Source: Bacillus subtilis subsp. subtilis str. 168 (lineage in GTDB: Bacteria > Bacillota > Bacilli > Bacillales > Bacillaceae). Taken from it: a DNA stretch of 64,000 nt. The notes below the pieces were generated by a model that was not told the origin of the DNA, searched no databases, and saw only the letters and a list, made by a program, of their open reading frames with translations. Made by a program: the position numbers and the translations under genes. Below, in pieces: positions 1-64,000 of this stretch (its first letter is position 1; each line of letters begins with the position of its first letter). Where the stretch lies: contig NC_000964.3 in assembly GCF_000009045.1 (NCBI RefSeq), forward strand, positions 186,001-250,000, in the 5' to 3' direction.

Positions 1-438
1 CCCGACATCCTGAATGTCAAACATTAGAATATCGACATTTTTAAGCATTTCTGGAGTCGGTTTTTTCGTTTTTCCGTAGAGGCTGTATACGGGAACCCCG
101 GTTTTTTCGTCAATGTAAGAGCCTACTTCGTCTCCAGCCTGGGCGTCACCGCGGACGCCGTGTTCAGGGCCGAATAAAGCTGTCAGTTTGATATCCGGGT
201 TCTCGTAAAGGATATCGACACTGCTTTTTAGAGATGTGTTTACTCCGGCTGGATTGGTGATCAGTCCGATGCGTTTTCCCTTGAGCTGTTTTTTATAGTC
301 TGGCAAGAGCGTGTCTATCCCAGTCTGGACTTTAGGTTTTTTAGCTGTTTGATTCTTTGAATCGGGTGAAGCAGAGGCAGCGGTTATCGTTCCGAACATC
401 ATGAGCCCTGTCAGAAAAGCGAATATTGTTTTTCTCAT
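1..438 (-). CDS. namZ: Exo-beta-N-acetylmuramidase (DUF1343), N-terminal part, runs off the window
   Basis: ATG at 438 behind SD AAGGAGG; translates MRKTIFAFLTGLMMFG (signal peptide)...GLITNPAG...LFGPEHG...FDIQDVG, typical DUF1343 motifs. Confidence 0.9.
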   Translation of the reverse strand, partial: MRKTIFAFLTGLMMFGTITAASASPDSKNQTAKKPKVQTGIDTLLPDYKKQLKGKRIGLITNPAGVNTSLKSSVDILYENPDIKLTALFGPEHGVRGDAQAGDEVGSYIDEKTGVPVYSLYGKTKKPTPEMLKNVDILMFDIQDVG

Positions 439-451
439 GTGTCCCTCCTTA

Positions 452-2380
452 TTAAAGCGGTCTTCCCGTTTTGATATTTAATCCGTAGCCAAGTGGGTAA
501 AGGGTGTTCCCTGGTTTCGTGACTGACGGAATGTCAACTGGAAGTGTGCCTTTAGGTTTTGCCTGGCCGAATATCGCCATCACTCCGGCCGGAATATTAG
601 GTTGAAGATAACGGCCATTTGCGTATCCTTTAAAGCCATAGACTGCAATCAGTGCTTTTGCTTCTTCGAAATTGGCTGCGTCATAGGGGTTGCGCAGGCT
701 CATTAAGACAAATGGTTTGTTGTGCTGCAGTGCGGCTTTCATGACAGCTCTCGGAAACACGGTGGCCCATTTGCTTGAATCTGATATTGTGTCGTCGATG
801 ACACCGTCGTTGACGACAGGGTCATTTTTGACGACATAGGAGCCGGTAATGATATAATCAGCCTCTTTTACTTGTTTTTCATGCTCGGTCTTAAATACTT
901 GGCTGGCAAAGTTCATTTTGCTGAGGGATACGGGTTTGATTTTCTTTCGCTTGATGAGATCGTGAATGGTTTGTTCGATTGAAGCAGTTTGTTCTTCGTA
1001 AGGTGCCACAATTAAGATTCGGCTGCCTTTTTTAGGCTTGAACGGCAAAGTGTGCTGTTCATTTTTTAATACAGTTACTGCTTTTTCAGCTAATTTTTTC
1101 TCTGCTTTCAGGTGCTGCTTGCTTCCTACGATTTTTTTGGCTTTGGCTATTTTTTCTTTTGTACTGTCGCTGTTTCGCGCTGGATACATGCCGCGTTTTA
1201 TTTTCAGGGAAATGATTCTTTCAACTGAATTGTTGATTTGTTGTTCAGGAATATCCCCGTTTTTCACGGCTTCTTTCAAAGCTTGAATAACACGTGCGAA
1301 TTTCTGTTCTTCTTTCAATGAAGTGACTGAGGCTGGCATTAATGCAATATCGACACCAGCTTTTACGGCCATGACCACAGCCTCTTCCTGTCCGAAATGA
1401 TCTGCGATTGCCTTCATATTGAGCGCATCGGTAACGATGACCCCATTAAAGCCCATTTCCTGACGAAGAAGACCTGTCATCACTTTTTTTGAAAGTGTAG
1501 CTGGAACCAGAATGTCCGATCCATCGAGTTTGCTTTTGTAAGTGGTGTCATCAAAGGCGGGAAACTGAACATGGGCTGTCATCACCATATCAGCACCAGC
1601 ATCAATTGCTTTTTGAAAAGGATAAAGCTCGACCTCACGAAGCCGTTCTTGGCCATGGGAAACGAGCGGCAGTCCATAATGGCTGTCAACGTCCGTGTCT
1701 CCATGTCCCGGGAAATGTTTGAGGGCAGACGCGATATCCTGCCGCTGCAACCCTTTCATCGTATATAAACCGAGGCGTGATGTCAGTTCTCGATTGGAGC
1801 TGAATGACCGTACGCCGATTACAGGATTATCAGGATTATTGTTAATGTCCACGACAGGGCTGAAATCTGTATTGATGCCTAAGGCAGAGAGCTCTTTTCC
1901 GATGATGCTGCCGGTCTGATACGCATTGATTCTGCTTCTGGCTGCGCCCAGCGCCATATTCCCTGGGAAATTAGTGCCCTCCCCTAACCTCGTTACAATG
2001 CCGCCTTCCTGATCAATACTCAGCATGAGCGGGATTTTTGGACTTGCCTTTTGGTAATCGTCTGTCAGTTGGACAGTTTGTTTTGTTGTTTTTACATTTT
2101 CTGCAAAAAGGATGATGCCTCCGAATTGATATTTCTTGACGAGGCTGGCGACTTCATCATTCATTTTTGTAAGGGCTTGCGGAGAGGACTCGCCTTCCTT
2201 TTGCCAATTTCTAAAATCAGGCATCAGCATCTGGCCGAGTTTTTCATCTAACGACATACGATTGACAATCTGATTGGCATCGATTGCACGTTTGGATGCA
2301 GAGGCTTCTGTCTGTCTGGCCCCGAAAAAGCATGAAAGAAAGAGAACGGCTGAAAGGATAAGCGGAAAGACAGGTCTCAT
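452..2380 (-). CDS. nagZ: GH3 beta-N-acetylglucosaminidase
   Basis: 642 aa; export signal, KHFPGHG and DQEGG GH3 motifs; position in recycling operon. Confidence 0.97.
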
Positions 2381-2407
2381 AGAAACTTCCTCCTATCGTC
2401 TAATCAT

Positions 2408-3733
2408 TCACTCCATCGCTTCATAAATCGCGGTTATGACACTTCCATAACTGCCTGTTGGAAATTGGTCACCTTCAAAGACGTTCGGATTTTCTTCCGG
2501 ATCAATAACTGGTGTATGCTTTTTATTTGTTAACAATGCGATGCCTAAATTGTATGCTGGATCAATAATTGTAACTGTCCCCGTCCAGCCGGTATGCCCG
2601 TAAGCATTTTCGCTGGCATGAGGGCCAAACATCCATTCCATGCTTTTACTTCCGTTCCGCCTCCAGCCAAGAGCGAATGTCGGATCTGTTGCTGAAGGTG
2701 CTGTAAACAGGTCGGCTGTTTTCTGATCAAATAAAGAAATGTTTCGGTATGAACCTTTGTTTAACATGACTTGCAGCAGTATGGCCATATCATCTGCATT
2801 TGAGAACAATCCGGCATGCCCAGACACGCCGTCCATTGAGTAAAACGCTTTTTCGTCATGCACCTCTCCTTGCAGCGTGTTTGTGCGGATGTTAGGGAAT
2901 TGAATAACGCCGTCACGTGTATTGCCCATGCGTTCAGTAGCTGCGAACTGTTTCGGTTTAAAGCCCTTTTGCAGCGGATTGTACAAGGTATGCTTCAGCC
3001 TGAGCGGTTTGTAGAGCTCTTGCTCCGTGTAGACATCAAGCGGTTTGCCGGTGAGTTTTTCGACAATACATCCGAGTAGCATATATCCAATGTCACTGTA
3101 TACGTGTTTTGTCCCGGTTTGATAATCGAGCGGAATTTTCGTCAAATATTCAATCGTTTTGTCCCGTTCTTGGGAATAGTACTTGCCGGCTTTTTCCGGC
3201 GTGTAAAAGTAAAAGCTTGATGGGAGCCCTGATTGGTGCTGGAGGACATCAATGACACGTATCTTGTCTTTTCCTTTTATGAGGTCACCCGGCTGATCCT
3301 TGAAACCCGGCAAATATGCAGAAACTTTTTCATAGACGTCAAGTTTTCCTTGGCTGACTAAGCGCTGCAATGCAAAATTTGTTGCGTACATTTTTGTATT
3401 TGAGGCTAAGTCAAACATCGTGCGGGTTTTCATTTTGGCCGGACGGCGCAGCAGTTCTGATCCTTCGTACTTTTTACTGTAGCCGTATGCTGCTTTTTTT
3501 ATGATGCGTCCATCCTTCACCACCACAAGAACGGCGCCTGGAAATCCTGCTGCAATATCCCGTTCTATCATCTGATCTACCTTCCTTAGCTTCTTCGTCG
3601 AGAATTGTGCAGTTTCTGCATTTATGATTTTCGGCTCAATCAAGTTGCCTGCTGTTTGTGCGAAGGTTTCATTTGGCGCAAATATCGATAGGGTTAAAAT
3701 GGCACTGAATATGAACAGTGTCTTTGTTTTCAC
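2408..3733 (-). CDS. amiE: N-acetylmuramyl-L-alanine amidase, beta-lactamase fold
   Basis: 441 aa; signal peptide, SxxK (SNTK), YSD, HTG motifs. Confidence 0.93.
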   Translation of the reverse strand: MKTKTLFIFSAILTLSIFAPNETFAQTAGNLIEPKIINAETAQFSTKKLRKVDQMIERDIAAGFPGAVLVVVKDGRIIKKAAYGYSKKYEGSELLRRPAKMKTRTMFDLASNTKMYATNFALQRLVSQGKLDVYEKVSAYLPGFKDQPGDLIKGKDKIRVIDVLQHQSGLPSSFYFYTPEKAGKYYSQERDKTIEYLTKIPLDYQTGTKHVYSDIGYMLLGCIVEKLTGKPLDVYTEQELYKPLRLKHTLYNPLQKGFKPKQFAATERMGNTRDGVIQFPNIRTNTLQGEVHDEKAFYSMDGVSGHAGLFSNADDMAILLQVMLNKGSYRNISLFDQKTADLFTAPSATDPTFALGWRRNGSKSMEWMFGPHASENAYGHTGWTGTVTIIDPAYNLGIALLTNKKHTPVIDPEENPNVFEGDQFPTGSYGSVITAIYEAME

Positions 3734-3789
3734 AGGCTAGCCCCTTTCTGTGCTTCTATCCCGTTTACTATCCCTAAAACAGAAACAAT

Positions 3790-5157
3790 TTAATCGAACT
3801 GAGAAGCCATTTCATCTTTATATCCGAATGCATAGGTCAATAAAAAACCGGCCGCGTAGGAAATAAAGAGCCCAACGATATACAGGATGATTTGCGAAGG
3901 CAGGACTAGAAAAGATAGCGGCAGTCCGGAGACACCAATCGCAATGGTGGCTACTTGAAAATAAGCTTGAAAGGCGCCGCCGATTCCAGCTCCTAAACAT
4001 GCTGTTAAAAACGGACGGCCAAGCGGCAGCGTGACTCCGAAAATAAGCGGTTCACCAATGCCGAGCAGTCCCGATGGAAGCCCGCCGGCGATTGCTTTCC
4101 TCAGTGTTGTTTTTTTCGTCTTCACGAAAACGGCAAAGGCCGCGCCTACCTGTCCTGCACCTCCCATAGCCAAAATAGGGAGCAGAGGATCATTGCCAAT
4201 TGAATTGATCAGTTCCATGTGCACAGGCGTCAAGCCTTGATGCAGTCCGGTTACGACGAGAGGAAGGAAGGTTGCGCCCAGAATAAAGCCCGCAGCGATG
4301 CCGCCGATGTCCAGGATGGACAGTAGGCCGGATGTAATAGCATCAGAAATGAATCCGCCTAAAGGCATAAATACGACATACGTTACGATTCCGGTGATTA
4401 ACAGTGAAACGGTGGGTGTGACAATGATATCAAGTGATTGAGGAATAAAACGGCGAATAAATTGTTCGGTGTAAGCAATGAATATGGCTGCGAAAAGGAC
4501 GCCGATCAGACCTCCCCTGCCCGGGAGAAGCTCTTCTCCAAATAAACTGATTTTTGCGATCTCCGGATTGATAATCAAGATCCCGGCCAAAGCCCCAAGT
4601 GCGGGTGTCCCGCCAAATTCTTTCGAAGCGTTAATACCGACGAGAATGCCGAGATAAGTGAACAGCCCTGATCCGATGACTGTCAGGATAATCGCAATTT
4701 GTGAGTCTGCAGAGAGCCAGCCTGCTTGAATAATTGCTTTGGTAATCCCAGTAATTAAACCGGAAGCGACTAGAGCGGGAATAAGAGGGATAAAAATGCT
4801 GGCAATTTTACGTAAGAAAAGTTTAAAAGGAGTGGCATTTTTCCGATTGATATCGGCTTTCTTTTTGGCCGCTGCTTCTTTGACATCGGCACCTTCTTCT
4901 GCTGACACGAGCTTTGAGAAAGCAGCTGTAACATGATTGACAACTCCTGTGCCGAGGATAATTTGTAAGGTTTCAGCTTCAACGACCCCCAATACGCCGT
5001 CAAGCTTTCTTAAAGCCTGAGCATCCGCTTTGCTTTCATCGTAAGGCGTAATGCGCAGGCGTGTCATGCAATGCGTATATGAAGAAATATTGGATTTTCC
5101 TCCGCATAGCTCAAGGATTTTCTGTGCGAGATGATGGTAGTTATTTTCTTTGCTCAT
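3790..5157 (-). CDS. murP: PTS EIIBC for MurNAc
   Basis: HCMTRLR EIIB motif followed by hydrophobic EIIC domain. Confidence 0.95.
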   Translation of the reverse strand: MSKENNYHHLAQKILELCGGKSNISSYTHCMTRLRITPYDESKADAQALRKLDGVLGVVEAETLQIILGTGVVNHVTAAFSKLVSAEEGADVKEAAAKKKADINRKNATPFKLFLRKIASIFIPLIPALVASGLITGITKAIIQAGWLSADSQIAIILTVIGSGLFTYLGILVGINASKEFGGTPALGALAGILIINPEIAKISLFGEELLPGRGGLIGVLFAAIFIAYTEQFIRRFIPQSLDIIVTPTVSLLITGIVTYVVFMPLGGFISDAITSGLLSILDIGGIAAGFILGATFLPLVVTGLHQGLTPVHMELINSIGNDPLLPILAMGGAGQVGAAFAVFVKTKKTTLRKAIAGGLPSGLLGIGEPLIFGVTLPLGRPFLTACLGAGIGGAFQAYFQVATIAIGVSGLPLSFLVLPSQIILYIVGLFISYAAGFLLTYAFGYKDEMASQFD

Positions 5158-5182
5158 TAAAACCCCTCCCCTTCAAGATGCC

Positions 5183-6034
5183 TTATTTTATTCTCATAGA
5201 TTGTATGGCTGCTCTCGTTTTATCTATATAACCGGTTGTCGTTTCATACTGCTCAGCCGCCATGCCTAAAAACAAAACATCAATTATAAAAAGCTGGGCG
5301 AGGCGGGAAGAAGTGGCTGCACTTCGAATCAAGGCTTCATTGGAATGGGCTGTATACAAAGGGACATCAGCCAGTGCGGAGACGGATGTCTGACTGAATT
5401 GTGTGAGGCTGATCGTTGTGATGCCTTTTTCCTTAGCCATGGCGAACAGTTCAACGATTTCCTGTGTCTCTCCTGAAAACGAAATGGCGAATACGATGTC
5501 GTCTTTATCTGCATTTGCGATTAAAGATGCCACAAGATGAGTGTCTGTAAACGCGGTTGCTTGTTTATGAATGCGAAGCCACTTTTGCTGGGCGTCCTTG
5601 GCGACAATGCCGGAAGCCCCGAGGCCGATAAAATGCACGGTATGAGCTTTGAGAAGCAGAGAAACCGCTCGTTCAAGCTCTTTGTAGTCCATCAGGTCTG
5701 AAGTATCCTGAATGGCTTGAATGGCATTGCCGGCCGTTTTTTCGGAAATGGAGGGCAGCGGCTCGTGGGGAACAATATCCCGGTAGCCCTGAAACGTAGG
5801 CTTTGCCAGATCGCCTGCTACTCTCATTTTTAAATCTTGAAATCCTTTTAAACCGAGTGATTTGCAGAGCCTGATGACGGCAGCGTCACTTGAATTGGCT
5901 AAGGCGCTGATTTCGTTGACCGTGCTTTCGATTGCTTTGTGGGGATGGGCTAGGATATAATCTGCAAGTTTGCGCTCGGATGGAGGGAGCTTATGCTTCA
6001 TTGATTGGATGATCGCTAAACCGCCTGTGGCCAT
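5183..6034 (-). CDS. murR: RpiR-family regulator (HTH + SIS)
   Basis: Start MATGGL at 6034 behind SD AAGGAG; S..AVIRLCK.LG.KGF HTH and SIS domain. Confidence 0.93.
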   Translation of the reverse strand: MATGGLAIIQSMKHKLPPSERKLADYILAHPHKAIESTVNEISALANSSDAAVIRLCKSLGLKGFQDLKMRVAGDLAKPTFQGYRDIVPHEPLPSISEKTAGNAIQAIQDTSDLMDYKELERAVSLLLKAHTVHFIGLGASGIVAKDAQQKWLRIHKQATAFTDTHLVASLIANADKDDIVFAISFSGETQEIVELFAMAKEKGITTISLTQFSQTSVSALADVPLYTAHSNEALIRSAATSSRLAQLFIIDVLFLGMAAEQYETTTGYIDKTRAAIQSMRIK

Positions 6035-6050
6035 TCTAGTTCTCTCCTTA

Positions 6051-6965
6051 TCATGGATGGTAATGTTCGATTGCTTTGTCAATGAAACCGTTTGCTTCAT
6101 CGAGTAATGTCTGTGCTTGTTTCTGATCTGTGCTTGTTTTGAGCATGACGATTGCTGTTTTGACGTGATGATCGGCTTGTTCCAGAGTGTATCTGGCTGT
6201 GTCGTATGAAGCGTTTGTAAGGCTTTGGATGATGCTGATGGCGCGTTCTTTTAGTTTTTTGTTGCTGACGTTGACGTCTACCATCAAGTTTTCGTAAACC
6301 TTGCCGATTTTGACCATTACAGCGGTAGATATCATGTTTAGAATCATTTTATGAGCGGTTGCGGCTTTCATACGTGTTGATCCTGTAATGGCCTCAGGTC
6401 CGACGACAACCTCAATGCTGTGATCCGCATCCTTGCTGATGGCGGAATTTTCATTGCAAGTAAGGGCGATGGTGTGTGCTCCGACTTTACGGGCGTATCT
6501 TAGGGCGCCTGCGGCGTAGGGTGTGCGGCCGCTTGCTGCGATGGCAATGACGGTGTCATTTGAAGTGAGCTGTATGTTTCTTAAATCTTCAGCTCCTGCT
6601 TCTTCACTGTCTTCAATGCCCTCTGCTGCCTGTAAAAAGGCTTCGGGGCCTCCAGCCATGATTCCGATGACCTGATCTGGGCTTACGCTGTAGGTGGGAG
6701 GACATTCAACAGCATCCATGACGCCGAGTCTGCCGCTTGTGCCGGCGCCTGTATATATGAGCCGGCCTCCATTTTGAAACGATTCATATGCGCAGTCTAC
6801 AGCTGTTTTGATGTCGGGGAGAACCTCCTGAACGGCTGCAGCGACTTTCATATCTTCGTTGTTGATCATTTTAAGGATGCCGAGAGTGTTTGCTTTGTGG
6901 ATTTCAACTGTTTGACTATTGCGTGATTCCGTTGTAAGACGGTGAAGGTTTAATGGTTCTGACAT
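6051..6965 (-). CDS. murQ: N-acetylmuramic acid-6-phosphate etherase
   Basis: Start MSEPLN at 6965; [15 protein letters not shown] and GSTRMKA motifs. Confidence 0.96.
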
Positions 6966-7052
6966 GAGGATGCCCCCTGTTTTAAAATGATATATCTCAA
7001 TATTCAGTATATTCATTTCTGTTATGATATTTCAACTATGTTTTTAAATTTT

Positions 7053-7067
7053 TGAAATTTTATTTCA
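7053..7067. promoter_or_regulatory. Candidate MurR operator
   Basis: Perfect palindrome TGAAAT-ttt-ATTTCA upstream of murQ. Confidence 0.45.
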
Positions 7068-7074
7068 CTTAAGA

Positions 7075-7557
7075 CTATAAGAAATGATGAAGGATCAACT
7101 GTTCTCCAAGCGGCCCGATTCTTCGCCGTCCTTTATCAAGGAACCCGCTTTTCATATAAAGGTGTTTTGCGCGTATGTTCAGATGATTGACGGCCAAGAT
7201 GATTTCGTCGCACCATGGAAAATATCCGCTCACAAAAGCGGGAAGCAAAAGCATGGCTTTTTTCGCATAGCCTTTTCCGTGATGCACAGCGGTTAAAGAC
7301 AGGGAGCTGAGCAGTAAAGCAAATGGATTGTTAGAATAGGAAGCAAGCGTTTCTTTTGATGCATGTAAAATGAAAAAACCGACTGGAAGGTCGTCTTTTA
7401 AGATGACAACCGGGTATCGGTCCTGTATGCCCAGAGCCTGAGACAGCACCTCTTTCGGGAGGGAGGTAAAGCGTTTGTCATCGTTGGTGAGCGTGAATGA
7501 TTGGAGCTCGGGCAAGTGTTCAGGCTTATAGAAGGATAAAGAAATGTCTTGAGTCAT
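7075..7557 (-). CDS. ybbJ: GNAT-family acetyltransferase
   Basis: 160 aa; HHGKGYAK acetyl-CoA loop-like motif and LY.K.GF. Confidence 0.85.
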   Translation of the reverse strand: MTQDISLSFYKPEHLPELQSFTLTNDDKRFTSLPKEVLSQALGIQDRYPVVILKDDLPVGFFILHASKETLASYSNNPFALLLSSLSLTAVHHGKGYAKKAMLLLPAFVSGYFPWCDEIILAVNHLNIRAKHLYMKSGFLDKGRRRIGPLGEQLILHHFL

Positions 7558-7569
7558 GGGGTGGCCTCC

Positions 7570-8025
7570 TTACAATATGTCGTTAAGCTCGTTTTCCGAA
7601 ATGACGCGGTAGCCCGCTTGTTTTAACAGTGCGGCGGTTACTCCGCTGCCGGTGATTTTTTTGCCAGAGAATGTGCCGTTATAGATAAAACCGCTTCCGC
7701 AAGATGGACTGTTTTCTTTTAATATGACGGCAGAAGCGTTGATTTCTTTTGCGTAAGCCAATGTTTTCGCGGCGCCTTCCATATATAGTTCTGTGACGTC
7801 TTCTCCTGAAGCTGTCACGATTTTCGCTGTTCCATTGAGGACATCCTCGCCAGTGCCTCCTATGATTTCTGCGGGTTCGCGTGGGGTAGAGAAGCCGCCG
7901 AGAAGTTCAGGGCAAGCCATGACTGCTTTCTTTTCATCGACTAGTTTTCTGATTTTCTCCGACGCTGCGTGAGAGCCGTTATATCTGCATTCAATGCCTC
8001 CAAGGCAAGAACTGACTAGAATCAT
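7570..8025 (-). CDS. ybbK: DUF523 thiouracil desulfurase-family Fe-S protein
   Basis: SSCLGG..CRYNG, CPE and SPSCG motifs of DUF523. Confidence 0.85.
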   Translation of the reverse strand: MILVSSCLGGIECRYNGSHAASEKIRKLVDEKKAVMACPELLGGFSTPREPAEIIGGTGEDVLNGTAKIVTASGEDVTELYMEGAAKTLAYAKEINASAVILKENSPSCGSGFIYNGTFSGKKITGSGVTAALLKQAGYRVISENELNDIL

Positions 8026-8145
8026 ATTGGTTTCTCCTCTCTTGCTTTGCTTGTCTCTATCATAAAATAAATGGCTTTAGTTGGGAGGCTTTTTCAGTTA
8101 AAAAAGGAGTTAAAAAGTTTGAAAATAAAAAATTTAATTTTCCTC

Positions 8146-8175
8146 TTTACAAACAGGGGGTGACCTGTATATAAT
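8146..8175 (+). promoter_or_regulatory. sigmaA promoter of the tRNA operon
   Basis: TTTACA-18-TATAAT with an A/T-rich upstream (UP-like) tract. Confidence 0.7.
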
Positions 8176-8204
8176 AACTTTTGTCAGCTCGACGAGAACA
8201 CAAC

Positions 8205-8279
8205 GGCCCGTTGGTCAAGCGGTTAAGACACCGCCCTTTCACGGCGGTAACACGGGTTCGAATCCCGTACGGGTCACCA
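8205..8279 (+). tRNA. tRNA-Glu(TTC)
   Basis: Cloverleaf; anticodon stem ccgcc/ggcgg around TTC; GTTCGAATC T-loop; encoded CCA. Confidence 0.98.
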
Positions 8280-8282
8280 TTT

Positions 8283-8358
8283 GGAGGATTAGCTCAGCTG
8301 GGAGAGCATCTGCCTTACAAGCAGAGGGTCGGCGGTTCGAGCCCGTCATCCTCCACCA
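8283..8358 (+). tRNA. tRNA-Val(TAC)
   Basis: tctgc/gcaga stem around TAC; encoded CCA. Confidence 0.98.
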
Positions 8359-8362
8359 TCTT

Positions 8363-8435
<73 letters not shown>

Positions 8436-8457
8436 CTGTTTTTTCAAAATTTTATGT

Positions 8458-8542
8458 GGAGGGGTAGCGAAGTGGCTAAACGCGGCGGACTGTAAATCCG
8501 CTCCCTCAGGGTTCGGCAGTTCGAATCTGCCCCCCTCCACCA
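8458..8542 (+). tRNA. tRNA-Tyr(GTA)
   Basis: gcgga/tccgc stem around GTA; long variable arm; encoded CCA. Confidence 0.98.
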
Positions 8543-8546
8543 TTAT

Positions 8547-8618
8547 TGGGCTATAGCCAAGCGGTAAGGCAACGGACTTTGACTCCGTCATGCGTTGGTT
8601 CGAATCCAGCTAGCCCAG
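8547..8618 (+). tRNA. tRNA-Gln(TTG), no encoded CCA
   Basis: acgga/tccgt stem around TTG; followed by TCA. Confidence 0.97.
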
Positions 8619-8622
8619 TCAC

Positions 8623-8655
8623 AGACACCTTTGATCAAAAGGTGTCTTTTTTCTT
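8623..8655 (+). terminator. Intrinsic terminator of the tRNA operon
   Basis: AGACACCTTT/AAAGGTGTCT hairpin plus T-tract. Confidence 0.9.
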
Positions 8656-8786
8656 TTCGGAAAAATCATTCCAACTTCTAACTGTTCAGTCTGTATAATA
8701 ATTTTAAAAATATGTTAAGGTAGTTTATTCACGAATTACCATCTACACCCTGCCAAAAATTTGATAAACTTATTTTATAAAAAAAT

Positions 8787-8812
8787 TGAAACCTTTTGAA
8801 ACGAAGCTCGTA
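8787..8812 (+). promoter_or_regulatory. sigmaW autoregulatory promoter
   Basis: TGAAAC-N16-CGTA, the sigmaW consensus. Confidence 0.93.
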
Positions 8813-8848
8813 TACATACAGACCGGTGAAGGCAGAGGTTAGATAAAT

Positions 8849-9412
8849 ATGGAAATGATGATTAAAAAAAGAATTAAACAAGTCAAAAAAGGCGACCAGG
8901 ATGCATTTGCGGACATCGTAGATATTTACAAAGATAAAATTTATCAGCTTTGCTACCGTATGCTTGGCAATGTGCATGAGGCGGAGGATATTGCACAGGA
9001 AGCTTTCATCAGAGCGTACGTTAATATCGACAGTTTTGATATTAACCGGAAATTTTCAACTTGGCTTTATCGAATCGCGACCAATTTGACCATTGACCGC
9101 ATTCGCAAAAAGAAGCCGGATTATTACCTCGACGCAGAGGTGGCTGGTACGGAAGGCTTGACCATGTATTCTCAAATCGTCGCAGATGGTGTTTTGCCTG
9201 AAGATGCAGTTGTATCGCTGGAGCTCTCAAACACGATACAGCAGAAAATTTTAAAGCTTCCTGACAAATACAGAACAGTCATCGTATTAAAGTATATTGA
9301 CGAACTCTCATTAATTGAAATCGGGGAGATTCTAAACATTCCTGTGGGGACTGTGAAAACGCGGATTCACAGAGGCAGAGAGGCTCTTAGAAAACAATTA
9401 AGGGATCTTTAA
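8849..9412 (+). CDS. sigW: ECF sigma factor SigW
   Basis: 187 aa; DIAQEAFIRAY region 2 and region 4 GTVKTRIHRGR. Confidence 0.98.
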   Translation: MEMMIKKRIKQVKKGDQDAFADIVDIYKDKIYQLCYRMLGNVHEAEDIAQEAFIRAYVNIDSFDINRKFSTWLYRIATNLTIDRIRKKKPDYYLDAEVAGTEGLTMYSQIVADGVLPEDAVVSLELSNTIQQKILKLPDKYRTVIVLKYIDELSLIEIGEILNIPVGTVKTRIHRGREALRKQLRDL

Positions 9413-9425
9413 GTGGGGTGATGAA

Positions 9426-10052
9426 ATGAGCTGTCCTGAACAAATTGTGCAGCTTATGCATATGCATCTTGATGGAGATATCCTTCCAAAAGATGAACAC
9501 GTATTAAATGAACATCTGGAGACATGCGAGAAATGCAGAAAGCATTTTTACGAGATGGAGAAATCCATAGCGCTCGTACGGAGCACATCGCATGTCGAAG
9601 CCCCCGCGGATTTTACCGCTAATGTCATGGCAAAATTGCCTAAGGAGAAGAAAAGAGCTTCTGTAAAAAGATGGTTCAGAACCCATCCCGTTATCGCAGC
9701 TGCTGCGGTATTCATCATTTTGATGGGCGGGGGTTTTTTTAACAGCTGGCATAATGACCACAATTTCAGCGTGTCCAAGCAGCCGAATCTTGTGGTTCAT
9801 AACCATACTGTGACCGTGCCAGAAGGTGAGACGGTCAAAGGTGATGTCACTGTCAAAAACGGCAAGCTGATTATTAAAGGCAAAATAGACGGGGATGTAA
9901 CCGTCGTAAACGGCGAAAAGTATATGGCCTCTGCTGGACAAGTCACCGGTCAGATTGAAGAAATCAATCAGTTATTCGACTGGACATGGTACAAGATGAA
10001 GTCTGCGGGGAAAAGTGTACTCGATGCATTCAATCCGAACGGAGAAGAGTAA
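9426..10052 (+). CDS. rsiW: Anti-sigmaW factor
   Basis: ZAS motif HLETCEKC (HxxxCxxC) and one TM helix. Confidence 0.97.
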   Translation: MSCPEQIVQLMHMHLDGDILPKDEHVLNEHLETCEKCRKHFYEMEKSIALVRSTSHVEAPADFTANVMAKLPKEKKRASVKRWFRTHPVIAAAAVFIILMGGGFFNSWHNDHNFSVSKQPNLVVHNHTVTVPEGETVKGDVTVKNGKLIIKGKIDGDVTVVNGEKYMASAGQVTGQIEEINQLFDWTWYKMKSAGKSVLDAFNPNGEE

Positions 10053-10080
10053 AGCGCGTTAGCCGCTTTGCTCTTTTTTT
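10045..10080 (+). terminator. sigW-rsiW terminator
   Basis: AAGAG.AAAGCG/CGCTTT.CTCTT bulged hairpin plus T-tract. Confidence 0.8.
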
Positions 10081-10103
10081 GCGGGCTGAGAGGGCTGGCA
10101 CAT

Positions 10104-10133
10104 TTCACTTGCTAAATCGAAATGTGGTATAAT
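10104..10133 (+). promoter_or_regulatory. sigmaA promoter of cdaA-cdaR-glmM
   Basis: Extended -10 TGnTATAAT at 10125-10133; weak -35 TTCACT. Confidence 0.7.
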
Positions 10134-10212
10134 GGGCTCGCTATGTAAAGTACATATGCGTAACACGTAAAACACAAAATACGAAATGACTGAAATCTTG
10201 GAGGACGAGGAA

Positions 10213-11034
10213 ATGGCTTTTGAGGATATCCCTTTTTTGCAGTACCTCGGCAATGCCGTTGATATTCTCCTTGTTTGGTATGTGATATATAAATTGATTA
10301 TGGTGATACGCGGCACGAAAGCGGTTCAGCTGTTAAAAGGAATTGTAGTCATCGTGCTTGTTCGTATGGCCAGCCAATATTTGGGCCTCAGCACACTTCA
10401 ATGGCTGATGGACCAAGCGATAACATGGGGATTTTTAGCAATTATTATTATTTTTCAGCCTGAGCTGAGAAGAGCGCTTGAACAGCTAGGCCGCGGCCGC
10501 TTTTTTTCGAGGAGCGGCACGCCTGTTGAAGAAGCGCAGCAGAAAACGATTGAGGCCATTACAAAAGCAATCAATTATATGGCGAAACGCCGTATAGGCG
10601 CCCTGCTGACCATTGAGCGGGATACTGGAATGGGCGATTATATTGAGACCGGCATACCACTAAATGCCAAAGTCAGCTCTGAGCTGCTGATCAATATTTT
10701 TATTCCAAACACCCCGCTTCATGACGGTGCGGTAATTATGAAAAATAATGAAATTGCCGCGGCCGCCTGTTATCTGCCGCTTTCTGAGAGCCCGTTTATT
10801 TCAAAAGAACTGGGCACGCGGCACAGAGCAGCTGTCGGTATCAGTGAAGTAACAGACAGTTTGACGATTATTGTGTCTGAAGAGACCGGCGGCGTCAGTG
10901 TGGCAAAGAACGGCGACCTTCACAGAGAGCTTACAGAAGAAGCGCTGAAAGAAATGCTTGAAGCCGAGTTTAAGAAAAACACCAGAGACACTTCTTCTAA
11001 CCGCTGGTATTGGAGGGGCAAGAAAAATGGATAA
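10213..11034 (+). CDS. cdaA: Diadenylate cyclase (c-di-AMP synthase)
   Basis: Start MAFEDIP behind GGAGG; 3 TM helices; DGA and RHR catalytic motifs. Confidence 0.97.
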   Translation: MAFEDIPFLQYLGNAVDILLVWYVIYKLIMVIRGTKAVQLLKGIVVIVLVRMASQYLGLSTLQWLMDQAITWGFLAIIIIFQPELRRALEQLGRGRFFSRSGTPVEEAQQKTIEAITKAINYMAKRRIGALLTIERDTGMGDYIETGIPLNAKVSSELLINIFIPNTPLHDGAVIMKNNEIAAAACYLPLSESPFISKELGTRHRAAVGISEVTDSLTIIVSEETGGVSVAKNGDLHRELTEEALKEMLEAEFKKNTRDTSSNRWYWRGKKNG

Positions 11035-12478
11035 ATTCTTAAACAACCGCTGGGCTGTGAAAATTATTGCTCTGCTTTTCGCGCTCTTGCTTTATGTGGC
11101 GGTTAACAGCAACCAAGCACCGACTCCAAAAAAACCGGGTGAATCTTTCTTTCCGACATCAACAACTGATGAAGCAACTCTGACTGATATTCCGGTTAAA
11201 GCGTATTATGATGATGAAAATTACGTCGTGACGGGTGTTCCGCAAACGGTTAATGTCACGATAAAAGGCTCGACAAGCGCCGTGAAAAAGGCTCGGCAGA
11301 CCAAAAACTTTGAAATATATGCCGATATGGAACATTTGAAAACCGGCACACATAAGGTTGAGCTTAAGGCCAAAAACGTGTCGGATGGGCTGACAATCTC
11401 AATTAATCCGTCTGTTACGACAGTGACCATTCAGGAACGGACGACCAAAAGTTTTCCCGTAGAAGTGGAGTACTACAACAAAAGCAAGATGAAAAAAGGC
11501 TATTCTCCGGAGCAGCCGATTGTCAGTCCGAAAAATGTGCAGATTACCGGATCGAAAAATGTGATCGATAATATTTCTCTTGTAAAAGCTTCAGTGAATT
11601 TGGAAAACGCAGATGAAACGATTGAAAAGGAAGCGAAAGTGACTGTCTATGATAAAGACGGAAACGCGCTTCCTGTCGACGTGGAGCCCTCGGTCATCAA
11701 GATTACCGTTCCGGTGACAAGCCCGAGTAAAAAAGTGCCCTTTAAAATTGAACGGACAGGAAGCCTTCCTGACGGTGTCAGCATAGCGAATATTGAATCC
11801 AGCCCCAGTGAGGTAACGGTTTACGGCTCACAGGATGTGTTGGATTCTCTTGAATTTATTGACGGCGTCAGCCTAGATTTAAGTAAAATTAACAAGGATT
11901 CCGATATCGAGGCAGATATTCCGCTTCCTGACGGTGTCAAAAAAATCTCACCGTCAAAGGTGACTTTGCATATAGAAGTCGATAGTGAAGCGGATCAGAA
12001 GTTCGAGAATGTCCCTATCAAGACTGTAGGGCTGAGCAGCTCACAAAACATTGAATTTCTTGATCCTGAATCACAAGCGATAGATGTAACGGCTAAAGGC
12101 TCTCCCACGAATATAAATAAACTGAAAAAATCAGATATTGAATTGTATGTGAATGTTTCAGATTTAGAGGACGGGGAGCATAGCGTGAAGCTTGAAGTGA
12201 ACGGGCCACAGAATGTAACTTGGTCCTTGGGGCGGAAAAACGCCAAAATCAAGCTGACGTCTAAGAAAAGCAATACATCAACGAATGATAACAGCAGCAA
12301 TACATCAGGGAACCAGGACACAGATAAACAAACAAATGATCAAAAGAACAATCAGCAAGAAGATACAAAGAACACTGATAAAAACAACAACGATCAAAAC
12401 CAAGACGGAAATAAAGATCAAAACCAAGATCAGGATGAGGATGAATCCACTGCGAATTCACAATCCTCATCGGAATAA
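11027..12478 (+). CDS. cdaR: CdaA regulator with YbbR domains
   Basis: Start MDKFLNNRW behind GGAGGGG; TM anchor, repeated YbbR domains, N/Q/D-rich tail. Confidence 0.95.
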   Translation: MDKFLNNRWAVKIIALLFALLLYVAVNSNQAPTPKKPGESFFPTSTTDEATLTDIPVKAYYDDENYVVTGVPQTVNVTIKGSTSAVKKARQTKNFEIYADMEHLKTGTHKVELKAKNVSDGLTISINPSVTTVTIQERTTKSFPVEVEYYNKSKMKKGYSPEQPIVSPKNVQITGSKNVIDNISLVKASVNLENADETIEKEAKVTVYDKDGNALPVDVEPSVIKITVPVTSPSKKVPFKIERTGSLPDGVSIANIESSPSEVTVYGSQDVLDSLEFIDGVSLDLSKINKDSDIEADIPLPDGVKKISPSKVTLHIEVDSEADQKFENVPIKTVGLSSSQNIEFLDPESQAIDVTAKGSPTNINKLKKSDIELYVNVSDLEDGEHSVKLEVNGPQNVTWSLGRKNAKIKLTSKKSNTSTNDNSSNTSGNQDTDKQTNDQKNNQQEDTKNTDKNNNDQNQDGNKDQNQDQDEDESTANSQSSSE

Positions 12479-12496
12479 AAAAGGAGCGATTATAAA

Positions 12497-13843
12497 ATGG
12501 GCAAGTATTTTGGAACAGACGGTGTAAGAGGTGTCGCCAATAGTGAGCTTACACCTGAGCTGGCCTTTAAAGTCGGACGTTTCGGCGGTTATGTGCTGAC
12601 AAAAGACAAACAACGTCCAAAAGTGCTGATAGGCCGCGATACACGCATCTCCGGCCATATGCTGGAGGGAGCCCTTGTCGCCGGACTTTTATCCATTGGC
12701 GCAGAAGTCATGCGCCTGGGTGTCATTTCTACACCAGGTGTATCTTATTTGACAAAAGCGATGGATGCAGAGGCGGGCGTCATGATTTCCGCTTCTCATA
12801 ACCCAGTGCAGGATAACGGCATCAAATTCTTTGGGGGAGATGGATTTAAGCTTTCTGATGAACAGGAGGCTGAAATTGAGCGCCTGATGGACGAACCTGA
12901 GGATAAGCTGCCAAGACCTGTCGGAGCAGACCTTGGACTTGTAAACGATTATTTTGAAGGCGGACAAAAATATCTGCAATTCTTAAAACAGACAGCTGAT
13001 GAAGATTTCACAGGCATTCATGTGGCATTGGACTGTGCCAATGGCGCAACGTCATCCTTGGCGACACACCTGTTTGCTGATTTAGATGCAGATGTTTCTA
13101 CAATGGGGACTTCCCCGAACGGATTAAACATTAATGACGGCGTCGGTTCGACTCATCCCGAAGCGCTCAGCGCGTTTGTCAAAGAGAAAAACGCGGATCT
13201 CGGTCTTGCGTTCGACGGTGACGGCGACCGCCTGATTGCTGTCGATGAAAAAGGAAATATTGTAGACGGCGACCAAATCATGTACATATGCTCAAAACAT
13301 CTGAAATCAGAGGGCCGTTTAAAGGATGATACAGTGGTTTCAACCGTGATGAGCAACCTCGGCTTCTATAAGGCGCTCGAAAAAGAAGGCATCAAAAGCG
13401 TGCAGACAGCTGTCGGCGACCGCTACGTAGTAGAAGCAATGAAAAAAGACGGCTACAACGTCGGCGGAGAGCAGTCAGGACATCTTATTTTCCTTGATTA
13501 CAACACGACAGGGGACGGATTATTGTCTGCTATTATGCTGATGAACACTTTAAAAGCAACAGGCAAGCCGCTGTCAGAGCTTGCAGCTGAAATGCAGAAG
13601 TTCCCGCAGCTGTTAGTCAATGTGAGAGTGACTGATAAATATAAAGTTGAAGAAAATGAAAAAGTAAAAGCAGTTATTTCTGAAGTTGAAAAAGAAATGA
13701 ACGGCGACGGCCGGATTTTGGTGCGCCCTTCAGGAACTGAACCGCTCGTCCGTGTCATGGCTGAAGCGAAGACGAAAGAGCTGTGCGATGAGTATGTCAA
13801 TCGCATTGTTGAAGTCGTCCGGTCAGAAATGGGATTAGAGTAA
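12497..13843 (+). CDS. glmM: Phosphoglucosamine mutase
   Basis: [22 protein letters not shown] and GGEQSGH motifs. Confidence 0.98.
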
Positions 13844-13930
13844 CGAAGTCTATTATCAGAGAGTGAACAAGACAAGCGAGGTTTACATAAGATAATTGTG
13901 AGACATACGGCAAAGTTGCTTAAAAAACAA

Positions 13931-13959
13931 TTGACCGTTTATGCCACATGTTGTAAAAT
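13931..13959 (+). promoter_or_regulatory. sigmaA promoter of glmS
   Basis: TTGACC-17-TAAAAT. Confidence 0.8.
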
Positions 13960-14027
13960 CAAGCTTGTCTTGTTCTTATTTTCTCAATAGGAAAAGAAGA
14001 CGGGATTATTGCTTTACCTATAATTAT

Positions 14028-14186
14028 AGCGCCCGAACTAAGCGCCCGGAAAAAGGCTTAGTTGACGAGGATGGAGGTTATCGAATTTTCGGCGGATGCC
14101 TCCCGGCTGAGTGTGCAGATCACAGCCGTAAGGATTTCTTCAAACCAAGGGGGTGACTCCTTGAACAAAGAGAAATCACATGATCT
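14028..14186 (+). ncRNA. glmS ribozyme (GlcN6P-activated self-cleaving riboswitch)
   Basis: Conserved A/GCGCC cleavage site at 14028/14029, core GACGAGG, P1-P4 in the glmS leader. Confidence 0.96.
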
Positions 14187-14276
14187 TCCAAAAAACATGT
14201 AGGAGGGGACGATTGAAAGTCCCCTTGAAATTTGACTTTCTTCGTCTCCTTTTACAATCTTAGGAGGAAGAAAAAT

Positions 14277-16079
14277 ATGTGTGGAATCGTAGGTTATATC
14301 GGTCAGCTTGATGCGAAGGAAATTTTATTAAAAGGGTTAGAGAAGCTTGAGTATCGCGGTTATGACTCTGCTGGTATTGCTGTTGCCAACGAACAGGGAA
14401 TCCATGTGTTCAAAGAAAAAGGACGCATTGCAGATCTTCGTGAAGTTGTGGATGCCAATGTAGAAGCGAAAGCCGGAATTGGGCATACTCGCTGGGCGAC
14501 ACACGGCGAACCAAGCTATCTGAACGCTCACCCGCATCAAAGCGCACTGGGCCGCTTTACACTTGTTCACAACGGCGTGATCGAGAACTATGTTCAGCTG
14601 AAGCAAGAGTATTTGCAAGATGTAGAGCTCAAAAGTGACACCGATACAGAAGTAGTCGTTCAAGTAATCGAGCAATTCGTCAATGGAGGACTTGAGACAG
14701 AAGAAGCGTTCCGCAAAACACTTACACTGTTAAAAGGCTCTTATGCAATTGCTTTATTCGATAACGACAACAGAGAAACGATTTTTGTAGCGAAAAACAA
14801 AAGCCCTCTATTAGTAGGTCTTGGAGATACATTCAACGTCGTAGCATCTGATGCGATGGCGATGCTTCAAGTAACCAACGAATACGTAGAGCTGATGGAT
14901 AAAGAAATGGTTATCGTCACTGATGACCAAGTTGTCATCAAAAACCTTGATGGTGACGTGATTACACGTGCGTCTTATATTGCTGAGCTTGATGCCAGTG
15001 ATATCGAAAAAGGCACGTACCCTCACTACATGTTGAAAGAAACGGATGAGCAGCCTGTTGTTATGCGCAAAATCATCCAAACGTATCAAGATGAAAACGG
15101 CAAGCTGTCTGTGCCTGGCGATATCGCTGCCGCTGTAGCGGAAGCGGACCGCATCTATATCATTGGCTGCGGAACAAGCTACCATGCAGGACTTGTCGGT
15201 AAACAATATATTGAAATGTGGGCAAACGTGCCGGTTGAAGTGCATGTAGCGAGTGAATTCTCCTACAACATGCCGCTTCTGTCTAAGAAACCGCTCTTCA
15301 TTTTCCTTTCTCAAAGCGGAGAAACAGCAGACAGCCGCGCGGTACTCGTTCAAGTCAAAGCGCTCGGACACAAAGCCCTGACAATCACAAACGTACCTGG
15401 ATCAACGCTTTCTCGTGAAGCTGACTATACATTGCTGCTTCATGCAGGCCCTGAGATCGCTGTTGCGTCAACGAAAGCATACACTGCACAAATCGCAGTT
15501 CTGGCGGTTCTTGCTTCTGTGGCTGCTGACAAAAATGGCATCAATATCGGATTTGACCTCGTCAAAGAACTCGGTATCGCTGCAAACGCAATGGAAGCTC
15601 TATGCGACCAGAAAGACGAAATGGAAATGATCGCTCGTGAATACCTGACTGTATCCAGAAATGCTTTCTTCATCGGACGCGGCCTTGACTACTTCGTATG
15701 TGTCGAAGGCGCACTGAAGCTGAAAGAGATTTCTTACATCCAGGCAGAAGGTTTTGCCGGCGGTGAGCTAAAGCACGGAACGATTGCCTTGATCGAACAA
15801 GGAACACCAGTATTCGCACTGGCAACTCAAGAGCATGTAAACCTAAGCATCCGCGGAAACGTCAAAGAAGTTGCTGCTCGCGGAGCAAACACATGCATCA
15901 TCTCACTGAAAGGCCTAGACGATGCGGATGACAGATTCGTATTGCCGGAAGTAAACCCAGCGCTTGCTCCGTTGGTATCTGTTGTTCCATTGCAGCTGAT
16001 CGCTTACTATGCTGCACTGCATCGCGGCTGTGATGTGGATAAACCTCGTAACCTTGCGAAGAGTGTTACTGTGGAGTAA
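14277..16079 (+). CDS. glmS: Glutamine-fructose-6-phosphate amidotransferase
   Basis: MCGIVG N-terminus, [10 protein letters not shown]-terminal [11 protein letters not shown]; SD AGGAGG. Confidence 0.99.
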
Positions 16080-16089
16080 TAAATGTTTA

Positions 16090-16125
16090 ACCCCTTTGGA
16101 TAAGATTATCTAAAGGGGTGTTTTT
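16090..16125 (+). terminator. glmS terminator
   Basis: ACCCCTTTGGATA/TATCTAAAGGGGT hairpin plus T-tract. Confidence 0.9.
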
Positions 16126-16475
16126 ATGTCCAAAAGCGAAAGAACGTCTACAGTGGAAAAATGGATTAAAGAAGTTGATGGTACAGGACCCGACTATCGA
16201 TCGACCATGGCTATAGATTTAAGATGTTTCCTCATTAGATCGGTCAATCAGGTTAAAAGGCATTAAAACTTGGAGAGAAACTGCTTTTGCCTAACTGAGT
16301 TTTCTAATGTTAATACAGATATAAGAGAGCAGTTCCTCATTAAGATACGCTTTTGATAGCAGTTGGAATTTAGCATGCTAGAAATCCGAAAACCGGAGAG
16401 CCTATTGGAATGATAACGTGTTTTTTTATTGACAATTAATAAAGGGCAAAGAATTCTAGAAGTCGCACTTACAAT
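16126..16475 (+). pseudogene. Tn7-family TnsA endonuclease relic (includes the 46-aa ORF 16126-16266)
   Basis: Across frameshifts and stops reads MSKSERTSTVEKWIKE..G.G.DY / PWL*I*DVSSLDRSIRLKGIKTWR / DIREQF / GI*HARNPKTGEPIGMIT / LLTINKGQ, collinear with TnsA motifs. Confidence 0.85.
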
Positions 16476-16546
16476 GTACTTGTGGGATTAGGTTTTAAAG
16501 TTCATTCTTTTTTTATTGAGTACATTCCGGTTAAAGTTGAAATGAT

Positions 16547-17458
16547 TCAGTAAAGGACACGCCATAAATAAAAGGTAGCGTATGATTGCCATTCTTTCCA
16601 TGGAACCGATATTTCTAAGATTTCATCTTTCGTAGGCTTTCGGTTCATATTACGTAATATTTTTATCGAATGAATAAGACCCACATCATCGATTGGAAAA
16701 GCTGTCGGGAACCTAAGGCAGCGCATTAGAACATAATTGGCTGTCCAAGGACCGATTCCTCGTATTTTAATTAAGTTTTTTTCAGCATCTTTAAAGTTCA
16801 TTTTCATTAATTTTTCCCTCGATAATTCTCCACTTGCCATTAATCTGGCTATTCCAATGATATATTCACTTTTTTTCACCGTCATTTTAATATCTGCCAG
16901 GTCGGTAGGGGTTAACCGTGCAATTCGCTCGTACGGTGGGAACACCCAATACTTTTTACCATTCCATTCAATAGAATCGCCAAATGCTTCTACAAATTGC
17001 TTCTTTAAGGAGTACGCGAAGGCTAAGTTAATTTGTTGCCCTAAAACTCCCCAACATAAAGCTTCAAATAAATCGGGAATGCCGATCACTCGCAACCCAT
17101 AAAATTTTCGGGCAGGCATTTTAAGTAATGGATCTGCTTTTGCCATTTCATAAAATGGAGTTAAATCGTTATCAAGATCAAACCATTCATGAATATATTT
17201 TACAATCTCTTCCCGTTTCCACTGCTCAACAGGTCTAGAATCGTTTAGGAATTGAACAATCATTTGTTTATTATTGATTACGCTTACCTGCACTAAGGAC
17301 CGAATTTCCCCAATGGCTATAACTTTTGTAATGATATTGTTCTCTATTTCATACATGCATTCATTTTTTTCCCTGGTTAGGTAGCCAAGGTTCGCATTCA
17401 TGTCGAAAATTTCAGGTAATGTAATGACAATAACATCATTGACTTCATGCCATGTCAC
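16547..17458 (-). CDS. alkA: DNA-3-methyladenine glycosylase II
   Basis: HhH-GPD motif IRGIGPWTANYVLMR...FPIDD. Confidence 0.96.
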   Translation of the reverse strand: MTWHEVNDVIVITLPEIFDMNANLGYLTREKNECMYEIENNIITKVIAIGEIRSLVQVSVINNKQMIVQFLNDSRPVEQWKREEIVKYIHEWFDLDNDLTPFYEMAKADPLLKMPARKFYGLRVIGIPDLFEALCWGVLGQQINLAFAYSLKKQFVEAFGDSIEWNGKKYWVFPPYERIARLTPTDLADIKMTVKKSEYIIGIARLMASGELSREKLMKMNFKDAEKNLIKIRGIGPWTANYVLMRCLRFPTAFPIDDVGLIHSIKILRNMNRKPTKDEILEISVPWKEWQSYATFYLWRVLY

Positions 17459-17728
17459 TTTTTCATTCTCCTTATCTTAAATAATTATAAGAAAACTCAC
17501 GCTGGTTGAAATTAGTTTATCACATAATCATCTTTACTCATTTTGTTATCTTGCTATTACATTCTAACCACCTTATTTTTTTCTATTTATGAGGTTATAG
17601 TGTAGTTATCAAGAATGCTAAACGGGAGTAGATAAAAATGGCCCAAGATATAAAAAACGCGTGTCGAAAATTTAAATTGGGATTCAATTCAAAGAATTAG
17701 ATGAGCATTGTAAGGAGAGGTGAGATAA

Positions 17729-18364
17729 ATGCCGGATAGTATCAATAACGGACATAAAGAGAGCCATGATCATAGAATTTCGAATGATGCAGAAATGATA
17801 ACAGATGAAAAGTGGCAAGCAATTATAAATAATGATGCAGCGTACAATAATCAATTTTTCTACGCTGTTAAATCGACAGGGATATTCTGTAAACCATCCT
17901 GTAAATCTCGCGTTCCGAAAAAAGAAAATGTATGTATCTTTCCAAACACAGAACAAGCTCTCCGCGCAAATTTTCGCCCTTGTAAACGTTGCAAGCCCAC
18001 TAATGAAAAAATGCCTGATAGCGAGTGGGTTGATTTAATTACTGAATACATTGATAAAAATTTCACAGAAAAATTAACGCTAGAATCGTTAGCAGATATT
18101 TGTCATGGGAGTCCGTATCATATGCATCGAACATTTAAAAAAATTAAAGGCATTACGCTGGTTGAGTATATACAACAAGTTAGAGTACACGCGGCTAAAA
18201 AGTATTTGATTCAGACAAATAAAGCGATTGGAGATATCGCTATATGTGTGGGTATAGCTAACGCGCCTTATTTTATTACTTTATTTAAAAAGAAAACTGG
18301 ACAGACACCAGCACGATTTCGTCAAATGAGTAAAATGGAGGAAACGTACAATGGAAACAAATAA
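17729..18364 (+). CDS. adaA: Methylphosphotriester-DNA alkyltransferase / AraC activator
   Basis: Ada Zn site FCKPSCKSR...RPCKRC plus AraC HTH. Confidence 0.97.
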   Translation: MPDSINNGHKESHDHRISNDAEMITDEKWQAIINNDAAYNNQFFYAVKSTGIFCKPSCKSRVPKKENVCIFPNTEQALRANFRPCKRCKPTNEKMPDSEWVDLITEYIDKNFTEKLTLESLADICHGSPYHMHRTFKKIKGITLVEYIQQVRVHAAKKYLIQTNKAIGDIAICVGIANAPYFITLFKKKTGQTPARFRQMSKMEETYNGNK

Positions 18365-18890
18365 ACCAACCCTTTATTGGTCTTTACTAATGTTCAAGGA
18401 TTGGAATTTTTATATTGCTTCAACTTTAAAGGGGCTTGTGTTTGTAGGTTCACAGAACAAACCAATCGAGGAATTGTTCGAATGGGCTAGGAAACGCTTT
18501 CCGGGAAGTCTTCTTGTTGAAGATGATGATAAGCTTGAACCCTATGCCGTTGAAATCACTCAATATCTAGAAGGAAAGCGGAAAAACTTTACTGTTCCAG
18601 TTGAGTACGCCGGTACGCAATTTCAGCTAGCCGTCTGGAATGCACTTTGTGAAATTCCTTATGGACAGACGAAATCCTATTCCGACATTGCAAATGATAT
18701 AAATAAACCAGCAGCTGTTCGTGCTGTAGGTGCGGCTATTGGGGCTAATCCGGTATTAATTACTGTACCGTGCCATCGTGTAATAGGAAAGAATGGCTCA
18801 TTAACTGGCTATCGGGGCGGATTTGAAATGAAGACACTGCTCCTCGATCTGGAAAAGCGAGCTTCATCTGAAATGGATGTTCCTCATTGA
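18351..18890 (+). CDS. adaB: O6-methylguanine-DNA methyltransferase
   Basis: PCHRV active site. Confidence 0.97.
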   Translation: METNKPTLYWSLLMFKDWNFYIASTLKGLVFVGSQNKPIEELFEWARKRFPGSLLVEDDDKLEPYAVEITQYLEGKRKNFTVPVEYAGTQFQLAVWNALCEIPYGQTKSYSDIANDINKPAAVRAVGAAIGANPVLITVPCHRVIGKNGSLTGYRGGFEMKTLLLDLEKRASSEMDVPH

Positions 18891-18955
18891 AAGTGAATCA
18901 TCTATAATGGGTTGGATTCTTTTAGAGGAAAGTAAAGACCAGTTTACTGATAAAC

Positions 18956-18984
18956 TTGACAACTTTTAAAATTTAGCATATCTT
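18956..18984 (+). promoter_or_regulatory. Candidate sigmaA promoter of the ndhF operon
   Basis: TTGACA-17-TATCTT about 420 nt upstream of the ndhF ATG. Confidence 0.6.
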
Positions 18985-19231
18985 ATACGTAACTTAATAA
19001 TCGATGCAGATGTTTATTTTTCCTTTTAAAATATGTAGGCCTTTAGCATTCTTTTCATATTTCATTTTAAATATTGATAGGATGAAAAAGTATCCTAATA
19101 AAAAAGGAAGAGAACATGAGTCGATTTATTTGATAATCAGGACTATATTAAAGGAAATGAAAACATAGCATAAAGTAAAGACCAATAATAAGGTAGCTCT
19201 TCAAAAAACTTCGCTGAAGTTAGTTGAAGTG

Positions 19232-19299
19232 AAGCCGACAATTTTCAGGATTCAATGATCTAACATAATCATTGAAATTTTGAAGTTGTCGGCTTTTTT
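19232..19299 (+). terminator. Long terminator-like hairpin inside the ndhF leader (candidate attenuator)
   Basis: AAGCCGACAA...TTCAATGAT/ATCATTGAA...TTGTCGGCTT followed by TTTT, 110 nt before the ATG. Confidence 0.75.
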
Positions 19300-19408
19300 G
19301 TTGGAAAAAAATAGAGATAAATAAAAATTGAAATAAATAATAGACAAATATGATCTGATTGAAAGGTCTTTTGACCAATAATGAGTTTTAAAAAAGGGAG
19401 AATTTAGA

Positions 19409-20926
19409 ATGTTAGTTTCGCTGAGTTTGTCATCATTATTAACATTATTTTTTATTATGCTTATGGCTTCTGGGATTAGTGGACTATTGTTTTTACATCC
19501 GCGTGTACCCTTGAGTTTTGTTCGCATTCATATTGGGATCTTGGCTTTACCACTTTTGGTTTCCTTACTGATTCTTGCCAATAGTGGTGTGAGTGGAAAT
19601 GTTGGCCCTTGGCACTTAGATTCCTTAGCTTGTTTAATGACTTTCTTTGTTCTTGCAATTGGATTCATCATTCAGCGTTTTTCTGTACGTTACTTAATGG
19701 GGGATCGATCTTATCGAAAATATTTTACGCTTTTTACTTTCACAACAGGAGCTGCTTCAATGACATGGTTAAGTGGTGATCTCCGCTTGATGGTTCTATT
19801 TTGGGGAGCAACTCTTGTTGGTTTAACCTTACTTATAAGGTTAAACAGTGCTTGGCAAGTGGCTAGTGAAGCAGCCAAAATTTCTGGACGGTTATTTTTG
19901 TTAAGTTGGTTTTCTTTGTTTTTTGCGATGATGTGGCTTTTTCATGCCACAGGTCAATGGCAGCTATCATTGGTTGTAACAAATGAAAGTTTAGCTGGGC
20001 TGGGAGAATGGGAGAGAACAGGGATTCAGCTATTGATTGTACTGGCGGTGATCATTCCTGCAGCTCAATGGCCGTTCCAAAGATGGTTGGTTGAGTCTAT
20101 TGTTGCTCCCACCCCAGTTTCTGCAATTATGCATGCAGGTTTAGTAAATGCTGGAGGAATAATACTAACTCGATTTTCACCTCTATTTCATGGTGGTATC
20201 GCTTCGATTATCTTACTTCTGCTTGCTAGCATTTCTGTATTGATTGGAACTGGAATTAGTTTAGTTCAGGTTGATTATAAACGCCAGTTAGTAGGCTCCA
20301 CGATTGGACAAATGGGGTTTATGCTCATTCAGTGTGCATTAGGCGCCTATATAGCAGCCATTATTCACCTTATTTTACATGGTTTATTCAAGGCTACGTT
20401 GTTTCTACAGGCTGGTTCAGCAGTAGGGCGTCATGAAGTATCGACTCGCACTAATGAAAGAACATCCTATTTATGGGTCATGGCTGGTCGGATTTTATCC
20501 TTAGTTATAGGTGTTGCTTTTTGGCTCACTGCTCCTGGAGACGGGTATCACTTAATCAGTGCGCTGATCTTAGGGTGGTCATTGTCCGTTTCTTGGGATC
20601 AGCTTGTCGCTTTTGGAGAGGGCCGAATTGGCCGGATTGCCGGTTTAACTGTTTTAGGAGGAGCAGCCCTCGTATATTTTATCATTCATCACCTTTTCTA
20701 TAAGTGGCTGCATACAACCATTTTTCAAAGTGTTCAACCTCCAATGTCAGCTGTCATGATTGTCGTATGTCTCTTACTCTTTGGCAGTGCTTTAGGTACG
20801 TGGGTTGCTCGTCATCGTTCTTCCGTTTTTTTCGCGGTACTCTATCTTTGGTTAGTCCGATTAGGTGAAGCAAAACCAAAGTCAGTAGAGAGTCACCCAG
20901 ACTACCTTAAACAATATATTTCATAA
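19409..20926 (+). CDS. ndhF: NuoL/MrpA-like membrane subunit of an inorganic-carbon transporter (DabB/MpsA type)
   Basis: Polytopic; AQWPFQRWL, PTPVSAIMHAG, DYKRQL and HGLFKA motifs; adjacent to a DUF2309 gene. Confidence 0.92.
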   Translation: MLVSLSLSSLLTLFFIMLMASGISGLLFLHPRVPLSFVRIHIGILALPLLVSLLILANSGVSGNVGPWHLDSLACLMTFFVLAIGFIIQRFSVRYLMGDRSYRKYFTLFTFTTGAASMTWLSGDLRLMVLFWGATLVGLTLLIRLNSAWQVASEAAKISGRLFLLSWFSLFFAMMWLFHATGQWQLSLVVTNESLAGLGEWERTGIQLLIVLAVIIPAAQWPFQRWLVESIVAPTPVSAIMHAGLVNAGGIILTRFSPLFHGGIASIILLLLASISVLIGTGISLVQVDYKRQLVGSTIGQMGFMLIQCALGAYIAAIIHLILHGLFKATLFLQAGSAVGRHEVSTRTNERTSYLWVMAGRILSLVIGVAFWLTAPGDGYHLISALILGWSLSVSWDQLVAFGEGRIGRIAGLTVLGGAALVYFIIHHLFYKWLHTTIFQSVQPPMSAVMIVVCLLLFGSALGTWVARHRSSVFFAVLYLWLVRLGEAKPKSVESHPDYLKQYIS

Positions 20927-20940
20927 GGAGCTAATCTGAG

Positions 20941-23556
20941 ATGGGCATTACATCCGTATTAACGAAAGATAATGTAAAAAAGATAGATACAGATATTGAT
21001 GTTCAAGAAAGGGATCTTAACGTTTTCATTACATCTGCCAGCCGAGTGATTGCGCCACTTTGGCCTATTTCTACATTTGCTGCACGTAATCCGTGGATGG
21101 GACTTGAAAACCAACCTTTTGATCAGGTTGCAAGTTGGTTGAAAAACACTCGCGATGTTGATATATACCCTAGTGCGTCTATGATCCGTTCAGCAAAGAA
21201 TAAAGGTGAGATTGATGAAGATTTTGTGGAAATGGGGCTGCAGCGTTGGCTTGATTCACATTCCTATCACATCCCACGGGACGTAGCAGAGCGATTTTGT
21301 CATGCTGCATTAAAGTTAGATCCCCTGCCTTCCGACCTTTTATCATCACATGAGCTGGAGAAATTAGTAAGTGAATGTAGTGGATTGGATCATATCGAGA
21401 ATGTGTTTATGCAGCCACTAAGTTCGTATATAGAGAATCAAGATGGTGAAAGGCTAGTCAATATACTAGATCATCATGTCATTAAATGGAGTAAATTATA
21501 TCTTGATGACTCTCAAGCGGGTTGGACAATGCCTAATCGTGAGGAAGGTTTCTATCGTGCTTGGCAGCATCTTATTCAATATGATCCAGCACTTAGCAAA
21601 AAGCAGCGAGAAAGGGTAAAAGGTTGGCCGAAAGAGGCACATTTGGCTTTACAAGAAGCTTTATTCGCACTAGAAATCCCAGAGTCAGAAATCCAGACTT
21701 ATCTTGAAGGTCATTTACTTTCATTACCTGGATGGGCAGGGATGATGCTTTGGCGCTCCCAACAATCGAGCCACGAACATGCACTACTAACAGAATATTT
21801 AGCGGTTCGAATATCCATGGAGTGGGCTCTTATAAAGCCATACTTACCTTTGACTAATGAACGATCTAAGAAAACAATTTCAATTGCTCCCCTTATAGCA
21901 GCTTGGATTCATTGGGGTGGGCTTACATTAGAAGAATGGTCACAGATGACGGCCAGTGAACAAAACGAATATTTATCATTTGCCTACAGCTTTGATGAGA
22001 AACTTCGCAAGAAACTTTGGTTAGAAGCTTGGGAACAAACGTACACTGATCGATTAAGCCAGAAGATCATCTCGAAACAACGTGAAACCGGCCGTGAAAA
22101 ATCTGCATTAGCTCAATTAGCATTCTGCATCGATGTACGATCAGAACCTTTTCGTCGTCAACTAGAAAAAGAAGGCCCGTTTGAAACGATTGGTATTGCT
22201 GGTTTCTTCGGGGTGCCGATTGCAACTTGTGAACTTGGCAGTAAACACAGTCATGCTTCCTTGCCGATCATACAAAAACCGCAAAATAAAATAAAAGAGT
22301 TCGCAGATGAGGATGTATTCAAAAAATACAATCAACGGAAGCAAGCAATTCATTCTTTAAGCCATACCTTTAAAACGATGAAGCAGAATGCGCTTTCGAG
22401 CTTACTACTGCCTGAGCTAAGTGGACCTTGGCTTACTCTGCAAATGGCAGCCCGTAGCTTTGTGCCAAGAAAGGCGGGTCGTTTCATTCGTAATCTCCGT
22501 GAGGCTTGGTTACGCAAACCTGATACAAAACTCTCGCTTCATCATGATGCTACAGAGGCAGAAATACCTGTGGGTTTTACTGATGAAGAAAAAGTGAACT
22601 ATGCTCGCCAAGCATTAAAAATGATGGGGTTAACAGAGAACATCGCACCATTGGTCGTGATTTGTGGGCATGGCAGTCAAAGTACTAATAATCCTTATTC
22701 TGCAGCCCTTGATTGTGGTGCCTGTGGTGGAGCGGCCGGTGGATTCAATGCAAGAGTTTTAGCTGCTTTATGTAATCTATCAGAGGTACGAGAAGCTCTT
22801 TTAGCTGAAGGAATTAAAATTCCTGAGGATACAGTTTTTGCAGCAGCTGAACATAATACAACAGTAGATGAATTACATTGGCTTTATGTACCAGAGCTTT
22901 CCGAAGCTGCACAAGAAGCATTTGAACAAATTGAAGCCGTTATGCCGAAAGTGAGACATCATGTAAACGCAGAACGTCTAGCCCAATTACCGAATTTCCA
23001 ATCGAAGCTAAAAAATCCGAAGGCTGAGGCAAACCGATTTGCGGAAGATTGGAGTGAGATACGTCCGGAATGGGGACTGGCTCGTAATGCCGCTTTTATT
23101 ATCGGTAAACGTGAATTAACTCAGGATTGTGATTTGGAAGGCAGAGCCTTTCTCCATAATTATGATTGGAAGCAGGATGAAAGCGGTGAACTCCTAGCAA
23201 ATATTATTGTAGGACCTGGAACTGTAGCCCAATGGATTAATTTACAATATTACGCATCAACGGTAGCACCTCATTATTATGGCAGCGGAAATAAAGCAAC
23301 TCAAACCGTTACTGCAGGTCTCGGCGTTATGCAGGGGAATGCAAGCGATTTGTTAGCCGGACTGCCTTGGCAATCCGTCATGGAATCAGATCACGAGGCC
23401 TATCATTCTCCTCTTCGTTTATTGATACTCATCCAAGCACCTAGAGAATATGTAGAACGGTTATTAAATCATGATTCAGCATTTCTGCAAAAAGTTCAAA
23501 ATGGATGGGTCCGACTGGCTAGTCTTGATCCAGAAGGATGTTGGGAAAGCTGGTAA
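20941..23556 (+). CDS. ybcC: DUF2309 soluble subunit (DabA/MpsB type), beta-carbonic-anhydrase-like Zn site
   Basis: FCIDVRSE, GHGS, LDCGACGG and EHNTT motifs. Confidence 0.92.
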   Translation: MGITSVLTKDNVKKIDTDIDVQERDLNVFITSASRVIAPLWPISTFAARNPWMGLENQPFDQVASWLKNTRDVDIYPSASMIRSAKNKGEIDEDFVEMGLQRWLDSHSYHIPRDVAERFCHAALKLDPLPSDLLSSHELEKLVSECSGLDHIENVFMQPLSSYIENQDGERLVNILDHHVIKWSKLYLDDSQAGWTMPNREEGFYRAWQHLIQYDPALSKKQRERVKGWPKEAHLALQEALFALEIPESEIQTYLEGHLLSLPGWAGMMLWRSQQSSHEHALLTEYLAVRISMEWALIKPYLPLTNERSKKTISIAPLIAAWIHWGGLTLEEWSQMTASEQNEYLSFAYSFDEKLRKKLWLEAWEQTYTDRLSQKIISKQRETGREKSALAQLAFCIDVRSEPFRRQLEKEGPFETIGIAGFFGVPIATCELGSKHSHASLPIIQKPQNKIKEFADEDVFKKYNQRKQAIHSLSHTFKTMKQNALSSLLLPELSGPWLTLQMAARSFVPRKAGRFIRNLREAWLRKPDTKLSLHHDATEAEIPVGFTDEEKVNYARQALKMMGLTENIAPLVVICGHGSQSTNNPYSAALDCGACGGAAGGFNARVLAALCNLSEVREALLAEGIKIPEDTVFAAAEHNTTVDELHWLYVPELSEAAQEAFEQIEAVMPKVRHHVNAERLAQLPNFQSKLKNPKAEANRFAEDWSEIRPEWGLARNAAFIIGKRELTQDCDLEGRAFLHNYDWKQDESGELLANIIVGPGTVAQWINLQYYASTVAPHYYGSGNKATQTVTAGLGVMQGNASDLLAGLPWQSVMESDHEAYHSPLRLLILIQAPREYVERLLNHDSAFLQKVQNGWVRLASLDPEGCWESW

Positions 23557-23632
23557 TGATGAATCTAAGCATTTATCAAATGGATTTGTTACTCAATACA
23601 AAAATGATAAACATAAGGAAGAGGTGTGCTGT

Positions 23633-24160
23633 ATGAATGTAAACCAAAATAAAAAAGTATTATTTTTGACGGATATTGAAAACGGTTTGGAGCCTATTTT
23701 ACAAGAAGCGACTAACACTTCTGCAGAGAATATGTTGACTATACAAAGCTATGGTGCCAGTATTTCACATCCTTATGGAGAAATCATGAGGTCTGTTATT
23801 TTTGCGATTTACCAGGAAGATGTTGAGGAGATTTTTGTAGTAGGAACAAAAGATAAGAAGACTTCTGCAGGTAATGGACTAACTCAACTTGAAACAATGA
23901 AAGATAAAATACAAACATTGGATTATCTGTTTCAAAATTGCAAGCCTGAATTTTTAGGTGGTACGGTCGATGAATGGCTAAATGAAAATAGCAGTGACAC
24001 CATTGAAAAAAGTGTTGATATGATTCGACATCATCCCCTAGTGCCGTCATATGTTAAAGTTAGAGGTTTATTCGTTAATCATAAGGGTGGAAAACCCTCA
24101 ATCGCGGAGGTTCCTGATGTTAAAACAGGTCAAGCCATGCCTGATCATTGCTTGTCATGA
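23633..24160 (+). CDS. ybcF: Beta-carbonic anhydrase-like protein lacking zinc ligands
   Basis: Start MNVNQ behind GAGGTG; HPYGEIMRSVIFAIY and IRHHPLVP resemble clade-D beta-CA. Confidence 0.8.
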   Translation: MNVNQNKKVLFLTDIENGLEPILQEATNTSAENMLTIQSYGASISHPYGEIMRSVIFAIYQEDVEEIFVVGTKDKKTSAGNGLTQLETMKDKIQTLDYLFQNCKPEFLGGTVDEWLNENSSDTIEKSVDMIRHHPLVPSYVKVRGLFVNHKGGKPSIAEVPDVKTGQAMPDHCLS

Positions 24161-24223
24161 TGAAATGCAGGTTTAACTTCTAAACGCACCCATATATGGA
24201 GAAAGCAGTTCTAAGGAGATTGT

Positions 24224-24514
24224 ATGAGCGCTAATTTAACTGATTTTGTCACGAAAACAATAGAGGAAATGAACTCGTTTGATCGTGAAAATATGGAATG
24301 TATAAAAAAACTAATTAGAAAAGCAATTGATTTTTATCATCTAAAGTCTTATGAAGAAGTTGAGGAAACCCATTCAGGAAATGTTCGATTTTTGCATGTC
24401 CACTCTATGATGGAAGAAAATATGTTATCCAAAATGATAGTGGTCACAAGAAACGGTAAAACTGATTTGGATATTGAAGGTGTATATGAAGGATATGTTG
24501 TAAGAGAATATTAA
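24224..24514 (+). CDS. ybcH: Hypothetical protein
   Basis: 96 aa ORF with SD AAGGAG, inside the operon. Confidence 0.8.
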   Translation: MSANLTDFVTKTIEEMNSFDRENMECIKKLIRKAIDFYHLKSYEEVEETHSGNVRFLHVHSMMEENMLSKMIVVTRNGKTDLDIEGVYEGYVVREY

Positions 24515-24571
24515 TGAGACGAAATCACAAATAGAATATGCCAATTTTTTTGCTCAGGAGATGTATTAGAT

Positions 24572-24946
24572 ATGAAAAAGTCTAAGGGTTCTATTGAATC
24601 AGAGATCAGTAAGTCCATTACTCAATGGGAGAAGGATTATCTTGGGCGGGGGTCTGTATCTGTTAAGACTGATATACTGCGGGACATGATCATCGTCAAT
24701 TTAAAAGGGATTTTAACACCAGCCGAATATGTAGTTTGTGGATCAAAAGAGGGTATGTTATCTATCAAACAAACTCGTTCAGAGTTAGTCGAATCAGGTA
24801 TAGAAGGCCTTAAGGATATTATCTTAAAAATAACCGGAGAAAAAGTGAAAAGTTTTCATACTGATTTAAGCTCCCGGACAGGTGAACGAGTGATGGTATT
24901 TAAATTATGTAATGATCTAGAGAAAAATTTGGAAAAGATCTTATAA
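24572..24946 (+). CDS. ybcI: DUF2294 (MpsC-like) protein
   Basis: EKDYLGRGSVSVKTDIL and FHTDLSSRTGERVMVF family motifs. Confidence 0.88.
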   Translation: MKKSKGSIESEISKSITQWEKDYLGRGSVSVKTDILRDMIIVNLKGILTPAEYVVCGSKEGMLSIKQTRSELVESGIEGLKDIILKITGEKVKSFHTDLSSRTGERVMVFKLCNDLEKNLEKIL

Positions 24947-25112
24947 TCTAAAGAAAATAAATGTTTTGACGGTGTGGAATTTGTTGTGAATTGAACATAA
25001 AGAACTGCCGATTCTTTTGTTTTACAATTATGGTATCATTGATAACTTTTATTCATATCCTAAGCGGACATAAAGAGATGTCAATTCATAGTACACTGTC
25101 ATGTTATTCCTG

Positions 25113-25158
25113 TCGAAAGATCTAACATCCGCTGTTGTTATGAGCGGATGTTTTTTTA
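25113..25158 (+). repeat. Terminator-containing direct repeat, copy 1
   Basis: TCGAAAGATCTAACATCCGCT...AGCGGATGTTTTTTT; similar copy at 27034. Confidence 0.8.
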
Positions 25159-25393
25159 CATCTATTTTAAATACATGAATTTGATGCTGGTGATTAGTCA
25201 CTTGAACAATATTTGAAAACATCCTTGTCACCTGCCGGGTTTCCCCAAGTGTTTAGTGACATGATTATGAGACCAACTTCGTAAAGCTTGCTGATAAATT
25301 TAAGCGGTGAACAAAATTGATATGCTGTCTTCAGTTTCATTTCACGGAATTAGTCAGAGATAAACCTTTAATTAAATATATCCAAAAAACGGA

Positions 25394-25421
25394 TTGACAT
25401 ATCGAAATATAACGATATAAT
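25394..25421 (+). promoter_or_regulatory. sigmaA promoter of ybzH overlapping an ATATCG-N8-CGATAT operator
   Basis: TTGACA-16-TATAAT; ATG begins 8 nt after the -10 and has no SD. Confidence 0.75.
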
Positions 25422-25428
25422 AATCGAT

Positions 25429-25731
25429 ATGGAACCAATTGAAGTATTCAAAGCCTTATCAAATGAATCAAGGCTGCAAATTTTACAATGGCTGAAGGAG
25501 CCCGATCGTCATTTTGCACCCCATGAAGGGATTGATATGAACACAATCGGGGTATGTGTCAGTCAAATAACAGACAAATTGAAAATGACGCAATCGACAG
25601 CTTCTCAATATCTTACCATCCTTTTAAGAGCCGGCCTAATTAAGGCGGAGCGAATCGGAAAGTACACGTATTATAAAAGAGATGAAGAAGCCATTGGGAA
25701 ACTTGCTGACTTTCTTAAAACAGAGATATAA
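25429..25731 (+). CDS. ybzH: ArsR/SmtB-family repressor
   Basis: FKALSNESRLQIL...TQSTASQYLTIL..AGLI. Confidence 0.9.
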   Translation: MEPIEVFKALSNESRLQILQWLKEPDRHFAPHEGIDMNTIGVCVSQITDKLKMTQSTASQYLTILLRAGLIKAERIGKYTYYKRDEEAIGKLADFLKTEI

Positions 25732-25767
25732 AAATAAACATCAAAAGATGTTTATTTTTACACCATA

Positions 25768-25829
25768 CATATCGACATATTACGATGTGTTTATTTTTTT
25801 ATAATAACATATCGATAATTCGTGATATG
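25768..25829. promoter_or_regulatory. Two further CATATCG-N8-YGATRTG operators upstream of ybcL
   Basis: 25768-25789 and 25808-25829; same palindrome as at the ybzH promoter. Confidence 0.7.
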
Positions 25830-25858
25830 TTTATTAATAATTAAGGAGTGAATGTTTT

Positions 25859-27031
25859 ATGTCTAACACTTGGAAAATTTATATTTTAGCCATTGTCAGC
25901 TTTTTAGTTGGAACCTCAGAGTACATCATTTCCGGAATTTTGGATCAAATTGCTCATACTCTCGGGATCACTTTAGCTGCCGCGGGCCAGCTTATTACCA
26001 TTTTCTCACTTGTATATGCTCTTTCTACACCCGTACTTATGGCGTTGACAGCAAGTATGGATAGACGCAAATTGATGATGTATGCCCTAGGTTTGTTTGT
26101 GTTCGGTAATGTCCTGGCTTTTGTACTGCCTGGTTATGGATGGTTTATTGCAGCGCGGATCATTATGGCGATGGGAGCAGGTGTGGTTGTTGTCACCGCA
26201 TTAACGATTGCCGCTAAGATTGCATCGGAAGGGAAGCAGGGCAGTGCCATCGCTACGGTCGTGATGGGATTTACCGCTTCTTTAATCATTGGTGTTCCGC
26301 TTGGAAGAATGATAGCAGTAGCATTAGGCTGGAAGTCTGTATTTGGAGCCATTGCTTTGTTGGGATTGATCGCAATGGTCGTTATTTTCTTTACTCTTCC
26401 GTATACTGAAGGGGATAAGCCTGTGCCTTTGCTTCAACAGCTTGCTCTTTTCAAAAAACGGAAAGTGGCTATGGGATTATCAATCACTTTCTTCTGGCTC
26501 GGGGGATATTCTGTTGCTTACACTTATTTGTCACCGTATCTCTTGAACATCTCAGGTATAAATGGCAAGCTGCTCAGCGGTGTTTTGCTTATATTTGGAA
26601 TTGCCAGTTTGGTTGGATCGAAGTTTGGGGGATATAGCACCGATAAATGGGGAGTGCCCTTTACACTCGTTGGCGGGATGACGTTGCATATCGTCACACT
26701 GATTCTGCTGTCACTTGTTACTCATTCCTATATCGGAGTGTTGGTGATTCTCATATTATGGTCGTTTGCCGCATGGTCCACCGGTCCGACACAGCAATTT
26801 CACCTGGCTACAATAGAACCGGAAATGTCAGGTGTTTTGCTTAGCATGAATCAGTCAATGATGCAATTCGCCATGGCGGTCGGCGCAGGTATAGGAGGGG
26901 TTTTTGTGGAAAACGTATCATTGGCCTCGATTACCTGGGTTGGTGCGTTAGGGGTTATGATTGCAATTATTGCATCATTGCTGATTTTCAATTCGCAACC
27001 GAAACAAGCGCTAAAAGATATCAATCAATAA
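25859..27031 (+). CDS. ybcL: MFS efflux transporter
   Basis: About 12 TM helices; MFS motif A-like ASMDRRKL. Confidence 0.92.
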   Translation: MSNTWKIYILAIVSFLVGTSEYIISGILDQIAHTLGITLAAAGQLITIFSLVYALSTPVLMALTASMDRRKLMMYALGLFVFGNVLAFVLPGYGWFIAARIIMAMGAGVVVVTALTIAAKIASEGKQGSAIATVVMGFTASLIIGVPLGRMIAVALGWKSVFGAIALLGLIAMVVIFFTLPYTEGDKPVPLLQQLALFKKRKVAMGLSITFFWLGGYSVAYTYLSPYLLNISGINGKLLSGVLLIFGIASLVGSKFGGYSTDKWGVPFTLVGGMTLHIVTLILLSLVTHSYIGVLVILILWSFAAWSTGPTQQFHLATIEPEMSGVLLSMNQSMMQFAMAVGAGIGGVFVENVSLASITWVGALGVMIAIIASLLIFNSQPKQALKDINQ

Positions 27032-27033
27032 TT

Positions 27034-27080
27034 TCGAAAGTTCTAACATCCGCTCGTTATACAAGCGGGTGTTTTTTTTA
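27034..27080 (+). repeat. Terminator-containing direct repeat, copy 2
   Basis: TCGAAAGTTCTAACATCCGCT...AGCGGGTGTTTTTTT. Confidence 0.8.
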
Positions 27081-27126
27081 GCGTAGTCAGTCCATGCATG
27101 AGTCTTCCAAGGGCCGACATCGTTCT

Positions 27127-27510
27127 GTATGTGTCGAAGGTGCACTGAAGCTGAATGAGATTTCTTAAGGCTTTGCCGCGGCGAGCTGAAGTACAGTACG
27201 ATTGCCTTGATCGAACACTGGAAACACAAGAGAACGTAAACCTGAACATCCGCGTAAACGTCAAGGAAGTTGCCACTTGGGGAGTAAACACTTGCATCAT
27301 CTCGCTGAAAGGCCTAGACAATGCGGATGACAGATTCGTATTGCCGGAAGTAAACACAGCGCTTGCTCTGTTTCCGTTGTCGATTGCAGCTGATTGCTTA
27401 CTAATGCTGCCCTGCATCTCGGTTGTGATGTCGATAAGCAGCGTAATGAAGAGTGTTACTGTGGAGTAAGATGTTTAACCCCTCTGGATATTTTAGCCGA
27501 AGGGGTTTTT
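27127..27510 (+). pseudogene. ybcM: Degenerate duplicate of the glmS 3' end and terminator (contains the ybcM ORF 27155-27469)
   Basis: Collinear with 15696-16120, e.g. GTATGTGTCGAAGG, GATGACAGATTCGTATTGCCGGAAGTAAAC, GAAGAGTGTTACTGTGGAGTAA; small deletions and frameshifts. Confidence 0.93.
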
Positions 27511-27856
27511 AGTATAGATATTTGATTTAAATTACAGGAGACTTCATTCATTTAACCAAAGTCATTGCTTTCTTAATCACTAAAGTTTATTTGAAAATAA
27601 TCTCTTGATTTAATTTCCTCGAAGAGATTTTTTGTCAATCTATTAGGCATCAGAATTTTTATAACATAATGGACCGTCTTTTTGACGTTTTGTTTATAGA
27701 ACAAGAAAATATTCAAAACATAAGTGGAAAATTAGGGGTGAGCTCCTGTTTTTCTCGAGAGGATAGCTTGTCAGCTTTTCTATTTTTAAAGGGTTAAAAT
27801 ATTCTATTTATACTAATTAATGTAATTTTTAGGATAATATACAAAATCCCCCTTAC

Positions 27857-27881
27857 TTCGACAATTGCAATCTGGTATTAT
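27857..27881 (+). promoter_or_regulatory. skf promoter with Spo0A box
   Basis: TTCGACA (reverse 0A box TGTCGAA) at 27857-27863; extended -10 TGnTATTAT. Confidence 0.75.
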
Positions 27882-27940
27882 CGTATCGCATGGGAGCTAT
27901 GTCAATAGACTCTATGCAAAAATTGAGAGGAGGTTTACTT

Positions 27941-28108
27941 ATGAAAAGAAACCAAAAAGAATGGGAATCTGTGAGTAAAAAAGGACTTATGAAGCCGGGA
28001 GGTACTTCGATTGTGAAAGCTGCTGGCTGCATGGGCTGTTGGGCCTCGAAGAGTATTGCTATGACACGTGTTTGTGCACTTCCGCATCCTGCTATGAGAG
28101 CTATTTAA
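27941..28108 (+). CDS. skfA: Sporulation killing factor precursor (sactipeptide)
   Basis: 55 aa from MKRNQK behind GAGGAGG; core CMGCWASKSIAMTRVCALPHPAMRAI. Confidence 0.97.
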   Translation: MKRNQKEWESVSKKGLMKPGGTSIVKAAGCMGCWASKSIAMTRVCALPHPAMRAI

Positions 28109-28174
28109 CATTTGAGAATAGGGAGTTGAGCGTATTTGCTTATACTCCTTATTTTCTCTTAAGGGGGATTTTAT

Positions 28175-29407
28175 ATGTCATATGATCGTGTTAAAGATTT
28201 TGATTTGCCAGAGTTAGCGGTTCATTTACAGCCTCATGGTGCTGTAATGATTGATAGAAAAAGTATGTTTTATTTCAGACTCAGTGGACGTGGAGCACAG
28301 TTGGCGTTTCTGTTATCAAAAAACAAAAATCTTCATAAAACGGCACGTATTTGGGAGATTATGAAAAAAGAAGAGATGAGTGCTGACCAATTAAAAGAAG
28401 AGCTTAGTGCCCATCCATTTACGGAGGCTTGGACGGAAGGGCTGTTAGATCAGCCTTTACACGTTTCGGGTTCGCTAGATTCATATTTACCTATTAGTTG
28501 TACCTTACAGTTGACAAATGCTTGTAATTTAAGCTGTTCGTTTTGCTATGCCAGCTCAGGTAAACCATATCCTGAGGAATTATCTAGTGAACAATGGATA
28601 TTGGTTATGCAAAAGCTAGCAGCCCATGGAGTTGCTGATATTACGCTGACCGGGGGTGAAGCAAAGCTGATCAAAGGGTTTAAAGAATTAGTCGTTGTTG
28701 CAAGTTCGTTGTTTACCAATGTGAATGTATTTAGTAATGGATTGAACTGGCGAGATGAAGAAGTTGAATTACTTAGTCACTTAGGCAATGTTTCTGTACA
28801 GATTAGTATTGATGGTATGGATAATACACATGACCAATTAAGAGGCAGAAAAGGCGGCTTTAAAGAAAGTATGAATACCATTAAAAAATTATCAGAAGCA
28901 AACATTCCAGTGATTGTCGCTATGACCATTAATGAGTCCAATGCTGATGAAGTATCAGATGTGGTGGAGCAATGTGCCAATGCGGGTGCTTTTATCTTTC
29001 GTGCAGGAAAAACGTTATCTGTTGGACGTGCGACAGAAGGCTTTAAGGCTTTGGATATTGATTTTGAAGAAATGGTTCAAATACAGCTTAGGGAAGCACG
29101 TCATAAATGGGGAGATCGCCTGAACATAATTGATTGGGAGCACGAAGAGAGTTCGTTCACAACAGATTTTTGTACACCAGGATATCTTGCTTGGTATATA
29201 AGAGCAGATGGATACGTAACTCCTTGCCAATTAGAAGATTTGCCGCTAGGGCATATTTTAGAAGATAGCATGGCTGACATTGGTTCACCTGCTCGTTTGC
29301 TTCAGTTAAAATGTGAAGCAAAAAATTGCAAATGTATAGGGAAAATTGAGCTATCTGAACCGGACTTACCTTTTCAAAAAGAAGTCAAGGCAGGGATTCA
29401 GGAATGA
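28175..29407 (+). CDS. skfB: Radical SAM sactionine synthase
   Basis: CNLSCSFC (CxxxCxxC) motif, C-terminal Cys cluster. Confidence 0.96.
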   Translation: MSYDRVKDFDLPELAVHLQPHGAVMIDRKSMFYFRLSGRGAQLAFLLSKNKNLHKTARIWEIMKKEEMSADQLKEELSAHPFTEAWTEGLLDQPLHVSGSLDSYLPISCTLQLTNACNLSCSFCYASSGKPYPEELSSEQWILVMQKLAAHGVADITLTGGEAKLIKGFKELVVVASSLFTNVNVFSNGLNWRDEEVELLSHLGNVSVQISIDGMDNTHDQLRGRKGGFKESMNTIKKLSEANIPVIVAMTINESNADEVSDVVEQCANAGAFIFRAGKTLSVGRATEGFKALDIDFEEMVQIQLREARHKWGDRLNIIDWEHEESSFTTDFCTPGYLAWYIRADGYVTPCQLEDLPLGHILEDSMADIGSPARLLQLKCEAKNCKCIGKIELSEPDLPFQKEVKAGIQE

Positions 29408-30894
29408 ATAGTCTATCATTGGTGTTCTGGAGTATTTTAGCAGTTGTTGGATTACTGTTATTTATTAAATTCAAACCCCCAACAATTGCTTCACTACTCT
29501 TAAGCAAAGATGAGGCAAAAGAAATAAGCATTCAATTTATAAAAGAGTTTGTTGGGATAGATGTAGAGAACTGGGATTTTTATTCAGTATATTGGTATGA
29601 CCACGATACAGTAAATAAACTTCATCACTTAGGCATACTTAAGAAAAATAGAAAGGTTTTATATGATGTTGGGTTGGTCGAATCATGGAGAGTCCGTTTC
29701 GTTCACCAGAATCAATCATTTGTAGTTGGTGTCAATGCCAATCGAGAAATCACTTTTTTTTATGCGGATGTTCCGAAAAAAACCCTTTCGGGGAAGTTTG
29801 AACAAGTTTCTCCAGAGACACTCAAGCAGAGGTTAATGGCTTCACCTGATGGACTTTGGTCTAGAGCAAATATGACTGGTACTGGTAAAAAAGAGGAGGA
29901 TTTTCGCGAGGTCAGTACTTATTGGTACATAGCGGAAGCGGGAGATATTCGGCTCAAAGTGACTGTTGAATTACAGGGCGGCCGAATTTCTTATATTGGT
30001 ACTGAACAAGAAATACTAACAGATCAAATGAGTAAAGTCATTCGAGATGAACAAGTGGAATCGACATTCGGAGTATCTGGTATGCTGGGTTCAGCTTTAG
30101 CGATGATCCTTGCGATTCTCATCCTTGTATTTATGGATGTGCAAACAAGCATAATCTTCAGTCTTGTTCTGGGTTTGTTGATTATAATATGCCAGTCATT
30201 GACGCTGAAAGAAGATATTCAATTAACAATTGTAAATGCTTATGATGCAAGAATGAGTGTCAAAACGGTCAGTTTATTAGGTATTTTGTCTACACTTCTT
30301 ACAGGATTATTAACAGGATTTGTAGTATTTATATGTTCATTGGCAGGAAATGCGCTTGCTGGTGATTTTGGATGGAAAACGTTTGAACAACCAATAGTTC
30401 AGATTTTCTATGGAATAGGAGCAGGGCTCATTAGTTTAGGAGTGACTTCTCTGCTGTTTAACTTATTGGAGAAAAAGCAATATTTACGAATTTCACCTGA
30501 GCTTTCTAACCGAACTGTCTTTCTATCAGGTTTTACCTTTAGGCAAGGATTGAATATGAGCATACAAAGTTCAATTGGAGAAGAGGTCATCTATCGGCTA
30601 TTAATGATTCCAGTCATTTGGTGGATGAGTGGAAATATCCTCATCTCCATTATTGTATCTTCCTTTTTATGGGCGGTGATGCACCAAGTAACTGGATATG
30701 ACCCAAGGTGGATACGTTGGCTGCATCTATTTATATTCGGTTGCTTTCTGGGAGTTCTCTTCATCAAATTTGGTTTTATTTGTGTATTAGTAGCTCATTT
30801 CATTCATAATTTAGTACTCGTCTGTATGCCGCTGTGGCAGTTCAAGCTTCAGAAACATATGCATCATGATCAGCCAAAGCATACTTCACTCTAA
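29404..30894 (+). CDS. skfC: CPBP/Abi-family membrane protease
   Basis: EEVIYR, WAVMH and AHFIHN CPBP motifs. Confidence 0.92.
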   Translation: MNSLSLVFWSILAVVGLLLFIKFKPPTIASLLLSKDEAKEISIQFIKEFVGIDVENWDFYSVYWYDHDTVNKLHHLGILKKNRKVLYDVGLVESWRVRFVHQNQSFVVGVNANREITFFYADVPKKTLSGKFEQVSPETLKQRLMASPDGLWSRANMTGTGKKEEDFREVSTYWYIAEAGDIRLKVTVELQGGRISYIGTEQEILTDQMSKVIRDEQVESTFGVSGMLGSALAMILAILILVFMDVQTSIIFSLVLGLLIIICQSLTLKEDIQLTIVNAYDARMSVKTVSLLGILSTLLTGLLTGFVVFICSLAGNALAGDFGWKTFEQPIVQIFYGIGAGLISLGVTSLLFNLLEKKQYLRISPELSNRTVFLSGFTFRQGLNMSIQSSIGEEVIYRLLMIPVIWWMSGNILISIIVSSFLWAVMHQVTGYDPRWIRWLHLFIFGCFLGVLFIKFGFICVLVAHFIHNLVLVCMPLWQFKLQKHMHHDQPKHTSL

Positions 30895-30912
30895 TGATTA
30901 GGAGAAGATTTG

Positions 30913-31632
30913 ATGCAATTGATGCAAGTACAAAATTTAAGCAAATGCTATCGAAATGGTGATGGGGTTGAACATTTGTCTTTCTCAATTCAACGAGGAG
31001 AAATCGTGGCGCTATTGGGGCCAAATGGAGCTGGAAAAACAACGACAATTCGATGTTTGACAGGTCTCTATAAGCCGGATAAAGGAGATATCCTCATTGA
31101 GGGTTCTCCTCCAGGAGATATAAATGTTCAAAAAAAAGTCGCGCTTATTCCTGATCAGCCATATTTGTATCCCGCTTTAACTGCTGCTGAACATATTCAG
31201 TTTAGGGCAAGAGGATATCATCCAGGTAAAAAAGATGTAAAAGAAAGGGTTTATCATGCATTGAAGGAAGTGCACTTGGAGGAGAAAGCAAACCAATTGT
31301 GTGGTCAGCTGTCAAGAGGCCAAAAGCAGCGGGTTGTCCTGGCGGGGGCGATTGTTCAAGACGCTTTGCTGTATATATTAGACGAACCGACTGTGGGCCT
31401 TGATATCCCATCAAAACAGTGGCTCTCTAACTGGTTAAAAACTAAAACCGATCAAGGGTGTTCAGCATTTGTATCAACTCATAGTCTAGAGTTTGTTATA
31501 GAGACAGCAGACAGGGTGATATTAATTAGAGACGGCAAACTCATGCAGGATTTGTATGTTCCTCAATTCGAAGAACAAGCGGAATGGAGAAAAGAAGTGA
31601 TTCGTCTTCTAGGGGAATGGTCAGATGAATAA
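30913..31632 (+). CDS. skfE: ABC transporter ATPase
   Basis: GPNGAGKT Walker A, LSRGQ signature, LDEP. Confidence 0.95.
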   Translation: MQLMQVQNLSKCYRNGDGVEHLSFSIQRGEIVALLGPNGAGKTTTIRCLTGLYKPDKGDILIEGSPPGDINVQKKVALIPDQPYLYPALTAAEHIQFRARGYHPGKKDVKERVYHALKEVHLEEKANQLCGQLSRGQKQRVVLAGAIVQDALLYILDEPTVGLDIPSKQWLSNWLKTKTDQGCSAFVSTHSLEFVIETADRVILIRDGKLMQDLYVPQFEEQAEWRKEVIRLLGEWSDE

Positions 31633-33040
31633 TATCATTTCTTTTTTATGGCTTCAGTCAAAAAGGCGTTTTGTAAGTCAAGGTCAGGAAAAAAAAATGC
31701 CTTTTTTGATCATGCTCCTTTTTGTTGGGGCCATCGGATTTCAAGTAAGTTTTGTTTCTAGATCTACGACATGGGATATGAGTATTGCTGGTTGGGTACT
31801 TACAGGTGTTTTTATCCTTTATACGGCATTTGGACTTTTTTCAAATCGATTACCAAGTCAAATGGCAGATATTATATGGCTTTATGGCACTGCCACATCT
31901 TTTTCAAAAGTTGTGTATAGTGTTTTATTTTTCAGCGTCACTTGGAAGGCGTTGCTTTGGATCATCTCAGCCATATTCGGTGATGTATTAATTGTGCTTC
32001 TGTCTGGTGATCATATCAATTTATTAGGCCGATCCATAATTTTTGTAGGGCTCTTTTTTATCGCTGAAGTGTGGTTGATGTCGGTCTCTTGTGCCAGAAC
32101 AGTGAAGAAAATGAAAAGGGTATACGTTTTAGTCTTTCTTCTAATGTTAGGCATTTACTCCATATGTCTTTATCGCTTCTTCTTTCTCCAACATTCATCT
32201 GGGATATGGGAGAGCATTGCCCGTTTTATTAGTGGCGTTGGATTAGTGTTTGATACATTGTCACCGTTGTATGTGGTTGTATTTATTGGGATTATCACAG
32301 TCTCTTTTATGACAATTGCTTTTACGAGCCGTCAGGTAGAAATGAAGGAATCGTTGGTGAAAGAAGCTGAATTCTGGGAGGAATTTCAAGAACGTCAATT
32401 TGGTTCAGGTCAAATTATACAGAAACCAAAAACGACTTGGTGGGGCTTGCAAGGTCTAAATGGCATTTGGTCTTTTCTGTGGTTGGAACTGTTGCTTTTT
32501 AAAAAATATTTATTTTTTCATAGCATTCATACGGTCATGCTCAGTGGCGTCTTTTATGTCGTCATTTTCATGTATCCAGAATGGTTTTATCTTCTATTCT
32601 TTCTTATCGTCTCGGCAGTCATGTTAAGTTCCTATTATTCAGGAATTGTCAGACATTCTCAATCAGGCACCCTTCATTTATTCCCCGGTGCCCTTTGGAA
32701 AAAAATCATTATTCTAGAGCTGACGAATACAGTCTGGTTGTATATTCTTTACTGTGTTTCTATTACTTTTATGGCAGTTGGGAATTTAGTTTATTGGTAT
32801 ATATATGGCTTAGGGATATATATATGGTTCATGACAATAAGGCTTTTTGCTTTTACCCATACAAACCGAAACGATATTAAGCTTTCATTGCCTCAATACT
32901 ACAAGTCATTTTTTATGGCATTAGGCCTGAGCGGCATTTGTTTGTATGTCATTCATTTATTGACTGCTGACTGGTATACATTAGTGGTGGTCGTCTGCAT
33001 AGGGAGCCTAAGTTGGTGCCTGTTTTATCGTTTCAGATAG
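31625..33040 (+). CDS. skfF: ABC transporter permease
   Basis: Polytopic protein overlapping the skfE stop; start uncertain. Confidence 0.9.
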   Translation: MNNIISFLWLQSKRRFVSQGQEKKMPFLIMLLFVGAIGFQVSFVSRSTTWDMSIAGWVLTGVFILYTAFGLFSNRLPSQMADIIWLYGTATSFSKVVYSVLFFSVTWKALLWIISAIFGDVLIVLLSGDHINLLGRSIIFVGLFFIAEVWLMSVSCARTVKKMKRVYVLVFLLMLGIYSICLYRFFFLQHSSGIWESIARFISGVGLVFDTLSPLYVVVFIGIITVSFMTIAFTSRQVEMKESLVKEAEFWEEFQERQFGSGQIIQKPKTTWWGLQGLNGIWSFLWLELLLFKKYLFFHSIHTVMLSGVFYVVIFMYPEWFYLLFFLIVSAVMLSSYYSGIVRHSQSGTLHLFPGALWKKIIILELTNTVWLYILYCVSITFMAVGNLVYWYIYGLGIYIWFMTIRLFAFTHTNRNDIKLSLPQYYKSFFMALGLSGICLYVIHLLTADWYTLVVVVCIGSLSWCLFYRFR

Positions 33041-33086
33041 TGGTTATGTAGAGTTATTGTTTTAAAACGAGGAGAGGGGCTCTTTT

Positions 33087-33602
33087 ATGAATTCAAATGG
33101 TGATAAATTGTCGTTATCTGTTCAGAATTTAGCGAATACAAATGAGATCACAATTGTTCAAGCGATAGGTGAGCTAAAGAAATCGGGAAAAGATGCAATA
33201 CCAGTTTTGGTTGAGGCCTTAAAAGAGGAAGGCTCTTTGTGTAATATTGCTGCAGCTGTTTTAGGTGAGTTTGGGGAAGACGCGAGTGAAGCAGCGGAGG
33301 AGCTATCATGTTTATTAAAAAGTCATGCGGAAGATACAAGAATGGCAGCGGCGATTTCATTAATGAGAATCGGGAAGCCCAGTCTGCCCTTTGTCATCAA
33401 AATCGCTCAAGAAAGTGAAGGGCAATCGTGCTTTTGGGCATCTTGGTGTATTGCATGGATTGATCCGTCTTGCATTGAACCTAAGATGTATAAATGTCTA
33501 AAATACGAGCATGAACATCCTTCAGGAATAGTTGCTCCGTTTGCGGCTGAAGAGGCATTAGGAAAGCTGATTGCTTTTCAGCTGAAAGATAAGGAGGACT
33601 GA
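33087..33602 (+). CDS. skfG: HEAT-repeat protein
   Basis: Repeated AIPVLVEAL/AAAVLG/AAISL helical pattern. Confidence 0.88.
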   Translation: MNSNGDKLSLSVQNLANTNEITIVQAIGELKKSGKDAIPVLVEALKEEGSLCNIAAAVLGEFGEDASEAAEELSCLLKSHAEDTRMAAAISLMRIGKPSLPFVIKIAQESEGQSCFWASWCIAWIDPSCIEPKMYKCLKYEHEHPSGIVAPFAAEEALGKLIAFQLKDKED

Positions 33603-33606
33603 AAGG

Positions 33607-34032
33607 ATGAAAGATGAACAAATGTTGACTGAATGGCCAAGTCATTTACCATGGTTGAATCAATCACAGAATGATTTTACATTTCCAAGTGACACATATC
33701 TTCTTCTTTATTTTTGGTCAATGAGCTGTCCAAACTGTCACCAATTAACAGACAAAGTCCTTCAAGATATAAAGGATATGAATGTGAAAGTAATCGGAGT
33801 ACATGTCCCCTATATAGAAGAAGAGAAATCTATGGAGGTTGTCTTGACGTATGCTCTTGATAGGGGACTAGCTATTCCGATTGTATTAGACCAAAACTAT
33901 GAGATCGTCACAACTTGTCACGTACAAGGCATCCCCAGCTTTTGTCTATTAAGTCAATACGGTCAGATCATTACTAAAACGATGGGAGATGTTGGTTGGG
34001 ATAAGATGTTAAAAAAGATTGCAGGCTTGTGA
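33607..34032 (+). CDS. skfH: Thioredoxin-like oxidoreductase
   Basis: WSMSCPNC CxxC motif. Confidence 0.92.
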   Translation: MKDEQMLTEWPSHLPWLNQSQNDFTFPSDTYLLLYFWSMSCPNCHQLTDKVLQDIKDMNVKVIGVHVPYIEEEKSMEVVLTYALDRGLAIPIVLDQNYEIVTTCHVQGIPSFCLLSQYGQIITKTMGDVGWDKMLKKIAGL

Positions 34033-34084
34033 AATTTTCCGTCTTGTATGTGCGACAAACGGTTGAATATTATGATGAAACGGT

Positions 34085-34110
34085 CCTTCCTATAAGCAGG
34101 AAGGTTTTTT
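34085..34110 (+). terminator. skf operon terminator
   Basis: CCTTCCT/AGGAAGG hairpin plus T6. Confidence 0.8.
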
Positions 34111-34278
34111 AATGAAATATTTTTTTATTAGTAGGTAAATTCATCAAATGTTCTGCTATGCTCCAAATGTACACCTTTCCGTAAGGGCAAAGTCAAATGT
34201 GAAAAAAAACTGTTCCAAAGTTAATCAGAAATTTATTTTCATATTGTATCCTTCGGTATCAAGTGAAAGGAGCATCAT

Positions 34279-35256
34279 ATGAAAACATTATGGAAAGTCC
34301 TCAAAATTGTTTTTGTCAGCTTGGCTGCTTTGGTTTTGCTTGTATCCGTCTCGGTATTTATTTATCACCATTTCCAGCTAAATAAGGAGGCGGCACTGCT
34401 GAAAGGTAAAGGCACAGTAGTCGATGTTGACGGTAAAAAGATGAATGTGTATCAAGAGGGAAGCGGGAAGGATACGTTTGTGTTTATGTCCGGTTCGGGT
34501 ATTGCTGCGCCTGCTTATGAAATGAAGGGGCTGTACAGCAAGTTTTCAAAAGAAAATAAGATTGCTGTTGTAGATCGGGCAGGTTATGGATACAGTGAAG
34601 TGTCTCACGATGACAGAGATATTGATACGGTATTGGAACAGACGAGGAAAGCGCTTATGAAAAGCGGAAATAAGCCTCCTTATATTTTAATGCCTCATTC
34701 GATATCCGGGATTGAAGCGATGTATTGGGCACAGAAATATCCTAAGGAAATCAAGGCCATTATTGCGATGGATATTGGATTGCCCCAGCAGTACGTCACG
34801 TATAAATTGAGCGGAGTTGACCGATTGAAAGTGAGAGGGTTCCACCTGTTAACCTCGATTGGTTTTCATCGGTTTATACCTTCCGCTGTATATAATCCTG
34901 AGGTGATTCGACAGTCGTTTTTAACTGATGAAGAAAAAGAAATCTATAAAGCCATTAACTTTAAGCAATTTTTTAATGCAGATATGGAGCATGAGCTTTT
35001 ACAGTCTTACCAAAACGGCAGCAAATCTGTGAATCTGCCTGCGCCAAAGGAAACTCCCGTCTTGATTTTAGATGCAGTCTCTGACCAAAATAGACATTCA
35101 AAGTATGCTATACAAAACCGAAAAGACTATGAAGCGTTTGCGGCTCAATTCAATACTGCCGATATAAAGGAACTGAGGGGAACACACAGTATTTATTTAT
35201 ATCAGCCTGATCAAATATATAAACTGTCCATGGAGTTTATGAGAAAGGTTCGCTAG
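34279..35256 (+). CDS. ybdG: Membrane-anchored alpha/beta hydrolase
   Basis: N-terminal TM; VDRAGYGYS and PHSISG nucleophile elbow. Confidence 0.88.
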   Translation: MKTLWKVLKIVFVSLAALVLLVSVSVFIYHHFQLNKEAALLKGKGTVVDVDGKKMNVYQEGSGKDTFVFMSGSGIAAPAYEMKGLYSKFSKENKIAVVDRAGYGYSEVSHDDRDIDTVLEQTRKALMKSGNKPPYILMPHSISGIEAMYWAQKYPKEIKAIIAMDIGLPQQYVTYKLSGVDRLKVRGFHLLTSIGFHRFIPSAVYNPEVIRQSFLTDEEKEIYKAINFKQFFNADMEHELLQSYQNGSKSVNLPAPKETPVLILDAVSDQNRHSKYAIQNRKDYEAFAAQFNTADIKELRGTHSIYLYQPDQIYKLSMEFMRKVR

Positions 35257-35257
35257 G

Positions 35258-35929
35258 ATGAAGGGTTATCGTATTTTAATCGTTGAGGACGATGTGATGA
35301 TTGGTGATTTGCTGCAAAAGATTTTGCAGCGCGAGGGATATCGTGTGATATGGAAAACAGATGGAGCGGATGTGCTTTCGGTGATTCAGAAGGTGGATTT
35401 GGTCATTATGGATGTGATGCTGCCGGGTGAAGACGGGTATCAAATGTCTGCAAAAATCAAAAAGCTGGGGCTGGGCATTCCGGTTATTTTTCTCTCAGCC
35501 CGCAATGACATGGACAGCAAGCTTCAAGGTTTGCAGATCGGCGAGGATTATATGGTAAAGCCCTTTGATCCGAGAGAGCTGCTATTAAGAATGCGGAATA
35601 TGCTTGAGCATCATTATGGGACCTTTACGCAAATCAAACATTTGTATATTGATGCGGTAACGAAAAAAGTGTTCAATGAAAGCCTGCATGATGAGGTATT
35701 ATTTACTGCGATTGAGCGGAAAATTTTCTTTTATTTATATGAAAATAGAGACAGTATCCTGACAAAGGAACATTTCTTTGAATATCTATGGCAGCTCGAA
35801 GATAGAAACCCGAATATTGTCAATGTGCATATTAAAAAAATTAGAGCTAAAATCAATGATCAAGCGGGTGAGATGATTGAAAATATATATGGAGAAGGGT
35901 ATCGGCTGAATACCGTTGTGAAGAAATGA
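35258..35929 (+). CDS. ybdJ: OmpR-family response regulator
   Basis: VEDD, MDVMLPG, KPF and GEGYR motifs. Confidence 0.93.
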   Translation: MKGYRILIVEDDVMIGDLLQKILQREGYRVIWKTDGADVLSVIQKVDLVIMDVMLPGEDGYQMSAKIKKLGLGIPVIFLSARNDMDSKLQGLQIGEDYMVKPFDPRELLLRMRNMLEHHYGTFTQIKHLYIDAVTKKVFNESLHDEVLFTAIERKIFFYLYENRDSILTKEHFFEYLWQLEDRNPNIVNVHIKKIRAKINDQAGEMIENIYGEGYRLNTVVKK

Positions 35930-36912
35930 AGCTCAAGACAAAATATCAGTTGTTATTGTTTACGGCCGTCATTAGTGTTCCGATGCTATTGCTGGCGGTC
36001 AGTGTTTTGATGTCGGTGATTTATGACAGCATGTTTAAACCGATGAATCATGGTATGCCCTTTCACAGGTCGTTTGCATACCCGGCAATGATCGTTGTAT
36101 TTTTGATATCACTCTTATTGTTAGCTTTTTTATTTTCAAAGTCGATTCATTCTCTGTTGCATAAAATCAATCTATTAAATCAAACCATTCGGCATTTGGC
36201 GAGTGATCAAAGGGTGCCCGATAAAATTGAAGTGAAGCGTGCTGATGAAATCGGGGAACTGATCAAGTCGGTCAATTTGTTAATTGAACGGACGACATAT
36301 CGTGAACTGGAGCTGAGACAGCAGGAGGAAATCAAAAAGGAGCTTTTGCAAAAACTGCGGCATGACATTAATACACCTTTAACGGCTCTCAGGCTGCAGT
36401 TATTTTATTTGGAAGACCAATGTCATGGTCAGGCTGTATTCGAATCATTGTATCAGCAAATCGAATATATCTCGGAATTAACTAATGAATTCAATCTATA
36501 TTCCGCTGAGACGCTGGAAAGCTCTTATATTGTAAATGAAGAAGTGCGTCTAAACGAGCTATTAGAAACAGCGGTGAAAAAGTGGGATTATTTATACAGT
36601 ATGAGTGGGATTGAGCTGCACTATAAGCCGGCAGATCAAGATGTGATATGGATGAGCAACACGTTATGGATGGAAAGGCTGTTTGATAATATTTTTCAAA
36701 ATACGTTAAGGCATTCAAAAGCTAAAAAGATGGAAGTCACGATTGAACATGGCGATGTTTTTATTCGTGATGACGGTATTGGATTTGATCGGAATGAGAG
36801 CAGTGAGGGACTTGGGTTAAAGATTATTGAGGATACATGCAGGCTGCTTGCGATTACTTATGAGCTGCATACAAATGATAACGGAACGGGGTTCTTGTTT
36901 TCAAAAGAGTGA
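35926..36912 (+). CDS. ybdK: Sensor histidine kinase with little extracellular domain
   Basis: 2 TM, HAMP, H-box HDINTPL, DDGIG and GLGL. Confidence 0.92.
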   Translation: MKLKTKYQLLLFTAVISVPMLLLAVSVLMSVIYDSMFKPMNHGMPFHRSFAYPAMIVVFLISLLLLAFLFSKSIHSLLHKINLLNQTIRHLASDQRVPDKIEVKRADEIGELIKSVNLLIERTTYRELELRQQEEIKKELLQKLRHDINTPLTALRLQLFYLEDQCHGQAVFESLYQQIEYISELTNEFNLYSAETLESSYIVNEEVRLNELLETAVKKWDYLYSMSGIELHYKPADQDVIWMSNTLWMERLFDNIFQNTLRHSKAKKMEVTIEHGDVFIRDDGIGFDRNESSEGLGLKIIEDTCRLLAITYELHTNDNGTGFLFSKE

Positions 36913-36981
36913 CCCCGCTGATGTTTTTCTTTCTCCTATAAAATTTATATAATAGGGAGAAAGAAATGGGGTGAACATCAT

Positions 36982-37176
36982 ATGTTTAAAAAAATCATCA
37001 AAACGATTAAGTACCTCTCAAGCAGTTCTAGTGACCGATATCGCAGACACCGGCATTACAGCAGCAGCCGGCGCAGACATTATCGCAGCTACAGCAGCAG
37101 TTCGGGCAAAAGAAGACACTACGACCGTTATGGCGGCAGTCATCGTTACAAACGCCGGAGCTACAGCAGCAGTTAA
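36982..37176 (+). CDS. Small basic Arg/Ser/His/Tyr-rich protein (preferred frame of the ybzI locus)
   Basis: ATG with SD GGGGTGA 7 nt upstream; stop followed by a terminator at about 37189-37220. Confidence 0.7.
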   Translation: MFKKIIKTIKYLSSSSSDRYRRHRHYSSSRRRHYRSYSSSSGKRRHYDRYGGSHRYKRRSYSSS

Positions 37177-37218
37177 TCCAAAAAAAGTTCTTGTTCCGCT
37201 TTTGGGACAAGGGTTTTT

Positions 37219-37989
37219 TTATGTGACCGATTGAATGGCCCGGTTTAGATCCTCGCGAATGGAAGCGGTGTGCTGATACTCTTCCTCAATGCCCAATAAT
37301 CTTTTCAGCAGCAAGGTTACTTCCTTTGTCAGTGTTAATTCCTCCAGCCAAGTGCCGTTTTTCTTCTTTTTTCCTTTATATTGAGAGTACAGCAAGAATA
37401 ACAGCGTTTCTCCGAGATCGAAGAAGTCATCCTGTTTTCGTACCTTTATTTCCTCCATTTCTTCAGGAGTCAATTGTTTGGCAAGGCCGAAATCGATGAG
37501 GCAGAGCCTGCCATCATTGATGATGATATTAGGCGTTCTGATGTCGCTGTGGAAGATAAGGCGATCATGCAGGTATTCTATAATCTCAAGCAGCTGCGAA
37601 ATCAGTTGTAACGCCATAAGCTCTGTGAACGGCTGTTTTCGAAAAAATAATAATTCTTCTATATTCTCTCCCTCAATGAACTGCATGACATAATAAGCCT
37701 GTCCGTCTATGATGAATTCATCTATGAAGCCCGGAATTTGCGGGTGGTGAATGTTTTTGAGCAGTTTTATTTCCTGCTGGAATCGGACTTTCTCTTTTTC
37801 CTTTTTGGCTTTTGTCGGCCGAAGCTGTTTTAAGACATAAGGTGTTTGAGCTAGGATATCGGTGCACAAATAAACCAAACCGTAGCCTCCCATACCGAGG
37901 CACTCTTCGATTTTGTATTGATGATTTAAGATAACGCCGTTCTTTAGAGGGCGGTCAAATAGCAGTTTTTTTAGAAGTTTTAATGCCAT
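37219..37989 (-). CDS. prkD: Hanks-type Ser/Thr kinase
   Basis: GMGGYG loop, VLK, HSDIRTPN, DFG. Confidence 0.92.
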   Translation of the reverse strand: MALKLLKKLLFDRPLKNGVILNHQYKIEECLGMGGYGLVYLCTDILAQTPYVLKQLRPTKAKKEKEKVRFQQEIKLLKNIHHPQIPGFIDEFIIDGQAYYVMQFIEGENIEELLFFRKQPFTELMALQLISQLLEIIEYLHDRLIFHSDIRTPNIIINDGRLCLIDFGLAKQLTPEEMEEIKVRKQDDFFDLGETLLFLLYSQYKGKKKKNGTWLEELTLTKEVTLLLKRLLGIEEEYQHTASIREDLNRAIQSVT

Positions 37990-38074
37990 GTCTGCACTTC
38001 CCTTGGTTGTACTGACTATAGTTTACCTTCTAGACGGAGAATAAAAAAGAGCCGGATAACCGGCTCGGTATAAG

Positions 38075-38932
38075 TTAAAACTGCTTTGTCACGTCGTATT
38101 CATAATCTATTTTTGCTTTTACGTTGCTCATCGTCGATCTGGCTGTCGCTAATGTATTATATTTAAAACTCCATACCTTTGCCACACTGAGTTGATCCGA
38201 CAAAGAGATATCATAAGACCCTGAAGTCGAGCTGTTTACAAGGGCACGGCTCCATTCGTTATTTTCGCTTGTCATGATCAGATGGCGTGTATTTCCCTGG
38301 CTTGGTGTTTGAGTGGCGGTTGTTTGAACTCTGGTTACAATGGCATCACGCGGTATCCCAGATTGGTTTGTTAAATCAACCTTGATCACGCTGGAGTCAG
38401 AACCTGAGGGGCTAAGGCTTGTATTTCCTTTATTTTCAGCAACGCCGCTGAATTGGAACGTTCCGCTGCCTGATTTGATTCGGTCTTCAATTGAAAGCGT
38501 AAAGTACATGTTTCCAGTATAGGTGCCTCGTGACACTTTCACATAGAAGGTATCCGTCGTGTTTTGGGCGTCTGCATTTGCATAAATAAAAGAAGAAAAC
38601 GTATTAGGGTTAATAACTTCTGTCCCTTGAGAAACAGGTATTCTGTTCTTGTCATAAATTTCAATTTTCATCCCTGTATACGCGCTCTGGTATGTACTCC
38701 TCATGTATACTTTTTCTCCCTTATTAGCCGTAAAAGTGAAATAGGCTTCATCTTGACCAGCTTCCAGTATTGTTGTATCGATATTTTTATATTTCCAATA
38801 ACCGATCGGCATTGCGGTATCAAATGAATTGTTTCCTGTGATAGCAGTGACTCCGACAGCTGATGCCGAATACGTAAAGGTAGATAAGACAGAAAGCATA
38901 ACAGCGAATTGAATAAGCCATTTTTTCACCAT
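38075..38932 (-). CDS. ybdN: Exported hypothetical protein
   Basis: Signal peptide ending ASA; SD AAGGAGG. Confidence 0.85.
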   Translation of the reverse strand: MVKKWLIQFAVMLSVLSTFTYSASAVGVTAITGNNSFDTAMPIGYWKYKNIDTTILEAGQDEAYFTFTANKGEKVYMRSTYQSAYTGMKIEIYDKNRIPVSQGTEVINPNTFSSFIYANADAQNTTDTFYVKVSRGTYTGNMYFTLSIEDRIKSGSGTFQFSGVAENKGNTSLSPSGSDSSVIKVDLTNQSGIPRDAIVTRVQTTATQTPSQGNTRHLIMTSENNEWSRALVNSSTSGSYDISLSDQLSVAKVWSFKYNTLATARSTMSNVKAKIDYEYDVTKQF

Positions 38933-39000
38933 GCAAACAACCTCCTTTTATTTCCATCATACATAATAACGATTTAGGTGTAAATAAATGTTTTTTGAGG

Positions 39001-39028
39001 TTAATATATACATTATATTCGCCGATAA
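39001..39028 (+). promoter_or_regulatory. sigmaD-type promoter of ybdO
   Basis: TAAT-N15-GCCGATAA versus consensus TAAA-N15-GCCGATAT. Confidence 0.75.
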
Positions 39029-39063
39029 AAAAGAATAAGAGAGAATACTCGGGAGGGAATTCA

Positions 39064-40248
39064 ATGCGTCTGAATCGGCAATTTATCCGCACTCAGCTGA
39101 TTGCACAGAACATATTGAGCAAGAATGCGCCTGCCAAACGGGAGAATGCGACTGAAAATCCAGCGGCAGTTCTGGAAAAGGCATATAGCAGGCTTAAGTC
39201 ACAATCTTCAACTGGGGGAATCAATCAGTTCAATTATTCTAAAACCAGCGTGTCGGGAAACAGCGGGACGTTCAGCAAAGTGTATCAATCAGCGAATGAT
39301 CGAACAGTGACAGACACAGGGGAAGAAACAGTGATTCAATCCCAAAACCCCTATGAATCTGAGAGTGATATCAGAATCAAAATACTAGATGAAAAATACA
39401 GCAGGATGAATGCGATTAATAAAACAAAGTCTGATCCATTAGGCTATATTAAGGATAAGTACCAAAATTCAAAGTCTCCTTATTTCAGAAGTGATCTGTC
39501 AGCTGCAGAAAGACAGGCCGCTTACGATAATGAAACAGAATGGTTATTCAAAGGGAAGGCGCAAAACTATAACCTTCAGGATGCTGTGTTTCGGAATGTC
39601 ACATTTCATGGGGAAGTGGAAGCTGAGAATGAAAAGGTGTATCAGCGGGGACAGGTTAACCAGCAGCTGCAAGTACTGTTGAATCGAAACCATATTCATA
39701 TTCCAGAGGGGACAGAGCTGACGTTTACAATCACACCGATTGACTATCAGGTGCGGGTAAGCGGGACAGACGATCAGGATCTGATCAAGCAAATTGAGCA
39801 AGTGCTGCAATCTGGAGACAACAGCAAAGAACTATTTTTACACATCATGAAAAGTCAAAGCAGTGATTCAGCACAATTTTCCGAAGAGGCCTATAAAAAG
39901 TATCAGGCAGCTCGTGAGATGTATGAAGTTACAGGCTACCATTTGAAGGATTTAGAAGTGATTGATGGGCGGTACGTCACGCCTGAGGGACGTGACTTAA
40001 TGGATGTATATAAGGAAGAGCTTGAAAAAGATCCAGTGCAGAAACAAACGGCTTCTTATGCTATATCTTACTATCGTTCAGAGCTCAGTAAAATCGCGGA
40101 AGCCGGGTATAATGCCATTCCGGATTTCATCCTATCAATTGATTACAGCAATGGATCTCTGAGAGATGTGGGACAAAGCAAGAGCTATGGGACCGGAGAT
40201 ACCGGGTGGCTTGAAGCATTAAAGCGTCAAACGGGTGTGAATTATTAG
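39064..40248 (+). CDS. ybdO: Hypothetical protein
   Basis: Start MRLNRQ behind GGGAGGG; terminator at 40250-40280. Confidence 0.85.
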   Translation: MRLNRQFIRTQLIAQNILSKNAPAKRENATENPAAVLEKAYSRLKSQSSTGGINQFNYSKTSVSGNSGTFSKVYQSANDRTVTDTGEETVIQSQNPYESESDIRIKILDEKYSRMNAINKTKSDPLGYIKDKYQNSKSPYFRSDLSAAERQAAYDNETEWLFKGKAQNYNLQDAVFRNVTFHGEVEAENEKVYQRGQVNQQLQVLLNRNHIHIPEGTELTFTITPIDYQVRVSGTDDQDLIKQIEQVLQSGDNSKELFLHIMKSQSSDSAQFSEEAYKKYQAAREMYEVTGYHLKDLEVIDGRYVTPEGRDLMDVYKEELEKDPVQKQTASYAISYYRSELSKIAEAGYNAIPDFILSIDYSNGSLRDVGQSKSYGTGDTGWLEALKRQTGVNY

Positions 40249-40565
40249 GTAAGCTGTTCATGTAGGACAGCTTATTTTTTATGAGAATCTAAGGGGTGAA
40301 TTAATCCCAATATTCAAATAATTTTATTATTTTTATATAAAAGATTTTAAAAGAAGTGAACGATTCAAAACTCTGAACAAAGGTGTTTACCTGAAAAAAA
40401 CAATTGTATTTTCCAGAGAAATTTATTATGATGAAATAAGTAATTTAGGAGATTATATAACAATTTTAAGTTTGAATTTTCTGATTGTTATCACTGATTC
40501 ATGTGAAGGCAAGCAGGTCTGCTGTTTTCTCATTTATGAGTATTTTGTTAGGAGGAGGAAGAGGA

Positions 40566-41954
40566 GTGGCAAATAAAGAATTAAAGAGGGGCCTGGGCGC
40601 GCGCCATATTCAGATGATCGCCTTGGGCGGTACAATCGGTGTTGGCTTGTTTATGGGTTCTGCCAGCACGATTTCATGGACTGGCCCATCTGTCCTTCTG
40701 GCTTATGCAATATGCGGAATTTTTATCTTTTTTATTATGCGTGCGATGGGTGAAATGCTGTATGTCGAGCCGAGCACAGGTTCTTTTGCGACGTTCGGCC
40801 ATCAATATATTCATCCGATGGCAGGTTATATAACAGCATGGAGCAACTGGTTCCAGTGGATTATCGTCGGCATGTCAGAAATTATCGCTGTCGGTTCTTA
40901 TACGAAGTATTGGTTCCCGGATTTGCCTGCTTGGATACCTGGTATCGTGGCAATGGTGATTCTTGGTGCGGCGAATTTAATTTCTGTTAAGTCGTTTGGG
41001 GAATTTGAGTTTTGGTTTGCGATGATTAAAATCGTGACGATTATCTTGATGATTATTGCGGGAATCGGAATTATTTTCTTCGGTTTTGGCAATGGCGGAG
41101 ATGCGATCGGTTTGTCGAACCTGTGGTCTCACGGGGGCTTCTTTGCAGGAGGTTTCTCAGGTTTCTTCTTTGCACTGTCTCTTGTCATTGCAGCCTATCA
41201 AGGAGTTGAGCTGATCGGGATTACAGCGGGTGAAGCGAAGGACCCGCAAAACACGCTAAGAAATGCGATTCAAAGTATTATCTGGCGTATTTTGATTTTC
41301 TACATTGGCGCTATTTTTGTGATCGTGACGGTGTATCCTTGGGATGAGCTCAACTCACTCGGAAGTCCGTTTGTGTCTACGTTCTCGAAAATTGGAATTA
41401 CGGCAGCGGCCGGCATTATTAACTTTGTCGTGATTACTGCGGCAATGTCCGGCTGTAACAGCGGTATTTTCAGCGCGGGCCGCATGCTGTATACACTGGG
41501 TGTCAATGGACAAGCACCGAAATTCTTTAAGAAGATTTCACGCAATGGTGTGCCGCTGTATGGCACAATTGCGGTGCTGATCGGTTTGGCTGTCGGCGTT
41601 GTACTGAACTATATCGCGCCGCCGAAGATCTTTGTCTATGTATACAGCGCAAGCGTGCTCCCAGGGATGATTCCTTGGTTTATCATTTTGATCAGCCATA
41701 TCGGATTCAGAAAAGCGAAGGGTGCTGCATTAGATAAACATCCATTCAAAATGCCGTTTGCTCCTTTTACAAACTATTTGACGATTGCTTTCTTGCTGAT
41801 GGTTCTGGTTGGCATGTGGTTTAACGATGATACTCGTATCTCCCTGATTGTAGGCGTGATTTTCTTAGCGCTTGTGGTCATTAGTTATTATGTGTTTGGG
41901 ATTGGCAAACGCACGCAGGCCAATTTGACAAAAAGCGAACAAGCAGCTGAATAA
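40566..41954 (+). CDS. ybxG: APC-family amino acid permease
   Basis: GTG start behind GAGGA; [12 protein letters not shown] motif; 12 TM. Confidence 0.93.
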
Positions 41955-42000
41955 CGATAAAAAAGAGACATTCACGGATGTCTCTTTTTTTATTTTTCGC

Positions 42001-42029
42001 GTATGGATTTTCCCTATTTTAGCAAGCTA
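42001..42029 (+). promoter_or_regulatory. sigmaG/F-type promoter of csgA
   Basis: GTATG-17-CAAGCTA. Confidence 0.55.
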
Positions 42030-42065
42030 TAGGGTAAAGATAGCAGAAGGAAAGGTGTTCATAAA

Positions 42066-42314
42066 ATGGATGTTACACTCGGTTATTTGCGCGAATCACT
42101 TTCGAATCATCTAGAAAATGAAGTCTGCCAGCGTATTTGCAAGAAGATGCTGGCGAAGCGTTATGCAAATGAAGAGGAATTTGTAAAAGACTTAGATGAT
42201 AATGAAATGTCTTTTTTGAACCATGTATTAGAAAAAGAAATTAAGTATGCCCAGAATGAACAGGATCAAAAACGGGCCAAGGAATTAAACGAGGTGTATG
42301 AATTACTGCTTTGA
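42066..42314 (+). CDS. csgA: Small sporulation protein CsgA
   Basis: 82 aa recognised sequence; SD GAAAGGTG. Confidence 0.9.
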   Translation: MDVTLGYLRESLSNHLENEVCQRICKKMLAKRYANEEEFVKDLDDNEMSFLNHVLEKEIKYAQNEQDQKRAKELNEVYELLL

Positions 42315-42330
42315 GAAAGGCGGGTAAGAA

Positions 42331-42522
42331 ATGGGAGCAATTGAACGAAGCGGATATACATTTCAGCCGGAGTTTAGCGTTGTCCGTCAAAACGGAGCCA
42401 TCCATGTGTACCATCAAGGAGAATTTGTGGAAGAAATCGAATTTGAATTTAACGGGGAATATCCCGATCATGATTTGATTGAAGAGCTTGTGAATCATTA
42501 TTGTTTTGAGCATGAGATTTAG
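42331..42522 (+). CDS. ybxH: Small hypothetical protein
   Basis: 63 aa, follows csgA, followed by a terminator hairpin. Confidence 0.85.
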   Translation: MGAIERSGYTFQPEFSVVRQNGAIHVYHQGEFVEEIEFEFNGEYPDHDLIEELVNHYCFEHEI

Positions 42523-42548
42523 AGCCCTGCCGTGCAGGGCTCTTTTAT

Positions 42549-43352
42549 TTAGGATGTAATCAGGCCATACTTTTTCAGGATATCCACGGTGATGTTTTTG
42601 GCTTTTGTGCCGGAATCATCGACATTGGTGACAAAGACATAAGAGCCATGCTCTGTTTTGATGAATCCGACAAACCATCCTAATCCCATATCAGTCAGGC
42701 GGGTTCCGGTTTTCCCGTAGAGCGTGTAATGATCGCCTTCCTCTTGAATCATCATGCGCTTGACGATTTTCATCACCGGCTTGTCAAATGGAAGCTCCTC
42801 TTTAGCCAGTTTCTCCAAAAAAGTTTCTTGTTCCAGCGGAGATATTGTGAGCGAGCTTTGCAGCCAAAACTGGTCGATTCCCCCGCTGATATCCTCGTTG
42901 CCGTAAGATAGAGTATGAAGCCATGTTTTCATTCTTTCCTCGCCGATATCTCTCGCTAATGCCTGATAATACCAGATTGCGGATTCGCGCATGGCCGAGC
43001 CAAGCGTATGGTCGCGGTTCCATGATTCGAATTCACGCTTGACCCCGTCCCATCGTTTAACATCGTATTCATCTCTTACAGCTTTGACCTGCAAACCGAT
43101 TAAAGCGTTCACGACTTTAAAGGTGGATTGCGGAGTTTGTCTTTGATTTGCCCGTTTTCTGTTATAGACAAATGTCTGATCCTTTTGTAAATCGTGAAGA
43201 ATGAAGGTTCCATCCGTATCCTTGAATTCATCATCGACATTCATTTTGCTGACATTCAAGTGTTTTTCATGAGCAGATGATGCTGCGTGGACGGAGAAGC
43301 CGCCGATCCCTGCAATACTCAGCACAAGCACAACATATATCCATTTTTTCAT
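42549..43352 (-). CDS. ybxI: Class D (OXA-like) beta-lactamase
   Basis: STFK, SAIWYY and KTG motifs; signal peptide. Confidence 0.94.
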   Translation of the reverse strand: MKKWIYVVLVLSIAGIGGFSVHAASSAHEKHLNVSKMNVDDEFKDTDGTFILHDLQKDQTFVYNRKRANQRQTPQSTFKVVNALIGLQVKAVRDEYDVKRWDGVKREFESWNRDHTLGSAMRESAIWYYQALARDIGEERMKTWLHTLSYGNEDISGGIDQFWLQSSLTISPLEQETFLEKLAKEELPFDKPVMKIVKRMMIQEEGDHYTLYGKTGTRLTDMGLGWFVGFIKTEHGSYVFVTNVDDSGTKAKNITVDILKKYGLITS

Positions 43353-43503
43353 TTTGTTCTCCCCTTCGTTTTGATTAACTACCTTTTCTCTCTTTCGTTT
43401 GTTCTTCCTTTAAAAAATAATCAAAAAGCGCTTAAATTTGGTTTTGCAAACAAATACTGTTACTGGGTTTATAGTCGGAAGATAACGTGAAAATAGAGGG
43501 TAA

Positions 43504-44778
<1,275 letters not shown>

Positions 44779-44818
44779 ATTAAAAAGCTCTCTTCCTTTA
44801 TCGAAGAGAGCTTTTTGA

Positions 44819-45079
44819 TTACTTCTTTTTTTCATCGTAGTATTGGACGGGATACATGGAGCCTTCTGATACCATTTTGTTGTCCTCGATATCTTGCGGG
44901 TCCGGGTGGCCGGCTTTATCAACTGGGAACGTTTCCATGTCTGGCTGTTTTGTTATTTTCATCTTCATGCTGTGAATGAATTCTCTTGCCTTTTGGCGAT
45001 TTGACGGGTCTTTTAATAGATAAGAAGTGATGCCGACAGTTGAAACAGCGAGACCTGAAAGTAACAGCTTTTGTTTCAT
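44819..45079 (-). CDS. ybyB: General stress protein
   Basis: 86 aa; SD AAAGGAG; sigmaB promoter upstream. Confidence 0.88.
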   Translation of the reverse strand: MKQKLLLSGLAVSTVGITSYLLKDPSNRQKAREFIHSMKMKITKQPDMETFPVDKAGHPDPQDIEDNKMVSEGSMYPVQYYDEKKK

Positions 45080-45121
45080 GGTGATACTCCTTTCTATTTT
45101 AAGAATAGTGTTTCCTGTATC

Positions 45122-45146
45122 ATTCCCGTTTTGGAAATTGCTAAAC
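45122..45146 (-). promoter_or_regulatory. sigmaB promoter of ybyB
   Basis: GTTTAG-N13-GGGAAT. Confidence 0.85.
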
Positions 45147-45347
45147 CTGTTGTGTTTTTATCATTGGAATTAACAGTAAATTCCATTTAAGAAGAAACTA
45201 GTGACTTCATTCCTGTATTGGAAGGTAATATACATTGACTTATTATAGATTTCAGTCAAAATTCGATAAATATTGACAAAGTAAAGTAATCAGAATAATA
45301 ATATAATTAGCAAGAGAATGTCATCATACATGAAAGGTGTTTACGAT

Positions 45348-46967
45348 ATGAATCAATTGCATCGAAGAATGGGAACGTTTTCCCTCATGATGGTCGGGCT
45401 CGGGTCGATGATCGGTTCAGGCTGGCTGTTCGGGGCTTGGCGTGCGGCTCAAATAGCAGGACCAGCTGCTATTATTTCATGGGTTATTGGAATGGTCGTC
45501 ATTTTATTTATTGCTCTTTCTTATAGTGAACTAGGTTCTATGTTCCCTGAAGCGGGGGGAATGGTCAAATACACGCAATATTCACACGGTTCGTTTATCG
45601 GTTTTATTGCGGGCTGGGCCAACTGGATTGCGATTGTGTCCGTCATTCCGGTTGAAGCGGTGGCCTCCGTTCAATATATGAGTTCTTGGCCTTGGGAATG
45701 GGCGAAATGGACAAGCGGTTTGGTGAAGAATGGAACGCTGACTGGGGAAGGACTAGCGTTTGCCTCTGTATTGCTTCTCATTTATTTTCTGCTGAACTAC
45801 TGGACAGTCAATCTATTTTCGAAAGCGAATTCATTAATTACGATTTTTAAAATTATTATTCCGGGTCTTACGATTGGAGCTTTGCTGTTTGTCGGATTCC
45901 ACGGAGAAAACTTTACTGGCGGTCAAAGCATTGCGCCGAATGGCTGGGCAAGTGTGCTGACGGCGGTTGCCACTTCCGGTATCGTTTTTGCGTTTAATGG
46001 TTTCCAAAGCCCGATTAATATGGCGGGTGAAGCAAAAAATCCGGGGAAATCAATCCCGATTGCGGTTGTTGGCTCTCTTTTTGTTGCGACAGTGATTTAT
46101 GTCCTGCTGCAGATCGCCTTCATTGGAGCTGTGAATCCTTCTGATATTGCTCACGGCTGGAGCCATCTGAATTTTAATTCTCCTTTTGCTGATCTGGCGA
46201 TTGCGCTGAATATTAACTGGCTTGTTATTGTGTTATATGCAGATGCATTTGTATCACCGTCTGGAACGGGGATTACGTATACGGCGACAACGTCCCGAAT
46301 GATTTACGGAATGGAAAAAAACAAATACATGCCGAGTATATTCGGGAAGCTTCATCCGATTTACGGCGTTCCGCGACAAGCAATGTTCTTTAACTTGATT
46401 GTTTCGTTCATCTTTTTGTTCCTGTTCAGAGGATGGGGCGTATTAGCGGAAATTATTTCTGTTGCTACGTTAATTTCTTATATCACCGGCCCGATCACAG
46501 TGATGACATTGAGACGGACGGGGAAAGACCTGTACAGGCCTCTTCGTTTAAAAGGCTTAAATGTGATTGCTCCGCTTGGATTTATCTTTGCGTCACTGGT
46601 GCTGTATTGGGCGCGCTGGCCGTTAACAGGACAGGTTCTGTTTATTATCCTGATCGGTCTTCCGATTTATTTCTATTATCAGGCGAAGGCGAAATGGAAA
46701 GGGTTTGGCCGGAACTTTAAAGCCGGCGTCTGGATGGTGTTTTATCTGCTGGCCATGATGGTTATTTCTTATTTGGGCAGTGATAAATTCGGCGGCCTGA
46801 ATGTCATTCATTATGGCTGGGATATGGTTCTGATTGCGATGGTATCCCTTGTATTCTATGTGTGGGCGCTGAAGAGCGGCTACCAGACAGAATACTTAAA
46901 GGATGCGAAAGAGATAAATTCTCAGCTGCTTAATGGACAGTCAGAAGCTGCTGCCGGAAAAGAATAA
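45348..46967 (+). CDS. aimA: APC amino acid importer (glutamate/serine), ybeC
   Basis: Start MNQLH behind AAAGGTG; GSMIGSGWLF motif; 14 TM. Confidence 0.9.
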   Translation: MNQLHRRMGTFSLMMVGLGSMIGSGWLFGAWRAAQIAGPAAIISWVIGMVVILFIALSYSELGSMFPEAGGMVKYTQYSHGSFIGFIAGWANWIAIVSVIPVEAVASVQYMSSWPWEWAKWTSGLVKNGTLTGEGLAFASVLLLIYFLLNYWTVNLFSKANSLITIFKIIIPGLTIGALLFVGFHGENFTGGQSIAPNGWASVLTAVATSGIVFAFNGFQSPINMAGEAKNPGKSIPIAVVGSLFVATVIYVLLQIAFIGAVNPSDIAHGWSHLNFNSPFADLAIALNINWLVIVLYADAFVSPSGTGITYTATTSRMIYGMEKNKYMPSIFGKLHPIYGVPRQAMFFNLIVSFIFLFLFRGWGVLAEIISVATLISYITGPITVMTLRRTGKDLYRPLRLKGLNVIAPLGFIFASLVLYWARWPLTGQVLFIILIGLPIYFYYQAKAKWKGFGRNFKAGVWMVFYLLAMMVISYLGSDKFGGLNVIHYGWDMVLIAMVSLVFYVWALKSGYQTEYLKDAKEINSQLLNGQSEAAAGKE

Positions 46968-47013
46968 AATATAGAAGAAAACCTTGCGATAGTTGTCGCA
47001 AGGTTTTTTGCTT

Positions 47014-47895
47014 TTAATAACCCTTTTTTACTTTGTGGAAAAGATCAGGATAGTTGGTGAACACTCCTGTTACGCCCCAATCAAGCAGGCGATGCATATC
47101 AGCTTCATTATTGACTGTGTAAGGATGAAGCAGGAGGCCGTGGCTGCGGATCATACGGACGTTTTCTTGATTTAAAGCTTTATAATCCGGGCCCGCACCG
47201 ACAGCGTATGTTTTGATTTCTTCCAGGGCAGCATCTGTCATTGACGCCATTTGTTTGGCTTCCAGCAATTGAACGGTCGGCAGGTTTGGCTGTAATTGAT
47301 GGACTTTTACCAGGCTTTCTTTGCTGAACGATTGAATGATCACCTGGCCTGGCTTAGAATGCTTTCCCAGTAATTTATGTTTCTGCAAAGAAGCGATCAG
47401 TTTTTCTTCCATACCTGGGTAGGTGTCAGGCGATTTTGTTTCAATGTAGTAGTTCGCGTGCTTTCCGAAACGGTCTAATACCTCTTCTAATGTAGGAACT
47501 TTAAGGCCGACGTACTGCGGCTTTGCTTTTTCCGGATAGGCTTCATTAAACCAAGAACCGGCGTCAAGCTTCTTAATGTCTGCGAGCGTATGGTCTTTCA
47601 CCCAACCCATTCCGTTTGTGGTGCGGTCCAGTTTTTCGTCATGCATGACAATCAATTTTCCGTCTTTTGTCATTTGCAGATCCAATTCAATAAAATCAGC
47701 TTTCATTTTCTGAGCGGTTTCGTAAGACAGAATCGTGTGCTCAGGCACATATCCAGAAGCCCCTCTGTGCGCGACGGTCAGGATACGGTCAGGTGACAGC
47801 AGGTTTCCTTTTGACGCTGCCGACACTGGCGTTACCATAAATGAGAGTAAGCCCAGCGACAGAACAAACAAGGCCAGTATTCTATTTTTTCTCAT
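47014..47895 (-). CDS. glpQ: Glycerophosphodiester phosphodiesterase
   Basis: VAHRGAS, ELD and HD motifs; signal peptide. Confidence 0.97.
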   Translation of the reverse strand: MRKNRILALFVLSLGLLSFMVTPVSAASKGNLLSPDRILTVAHRGASGYVPEHTILSYETAQKMKADFIELDLQMTKDGKLIVMHDEKLDRTTNGMGWVKDHTLADIKKLDAGSWFNEAYPEKAKPQYVGLKVPTLEEVLDRFGKHANYYIETKSPDTYPGMEEKLIASLQKHKLLGKHSKPGQVIIQSFSKESLVKVHQLQPNLPTVQLLEAKQMASMTDAALEEIKTYAVGAGPDYKALNQENVRMIRSHGLLLHPYTVNNEADMHRLLDWGVTGVFTNYPDLFHKVKKGY

Positions 47896-47993
47896 GATTT
47901 CTCCTCCTTATAGATAAGCACTACCTGTCTTTCATAATAAAAAACGGATGTAAACGGCGTGTTGGAAAACTATTAATCTTTTATGTGTCTTTC

Positions 47994-49328
47994 TTAAACA
48001 TGCTCTGCCCGTTTTCCTGTATTCCACGTCAAAGCCAAGAAGACGATGGCAAGAATGCAGGATGAGATCAGCATGATAAAGCCGCCGTTCCAGTTAAAAC
48101 GGTCCACGACAAAGCCCATAATGGCGTTTGCGAAGGCGGATCCGCCGATGTATCCGAAAAATCCGGTCAAACCGGCTGCAGTTCCGGCTGCTTTTTTCGG
48201 TGCTAGGTCAATTGCTTGAAGGCCGATCAGCATAACAGGTCCGTAGATTAAGAAGCCAATGCTGATCAGGGCGATATTGTCCACGAGCGGATTGCCGGCC
48301 GGATTCAGCCAGTACACCAATACGGCAATGAAAACACCCGCCATAAACAAAACGCCTGCCGGTGCCCGGCGGCTTTTGAAGAATCGGTCACTGATCCAGC
48401 CGCACAAGATCGTTCCCGGTATGCCTGCGTATTCGTAAAGAAAATACGACCAGCGTGAGTCTTCAGGAGAAAAGCCTTTGGCTTCTGTTAAGTAAGTAGG
48501 CGCCCAGTCAACCACGCCGTATCGCACGAAATAAACAAATACATTGGCAAAAGCGATGTACCAAAGAAATTTGTTGTTCAGCACATATTGAAAAAGAATT
48601 TCTTTTGTTGTTAATTCTTTTTCCTGATTTTTAAAAGCGTGTTTTGGATAGTCATTCCGATACTCTTCAATTGGCGGGAGTCCGCAGGATTGAGGCGTAT
48701 CACGAACCAATAAAACAATTAAAAATGAAATGATAATGGCGATGATGGCAGGGAAGAAAAACACGCTTTTCCAAGTGACGAACATCGCGATCCCAAGAGT
48801 GACAAGCGGAGCAAGAATACCGCCGCCTATGTTATGGGCGACATTCCAGATCGACATTTTTGTGCCGCGTTCACTTATGGAGAACCAATGGGCCATCGTC
48901 CTGCCGCATGGCGGCCAGCCCATTCCTTGAAACCATCCGTTGATAAACATAAAAATAAACATGATGGTGACGCTCGAAGTCACCCAAGGCATTGAAACGA
49001 ATAGAATATTAACGATTGCTGATAAAAATAGGCCTGTCGCCAGAAAATATCTCGGATTACAGCGGTCAGACACCATTCCCATGATGAATTTGCTGAAGCC
49101 GTACGCAATGGACACAGCGGCCAGCACCAAACCCAGTTCTGTTTTCGAAAATCCCTGTTCCTGCAGATAAGGAATGGCAAAGGCAAAGTTTTTCCGCAGC
49201 AGGTAGTAGCCTGCGTAGCCAATGAAAATACCAATGAATACTTGCAGTCTGAGCCGTTTGTATGCCGCATCCATCTTTGAATCATCCAGTCTCTCAATAT
49301 GAGGAGCCGGTTTAAATATATTAAGCAT
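47994..49328 (-). CDS. glpT: Glycerol-3-phosphate permease
   Basis: [20 protein letters not shown] and [12 protein letters not shown]-family motifs. Confidence 0.97.
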
Positions 49329-49390
49329 TAATAATTATCCCCCTTTGCTGTTTGTGCTGGATGTGTGGCGTGCCTCCTTTCCCGAAAAAC

Positions 49391-49454
49391 AAAAAGAGCC
49401 AGAAAACACCCCTTGTCAAAAGGGGTTGGATTCCTGGCTCTCCTCATCTCCATC
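49391..49454 (-). terminator. GlpP-responsive antiterminator/terminator of the glpTQ leader
   Basis: GATGGAGATGAGGAGAGCC overlapping the GAGCCAG...CTGGCTC hairpin plus U-tract. Confidence 0.85.
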
Positions 49455-49471
49455 CAAGCTATTAACTTATC

Positions 49472-49487
49472 ATGATAGCGCTTTCTT
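49472..49487. promoter_or_regulatory. cre (CcpA) site candidate
   Basis: ATGATAGCGCTTTCTT, near WTGNNARCGNWWWCAW. Confidence 0.6.
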
Positions 49488-49624
49488 AAATTATCATAGT
49501 CCGGAGCGAATGTAAACGGGTAATTTTCAAATTGGGCCTTAGGGAAGTGAATATTATCCTTTTACTAAATGCAATTATATTTTTTTACTAGTAACATAAA
49601 AATCTGGAGGGAGGCTGTTTAAAG

Positions 49625-49873
49625 ATGGATGAATTAGATATCGCATTCTTTATTTTACCGTTAGGAATTATGCTGCTATCGATTGTCGGGACCTGTATTT
49701 GTAAAAACCCGTATCTGATGCCAATGCTTAGTTTGGTGATTTCTCTTGTGCTCACCTTTACCATTTTTAATCAATCATTTTTGGGATGGGCTGTTGTCTA
49801 TAGCTTGGTTTCTCTGGCTTTATCCTATATCACATTGATTGTGGTAAGGAAAAGGAAGGAATCAGGAAATTAA
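49625..49873 (+). CDS. ybeF: Small membrane protein
   Basis: 82 aa, three hydrophobic segments; SD GGAGGGAGG. Confidence 0.85.
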   Translation: MDELDIAFFILPLGIMLLSIVGTCICKNPYLMPMLSLVISLVLTFTIFNQSFLGWAVVYSLVSLALSYITLIVVRKRKESGN

Positions 49874-49881
49874 AAAGACCT

Positions 49882-49955
49882 CACTTTCTAACATATCGTT
49901 GACTAAAGCAACTATATGTGATTATAATTGCTTTAGTCAACGATATTAGAAAGTG
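49882..49955. promoter_or_regulatory. Long palindromic operator over the ybfA promoter
   Basis: Perfect 19-bp arms ATATCGTTGACTAAAGCAA/TTGCTTTAGTCAACGATAT plus 9-bp outer arms; contains TTGACT-18-TATAAT. Confidence 0.8.
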
Positions 49956-49964
49956 GGAATTGAT

Positions 49965-50882
49965 TTGAAAACAAGAGAATCATCTGTCGGGTTAAAATTC
50001 AGAAAGTTCAATCGATTTTATACAAACGTCCTTGGTTTCCTTAATGAGCACATTTACGACAGCCCGTTTTCCTTAACAGAAACACGGATTTTATTTGAGA
50101 TTTATAATACGCCTAATTGTACGGCAAAAGCTCTTCAGGATAAGCTGGGGCTTGACCGGGGATATGTCAGCAGGATTGTGAAGCAGTTTGAAAAAGAAGA
50201 TTTGATTTATAAACAGAGGAGCAAAGATGACGCCCGCCACCATTACATTTTTGTCACAGAAACAGGAAAAACGATTTATAAAAAGCTGGAGGAGAAAGCC
50301 AACGAACAAGTAGAACTGATGCTGAAGGTAATCAACCAAAAGGAGCAGCACAAGCTTGCCGAGGCGATGGCAGAGATTGAAGCGATCCTTTCACAGTCGC
50401 TTTCTGCCAGAGCATCAGAGATATCGATTAGAGATTATTTTCTTTCGGAGGATCTTCAACTCCTTATTGAGAAACAAAGACAATTTTACGCGGAGGCTCA
50501 CGGTTGGGATGACACGTTTTTAGCTTATCTTCAGGAGACATTTGACGCTGACATCGAAAAAATATGGATTGCGGAAAGCGGCGGGAAATTTGCCGGCTCT
50601 GTCGGGTTGGTCAAGCACGATGAAAAGACAGTCCAGCTCAGATGGTTTCTGGTTGATGCGGATTTTCGGGGCAGGGGGCTTGGCACGCAATTGCTGGAGC
50701 ATCTGGTTGCATACTGCCAAGACATGAAGTTTGACCGCATTTTCCTTTGGACGGTGAGCACGATGGCTGAGGCTCGTCCGCTCTATAAAAAATTTGGATT
50801 CAGGATAAGTGAAGTAAAACAAGAAGCGCCATTATGGGGACAGCAGCTGACAGAAGAACGGTGGGATTTGGAGCTGTCATGA
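49965..50882 (+). CDS. ybfA: MarR-GNAT fusion regulator
   Basis: N-terminal winged HTH ([10 protein letters not shown]), C-terminal FRGRGLG GNAT motif; start at TTG 49965 or GTG 49953. Confidence 0.9.
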
Positions 50883-52129
50883 AAAGACTGCATTATGCGT
50901 GGATCATCGTCTCCGTCACCTTTTTGATCTTATTGGCGGTTCAGGGGGTGCGGCTGTCGTTTGGTGCGTTTGTGGAGCCGTGGGAACGGCAGTTTTCAAT
51001 CGATAGAAGCACCATCTCGCTGATTTCGACGGTGAGTTTTATTGTTTATGGCATATCACAGCCTGTGATCGGTCGGCTTGTGGACAAATGGGGTGCCCGG
51101 GCTGTTTTGGCATGGAGTGCGTTACTGACAGGAGTCAGCATTTTCTTAACATACCTTGTGACTTCGCCTTGGCAGCTGTTTTTGCTTTACGGGCTGGGTG
51201 TCTCGCTTGGAGTGGGCGGAGCATCGAATGTGGCGGCAAGTGTATTGGTCGTCAATTGGTTCAGCAAAAAGCGGGGACTAGCCTTTGGGATCATGGAAGC
51301 AGGCTTTGGCGCGGGGCAAATGCTTCTCGTTCCCGGCTCACTCATGTTGATCCATTGGTTTAGCTGGAAGCTGACGGTTGTGGTGTTGGGACTGCTGTTA
51401 ATCGTGATTGTCTTTCCGGCTGCGCTGCTGATGCTGCGGAACAATCCTTCAGAAAAGAATACAGAGCCGATAGGCGGACTGGCTGCATCAGAAAAAGAAA
51501 CAGCACCCAAAACAACAGCTCTTTCAGTGGCCGGGATGTTTCGTATGAGGCAATTCTGGTTCTTGATTTTTCCGTTTTTGATCTGTGGATTTACGACCGT
51601 GGGGCTGATGGATACCCATTTGATTCCGTTTTCTCATGATCATGGCTTTTCAACGACAGTCACGAGTGCTGCTGTCAGTCTGCTAGCAGGCTTTAATATT
51701 GCTGGGATCTTGCTGTCCGGAATTGTAGCGGACCGGTGGAGCAGCCGGAAAATCCTGTGCATTTTATATGCGGTGCGGGCGCTGTCGATCGTGATTCTTA
51801 TTTACAGCCACGAGCCCTACTTGCTTTTAGCCTTTGCGATTCTGTTTGGATTAGTGGACTTTGCAACGGTAGCACCGACTCAAATGCTCGCCACCCAGTA
51901 CTTTCAAAACTACTCGATCGGCCTCATGATTGGCTGGCTGTCACTCGCCCATCAGATCGGATCGGCACTAGGTGCGTATGTGCCCGGCGTCATCTACACG
52001 GTAACGGGTGAGTATACACTGGCTTTTTATTTGTCGATTGGAATGCTCGTGCTTGCGAGCGTAATGAATGTGATGCTGAGGGAGCCAGCTGCGGTTACGC
52101 GTGACAGTGCGGCTGTGGTAGACAAGTGA
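50879..52129 (+). CDS. ybfB: MFS transporter (monocarboxylate-like)
   Basis: GRLVDKWG and [11 protein letters not shown] motifs; 12 TM; ATGA overlap with ybfA. Confidence 0.92.
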
Positions 52130-52163
52130 TGAGGACAAAGGGAAAGCATCTCTGATTTCGAGA

Positions 52164-52586
52164 TTATTCAGAGATGCTTTTTTTGTATTTTTGTTCTAAT
52201 ACGAAGTCGATCATACCGACTATGCGGGCGTTTTCGGATTTTTGTTTGAAGCGTTCAGAAATTTGAACTTTTCTTGAAAATGGGGAAACAATAAAAACCC
52301 AAAAAAGGCCGATCAAGGCAAAAAACATTTGTACAGCTAATTCTATTAATTCATTAAAACGAGTGCTGAAAAAATAGAAGTATAACGTTATTAATGTCAC
52401 AGTACATACGATTTTGGCAAGTGTGTTTGAATGTAAGCAATGGTTCACTAAAGAATACCTTTAATTGATTCAGCATGATTGAATCATATTTGTTTAGGAA
52501 AATAAGAAGTTCTTTATCATCTTTTTTATGTTCTAAAATAAAGTTGCTGTTTCTGTTTCTTTATATGTATGGTGGTCTACATTCAA
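52164..52586 (-). pseudogene. ybfE: Frameshifted membrane-protein gene homologous to the YbfF repeat
   Basis: Upstream frame DDKELLIFLNKYDSIMLNQLKVFFSEP (52441-52542) joins the 94-aa ORF by a frameshift. Confidence 0.7.
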
Positions 52587-52643
52587 TATATACATCTCTT
52601 AAAGTATAAAAATTGAGTATTTCTTAGTAAGGATGAAACAAAA

Positions 52644-53555
52644 TTACATGATTTTTTTGTTATATCTTTCAGTTAGAATAAAATCTATAACTCCTCTCAT
52701 TCGCAAATATTCGGCTCTCTGTGCAAAGTGCAGAACAGTATGTAATTGTCCTTTTCTAGATATATTTAAAAGCTTTATCAAATCAATAAGGATTTTCAAG
52801 AAAATAATTAATAATAGAAAGATAAAAATGTGTGGTATGTCAATGTAATTGATTTGTCCTGAAAATAAAGAAGTTGCATAGACAACAATAATACTTCCGC
52901 AAAACATCAAACTCATATAATGTGGAAGGGAAAATGGACGAGTTGAAAAATATGCTTTTAATTGGCTTAGCATAGCATTATCTCTTGTATCTAAGTAGCC
53001 CAAAAGCTCTTTATCATTTTTACTAATTGTAAGAACATGATTCAATACAGCACTAAAATTCATTGAATCTTCATTATCAGAGGCAGTATGTTTATTAGCC
53101 TGTATGTTTTGTTGATCCATTTTATATTTTTTATAAAGTATTGTATTAATTAACTTGTTTTTCTCATAGAATTCAGATCGTTGATTAAGGGATGCTTTTC
53201 CTTTGTTTTTATTTCCTTTTTTTATGATTTTAGTATAAGTCATAAAAATACAAATGACTGTAAAAATAGAAAACACTGCAGGTGAAATATCTGAAAGAAT
53301 AGTATTGGTGAAGACTTCTTTTGCTTGGATGAAAAGGAAAGAAGCTAAAGTCATAGATATAAACATGCATAAAACTGCTACTTTCACAAGAAACTGAAGC
53401 GGAAGAGAAGGTTCCGAATAATAGTGCTTCAACTGGTTGAGTGTCAGAGAATCTTGGCGAAAAAGATAATCTATTATCTCCTGCTGATTTTGCATCTGAT
53501 TGATATCATGAGCGATGTTTTTTGTTTTTTCAAAAACTATTTGATCATTTTTCAT
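52644..53555 (-). CDS. ybfF: Membrane protein with an internal tandem repeat
   Basis: Start MKNDQ behind GGAGG; two modules with 2 TM each. Confidence 0.85.
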   Translation of the reverse strand: MKNDQIVFEKTKNIAHDINQMQNQQEIIDYLFRQDSLTLNQLKHYYSEPSLPLQFLVKVAVLCMFISMTLASFLFIQAKEVFTNTILSDISPAVFSIFTVICIFMTYTKIIKKGNKNKGKASLNQRSEFYEKNKLINTILYKKYKMDQQNIQANKHTASDNEDSMNFSAVLNHVLTISKNDKELLGYLDTRDNAMLSQLKAYFSTRPFSLPHYMSLMFCGSIIVVYATSLFSGQINYIDIPHIFIFLLLIIFLKILIDLIKLLNISRKGQLHTVLHFAQRAEYLRMRGVIDFILTERYNKKIM

Positions 53556-53592
53556 TTTTGATAAACCTCCAAAAGACGATAGATAAACTAAA

Positions 53593-53634
53593 AAAACTGC
53601 ATGAGCATATTTTAACTTATGTTCATGCAGTTTT
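53593..53634 (-). terminator. Terminator between ybfG and ybfF
   Basis: AAAACTGCATGA/TCATGCAGTTTT hairpin with U-tract on the minus strand. Confidence 0.75.
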
Positions 53635-53643
53635 GTATTAAAG

Positions 53644-55842
53644 TTAGCTAGTATAATAAGCAAAAATGGCCAGTAACATAGCAGATAATGCGGTAGCGAC
53701 TTTGACTCCTTTATTGTTCGTTAAATCACTGCCCATATTCCCAATTAGTAAAAGTGCAGCAACACCTACAACAGGGAATAAATATTGATCATAAGACGGC
53801 CAATCTAACGCTAATTCACTCTCGGGAGACGTAACTGGTACTCCCTTGTACGTCTTTATTTTAAACGTAATCGTAGTCGTTAGTCCAGTTGTGACATTGT
53901 CACCGACTGGAATATCAGGTGTATAGATTTTAATTTGAATGTTTAAAGATTCAGCTGTTGGATTTACATAAACCTCCAAATAACCGTTGCGTACTGATAA
54001 GCTCAGACTATTTAAAAGGTTTTGATAAGAGTCGATTTGTGACGCAGTGAGAGACGTTTGAGTGTCGCCCAATAAACCCGTGATATAGGCACCTGGTTTA
54101 CCATTTGTAATGGTAATTGTGTTTGGTGAACCTTCACTTGGTATGGTTGCCAGAAGTGAAGTTGATAGAATAATATCCAACTCAGGTGATGTGAAAATGG
54201 TTTCTGTCGTATCAAATTCAAACATCGCGTTTGCCAGACTTGTTAGATTTTCTAAAGCTGGAATGGTAGATAAAATGTCTGTCAGTGTACGCAGTCTTGC
54301 ATCATATACCGGATCAGACGGCGGATTTACATTGCTTGCACCTGAGTCTCTTCCTGAATACCCGTCTTTATCAATCCCGATGCTTCCAGAGCCGCTTCCG
54401 ATGGTTCCTTCATAAAATTGATCAAAGGCCCAGTTGTTTGGCATCGGATAGCCGAGATTGCCGCTAAATCCTGTTGACATATTTGCCACAAAACTATACT
54501 TTGTCAGTCCTGCTTCAGATGTACGGATACAAATGTTTCTTGGTCCGTAAACCCCTATTTCATACTTAGGTGCGGTTGAAAATGTCTGCATTTTTGTAAA
54601 TGCTGACTTAATCTCTTGGAAATAAGGAATGATTTTATCGGTCACTTCATAATCGTATGCATCAAAATCGACAGCGAAATAAATGGTCGTGCCTGACGGA
54701 AAACCTAATCTTCTAGCAGCAGAAGCGGCACTATATGCATCTCTTGTGCCTTGGTCTTTGACAAAATAAGAAGATTCATAGCCGCCGTCTTGATAAATTG
54801 GGAAAACCTTCAATCCGGCATCAAGAATAACTGCAAGCTCTTTAGATGTCAGGGCTTTAGATGTGAGGCCGCTGCTTGTCCGCACATTTCCGGTCAAATA
54901 TCTGCCAACCGTTTTATAACCGTTATTCCGCAGTGTTTGAGCTTTTTCTGCGGTTATAATTGTAGCAGTGTCACAAGCAGAAGCGGTGCGAGTTGTGTCT
55001 CCTGAGCTTGATAATAAAGCTTTAATGGTTGGCATATCTGCATAACCTGTTTGCGGCAGGCACATGAACTCTTGAAATGCTTTAACAGCTGAAACAACAC
55101 CCACACCATATTTGCCGTCAAACTCACCAGGATCGAACGATTTTCCGTTACAATAGAGGGCGTACTGAACAATTAAGACAAATCCTGTTCTTGAATCGCC
55201 GGGAGTTAAAGTAGGGCACAAACTTGTGGTGCCGTTTCCGAAAAATCCATTGGCAACACTTGTGCTCATGCCTTCTTCTTTTTGCAGGGCATAAATAAGA
55301 GCTTTATTTGTATCGCGGCCATACAGTCCGTCACAAGGCATTAACCCGATATAGTCATTGTAGTCTCGATTTAAGTTTTGTTGAATCTGGCGAATTCTTG
55401 AATCACCCCCAGACACCAGCTTAAAAGCGCTCATGTCTAATAAGGCTTTCATAATTAACGTGGTGACAATCCCATCCTGTGTTGTCAGTCCGGCAGCTTT
55501 TTGAAATTCTTTTACCGCATTTTCTGTTTTTTCGTAAAAGACGCCTGTAAAACCGCCGGGATTAAAGCCTTTACACCATAAAGCCCCTTGTAAAATAAAA
55601 TTCATGTTGCTTGGTTTTGAATCTGGAGCTTGGCGTTTAAGAGGCTTAAATAAGCGCTGTGTTGTCGGCCCGAAGTTATCGGCTGGCTCTGAGATACCCA
55701 ATTCAATTTGAAGCGCCCGAGTCAGACCGTAGATCGTATCCCACCCAGTTTTCCCGCTTTCTTCAACTGGGTTATACCCATGTTTGCCGCTGTACGTATC
55801 GTTCAGCCATTGCTGTGTGATTAAGACCATTTCATCAACCAT
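53644..55842 (-). CDS. ybfG: Peptidoglycan-binding repeats plus GH25-like (DUF1906) domain protein
   Basis: Repeated LQ.AL...G......DG.YG..T..AV..FQ motifs; GRYL, IYQ and YFAVD; hydrophobic C-terminus. Confidence 0.88.
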   Translation of the reverse strand: MVDEMVLITQQWLNDTYSGKHGYNPVEESGKTGWDTIYGLTRALQIELGISEPADNFGPTTQRLFKPLKRQAPDSKPSNMNFILQGALWCKGFNPGGFTGVFYEKTENAVKEFQKAAGLTTQDGIVTTLIMKALLDMSAFKLVSGGDSRIRQIQQNLNRDYNDYIGLMPCDGLYGRDTNKALIYALQKEEGMSTSVANGFFGNGTTSLCPTLTPGDSRTGFVLIVQYALYCNGKSFDPGEFDGKYGVGVVSAVKAFQEFMCLPQTGYADMPTIKALLSSSGDTTRTASACDTATIITAEKAQTLRNNGYKTVGRYLTGNVRTSSGLTSKALTSKELAVILDAGLKVFPIYQDGGYESSYFVKDQGTRDAYSAASAARRLGFPSGTTIYFAVDFDAYDYEVTDKIIPYFQEIKSAFTKMQTFSTAPKYEIGVYGPRNICIRTSEAGLTKYSFVANMSTGFSGNLGYPMPNNWAFDQFYEGTIGSGSGSIGIDKDGYSGRDSGASNVNPPSDPVYDARLRTLTDILSTIPALENLTSLANAMFEFDTTETIFTSPELDIILSTSLLATIPSEGSPNTITITNGKPGAYITGLLGDTQTSLTASQIDSYQNLLNSLSLSVRNGYLEVYVNPTAESLNIQIKIYTPDIPVGDNVTTGLTTTITFKIKTYKGVPVTSPESELALDWPSYDQYLFPVVGVAALLLIGNMGSDLTNNKGVKVATALSAMLLAIFAYYTS

Positions 55843-55916
55843 TTCGATTCCTCCTTTGTTAGATTGCGTTCATTTATAGGTGGCAAACGTAGGACAAAAT
55901 AAAAAAATGGATGCCG

Positions 55917-56837
55917 TTAAGCATCCATTTTACATCCGTTCTCCAACAGCTTCGCTTTCGGTTTCAGCTCTGAAATGTAGAGGCCTAAAAGTGTAAGCGC
56001 GCCTCCTAGAAGAGCGATCCATGTCATGTTTTCGTGCAGAATCAGGACAGAAGCGGCGATCGTGATAACCGGGACCATGTAAATATACGCACTGGATTTG
56101 ACGGCTCCGAGCACTCCAACTGAATAATTCCAAGTGGCGAAGCACAGGGCAGAAGCGCCAATCCCTAAGAAAAGCATGTTGAGTATATTTGAAGCAGATG
56201 AAAATCGGCTTAGGTCAAAATGGAAGTCGAACAAAAATAAAGCGGGAACCATAAACAATAAACCATACAAAAATACTCTCTGTGTCAGCTCGATGATGTG
56301 GTATTCGTAGGCGCTTAATTTTTTCATGAATATCGAGTATCCGCCAAACACGAGAGCAGCCCCGGCTGCCATGATGTCTCCGAGCGGATTTAGACGCAGT
56401 ACCACATTGCCGTTAAACGTAATCAATAAAAGCCCGATCAGTGCCGAGATAAATCCAATCAAAAAAGTCAGACGCAATTTTTCGCCTTCGAGCAGAAAAT
56501 GGGCCAAAACCGCAGTGATCATCGGTATAATGGACACGATCATGCCGACATTGGAGGCGTATGTATAGGTGAGAGCTATATTTTCTAATAGAAAGTATAA
56601 GGTTACGCCAAATAAACCAGCTCCGGCAAACAACAGCTCCTGCCGCCAATTTCTGAACGGAATCATGTTGGGACGGACGAGGATAAGAGCGATAAAGCCC
56701 ATCAAAAACCGATAAAATAATATTTCCATTGGAGAGAAGTCAGCCAGCAGAACTTTTGTCGAAATAAAGGTCGTCCCCCAAATCAGAATGGTCACAATGG
56801 CTGCGATATGCCCCGAAGTTTCTCTTTGTATGTTCAT
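55917..56837 (-). CDS. ybfH: EamA/DMT transporter
   Basis: 10 TM, two EamA repeats. Confidence 0.92.
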
Positions 56838-57661
56838 CTGTGAAGCTCCTTTTCAAAAATCTTCATGTATTGCTTCGGCGTCAGCCCCACCTGCCGTTTA
56901 AAAAACTTCGTCATATGACTCTGATCGCTGAATCCTGTCTGAAATGCCGCATCAATCGGCCTTACCCCTTGTTCAAGGAGTTTTTTGGCTTGATTAATCC
57001 GGATTGTTTCCATGTAGCTATTAGGGGTAATGCCTTTTTGTTTTGTAAATGAACGCAATAAATGATACTTGCTCCAGCCTGTTAATTCACTCAAATCATT
57101 GAGTGTAACATTTTCGGCATAATGCTCTTCTAAAAATTCACAAACCATTTTGACTTCGTCTGATGGTTCTGGAACGCTGCTAAGGAACGTGACATCTGAA
57201 TAATGGCGGATCAGCTCCTCTAATAGATGAAGAAACAGCTCCTCCTTACGCAAAGCTTGTTTTTCCTCGGATATCAAAATATGCAATTCCTGCAGGCTGG
57301 CTGTCAGCTCATGGCGGAATAACACATGCTGGGAGAAATAAGGGAGATGCCCGGAGCCAGTAATCTCTTTCACCGCCTTCTCCATGATATCCGGCATGAC
57401 ATTGATACACCGATAATCAAGCGTCCGGCCGTCAATCTGTTCACAGCTATGCGTGTCACGGGGGTTAAAGAGGAGAAGATCACCTGGATTGATGATATAT
57501 TCTTGATCCTGACAGGCCAGATACCGTTGCCCTTTTTCAATAAATCCAATCACATAATAATCGTGAAAGTGGTTCGGGAACTTCTGCATAATTCCCTTGA
57601 AGCGGTAGGCTTCTATATGAAGGTGTGGGTCAAGCTGCAGTGTGCGGGTTTCGTTTTGCAT
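56834..57661 (-). CDS. ybfI: AraC-family regulator with cupin domain
   Basis: Start MQNETR behind AGGAGG; HFHD cupin and GFSDQSH HTH. Confidence 0.92.
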
Positions 57662-57891
57662 GGGATGCCTCCTGTCGGTGTGGTGGTCTTGGATTAAGTG
57701 TAGCATGATTTTGGGGGATTTCTTGTATGATGTTGCTGTTTAGGAATAGAGAAAGCAGACCGTTATTTGTCTGCTTTCGTTTAAGAATTTAAAAGATTTT
57801 AACCCTCAATAATAATTTTATCTTTTTTAATAAAAATTTATTTTTCAAATATTTCAGTTATAATGGTTTGGAACAGATAGGAGGGGCAAAG

Positions 57892-59046
57892 ATGTATCAA
57901 TCAAAGAAGGTTTTATTGTTAGGTTCAGGTGAATTAGGTAAAGAGGTAGTGATTGAAGCCCAGCGTCTTGGGGTACAGACGGTGGCAGTTGACAGTTACG
58001 AGCATGCTCCGGCGATGCAGGTCGCGCATAACAGTTATGTCGTTGATATGCTGGACCCAGAGCAGATCAGAACCATCATTGAGAAAGAAAATCCGGATTT
58101 GATTGTGCCTGAGGTTGAGGCGATTGCGACGGATGAATTGCTGAAGCTTGAAGAGGAAGGATTTCACGTTATCCCGAATGCCCGTGCGGCCAAGCTGACG
58201 ATGGATCGGGAAGGCATCAGACGACTTGCGGCGGAAACGCTTGGACTTGCGACAGCTGGCTATGAATTTGCGAATACATATGATGAATTTATACAAGCGG
58301 CAGCTCAGATCGGTTTTCCTTGTGTCGTTAAACCATTGATGAGTTCTTCTGGAAAAGGCCAAAGTGTGTGCCGCTCTGAAGCGGATTTAGAGAGCTGCTG
58401 GGAGACGGCGATGGAAGGCGGACGGGTGAAAAACGGCCGCGTGATCGTTGAGGAGTTTATCCCTTTCGAATCAGAAATCACACTCTTAACCGTACGTGCG
58501 GTTAACGGTACGGCATTTTGTGAGCCGATCGGTCATGTGCAAAAGGACGGGGATTATATCGAATCGTGGCAGCCGCATGATATGACAGAGCAGCAAATAG
58601 AAGAAGCGAAGCATATTGCGAAAACGATCACGGATGAGCTTGGCGGATACGGCCTGTTTGGTGTTGAGCTGTTCCTTGCGAAAGATAGGGTATATTTCAG
58701 TGAGGTATCTCCTCGTCCGCATGATACGGGTCTTGTCACGCTGGTGACGCAAAATTTGTCAGAATTTGCGCTGCATGTCCGGGCGATTCTCGGCTTTCCG
58801 ATTACAGAAATCACACAGCTTTCTCCTGGCGCCAGCAGGCCCCTCAAAGCGCCGGAAGAATTAGCGGATTACACTGTTGAAGGATTGGAAAACGCACTGG
58901 CAGTCCCAAAGACTCAAGTGCGCGTCTTTGGAAAGCCGATAACAAAAGCCGGACGTCGTATGGCAGTTGCGCTTTCTGCTGCTGATTCAGTTGAAACGGC
59001 AAGAGAGAATGCAAAGAAAGCGTTGGACCAGCTAATTTTAAAATAG
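57892..59046 (+). CDS. purT: Formate-dependent phosphoribosylglycinamide formyltransferase
   Basis: [19 protein letters not shown] and [10 protein letters not shown]. Confidence 0.97.
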
Positions 59047-59189
59047 AGTTTGAACAGGTCTTGTCATGGGACAAGGCCTGTTTTTTTCTTTCTCCGTAAA
59101 AGTTTTATCATAAGAATCAGAAACCTGATTATAATGTAAAAGTCTTCCATCGATACGGGTGGTTGACACTAAAGGAGGGAGATGACAAA

Positions 59190-60131
59190 ATGAAATTAGT
59201 TCCAAGATTCAGAAAACAATGGTTCGCTTACTTAACGGTTTTGTGTTTGGCTTTGGCAGCAGCGGTTTCTTTTGGCGTACCGGCAAAAGCGGCAGAGAAC
59301 CCGCAAACTTCTGTATCGAATACCGGTAAAGAAGCTGATGCTACGAAAAACCAAACGTCAAAAGCAGATCAGGTTTCCGCCCCTTATGAGGGAACCGGAA
59401 AAACAAGTAAATCGTTATACGGCGGCCAAACGGAACTGGAAAAAAACATTCAAACCTTACAGCCTTCGAGCATTATCGGAACTGATGAACGCACCAGAAT
59501 CTCCAGCACGACATCTTTTCCATATAGAGCAACCGTTCAACTGTCAATCAAGTATCCCAACACTTCAAGCACTTATGGATGTACCGGATTTTTAGTCAAT
59601 CCAAATACAGTCGTCACGGCTGGACATTGTGTGTACAGCCAGGATCATGGATGGGCTTCGACGATAACCGCCGCGCCGGGCCGCAATGGTTCGTCATATC
59701 CGTACGGTACTTATTCAGGCACGATGTTTTACTCCGTCAAAGGATGGACGGAAAGCAAAGACACCAACTATGATTACGGAGCTATTAAATTAAACGGTTC
59801 TCCTGGAAACACGGTTGGCTGGTACGGCTACCGGACTACAAACAGCAGCAGTCCCGTGGGCCTTTCCTCGTCAGTGACAGGATTCCCATGTGACAAAACC
59901 TTTGGCACGATGTGGTCTGATACAAAGCCGATTCGCTCCGCTGAAACGTATAAGCTGACCTATACAACCGATACGTACGGCTGCCAAAGCGGCTCGCCTG
60001 TTTATCGAAACTACAGTGATACAGGGCAGACAGCTATTGCCATTCACACGAACGGAGGATCGTCATATAACTTGGGAACAAGGGTGACGAACGATGTATT
60101 CAACAATATTCAATATTGGGCAAATCAATAA
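59190..60131 (+). CDS. mpr: Extracellular glutamyl endopeptidase (trypsin-like)
   Basis: Signal and propeptide; TAGHC, DYGAI, GCQSGSP. Confidence 0.95.
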   Translation: MKLVPRFRKQWFAYLTVLCLALAAAVSFGVPAKAAENPQTSVSNTGKEADATKNQTSKADQVSAPYEGTGKTSKSLYGGQTELEKNIQTLQPSSIIGTDERTRISSTTSFPYRATVQLSIKYPNTSSTYGCTGFLVNPNTVVTAGHCVYSQDHGWASTITAAPGRNGSSYPYGTYSGTMFYSVKGWTESKDTNYDYGAIKLNGSPGNTVGWYGYRTTNSSSPVGLSSSVTGFPCDKTFGTMWSDTKPIRSAETYKLTYTTDTYGCQSGSPVYRNYSDTGQTAIAIHTNGGSSYNLGTRVTNDVFNNIQYWANQ

Positions 60132-60492
60132 ATACAGCAAACTAGCCATATTCATGTCTATTTTGTTTTTATGCGGGTGCAGTTCGCAGACGCATTCTTC
60201 TCAAAAAGAAACGACTATTCCTGTCACTCTTCATGTGGAGGATGCTAAGGGGCTGCCGGTCGAAGGGGTTCAAGTGACGATTGTCAAAGCGCCCTCTTCA
60301 GATGAGGAGCCGAGTACAGAGATTGGCGAGATACTCGGTAAAACAGACAAAAACGGAGATATCAAATGGGATACCGGCAGAAAAGGCGATTACTCAGTCG
60401 CGTTGACGAAGGGTGAAACATCAGTAACCCATCACATCTCGTTAACAGAGGATAAAAAAGATCATGCCATTCCATTAGTCTTCAAAGAATAG
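60094..60492 (+). CDS. ybfJ: Putative lipoprotein
   Basis: LCGC lipobox; start uncertain. Confidence 0.75.
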   Translation: MYSTIFNIGQINKYSKLAIFMSILFLCGCSSQTHSSQKETTIPVTLHVEDAKGLPVEGVQVTIVKAPSSDEEPSTEIGEILGKTDKNGDIKWDTGRKGDYSVALTKGETSVTHHISLTEDKKDHAIPLVFKE

Positions 60493-60657
60493 CAGTTTCC
60501 TTGATTTTAAGGGAACTGCCTTTTTTATTTATTGCAGGAAACCAAACTATATACTGGAAATTTATTATGTGAGATAATAAGAAATAGGTATTTTTTCTTA
60601 CGAGACAAAAGGGGCGTTATCCTTTATATCAATCAAACCCGGAGGAAAAAGAAGAAG

Positions 60658-61548
60658 ATGATACAAGATTCAATGCAGTTTGCCGCGGTTGAAAGTGGTC
60701 TGCGCTTTTACCAGGCATATGATCAAAGCCTTTCTTTGTGGCCGATTGAGTCGGAAGCATTCTATGTTTCTACTCGTTTTGGAAAAACACATATCATTGC
60801 AAGTGGGCCAAAGGACGCACCTTCGCTCATTTTGCTTCACGGAGGCCTTTTCAGCTCTGCGATGTGGTATCCGAATATCGCAGCGTGGAGCAGTCAATTT
60901 CGTACATATGCGGTCGATATAATAGGAGACAAAAATAAAAGTATACCATCAGCAGCCATGGAAACGAGAGCTGATTTTGCAGAATGGATGAAAGATGTCT
61001 TTGATTCTCTTGGACTTGAGACGGCACATCTGGCCGGCCTTTCGCTTGGCGGGTCCCATATCGTGAATTTCTTACTCCGCGCGCCTGAAAGAGTAGAGCG
61101 GGCGGTTGTTATCAGTCCCGCTGAAGCGTTTATTTCATTTCATCCGGATGTCTATAAATACGCTGCAGAGCTTACAGGGGCAAGAGGAGCTGAATCATAT
61201 ATCAAGTGGATCACAGGCGACAGTTATGATCTGCATCCTTTACTGCAAAGACAAATTGTGGCGGGCGTGGAATGGCAGGATGAGCAAAGGAGCCTGAAGC
61301 CGACAGAAAACGGCTTTCCGTACGTGTTCACAGACCAGGAATTGAAATCAATACAAGTCCCGGTACTTCTGATGTTCGGTGAGCACGAGGCTATGTACCA
61401 TCAGCAAATGGCCTTTGAGCGGGCTTCGGTATTGGTGCCGGGAATTCAGGCTGAAATCGTAAAGAACGCCGGACATCTGTTATCTCTGGAGCAGCCAGAG
61501 TACGTCAATCAACGCGTCTTGTCCTTTTTATGCGGGGGGATAAAATAG
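60658..61548 (+). CDS. cesB: Carboxylesterase (alpha/beta hydrolase)
   Basis: LLHGG, GLSLGG and AGH motifs; start MIQDSM. Confidence 0.88.
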   Translation: MIQDSMQFAAVESGLRFYQAYDQSLSLWPIESEAFYVSTRFGKTHIIASGPKDAPSLILLHGGLFSSAMWYPNIAAWSSQFRTYAVDIIGDKNKSIPSAAMETRADFAEWMKDVFDSLGLETAHLAGLSLGGSHIVNFLLRAPERVERAVVISPAEAFISFHPDVYKYAAELTGARGAESYIKWITGDSYDLHPLLQRQIVAGVEWQDEQRSLKPTENGFPYVFTDQELKSIQVPVLLMFGEHEAMYHQQMAFERASVLVPGIQAEIVKNAGHLLSLEQPEYVNQRVLSFLCGGIK

Positions 61549-61743
61549 TAAGGAACATGAAAAGATTGGCATTCATTTTTCAAAAGGTAACAAATGTTGT
61601 ATAATAATAGAATTTGAATGCTGCTTTTTTTGGGAGCATTCTATGTTATCATGCTTATTGGAGAAAAATTTTTCCTGTAACGCTATTCGATCACTATCGT
61701 CAAATAATATAGATGGTTTTACAATTGGAGGTTTGGTTACACT

Positions 61744-62277
61744 GTGAATTACATCCCCTGTATGATTACGATAGGAAACTTCATTTGCGGATTGCTGGCG
61801 ATTCATTCCTTGCTATATCACAACATTCATTCAGCAGTGCTTTTTATTTTTACAGGCATGTTCCTTGATTTCTTTGACGGGATGGCTGCTCGTAAGCTGA
61901 ATGCCGTTTCTGATATGGGGAGAGAACTGGATTCGTTTGCCGATCTGGTTACGTTTGGGGTGGCTCCTTCTATGCTTGCTTACAGTGTCGCGTTGTATAC
62001 CCTGCCATTTATCGGGATCTTATGCGCATTGACGTACAGCATTTGCGGAATGCTTCGCCTCTCTAAATTTAACATTGAACAAAGCAAGCTCCCGACGTTT
62101 ATCGGTATGCCGATTCCGTTTGCGGGCATGTGTCTCGTTATTCTAAGCTTCACCTATAACCCGATCCTTCTGGCAATCGGCACTTGCGGACTCTCATATT
62201 TGATGGTGAGTAAAATAAAATTCCCTCATTTTAAAAAACATGCGGCAGAAAACCTGGAGTCTGGGAGATGGAATTAG
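61744..62277 (+). CDS. pssA: Phosphatidylserine synthase
   Basis: GTG start behind GGAGG; DFFDG.AAR...G..LDSFAD CDP-alcohol motif. Confidence 0.96.
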   Translation: MNYIPCMITIGNFICGLLAIHSLLYHNIHSAVLFIFTGMFLDFFDGMAARKLNAVSDMGRELDSFADLVTFGVAPSMLAYSVALYTLPFIGILCALTYSICGMLRLSKFNIEQSKLPTFIGMPIPFAGMCLVILSFTYNPILLAIGTCGLSYLMVSKIKFPHFKKHAAENLESGRWN

Positions 62278-62756
62278 TTCAGCAGCTCATAGCGGATTAC
62301 GGTTATCTCGCTATTTTTTTGATGCTGGTATTAGGAATTGTAGGATTGCCGATTCCAGATGAAGTGATGATGACCGTTGTTGGCTATTTCACGCATACCG
62401 ATGTATTGAATTATGAGCTTTCGATATTGATTAGTTTTGTCGGGGCTTTGTTAGGTATGCTGATCAGCTACATGATTGGCAGAAAAGCCGGACGCCCGTT
62501 TATCGACAAGTACGGCAAGTGGGTCGGCTTAAAAGAAAAAAGAATGATGAAAGTGGAAAAATGGATGAAGAAATACGGTCCATATTCTCTTATTTTAGGT
62601 TATTTTATTCCCGGCGTCAGACATGTGACGTGCTACTTTTCGGGGATCGGCAAAATGGATCTGAAAACGTATGTTGCGTTTGCTGCAATCGGCGCCTTTT
62701 TATGGTGCTTTGTTTTTATTACAATCGGAAGGGTTATAGGGATTATTCATGTTTAA
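62268..62756 (+). CDS. ybfM: DedA-family membrane protein
   Basis: GLPIPDE and FIPGVR DedA motifs; between pssA and psd. Confidence 0.93.
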   Translation: MELVQQLIADYGYLAIFLMLVLGIVGLPIPDEVMMTVVGYFTHTDVLNYELSILISFVGALLGMLISYMIGRKAGRPFIDKYGKWVGLKEKRMMKVEKWMKKYGPYSLILGYFIPGVRHVTCYFSGIGKMDLKTYVAFAAIGAFLWCFVFITIGRVIGIIHV

Positions 62757-63540
62757 TACGGCTGTAAAGATTCTGTATCGATCATTGATAGAGCTGACGA
62801 ATCATCGTCTGTCATCCTATCTGATTAAAGGATTTTGCGAGTCGAAAATCAGCAAACCGGTCATTCCGCTTTTCTCAAAACATTTTCGGCTGAATTGGGA
62901 TGATGTGGACGGTACGGCTGCTGATTACGGATCGCTGTCCGAATTGTTCATTCGACAAATAAATCTGGAGCGGCGCCCTGTGTCAAAAGAGGCGCATGCG
63001 GTGGTCAGCCCTGTTGACGGTGTGGTTCAGACGGTAGGAATCATCAACCCGAATCAAACCTTTACGGTGAAGGGAAAAGATTACTCATTCGCTGAGCTGA
63101 CCGGCTGTAAAAGCGCAGACCATCAATACAACGGCGGATATTTCGTCGTGCTGTATTTAAGCCCGAGGCATTATCACCGTTTCCATTCTCCGATCAGCTG
63201 CAGGTATCAAAAGCTGGCCGAGCTCGGAAATCGCTCATACCCGGTAAATCAACTAGGCTTAAAATACGGGAAAGATGTGCTGTCGAAAAATTATCGGTTT
63301 GTGTACGAGCTGAATAGCGGCAGCCGAAATGTCCTGATGATTCCTGTCGGCGCGATGAATATTAATTCTATCGTGCAGACGAATACCCGTACTGAATTGG
63401 AGATCGGCGAGGAGCTGGGATACTTTTCATTTGGCTCAACCGTCATTTTGGTTTTTGAAAAAGACGCGTTCCAGCCGTCCGCCCATTTAGCAGAAGGCCA
63501 AGAAGTCCAAGTCGGAGAACTGATAGGTTACGAAGAATAA
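62749..63540 (+). CDS. psd: Phosphatidylserine decarboxylase proenzyme
   Basis: SPVDG, YLSP..YHRFH and FGSTV autocleavage motif. Confidence 0.96.
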   Translation: MFNTAVKILYRSLIELTNHRLSSYLIKGFCESKISKPVIPLFSKHFRLNWDDVDGTAADYGSLSELFIRQINLERRPVSKEAHAVVSPVDGVVQTVGIINPNQTFTVKGKDYSFAELTGCKSADHQYNGGYFVVLYLSPRHYHRFHSPISCRYQKLAELGNRSYPVNQLGLKYGKDVLSKNYRFVYELNSGSRNVLMIPVGAMNINSIVQTNTRTELEIGEELGYFSFGSTVILVFEKDAFQPSAHLAEGQEVQVGELIGYEE

Positions 63541-63594
63541 AAAGAGGAGCTTGCATAAACGCAGCGCCTCTTTTTTTGAAGAAAGGTGAGATTC

Positions 63595-63873
63595 ATGGAG
63601 AAACAAATCATCAGCTGGATTACAGATTATCAGAACACCGGAGATGAAGCCGTCCTGCGGCAAGTGCGAGAAGTGTGCTGGCCGATCGTTGAAGCGGTTT
63701 TGCAAGAGAAAGTAATGGATGATGAACAAGCGAACAATTTGCGCGAAAAAGGAATCGAGCGGTTTCCATTCATCATCAGCAAATACCAAGCGGATGTGCA
63801 GCTTCCGGTTGAGACATTTTTACAAAATACGTATCGGTTTTACTTTCATCAGGTGATGAGAGAATCCAGCTAA
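63595..63873 (+). CDS. ybfN: Small protein resembling sigma70 region 2
   Basis: Start MEKQII behind GAAAGGTGAG; followed by a terminator. Confidence 0.8.
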
Positions 63874-63915
63874 AGCTTCTTTCAACAGAGAAGCTTTTTT
63901 TTGTTGGCAGGAAAA

Positions 63916-63942
63916 GGAAACTTTTTCTATATCTATCTCGTA
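63916..63942 (+). promoter_or_regulatory. ECF (sigmaW-type) promoter of the next gene
   Basis: GGAAAC-N17-CGTA. Confidence 0.7.
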
Positions 63943-63978
63943 ATGACTAGAGAACCTAGCAGAAAAGGAGAGATAGAA

Positions 63979-64000
63979 TTGAAACGAATGATAGTGAGAA
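63979..64000 (+). CDS. ybfO: 5' end of the next gene (runs off the window)
   Basis: TTG AAA CGA ATG behind SD AAAGGAG; identity inferred from gene order only. Confidence 0.6.

Follow-up and report, generated by a model that had tools for sequence, protein, structure and literature searches.

Tn7 makes TnsD-directed insertions about 25 bp past the stop codon of glmS, inside the terminator of that gene, with its right end and tnsA on the glmS side and with a 5-bp duplication of the target. The 3' end of glmS is the region recognised by target selectors of the TnsD type (attTn7). When the E. coli element (tnsABCDE) is compared with its relatives in the Bacillaceae, the ~25-bp spacing, the placement of the right end and tnsA towards glmS and the 5-bp duplication are also seen in the latter, and their TnsA proteins align with 1F1Z and 1T0F (E 2e-38) with the catalytic positions conserved. 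The Bacillaceae elements differ from Tn7 in having a terminator-like hairpin directly before tnsA. The general concept that genomic islands at attTn7 arise from successive Tn7-like insertions and their decay is said to have been set out by Parks and Peters in 2007. Among the described cases in Bacillus are the Tn7-like elements on B. cytotoxicus plasmids (PMC8725734) and the island BCEGI-1, which follows glmS in B. cereus ATCC 10987 and is Tn7-like (PMC2359905).

What is known, then, is that Tn7-like elements and their remnants form islands after glmS; what is new is a fossil of such an element, unannotated, in B. subtilis. It lies in the 64,000-nucleotide stretch of B. subtilis subsp. subtilis str. 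168 analysed here (the window), where glmS is followed by a stretch of low GC content (34-40%, as against ~45%) that carries alkA, adaA, adaB, ndhF, ybcC and the skf genes and that is the region historically named prophage 1. As in islands of the BCEGI-1 type, the region after glmS is variable, of low GC content and furnished with tns genes or their remains, with layered debris in relatives; B. subtilis differs in that its tns content is one half-gene and in that the region has been labelled a prophage. Compared with E. coli Tn7, only about half of tnsA is left and no other part of the machinery. The reading that we hold with good confidence is that a Tn7-like element was inserted at glmS, with its right end and tnsA on the glmS side, that it is now dead, and that the rest of the region was added separately. 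The sequence-only reading from which this study started knew of no account of the fossil, and we likewise found no description of it in the literature searched (ybbU, ybcM, Tn7 in B. subtilis, prophage 1).

A tnsA pseudogene after glmS

In the window glmM (12497-13843) precedes glmS (14277-16079, plus strand), a 600-aa ORF that is 77-100% identical to GlmS in the 80 Bacillaceae loci assembled for comparison, each consisting of glmS with 10 kb on either side (labelled L and a number). One of these, L042 (JAGGQZ010000021.1), is titled Chryseobacterium sp. ISL-80 and encodes a GlmS 79% identical to the Bacillus protein; on this sequence the assembly is probably mislabelled or contaminated. The tnsA pseudogene (16126-16505, plus strand) begins 47 bp past the glmS stop codon, on the same strand, and covers codons 1 to ~152 of 279, the 3' half being absent. 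The peptide pieces that the sequence-only reading had quoted in support of TnsA were all found in the frames it gave them when the three forward frames of 16080-16560 were read. As a blastn query against 72,556 plasmid records, the same interval (481 bp) matched 101 records, and at the top of these the matches are to genes of Tn7-like elements that are annotated as TnsA; a B. cytotoxicus plasmid gave the best match (E 3e-85, 75.3% identity, query 6-396), and tnsA of Staphylococcus sp. pLEW6932 is also among the best. With intact TnsA proteins as tblastn queries, 16126-16500 of the window was matched at E 1e-15 to 5e-17, a significant match of the kind on which the initial proposal had been made to depend. 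Judged on these comparisons, the DNA-level match between fossil and tnsA is far beyond chance. The homology spans 16085 to ~16505, starting earlier (with the hairpin that precedes tnsA) and ending slightly later than the 16126-16475 originally noted.

The closest intact sequences are those of B. cytotoxicus plasmids (NZ_CP024118, pCh2_83) and of plasmid pLEW6932 of Staphylococcus sp. 693-2 (NC_009130), with 75-81% nucleotide identity over the hairpin and tnsA codons 1-133 and with identical spacing from hairpin to ATG. These elements, borne on plasmids, are complete: they have tnsABC(D)E, repeats at the right end, a sequence that may be the left end, and cargo of 12-14 kb. The copy in the window is chromosomal, without ends and dead. 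In an alignment kept in the reading frame of B. cytotoxicus tnsA, identity is 81% over ungapped columns, and the fossil shows four in-frame stops and six indels, of which one is an insertion of 1 bp and the others are deletions of 2, 28, 10, 6 and ~31 bp. Several stops had been described as one substitution away from a sense codon, and the alignment places them at the named codons (AAG>TAG twice, CAA>TAA), with one further stop. The catalytic residues of E. coli TnsA, which we take from the structural literature to be E63, D114 and K132, correspond in the 1F1Z alignment to E60, D114 and K133 of intact Bacillus TnsA; in the fossil the E60 codon is intact, D114 is destroyed by the insertion and K133 lies inside the last deletion. 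The C-terminal domain of TnsA is absent from the fossil, while the intact plasmid-encoded protein (279 aa) has both Pfam domains, Tn7_TnsA-like_N and Tn7_Tnp_TnsA_C. A Pfam search with the five separate peptide pieces of the fossil (21-46 aa) gave no match, the TnsA_N model covering residues 71-166; because the pieces are too short, this is not counted against homology. Homology, lesions and position together bear out the proposal of a glmS-proximal tnsA pseudogene in the canonical orientation of Tn7.

The same fossil is present in B. stercoris (L006) and B. mojavensis (L014), where it shares the junction to the 3' flank of alkA, although internal deletions and stops differ among the three. 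The small ORF at the start of the fossil has an orthologue in B. stercoris that ends after 12 codons, and in B. mojavensis its frame and length are different. Since decay differs between species, it is neutral, and the ORF is not conserved. The species with the fossil are thus B. subtilis, B. stercoris and a less close relative, B. mojavensis, and those without it include B. spizizenii, B. inaquosorum and B. halotolerans, a patchy distribution that requires either several losses or exchange of alleles. Exchange is the essence of the alternative that survives best, in which another Bacillus would have been the source of fossil and alkA-adaAB alike, the fossil being dead by then and the transfer proceeding by homologous recombination (natural transformation) through the flanking glmS and ndhF. 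The departure of the distribution from the species tree, the high conservation of both flanks and the single 3' junction to alkA in three species with lineage-specific decay all speak for such an import; no donor has been identified, and the import would alter only the place of the insertion and not the identity of the sequence. We regard it as a real possibility, if not the one that we favour. Wherever the insertion took place, the fossil shows that this part of prophage 1 started out as a landing site for a transposon and not as a virus.

Make-up of the region named prophage 1

Searches for the remainder of the element covered the whole window. By tblastn with proteins of three element lineages (E <= 1), no relics of TnsB, TnsC, TnsD or TnsE were found (best E 0.19). 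When ten right and left ends were used in blastn-short to find TGT...ACA ends with arrays of TnsB repeats, only the hairpin at 16085-16125 was matched, and pattern searches for termini, in which an IUPAC pattern was allowed at most 3 mismatches and a fuzzy regex at most 5, returned matches at chance level only. The displaced 3' half of the native terminator, the mark of a left junction, was sought throughout the window with only the two known hairpins as a result, and no 5-bp target-site duplication was found in it. Because right-end repeats, left end and target duplication are lacking, the original insertion cannot be reconstructed in the window. Of the attributes of a Tn7-like element, the tnsA gene is there as a pseudogene only, and the right-end and tnsA side faces glmS in the same orientation as the intact genes of L029 and L034.

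Comparison of the island segment by segment across 12 genomes of the subtilis clade shows that the fossil co-varies only with alkA-adaA-adaB, with which it makes up the segment V1 (16126-18955). Besides the window, only L006 and L014 have this segment, and L005, L007-L013 and L026 lack it; in other species its slot is filled by different DNA, between 85 bp and 5.4 kb in length, with a mini-element and a tnsD relic among it. The three genes, alkA (16547-17458, minus strand), adaA (17729-18364, plus strand) and adaB (18351-18890, plus strand), are assigned to alkylation repair by Pfam and probably represent surviving cargo or a later replacement of it. In blastn searches of plasmids for alkA-adaAB travelling with Tn7-like genes, we saw only scattered ada homologues and no association with tns genes. 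In B. halotolerans (L005, 12197-16336) the slot after glmS contains a C-terminal fragment of TnsD (Pfam TnsD, E 6e-37), followed by a 759-aa ATPase of the AAA_13 family and a 289-aa ORF assigned to no family; by its contents this slot looks like leftover Tn7 cargo, and the two genes are possibly a defence pair.

Next to V1 lies a core with its own promoter (18956-25110, plus strand), which runs from ndhF (DabB) and ybcC (DabA) to MpsC and by Pfam includes a DUF6407 member. It is found in all loci of the subtilis clade, among them nine genomes without the fossil. As the core is conserved independently of the fossil, it is not demonstrably cargo of the fossil's element. A second short tnsA relic (…RPWLKIQDV…G[RK]), absent from the window, is detectable in L007, L008, L010 and L014 (E 0.001-0.1), 35-90 bp 5' of the conserved ndhF promoter (in L014 at ~14600-14640); its position hints at an older Tn7-like layer ahead of the ndhF-ybcC block, behind which the core may likewise have come in.

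Beyond the core, the segment V2 (~25158-36700) comprises an ArsR/MFS module, a copy of the glmS 3' end, the skf genes and a two-component system. It is missing as a block in L009 and L012, which keep ndhF-ybcC, and is partly present elsewhere, with the ArsR/MFS, glmS' and skf segments behaving as separate indels. From this independent pattern of indels it follows that only V1 is reasonably assignable to the element of the fossil. Some further observations concern the pieces of V2. The ArsR/MFS (ybcL-type) module is flanked by a terminator-like direct repeat of 45 bp with 82% identity (25113-25157 and 27034-27078), the first copy of which coincides with the indel boundary in L009 and L012. Together with glmS', the module recurs in licheniformis-group genomes at 84-86% identity, which exceeds that of glmS itself between the clades. 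The beginning of the skf region in B. atrophaeus (L013, 20915-21800) is 95.9% identical to 27776-28656 of the window, as compared with 88-92% in flanking genes, and this suggests recent horizontal exchange of skf.

The copy of the glmS 3' end (ybcM-type; 27127-27513, plus strand) is decayed and comprises the last ~385 bp of the gene with stop codon and terminator hairpin. Set against the true glmS (15696-16125), it shows no difference over its final 22 bp and a deletion of 5 bp immediately before these. It lies 11.4 kb away from the true gene on the downstream side and directly precedes skf, which it parts from the ArsR/MFS module, and by these similarities it is a duplicated attTn7-like site. 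Similar copies exist in L010, L011, L013, L014, L026 and, in the licheniformis group, L073; each is nearer to the glmS of its own clade than to other glmS' copies, which suggests that they originated repeatedly or underwent gene conversion. Campbell-type integration of a circle with a glmS 3' fragment, or tandem duplication, would produce such a copy. The glmS 3' duplication is the only long direct repeat of the region, in which there are no att repeats.

These data bear on the suggestion of the sequence-only reading that the island is the cargo of a dead Tn7-like element and not a prophage. Its negative half stands, as no phage genes are present; its positive half, cargo of a single element, does not, given that the segments are independent and ends are missing. 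To attribute the whole ~18-kb island, from tnsA' to skf, to one dead element has some appeal: the fossil sits at the glmS-proximal edge of the low-GC region, phage genes are absent, and Tn7-like elements can carry large cargo, as exemplified by the island after glmS in B. cereus ATCC 10987 (PMC2359905). Yet in 64 kb there is neither a left end nor a TnsB site, target duplication or other tns relic; the ndhF-ybcC block occurs in nine genomes of the clade that have no fossil, L009 and L012 have that block and lack 25158-36700, and a second glmS 3' copy splits the island. We therefore think it improbable that one element brought in the whole. On these comparisons, prophage 1 is best read as a layered mosaic island at an attTn7 hot spot, neither the cargo of one element nor a prophage.

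The leader hairpin and the glmS site in relatives

Homology to Tn7-like elements starts 41 bp 5' of the tnsA ATG, with a leader region (16085-16125, plus strand) in which the final few bases of the innermost TnsB-site region are followed by a hairpin (16090-16119) and then by a T-tract. The stem, which was also matched in a terminator scan, starts 11 nt after the glmS stop codon and has 13 pairs followed by GTTTTT; its predicted folding energy is -19.6 kcal/mol (z -4.2). The hairpin is 88-93% identical to that upstream of tnsA in the plasmid-borne L001, L002 and L083. In these plasmid elements it has the last TnsB-binding repeat on one side and the start codon of tnsA on the other, is far from any glmS, and is preceded by a right end of ~95 bp that consists of the terminus TGTrGrTTTrAAATAAAGT and 3-4 repeats of ~21 bp. 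The window lacks this right end, and the stem comes just 11 nt after the glmS stop. The window equals the fossil-free alleles (L005, L013; TAATAAATGTTTAACCCCTTTGG) as far as CCCCTTTGG, and past CCCCTTTGG it equals the hairpin of the element plus the ATG (ATAnGATTnTCTAAAGGGGTGTTTTTATG). A GC-rich stem-loop, a U-tract and a place at the end of a transcription unit, the properties of an intrinsic terminator, are all found in the hairpin, and from these the retained hairpin 16090-16119 now appears to be the terminator of glmS. A hairpin 9-11 nt past the glmS stop is kept in 13 out of 13 subtilis-clade sequences, while the decay of tnsA differs in each, a pattern consistent with selection for termination.

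Every right end examined (L001, L002, L007, L008, L023, L025, L029, L037, L062, L068 and L083) likewise has a stable stem-loop with a T-run, placed after the last TnsB-like repeat and before the start of tnsA. These hairpins belong to four unrelated sequence types, and in those of the CCCCTTTGG type the Shine-Dalgarno sequence of tnsA is inside the 3' stem.

The leader also has to be considered in judging the 46-aa ORF (ybbU-type; 16126-16266, plus strand), which consists of TnsA codons 1 to ~22 followed by an out-of-frame tail and, as had been supposed, is merely the start of the pseudogene. Every source annotates it as a hypothetical protein, so that its origin from tnsA has gone unrecognised in public annotation. 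Could it instead be a genuine small-protein gene that just resembles the N-terminus of TnsA? It does have an ATG with a good Shine-Dalgarno sequence (AAAGGGGTG), and it is identical or nearly so on hundreds of B. subtilis contigs. But that sequence is buried in the stem of the hairpin, the homology to tnsA runs on for 240 bp in other frames, the counterparts in B. stercoris and B. mojavensis are truncated or altered as described above, and identity within a species reflects low divergence and not selection. A genuine gene is thus very improbable; the ORF is an accident, and the fossil is without function in transposition.

Among relatives, tnsA-type genes 3' of glmS, the absence of which would have told against the initial proposal, are found in three Bacillaceae loci. 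Metabacillus sp. 84 (L029) has full-length tnsABC directly 3' of glmS, and Bacillus sp. BHET2 (L062) has tnsABCD 3.7 kb past it. In Bacillus sp. FJAT-47783 (L034) glmS is followed by tnsA and the start of tnsB, inside which the contig ends; its tnsA is probably frameshifted, because it is split into two overlapping tblastn segments. Relics of tnsA, tnsB, tnsD or tnsE were detected in L005, L006, L014, L053 and L083, the right-end terminus TGTnGnTTTnAAATAAAG lies at +23 to +28 past the glmS stop, the spacing classical for Tn7, in 15 of the 80 loci (14 genomes), and at least one Tn7-like trace is present in 32 of the 80.

Three close relatives carry a non-autonomous Tn7-like mini-element of 1.13 kb after glmS: B. 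inaquosorum (L008, 11826-12957), B. tequilensis (L010, 11826-12956) and B. rugosus (L007, 11828-12952). It contains a full right end with repeats, a hairpin of its own, a 223-aa ORF of the PAP2 family and the left terminus CTTTATTTCAAAGCTACA, and it interrupts the loop of the terminator hairpin of glmS, 25 bp past the stop codon. The flanking 5-bp duplication is perfect in L008 and L010 (GTTTT) and reads GTTTT/GCTTT in L007; removal of the element from L008 and L010 restores the hairpin of B. spizizenii. This proves that Tn7-type transposition into the glmS site occurred in close relatives of B. subtilis.

A possible history of the locus

The favoured history would begin with an element of the lineage now intact on the B. 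cytotoxicus and Staphylococcus plasmids. It would have entered the resident terminator hairpin at its loop, about 25 bp past the glmS stop, which is precisely the site taken by the mini-element that is still intact in B. inaquosorum and B. tequilensis. With an insertion at +25, GTTTAACCCCTTTGG would come to lie about 110 bp 5' of the element's own GTTTCACCCCTTTGG, and recombination between these direct repeats, identical at 14 of 15 positions, would yield exactly the sequence of the window. The same recombination would remove the right end of ~110 bp with all TnsB sites and thereby immobilise the element, and the hybrid hairpin left behind would now terminate glmS transcription. In the subsequent decay tnsBCDE and the left end would have been lost and tnsA cut after about codon 152, with the leader hairpin and the 5' half kept, and other DNA of prophage 1 would have been added at the hot spot by separate events. 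The step of recombination between half-hairpins is inferred from these repeats. Its predicted intermediate would begin with the glmS stop and ATGTTTAACCCCTTTGGTT, continue through the first copy of a 5-bp duplication into the right end (TGTnGnTTTnAAATAAAG...), the hairpin and an intact tnsABCDE, and carry its cargo up to the left end, beyond which the second copy of the 5 bp would precede AGCCAAAGGGGTTTTT; no such intermediate was found in the subtilis clade.

A broader and more speculative idea, to which we attach rather little weight, is that recycled transposon DNA has been the source of the glmS terminator in the B. subtilis group through a self-renewing cycle of insertion and locking. Each new element would land at +25, within the loop of its predecessor's hairpin; the half-hairpin so orphaned would recombine with the new hairpin, and the right end would be deleted in the process; and this deletion would fix the cargo and regenerate the terminator as a fresh target. 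To the element, the hairpin might serve to shield tnsA from read-through out of glmS and to bury its ribosome-binding site. The 'native' terminator of the fossil-free alleles may itself be an older product of the same process; in alleles of the B. halotolerans type, GTCCA is kept after the hairpin. If true, such a cycle would explain both why the island is layered and why the 3' end of glmS is duplicated.

That the region is a decayed prophage in which the piece of tnsA is incidental is hardly credible, as the low GC content and the name that the region has historically borne are all that speaks for it, published surveys also doubt it, and Pfam searches of 20 ORFs in 16.5-37 kb showed no integrase, terminase, capsid, tail or lysis genes and no other phage family, the families found being those of DNA repair, DabAB/Mps, ArsR/MFS, radical-SAM/ABC (skf) and two-component systems.

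A dead Tn7-like insertion followed by separate additions leaves the understanding of Tn7 biology itself unchanged, islands and remnants at attTn7 being familiar. It does mean that prophage 1, which has been deleted in genome-reduced strains, is at least in part debris of Tn7-like transposition and not a virus, and that a 'hypothetical protein' on hundreds of B. subtilis assemblies is the start of a pseudogene. The use of attTn7 in nature within the B. subtilis clade is of relevance to Tn7-type tools for site-specific integration in Bacillus. Finally, the retained hairpin suggests that the terminator of an essential gene is derived from a transposon.

Follow-up and report, generated by a model that had tools for sequence, protein, structure and literature searches.

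A deeply conserved candidate attenuator leader upstream of the inorganic-carbon pump operon of Bacillus subtilis and its probable relation to Staphylococcus aureus Teg41

Inorganic-carbon pumps of the MpsAB/DAB type underlie the growth of heterotrophic Firmicutes, including Staphylococcus aureus, at atmospheric CO2. In S. aureus, the RNA Teg41 (RsaX05, sRNA095, srn_1080, or SAUSA300s087) is encoded ~85 bp upstream of ndhF and has been described as a trans-acting activator of psm-alpha that also acts from a plasmid (PMC6428751). Its published distribution is confined to S. aureus and S. argenteus. Two earlier studies had guessed that it was a "cis-acting leader of ndhF" (Geissmann 2009, Beaume 2010). 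Deletion of Teg41 was not achieved, which the authors attribute to loss of the ndhF promoter (PMC6428751); a failed deletion together with a suspected ndhF promoter is what a leader model predicts. In B. subtilis, small-RNA screens listed the candidate ncr181 (Irnov 2010), or ncr4 (Rasmussen 2009), which corresponds in locus, strand, and transcript to the leader described here, and the locus is also candidate no. 77 of an entropy-based riboswitch scan (PMC4448311). The ncr181 listing comprised 2 reads and the label "B. subtilis only," and gave no structure, conservation, or function. That label is a product of the genomes open to BLAST in 2010, and the Bacillales-wide conservation and the link to Teg41 reported below are new relative to the ncr181 and ncr4 listings.

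In architecture, the element resembles terminator-type riboswitches and protein-dependent attenuators (ydaO/c-di-AMP, Na+ DUF1646, PyrR, TRAP, LicT/RAT) in that a structured, conserved leader stands directly 5′ of an intrinsic terminator, here in front of a transporter operon. It differs from known Firmicutes riboswitches and attenuators in having no Rfam sequence or structure match and no covarying antiterminator that we could find. Searches of the leader against Rfam at permissive thresholds returned as best matches microRNA and snoRNA noise (E ≥ 0.13, with scores well short of each family's gathering score), the search of four related loci produced no match, and no membership was found at the gathering threshold in families including ydaO-yuaA, DUF1646, T-box, yybP-ykoY, Bacillaceae-1, and the Rsa RNAs. 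An earlier sequence-only reading of this DNA, which recognized no known riboswitch class in the leader, was right on this point. On our best reading, the element is a deeply conserved but orphan attenuator that serves the inorganic-carbon pump of Bacillales and belongs among the terminator-based cis-regulatory leaders; it is probably a so far unrecognized on/off switch of a CO2/bicarbonate uptake system. Specifically, we propose, with a probability of roughly 0.7, that positions 18956 to 19300 hold a promoter and a ~310-nucleotide (nt) cis-acting leader RNA that controls the ndhF-ybcC-ybcF-ybcH-ybcI operon by transcription attenuation. A cis-acting switch, possibly bound by an operon-encoded protein, had already been suggested in the sequence-only reading and is still the interpretation that we prefer.

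The window analyzed here is a 64,000-nt stretch of the B. subtilis subsp. subtilis str. 168 chromosome (NC_000964.3, positions 186,001 to 250,000). Adding 186000 to a window coordinate gives the genome coordinate; genome position 205300 was equated with window position 19300 by an exact match to the Term-seq 3′-end sequence, and a second coordinate list was concordant. The genes around the leader are glmS, alkA, adaA, adaB, ndhF, ybcC (DabA), ybcH (DUF6407), and ybcI (MpsC), and the operon that follows it runs ndhF(mpsA)-ybcC(mpsB)-ybcF-ybcH-ybcI. It has been described as encoding an MpsAB/DAB-type inorganic-carbon transporter together with a carbonic anhydrase and MpsC (bioRxiv 10.64898/2026.09.08.750065). 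Rfam families found in the entire window were the glmS ribozyme and tRNAs, and nothing else. Features and their coordinates are collected in Table 1.

Table 1. Features of the leader and its surroundings, in window coordinates
Feature	Position	Strand	Basis or detail
Promoter TTGACA-17-TATCTT	18956..18984	+	Sigma-A-like, 10/12 consensus positions; conservation begins at the -35 box
Probable transcription start	18991	+	ncr181 cDNA onset at 204991 (Irnov 2010), 7 nt past the -10 hexamer; 2 reads, shared coordinate system assumed
Conserved 5′ block a1 (AAUAAUCG..AGAUGUUUAUU)	18994..19022	+	Column conservation
Hairpin HA	19036..19097	+	RNAalifold prediction, pairing, and limited covariation
HA outer helix UAGG:CCUA	19036-39/19094-97	+	
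HA base stem CUUU:AAAG	19041-44/19087-90	+	
HA 2x2 purine loop AG/AA	19045-46/19085-86	+	
HA middle stem CAUUC:GGAUG	19047-51/19080-84	+	
Conserved block GAAGAG(U)AACAU and T1 remnant	19106..19144	+	Alignment
Single-stranded GGUAG, proposed P1 5′ strand	19192..19196	+	GG and final G invariant
Hairpin H1 (outer stem, inner stem, loop GCU)	19197..19231	+	Covariation, models R1 and R2; core 19199-19229
H1 2x2 purine loop AA/AG	19205-06/19222-23	+	
Intrinsic terminator T2, 28-bp imperfect hairpin and U tract	19232..19300	+	Folding, alignment, and Term-seq; in vivo 3′ end at 19300
Spacer from T2 to ndhF, weakly conserved	19301..19408	+	~40% column identity outside the ribosome-binding site AAGGGAG (19394-19400)
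ndhF (mpsA/dabB), inorganic-carbon pump membrane subunit	19409..20926	+	NF006373, E = 1e-245
ybcC (mpsB/dabA)	20941..23556	+	PF10070 DabA, E = 8e-271
ybcI (mpsC), candidate trans-acting partner of the leader	24572..24946	+	PF10057/DUF2294, E = 2e-39
adaA, adaB	17729-18890		
glmS ribozyme	14017-14187	+	Rfam, 141.8 bits
Five-tRNA gene cluster	8205-8618	+	Rfam

Evidence for transcription comes from published data. The cDNA reads assigned to ncr181 (= ncr4) cover genome positions 204991 to 205148, corresponding to window positions 18991 to 19148 (Irnov 2010, PMC2965217). Term-seq of B. subtilis 168 places a 3′ end on the plus strand at 205300, with a coverage of 584 (Mandell 2021, PMC8060035); the hairpin listed with it is exactly T2 (−29.1 kcal/mol), and termination there is 98.8% in the wild type and 98.9 to 99.2% in the listed comparisons with nus mutants (PMC8060035). 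Together, the Term-seq 3′ end and the cDNA signal indicate that the leader is transcribed and that T2 is a real and highly efficient terminator. In the same study, ndhF mRNA was at ~2 to 3 transcripts per million (TPM) (PMC8060035). By itself the promoter match carries little weight, because a promoter scan returned 5 such sites where chance alone would give 4.8; its validation is conservation, with the -35 TTG conserved at 89 to 92% and the -10 positions at 55 to 94% in the column profile. Conservation and Term-seq bear out the sequence-only reading in that the inorganic-carbon operon is preceded by a long leader that is equipped with a promoter and ends in a strong terminator.

Conservation was assessed in 80 species, each represented by a single locus that encodes a relative of NdhF. 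BLASTN with the adaB-ndhF spacer matched 66 of the 80 at 68 to 85% identity, and nearly all matches ran from spacer position 66 (18956, the -35 box) to 19303 to 19310, just past the U tract. In the alignment, the leader was present in all 77 distinct sequences. Column identity rose from ~20% to ~90% at the -35 TTG, remained high through 19303, and was ~40% over the 100 nt before the ndhF ribosome-binding site, with the strongest conserved block at 19189 to 19300. No conserved promoter was found between T2 and ndhF (19301 to 19408) in the column profile of the aligned loci. The gene upstream was adaB in only 2 of the 80 loci; the element belongs to ndhF. The leader is conserved before mpsA in Bacilli, staphylococci, and relatives and is linked to mpsA and mpsC, whatever the upstream gene.

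This arrangement bears on the alternative that the locus is a stand-alone, Teg41-like gene for a trans-acting small RNA, with its position before ndhF incidental and ndhF transcribed independently. The ncr181/ncr4 listings, the accumulation of a discrete RNA that follows from ~99% of transcripts ending at T2, and the trans effect of plasmid-borne Teg41 on the expression of psm-alpha (PMC6428751) would all suit such a gene. However, the element lies directly upstream of mpsA and in the same orientation in every species examined, with mpsC between its halves in some; no conserved promoter follows T2; and psm-alpha is limited to S. aureus and S. argenteus, whereas the RNA is found Bacillales-wide. 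A role in trans is compatible with a role in cis yet leaves the synteny unexplained, and we regard the stand-alone gene as improbable, although it is the strongest of the competing explanations.

The leader consists of two modules, A (hairpin HA and a terminator, T1) and B (GGKAG, hairpin H1, and T2). In module B, T2 forms a hairpin (19232 to 19295) followed by TTTTTTG. Its base, AAGCCGACAA:UUGUCGGCUU, is a G+C-based helix that abuts the UUUUUUG tract, as in intrinsic terminators, and the published Term-seq adds an efficient in vivo 3′ end at that tract. The segment from 19190 to 19305 folds at −42 kcal/mol (z = −6.3), which was equaled by 0 of 200 shuffles. Across the 77-sequence alignment, 10 of 12 H1 pairs showed changes on both sides. 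H1 and the T2 base taken together were 95.1% paired, compared with at most 51% when partners were slid, and 16 pairs had double-sided changes; 0 of 500 shuffles reached any of five measures. Clean compensatory changes were seen in Fredinandcohnia (AUUUUUAA..GACU/AGUC..UUAAAAAU), the staphylococci, and Paludifilum. The invariant bases of the module are GG.AG, AA, GUU, and A..CCG. The unit GGKAG-H1-AARCCG occurs as one strong copy per locus, and as two in tandem in Geobacillus. In one Geobacillus locus (L100, 6492 to 6687), two tandem GGGAG-H1-AAACCG units (58.8 and 43 bits with covariance model R2, which represents the H1 unit alone) share a single terminator between mpsC and mpsA, an arrangement that resembles tandem riboswitch aptamers.

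In module A, HA was 95 to 100% paired, compared with 23 to 77% with partners slid, and its outer helix had a folding energy of −3.78 kcal/mol with matched partners versus −2.45 kcal/mol with mismatched ones, a value that 0 of 5000 permutations equaled. Covariation was seen in the middle stem and the outer helix; the base stem is nearly invariant in the alignment, and S. aureus carries a compensatory GUCU:AGAC there. HA includes the near-invariant segments CUUUAGCA and AUGAAAAAG. On weak evidence, the block a1 may pair with the 5′ arm of T1 in the species that keep this terminator: the candidate helix was 83% paired, with 13 double-sided changes versus 5.3 in shuffles. T1 itself was intact in 17 of 72 leaders (e.g., L019, L035, L048, L064, and L066) and has decayed in the B. 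subtilis group. At 19119 to 19160, the window strain lacks ~20 to 30 nt (..AACGAUGAUUUCAUUCCUUUAGAAGGAAGUU..) that are present in its close relatives (L001 to L004 and L023); the missing nucleotides are the T1 3′ arm and U tract. A minor Term-seq 3′ end lies at 19132, with 0% termination (PMC8060035). A lack of structural conservation, which the sequence-only reading would have counted against its proposal, was not seen: structure is kept across ~80 species. As in riboswitches, a conserved structured domain stands 5′ of a gene, with covariation in H1, T2, and HA.

The same comparisons address control at the DNA level, by which operators at the promoter and at the long palindrome would be bound by a factor, possibly MpsC, with T2 DNA acting as a roadblock. 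Conservation of the promoter and its spacer is in keeping with this idea, as is the long inverted repeat of T2, whose arms are conserved in sequence within the Bacillaceae. The changes in H1, HA, and T2 are nevertheless compensatory in terms of RNA, including G-U pairs that are asymmetric in DNA, and neither H1 nor HA is a palindromic operator. Moreover, the promoter spacer and the T2 5′ arm agree at 8.4 of 18 positions versus 8.0 and 7.5, barely above the level given by composition. We consider DNA-level control quite improbable.

Still less probable is that the hairpin is merely the terminator of adaAB and the remainder unconstrained intergenic DNA. No other terminator follows adaB, the 3′ end at 205300 is annotated "adaB+410," and adaB reads are abundant (PMC8060035). 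In B. subtilis, adaAB transcripts probably do end at T2 as well, and a share of the Term-seq signal at 19300 may not derive from the leader promoter. Yet adaB is upstream in just the two species noted above, while every species retains the promoter, HA, H1, and T2, and the T2 arms are conserved in sequence far past the needs of termination. The expectation in the sequence-only reading that this hairpin is more than an adaAB terminator therefore held. In the published RNA-seq, adaB stood at ~95/39 TPM and its operon partner adaA at ~2.5 TPM (Mandell 2021, PMC8060035). This imbalance reflects either an internal promoter feeding adaB or a counting error; adaB transcripts of such a kind would enter the leader and terminate at T2.

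The promoter, the hairpins, and the ATGs at 19082, 19116, and 19157 reported in the sequence-only reading are all present. Two of its finer proposals fared less well. An antiterminator between CTTCAAAA (19199 to 19206) and TTTTGAAG (19278 to 19285) had been put forward; the complementarity exists, but it does not covary (77.6% paired versus 76.1% in column shuffles). This same pairing (CUUCAAAA:UUUUGAAG) was rejected as an antiterminator, as it showed no excess of double changes and as B. cereus and Fredinandcohnia alter the T2 arm without a matching change in H1. A systematic scan of module B for a covarying alternative helix returned only short A/U-rich or self-complementary matches; GUUG:CAAU was 96% paired, but at 4 bp is too short for reliance. 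As for the three short upstream open reading frames (uORFs), their ATGs stand, but the peptides are not conserved, and no conserved open frame was found on either strand of the leader. Because AUGAAAAAG is part of HA, whose 3′ strand contains the AUG at 19082, this "MKK" start codon appears conserved without a conserved frame. Ribosome-mediated attenuation through a leader peptide, to which the near invariance of that segment could be taken to point, is the least probable of the explanations considered here, as the frame from the conserved AUG runs from 3 to 38 codons by species and is often just MKK-stop, the AUG is paired within HA, no Shine-Dalgarno sequence was found at a proper distance from a uORF, and the other two uORFs lie in weakly conserved sequence.

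In rich medium, T2 halts ~99% of transcripts; under the attenuation model, operon expression would depend on read-through of T2. We propose that an effector stabilizes an extension of H1, termed P1, in which GG (19192-93) pairs with CC (19235-36). Since AAGCC (19232 to 19236) constitutes the first bases of T2 and the proposed 3′ strand of P1, formation of P1 would sequester the T2 base, leaving a hairpin that no longer abuts the U tract and allowing read-through. All 65 of 65 sequences carry both candidate pairing partners, GG and CC, unchanged, which puts P1 beyond the reach of covariation. P1 comprises only 2 G-C pairs plus non-canonical pairs, and its bridge to H1 would consist of three non-canonical, purine-rich pairs: G.A, A.A, and a third that varies among U.G, U-A, and G.A, with no instance of G.G (Fisher p = 1e-6, without correction for phylogeny). 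A 2x2 purine loop with AG opposite AA beside a C-G pair occurs in HA, below H1 at the junction, and, flipped, within H1. The proposed layout of P1 is that of HA, where the outer helix CUUU:AAAG (base stem in Table 1) clearly forms. Searches with R2 detected neither HA nor the H1 of S. aureus, and because R2 misses HA, the likeness of HA to the H1/P1 junction comes solely from the UAGC/GAAR loop. This recurring loop could serve as the recognition element. The effector might be MpsC/YbcI, or else a small ligand or ion reporting inorganic-carbon status, and the terminated leader would accumulate as the sRNA-like ncr181/ncr4, with Teg41 as its S. aureus counterpart.

In a bolder version of the attenuation model, the GGKAG-H1-AARCCG unit and HA would form an aptamer and define a new riboswitch class, one that responds directly to inorganic-carbon status and switches on the DAB/MpsAB pump across Bacillales, with Teg41 as the terminated form, secondarily used in trans. 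Candidate signals would then include bicarbonate itself, a metabolite that depends on it, and an associated ion. We hold this version to be tentative and rather unlikely; if the effector did prove to be a small molecule or ion, however, the leader would represent a new class of riboswitch. The sequence-only reading had named CO2/bicarbonate, Na+, and pH as candidate signals. Several conditions are known to affect the operon. Its mRNA is 7-fold up in c-di-AMP-null B. subtilis (PMC7857571), it is up in minimal medium and on heat shock (bioRxiv 10.64898/2026.09.08.750065), and it constitutes its own independently modulated gene set (iModulon). In S. aureus, mpsA is 1.7- to 2.5-fold down at 5% CO2 (PMC6689103). 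In these published cases, the change may lie in promoter activity and not in termination at T2. Whatever the signal, the leader offers a concrete and genetically tractable control element in B. subtilis 168, with defined nucleotides.

Scans of the neighboring genes with Pfam and NCBIfam revealed no regulator gene of the CAT/PRD, PyrR, TRAP, or HutP type. The obvious candidate partner is MpsC/YbcI, which has been without an assigned function since 2015. Its gene, encoding a small cytoplasmic protein, is always adjacent or linked to the leader. In at least 8 genomes, including Fredinandcohnia, Scopulibacillus, Paludifilum, and others, mpsC (120 amino acids) separates module A, which there carries a strong T1, from module B. 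Its position is just upstream of the entire leader in the B. cereus group, in Geobacillus it is followed by the tandem units and one terminator, and in B. subtilis and the staphylococci it is downstream within the operon. Where mpsC stands ahead of the whole leader, as in the B. cereus group and its relatives (L047, 1700 to 2000; L042, L025, and L040), we noted a short conserved stretch before the gene, ..UGAAAAUAgAA..AUCCAGAUUAUUAUAUUGUUAUUGUAA..; by eye, the stretch with AUCCAGAUUAUUAUAUUGUUAUUGUAA is unrelated to HA or H1. Among the best 120 of 913 matches, which include Staphylococcus, Geobacillus, and Alicyclobacillus, MpsC/YbcI shares 71 to 99% identity. B. subtilis YbcI and S. succinus MpsC are 76% identical, and B. 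subtilis NdhF and staphylococcal MpsA are 62 to 64% identical; by these sequence comparisons, MpsC is more conserved than MpsA. S. aureus does not need mpsC to grow in air, and the gene is also dispensable for transport in Escherichia coli (PMC6689103). This would suit a regulatory function, the simplest being negative or modulatory.

The AlphaFold model of MpsC (pLDDT 91.5) consists of two helix-plus-beta-hairpin repeats. A fold search of solved structures gave no significant match (best E = 8e-3, TM < 0.4), and a sequence search of the PDB gave none; judging from the model, YbcI/MpsC may have an undescribed fold. On these negative searches, the idea of MpsC as a recognizable nucleic-acid binder was rejected; weak likenesses to the DHp/CA domains of histidine kinases and to ribosomal protein uL23 were uninterpretable. 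The pI of MpsC is 6.4 to 8.9, atypical for an RNA binder. A literature search on mpsC, DUF2294, and ybcI turned up nothing relevant, and the TERMITe supplements hold no ndhF entry. The case that MpsC binds the leader is circumstantial.

Homology of Teg41 to the Bacillales leader was assessed with R1, a covariance model built without S. aureus sequences. A genome titled S. aureus MH_19I_MKU (L068) was rejected as a reference: its MpsA is 80% identical to that of S. saprophyticus and it lacks Teg41 and psm-alpha primer sites, and it is a mislabeled saprophyticus-group genome, or at least not S. aureus. True S. aureus loci were taken from metagenome contigs found by the Teg41 primer sequence, and the part from Teg41 to ndhF was examined. 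R1 matched 10 of 10 of these loci over the full model length, in the 3′ half of Teg41, at 30 to 41 bits; E ranged from 1e-5 to 2e-3 when 203 kb were searched and from 9e-7 to 4e-5 when 14 kb were searched. R2 found nothing on them at E ≤ 5. Teg41 shares with the leader its own promoter, its orientation, and a terminator ~70 to 110 nt upstream of ndhF/mpsA. By eye and by folding, it also has a compact HA (GUCU-AG-..-AA-..AGAC), a GUAACAU block, GGGAG, an H1 with the AG/AG loop and UAGUU, and a strong T2 (AAACCUGCAAU...AUUGUAGGUUUUU). Relative to the B. subtilis leader, its H1 is longer and its 5′ part shorter. From these likenesses we consider it probable, with moderate support, that Teg41 is homologous to the leader. 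Although it is studied as a species-restricted virulence sRNA, Teg41 seems to represent the S. aureus form of an ancient leader of mpsABC.

The mapped 3′ end of Teg41 falls within the T2 5′ arm, unlike the U-tract end in B. subtilis. Both the published end (477,487) and the 24-nt 3′ deletion lie in this arm (L084, ~6142 to 6164), ~45 nt before the U tract; the published end may reflect processing of the long duplex or a mapping artifact. The psm-alpha target should be absent from B. subtilis, given its restriction to S. aureus and S. argenteus in the Teg41 papers. Nucleotides 183 to 194 of Teg41, for which pairing with psm-alpha mRNA has been proposed and which Teg41-delta-3′ lacks, correspond to AAACCUGCAAUA, the conserved T2 base. 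Loss of the Teg41 band in Teg41-delta-3′ could therefore result from read-through into mpsA rather than from instability. As the 24-nt deletion removes the conserved terminator 5′ arm, it may also alter mpsABC expression, which would be a confound for that construct.
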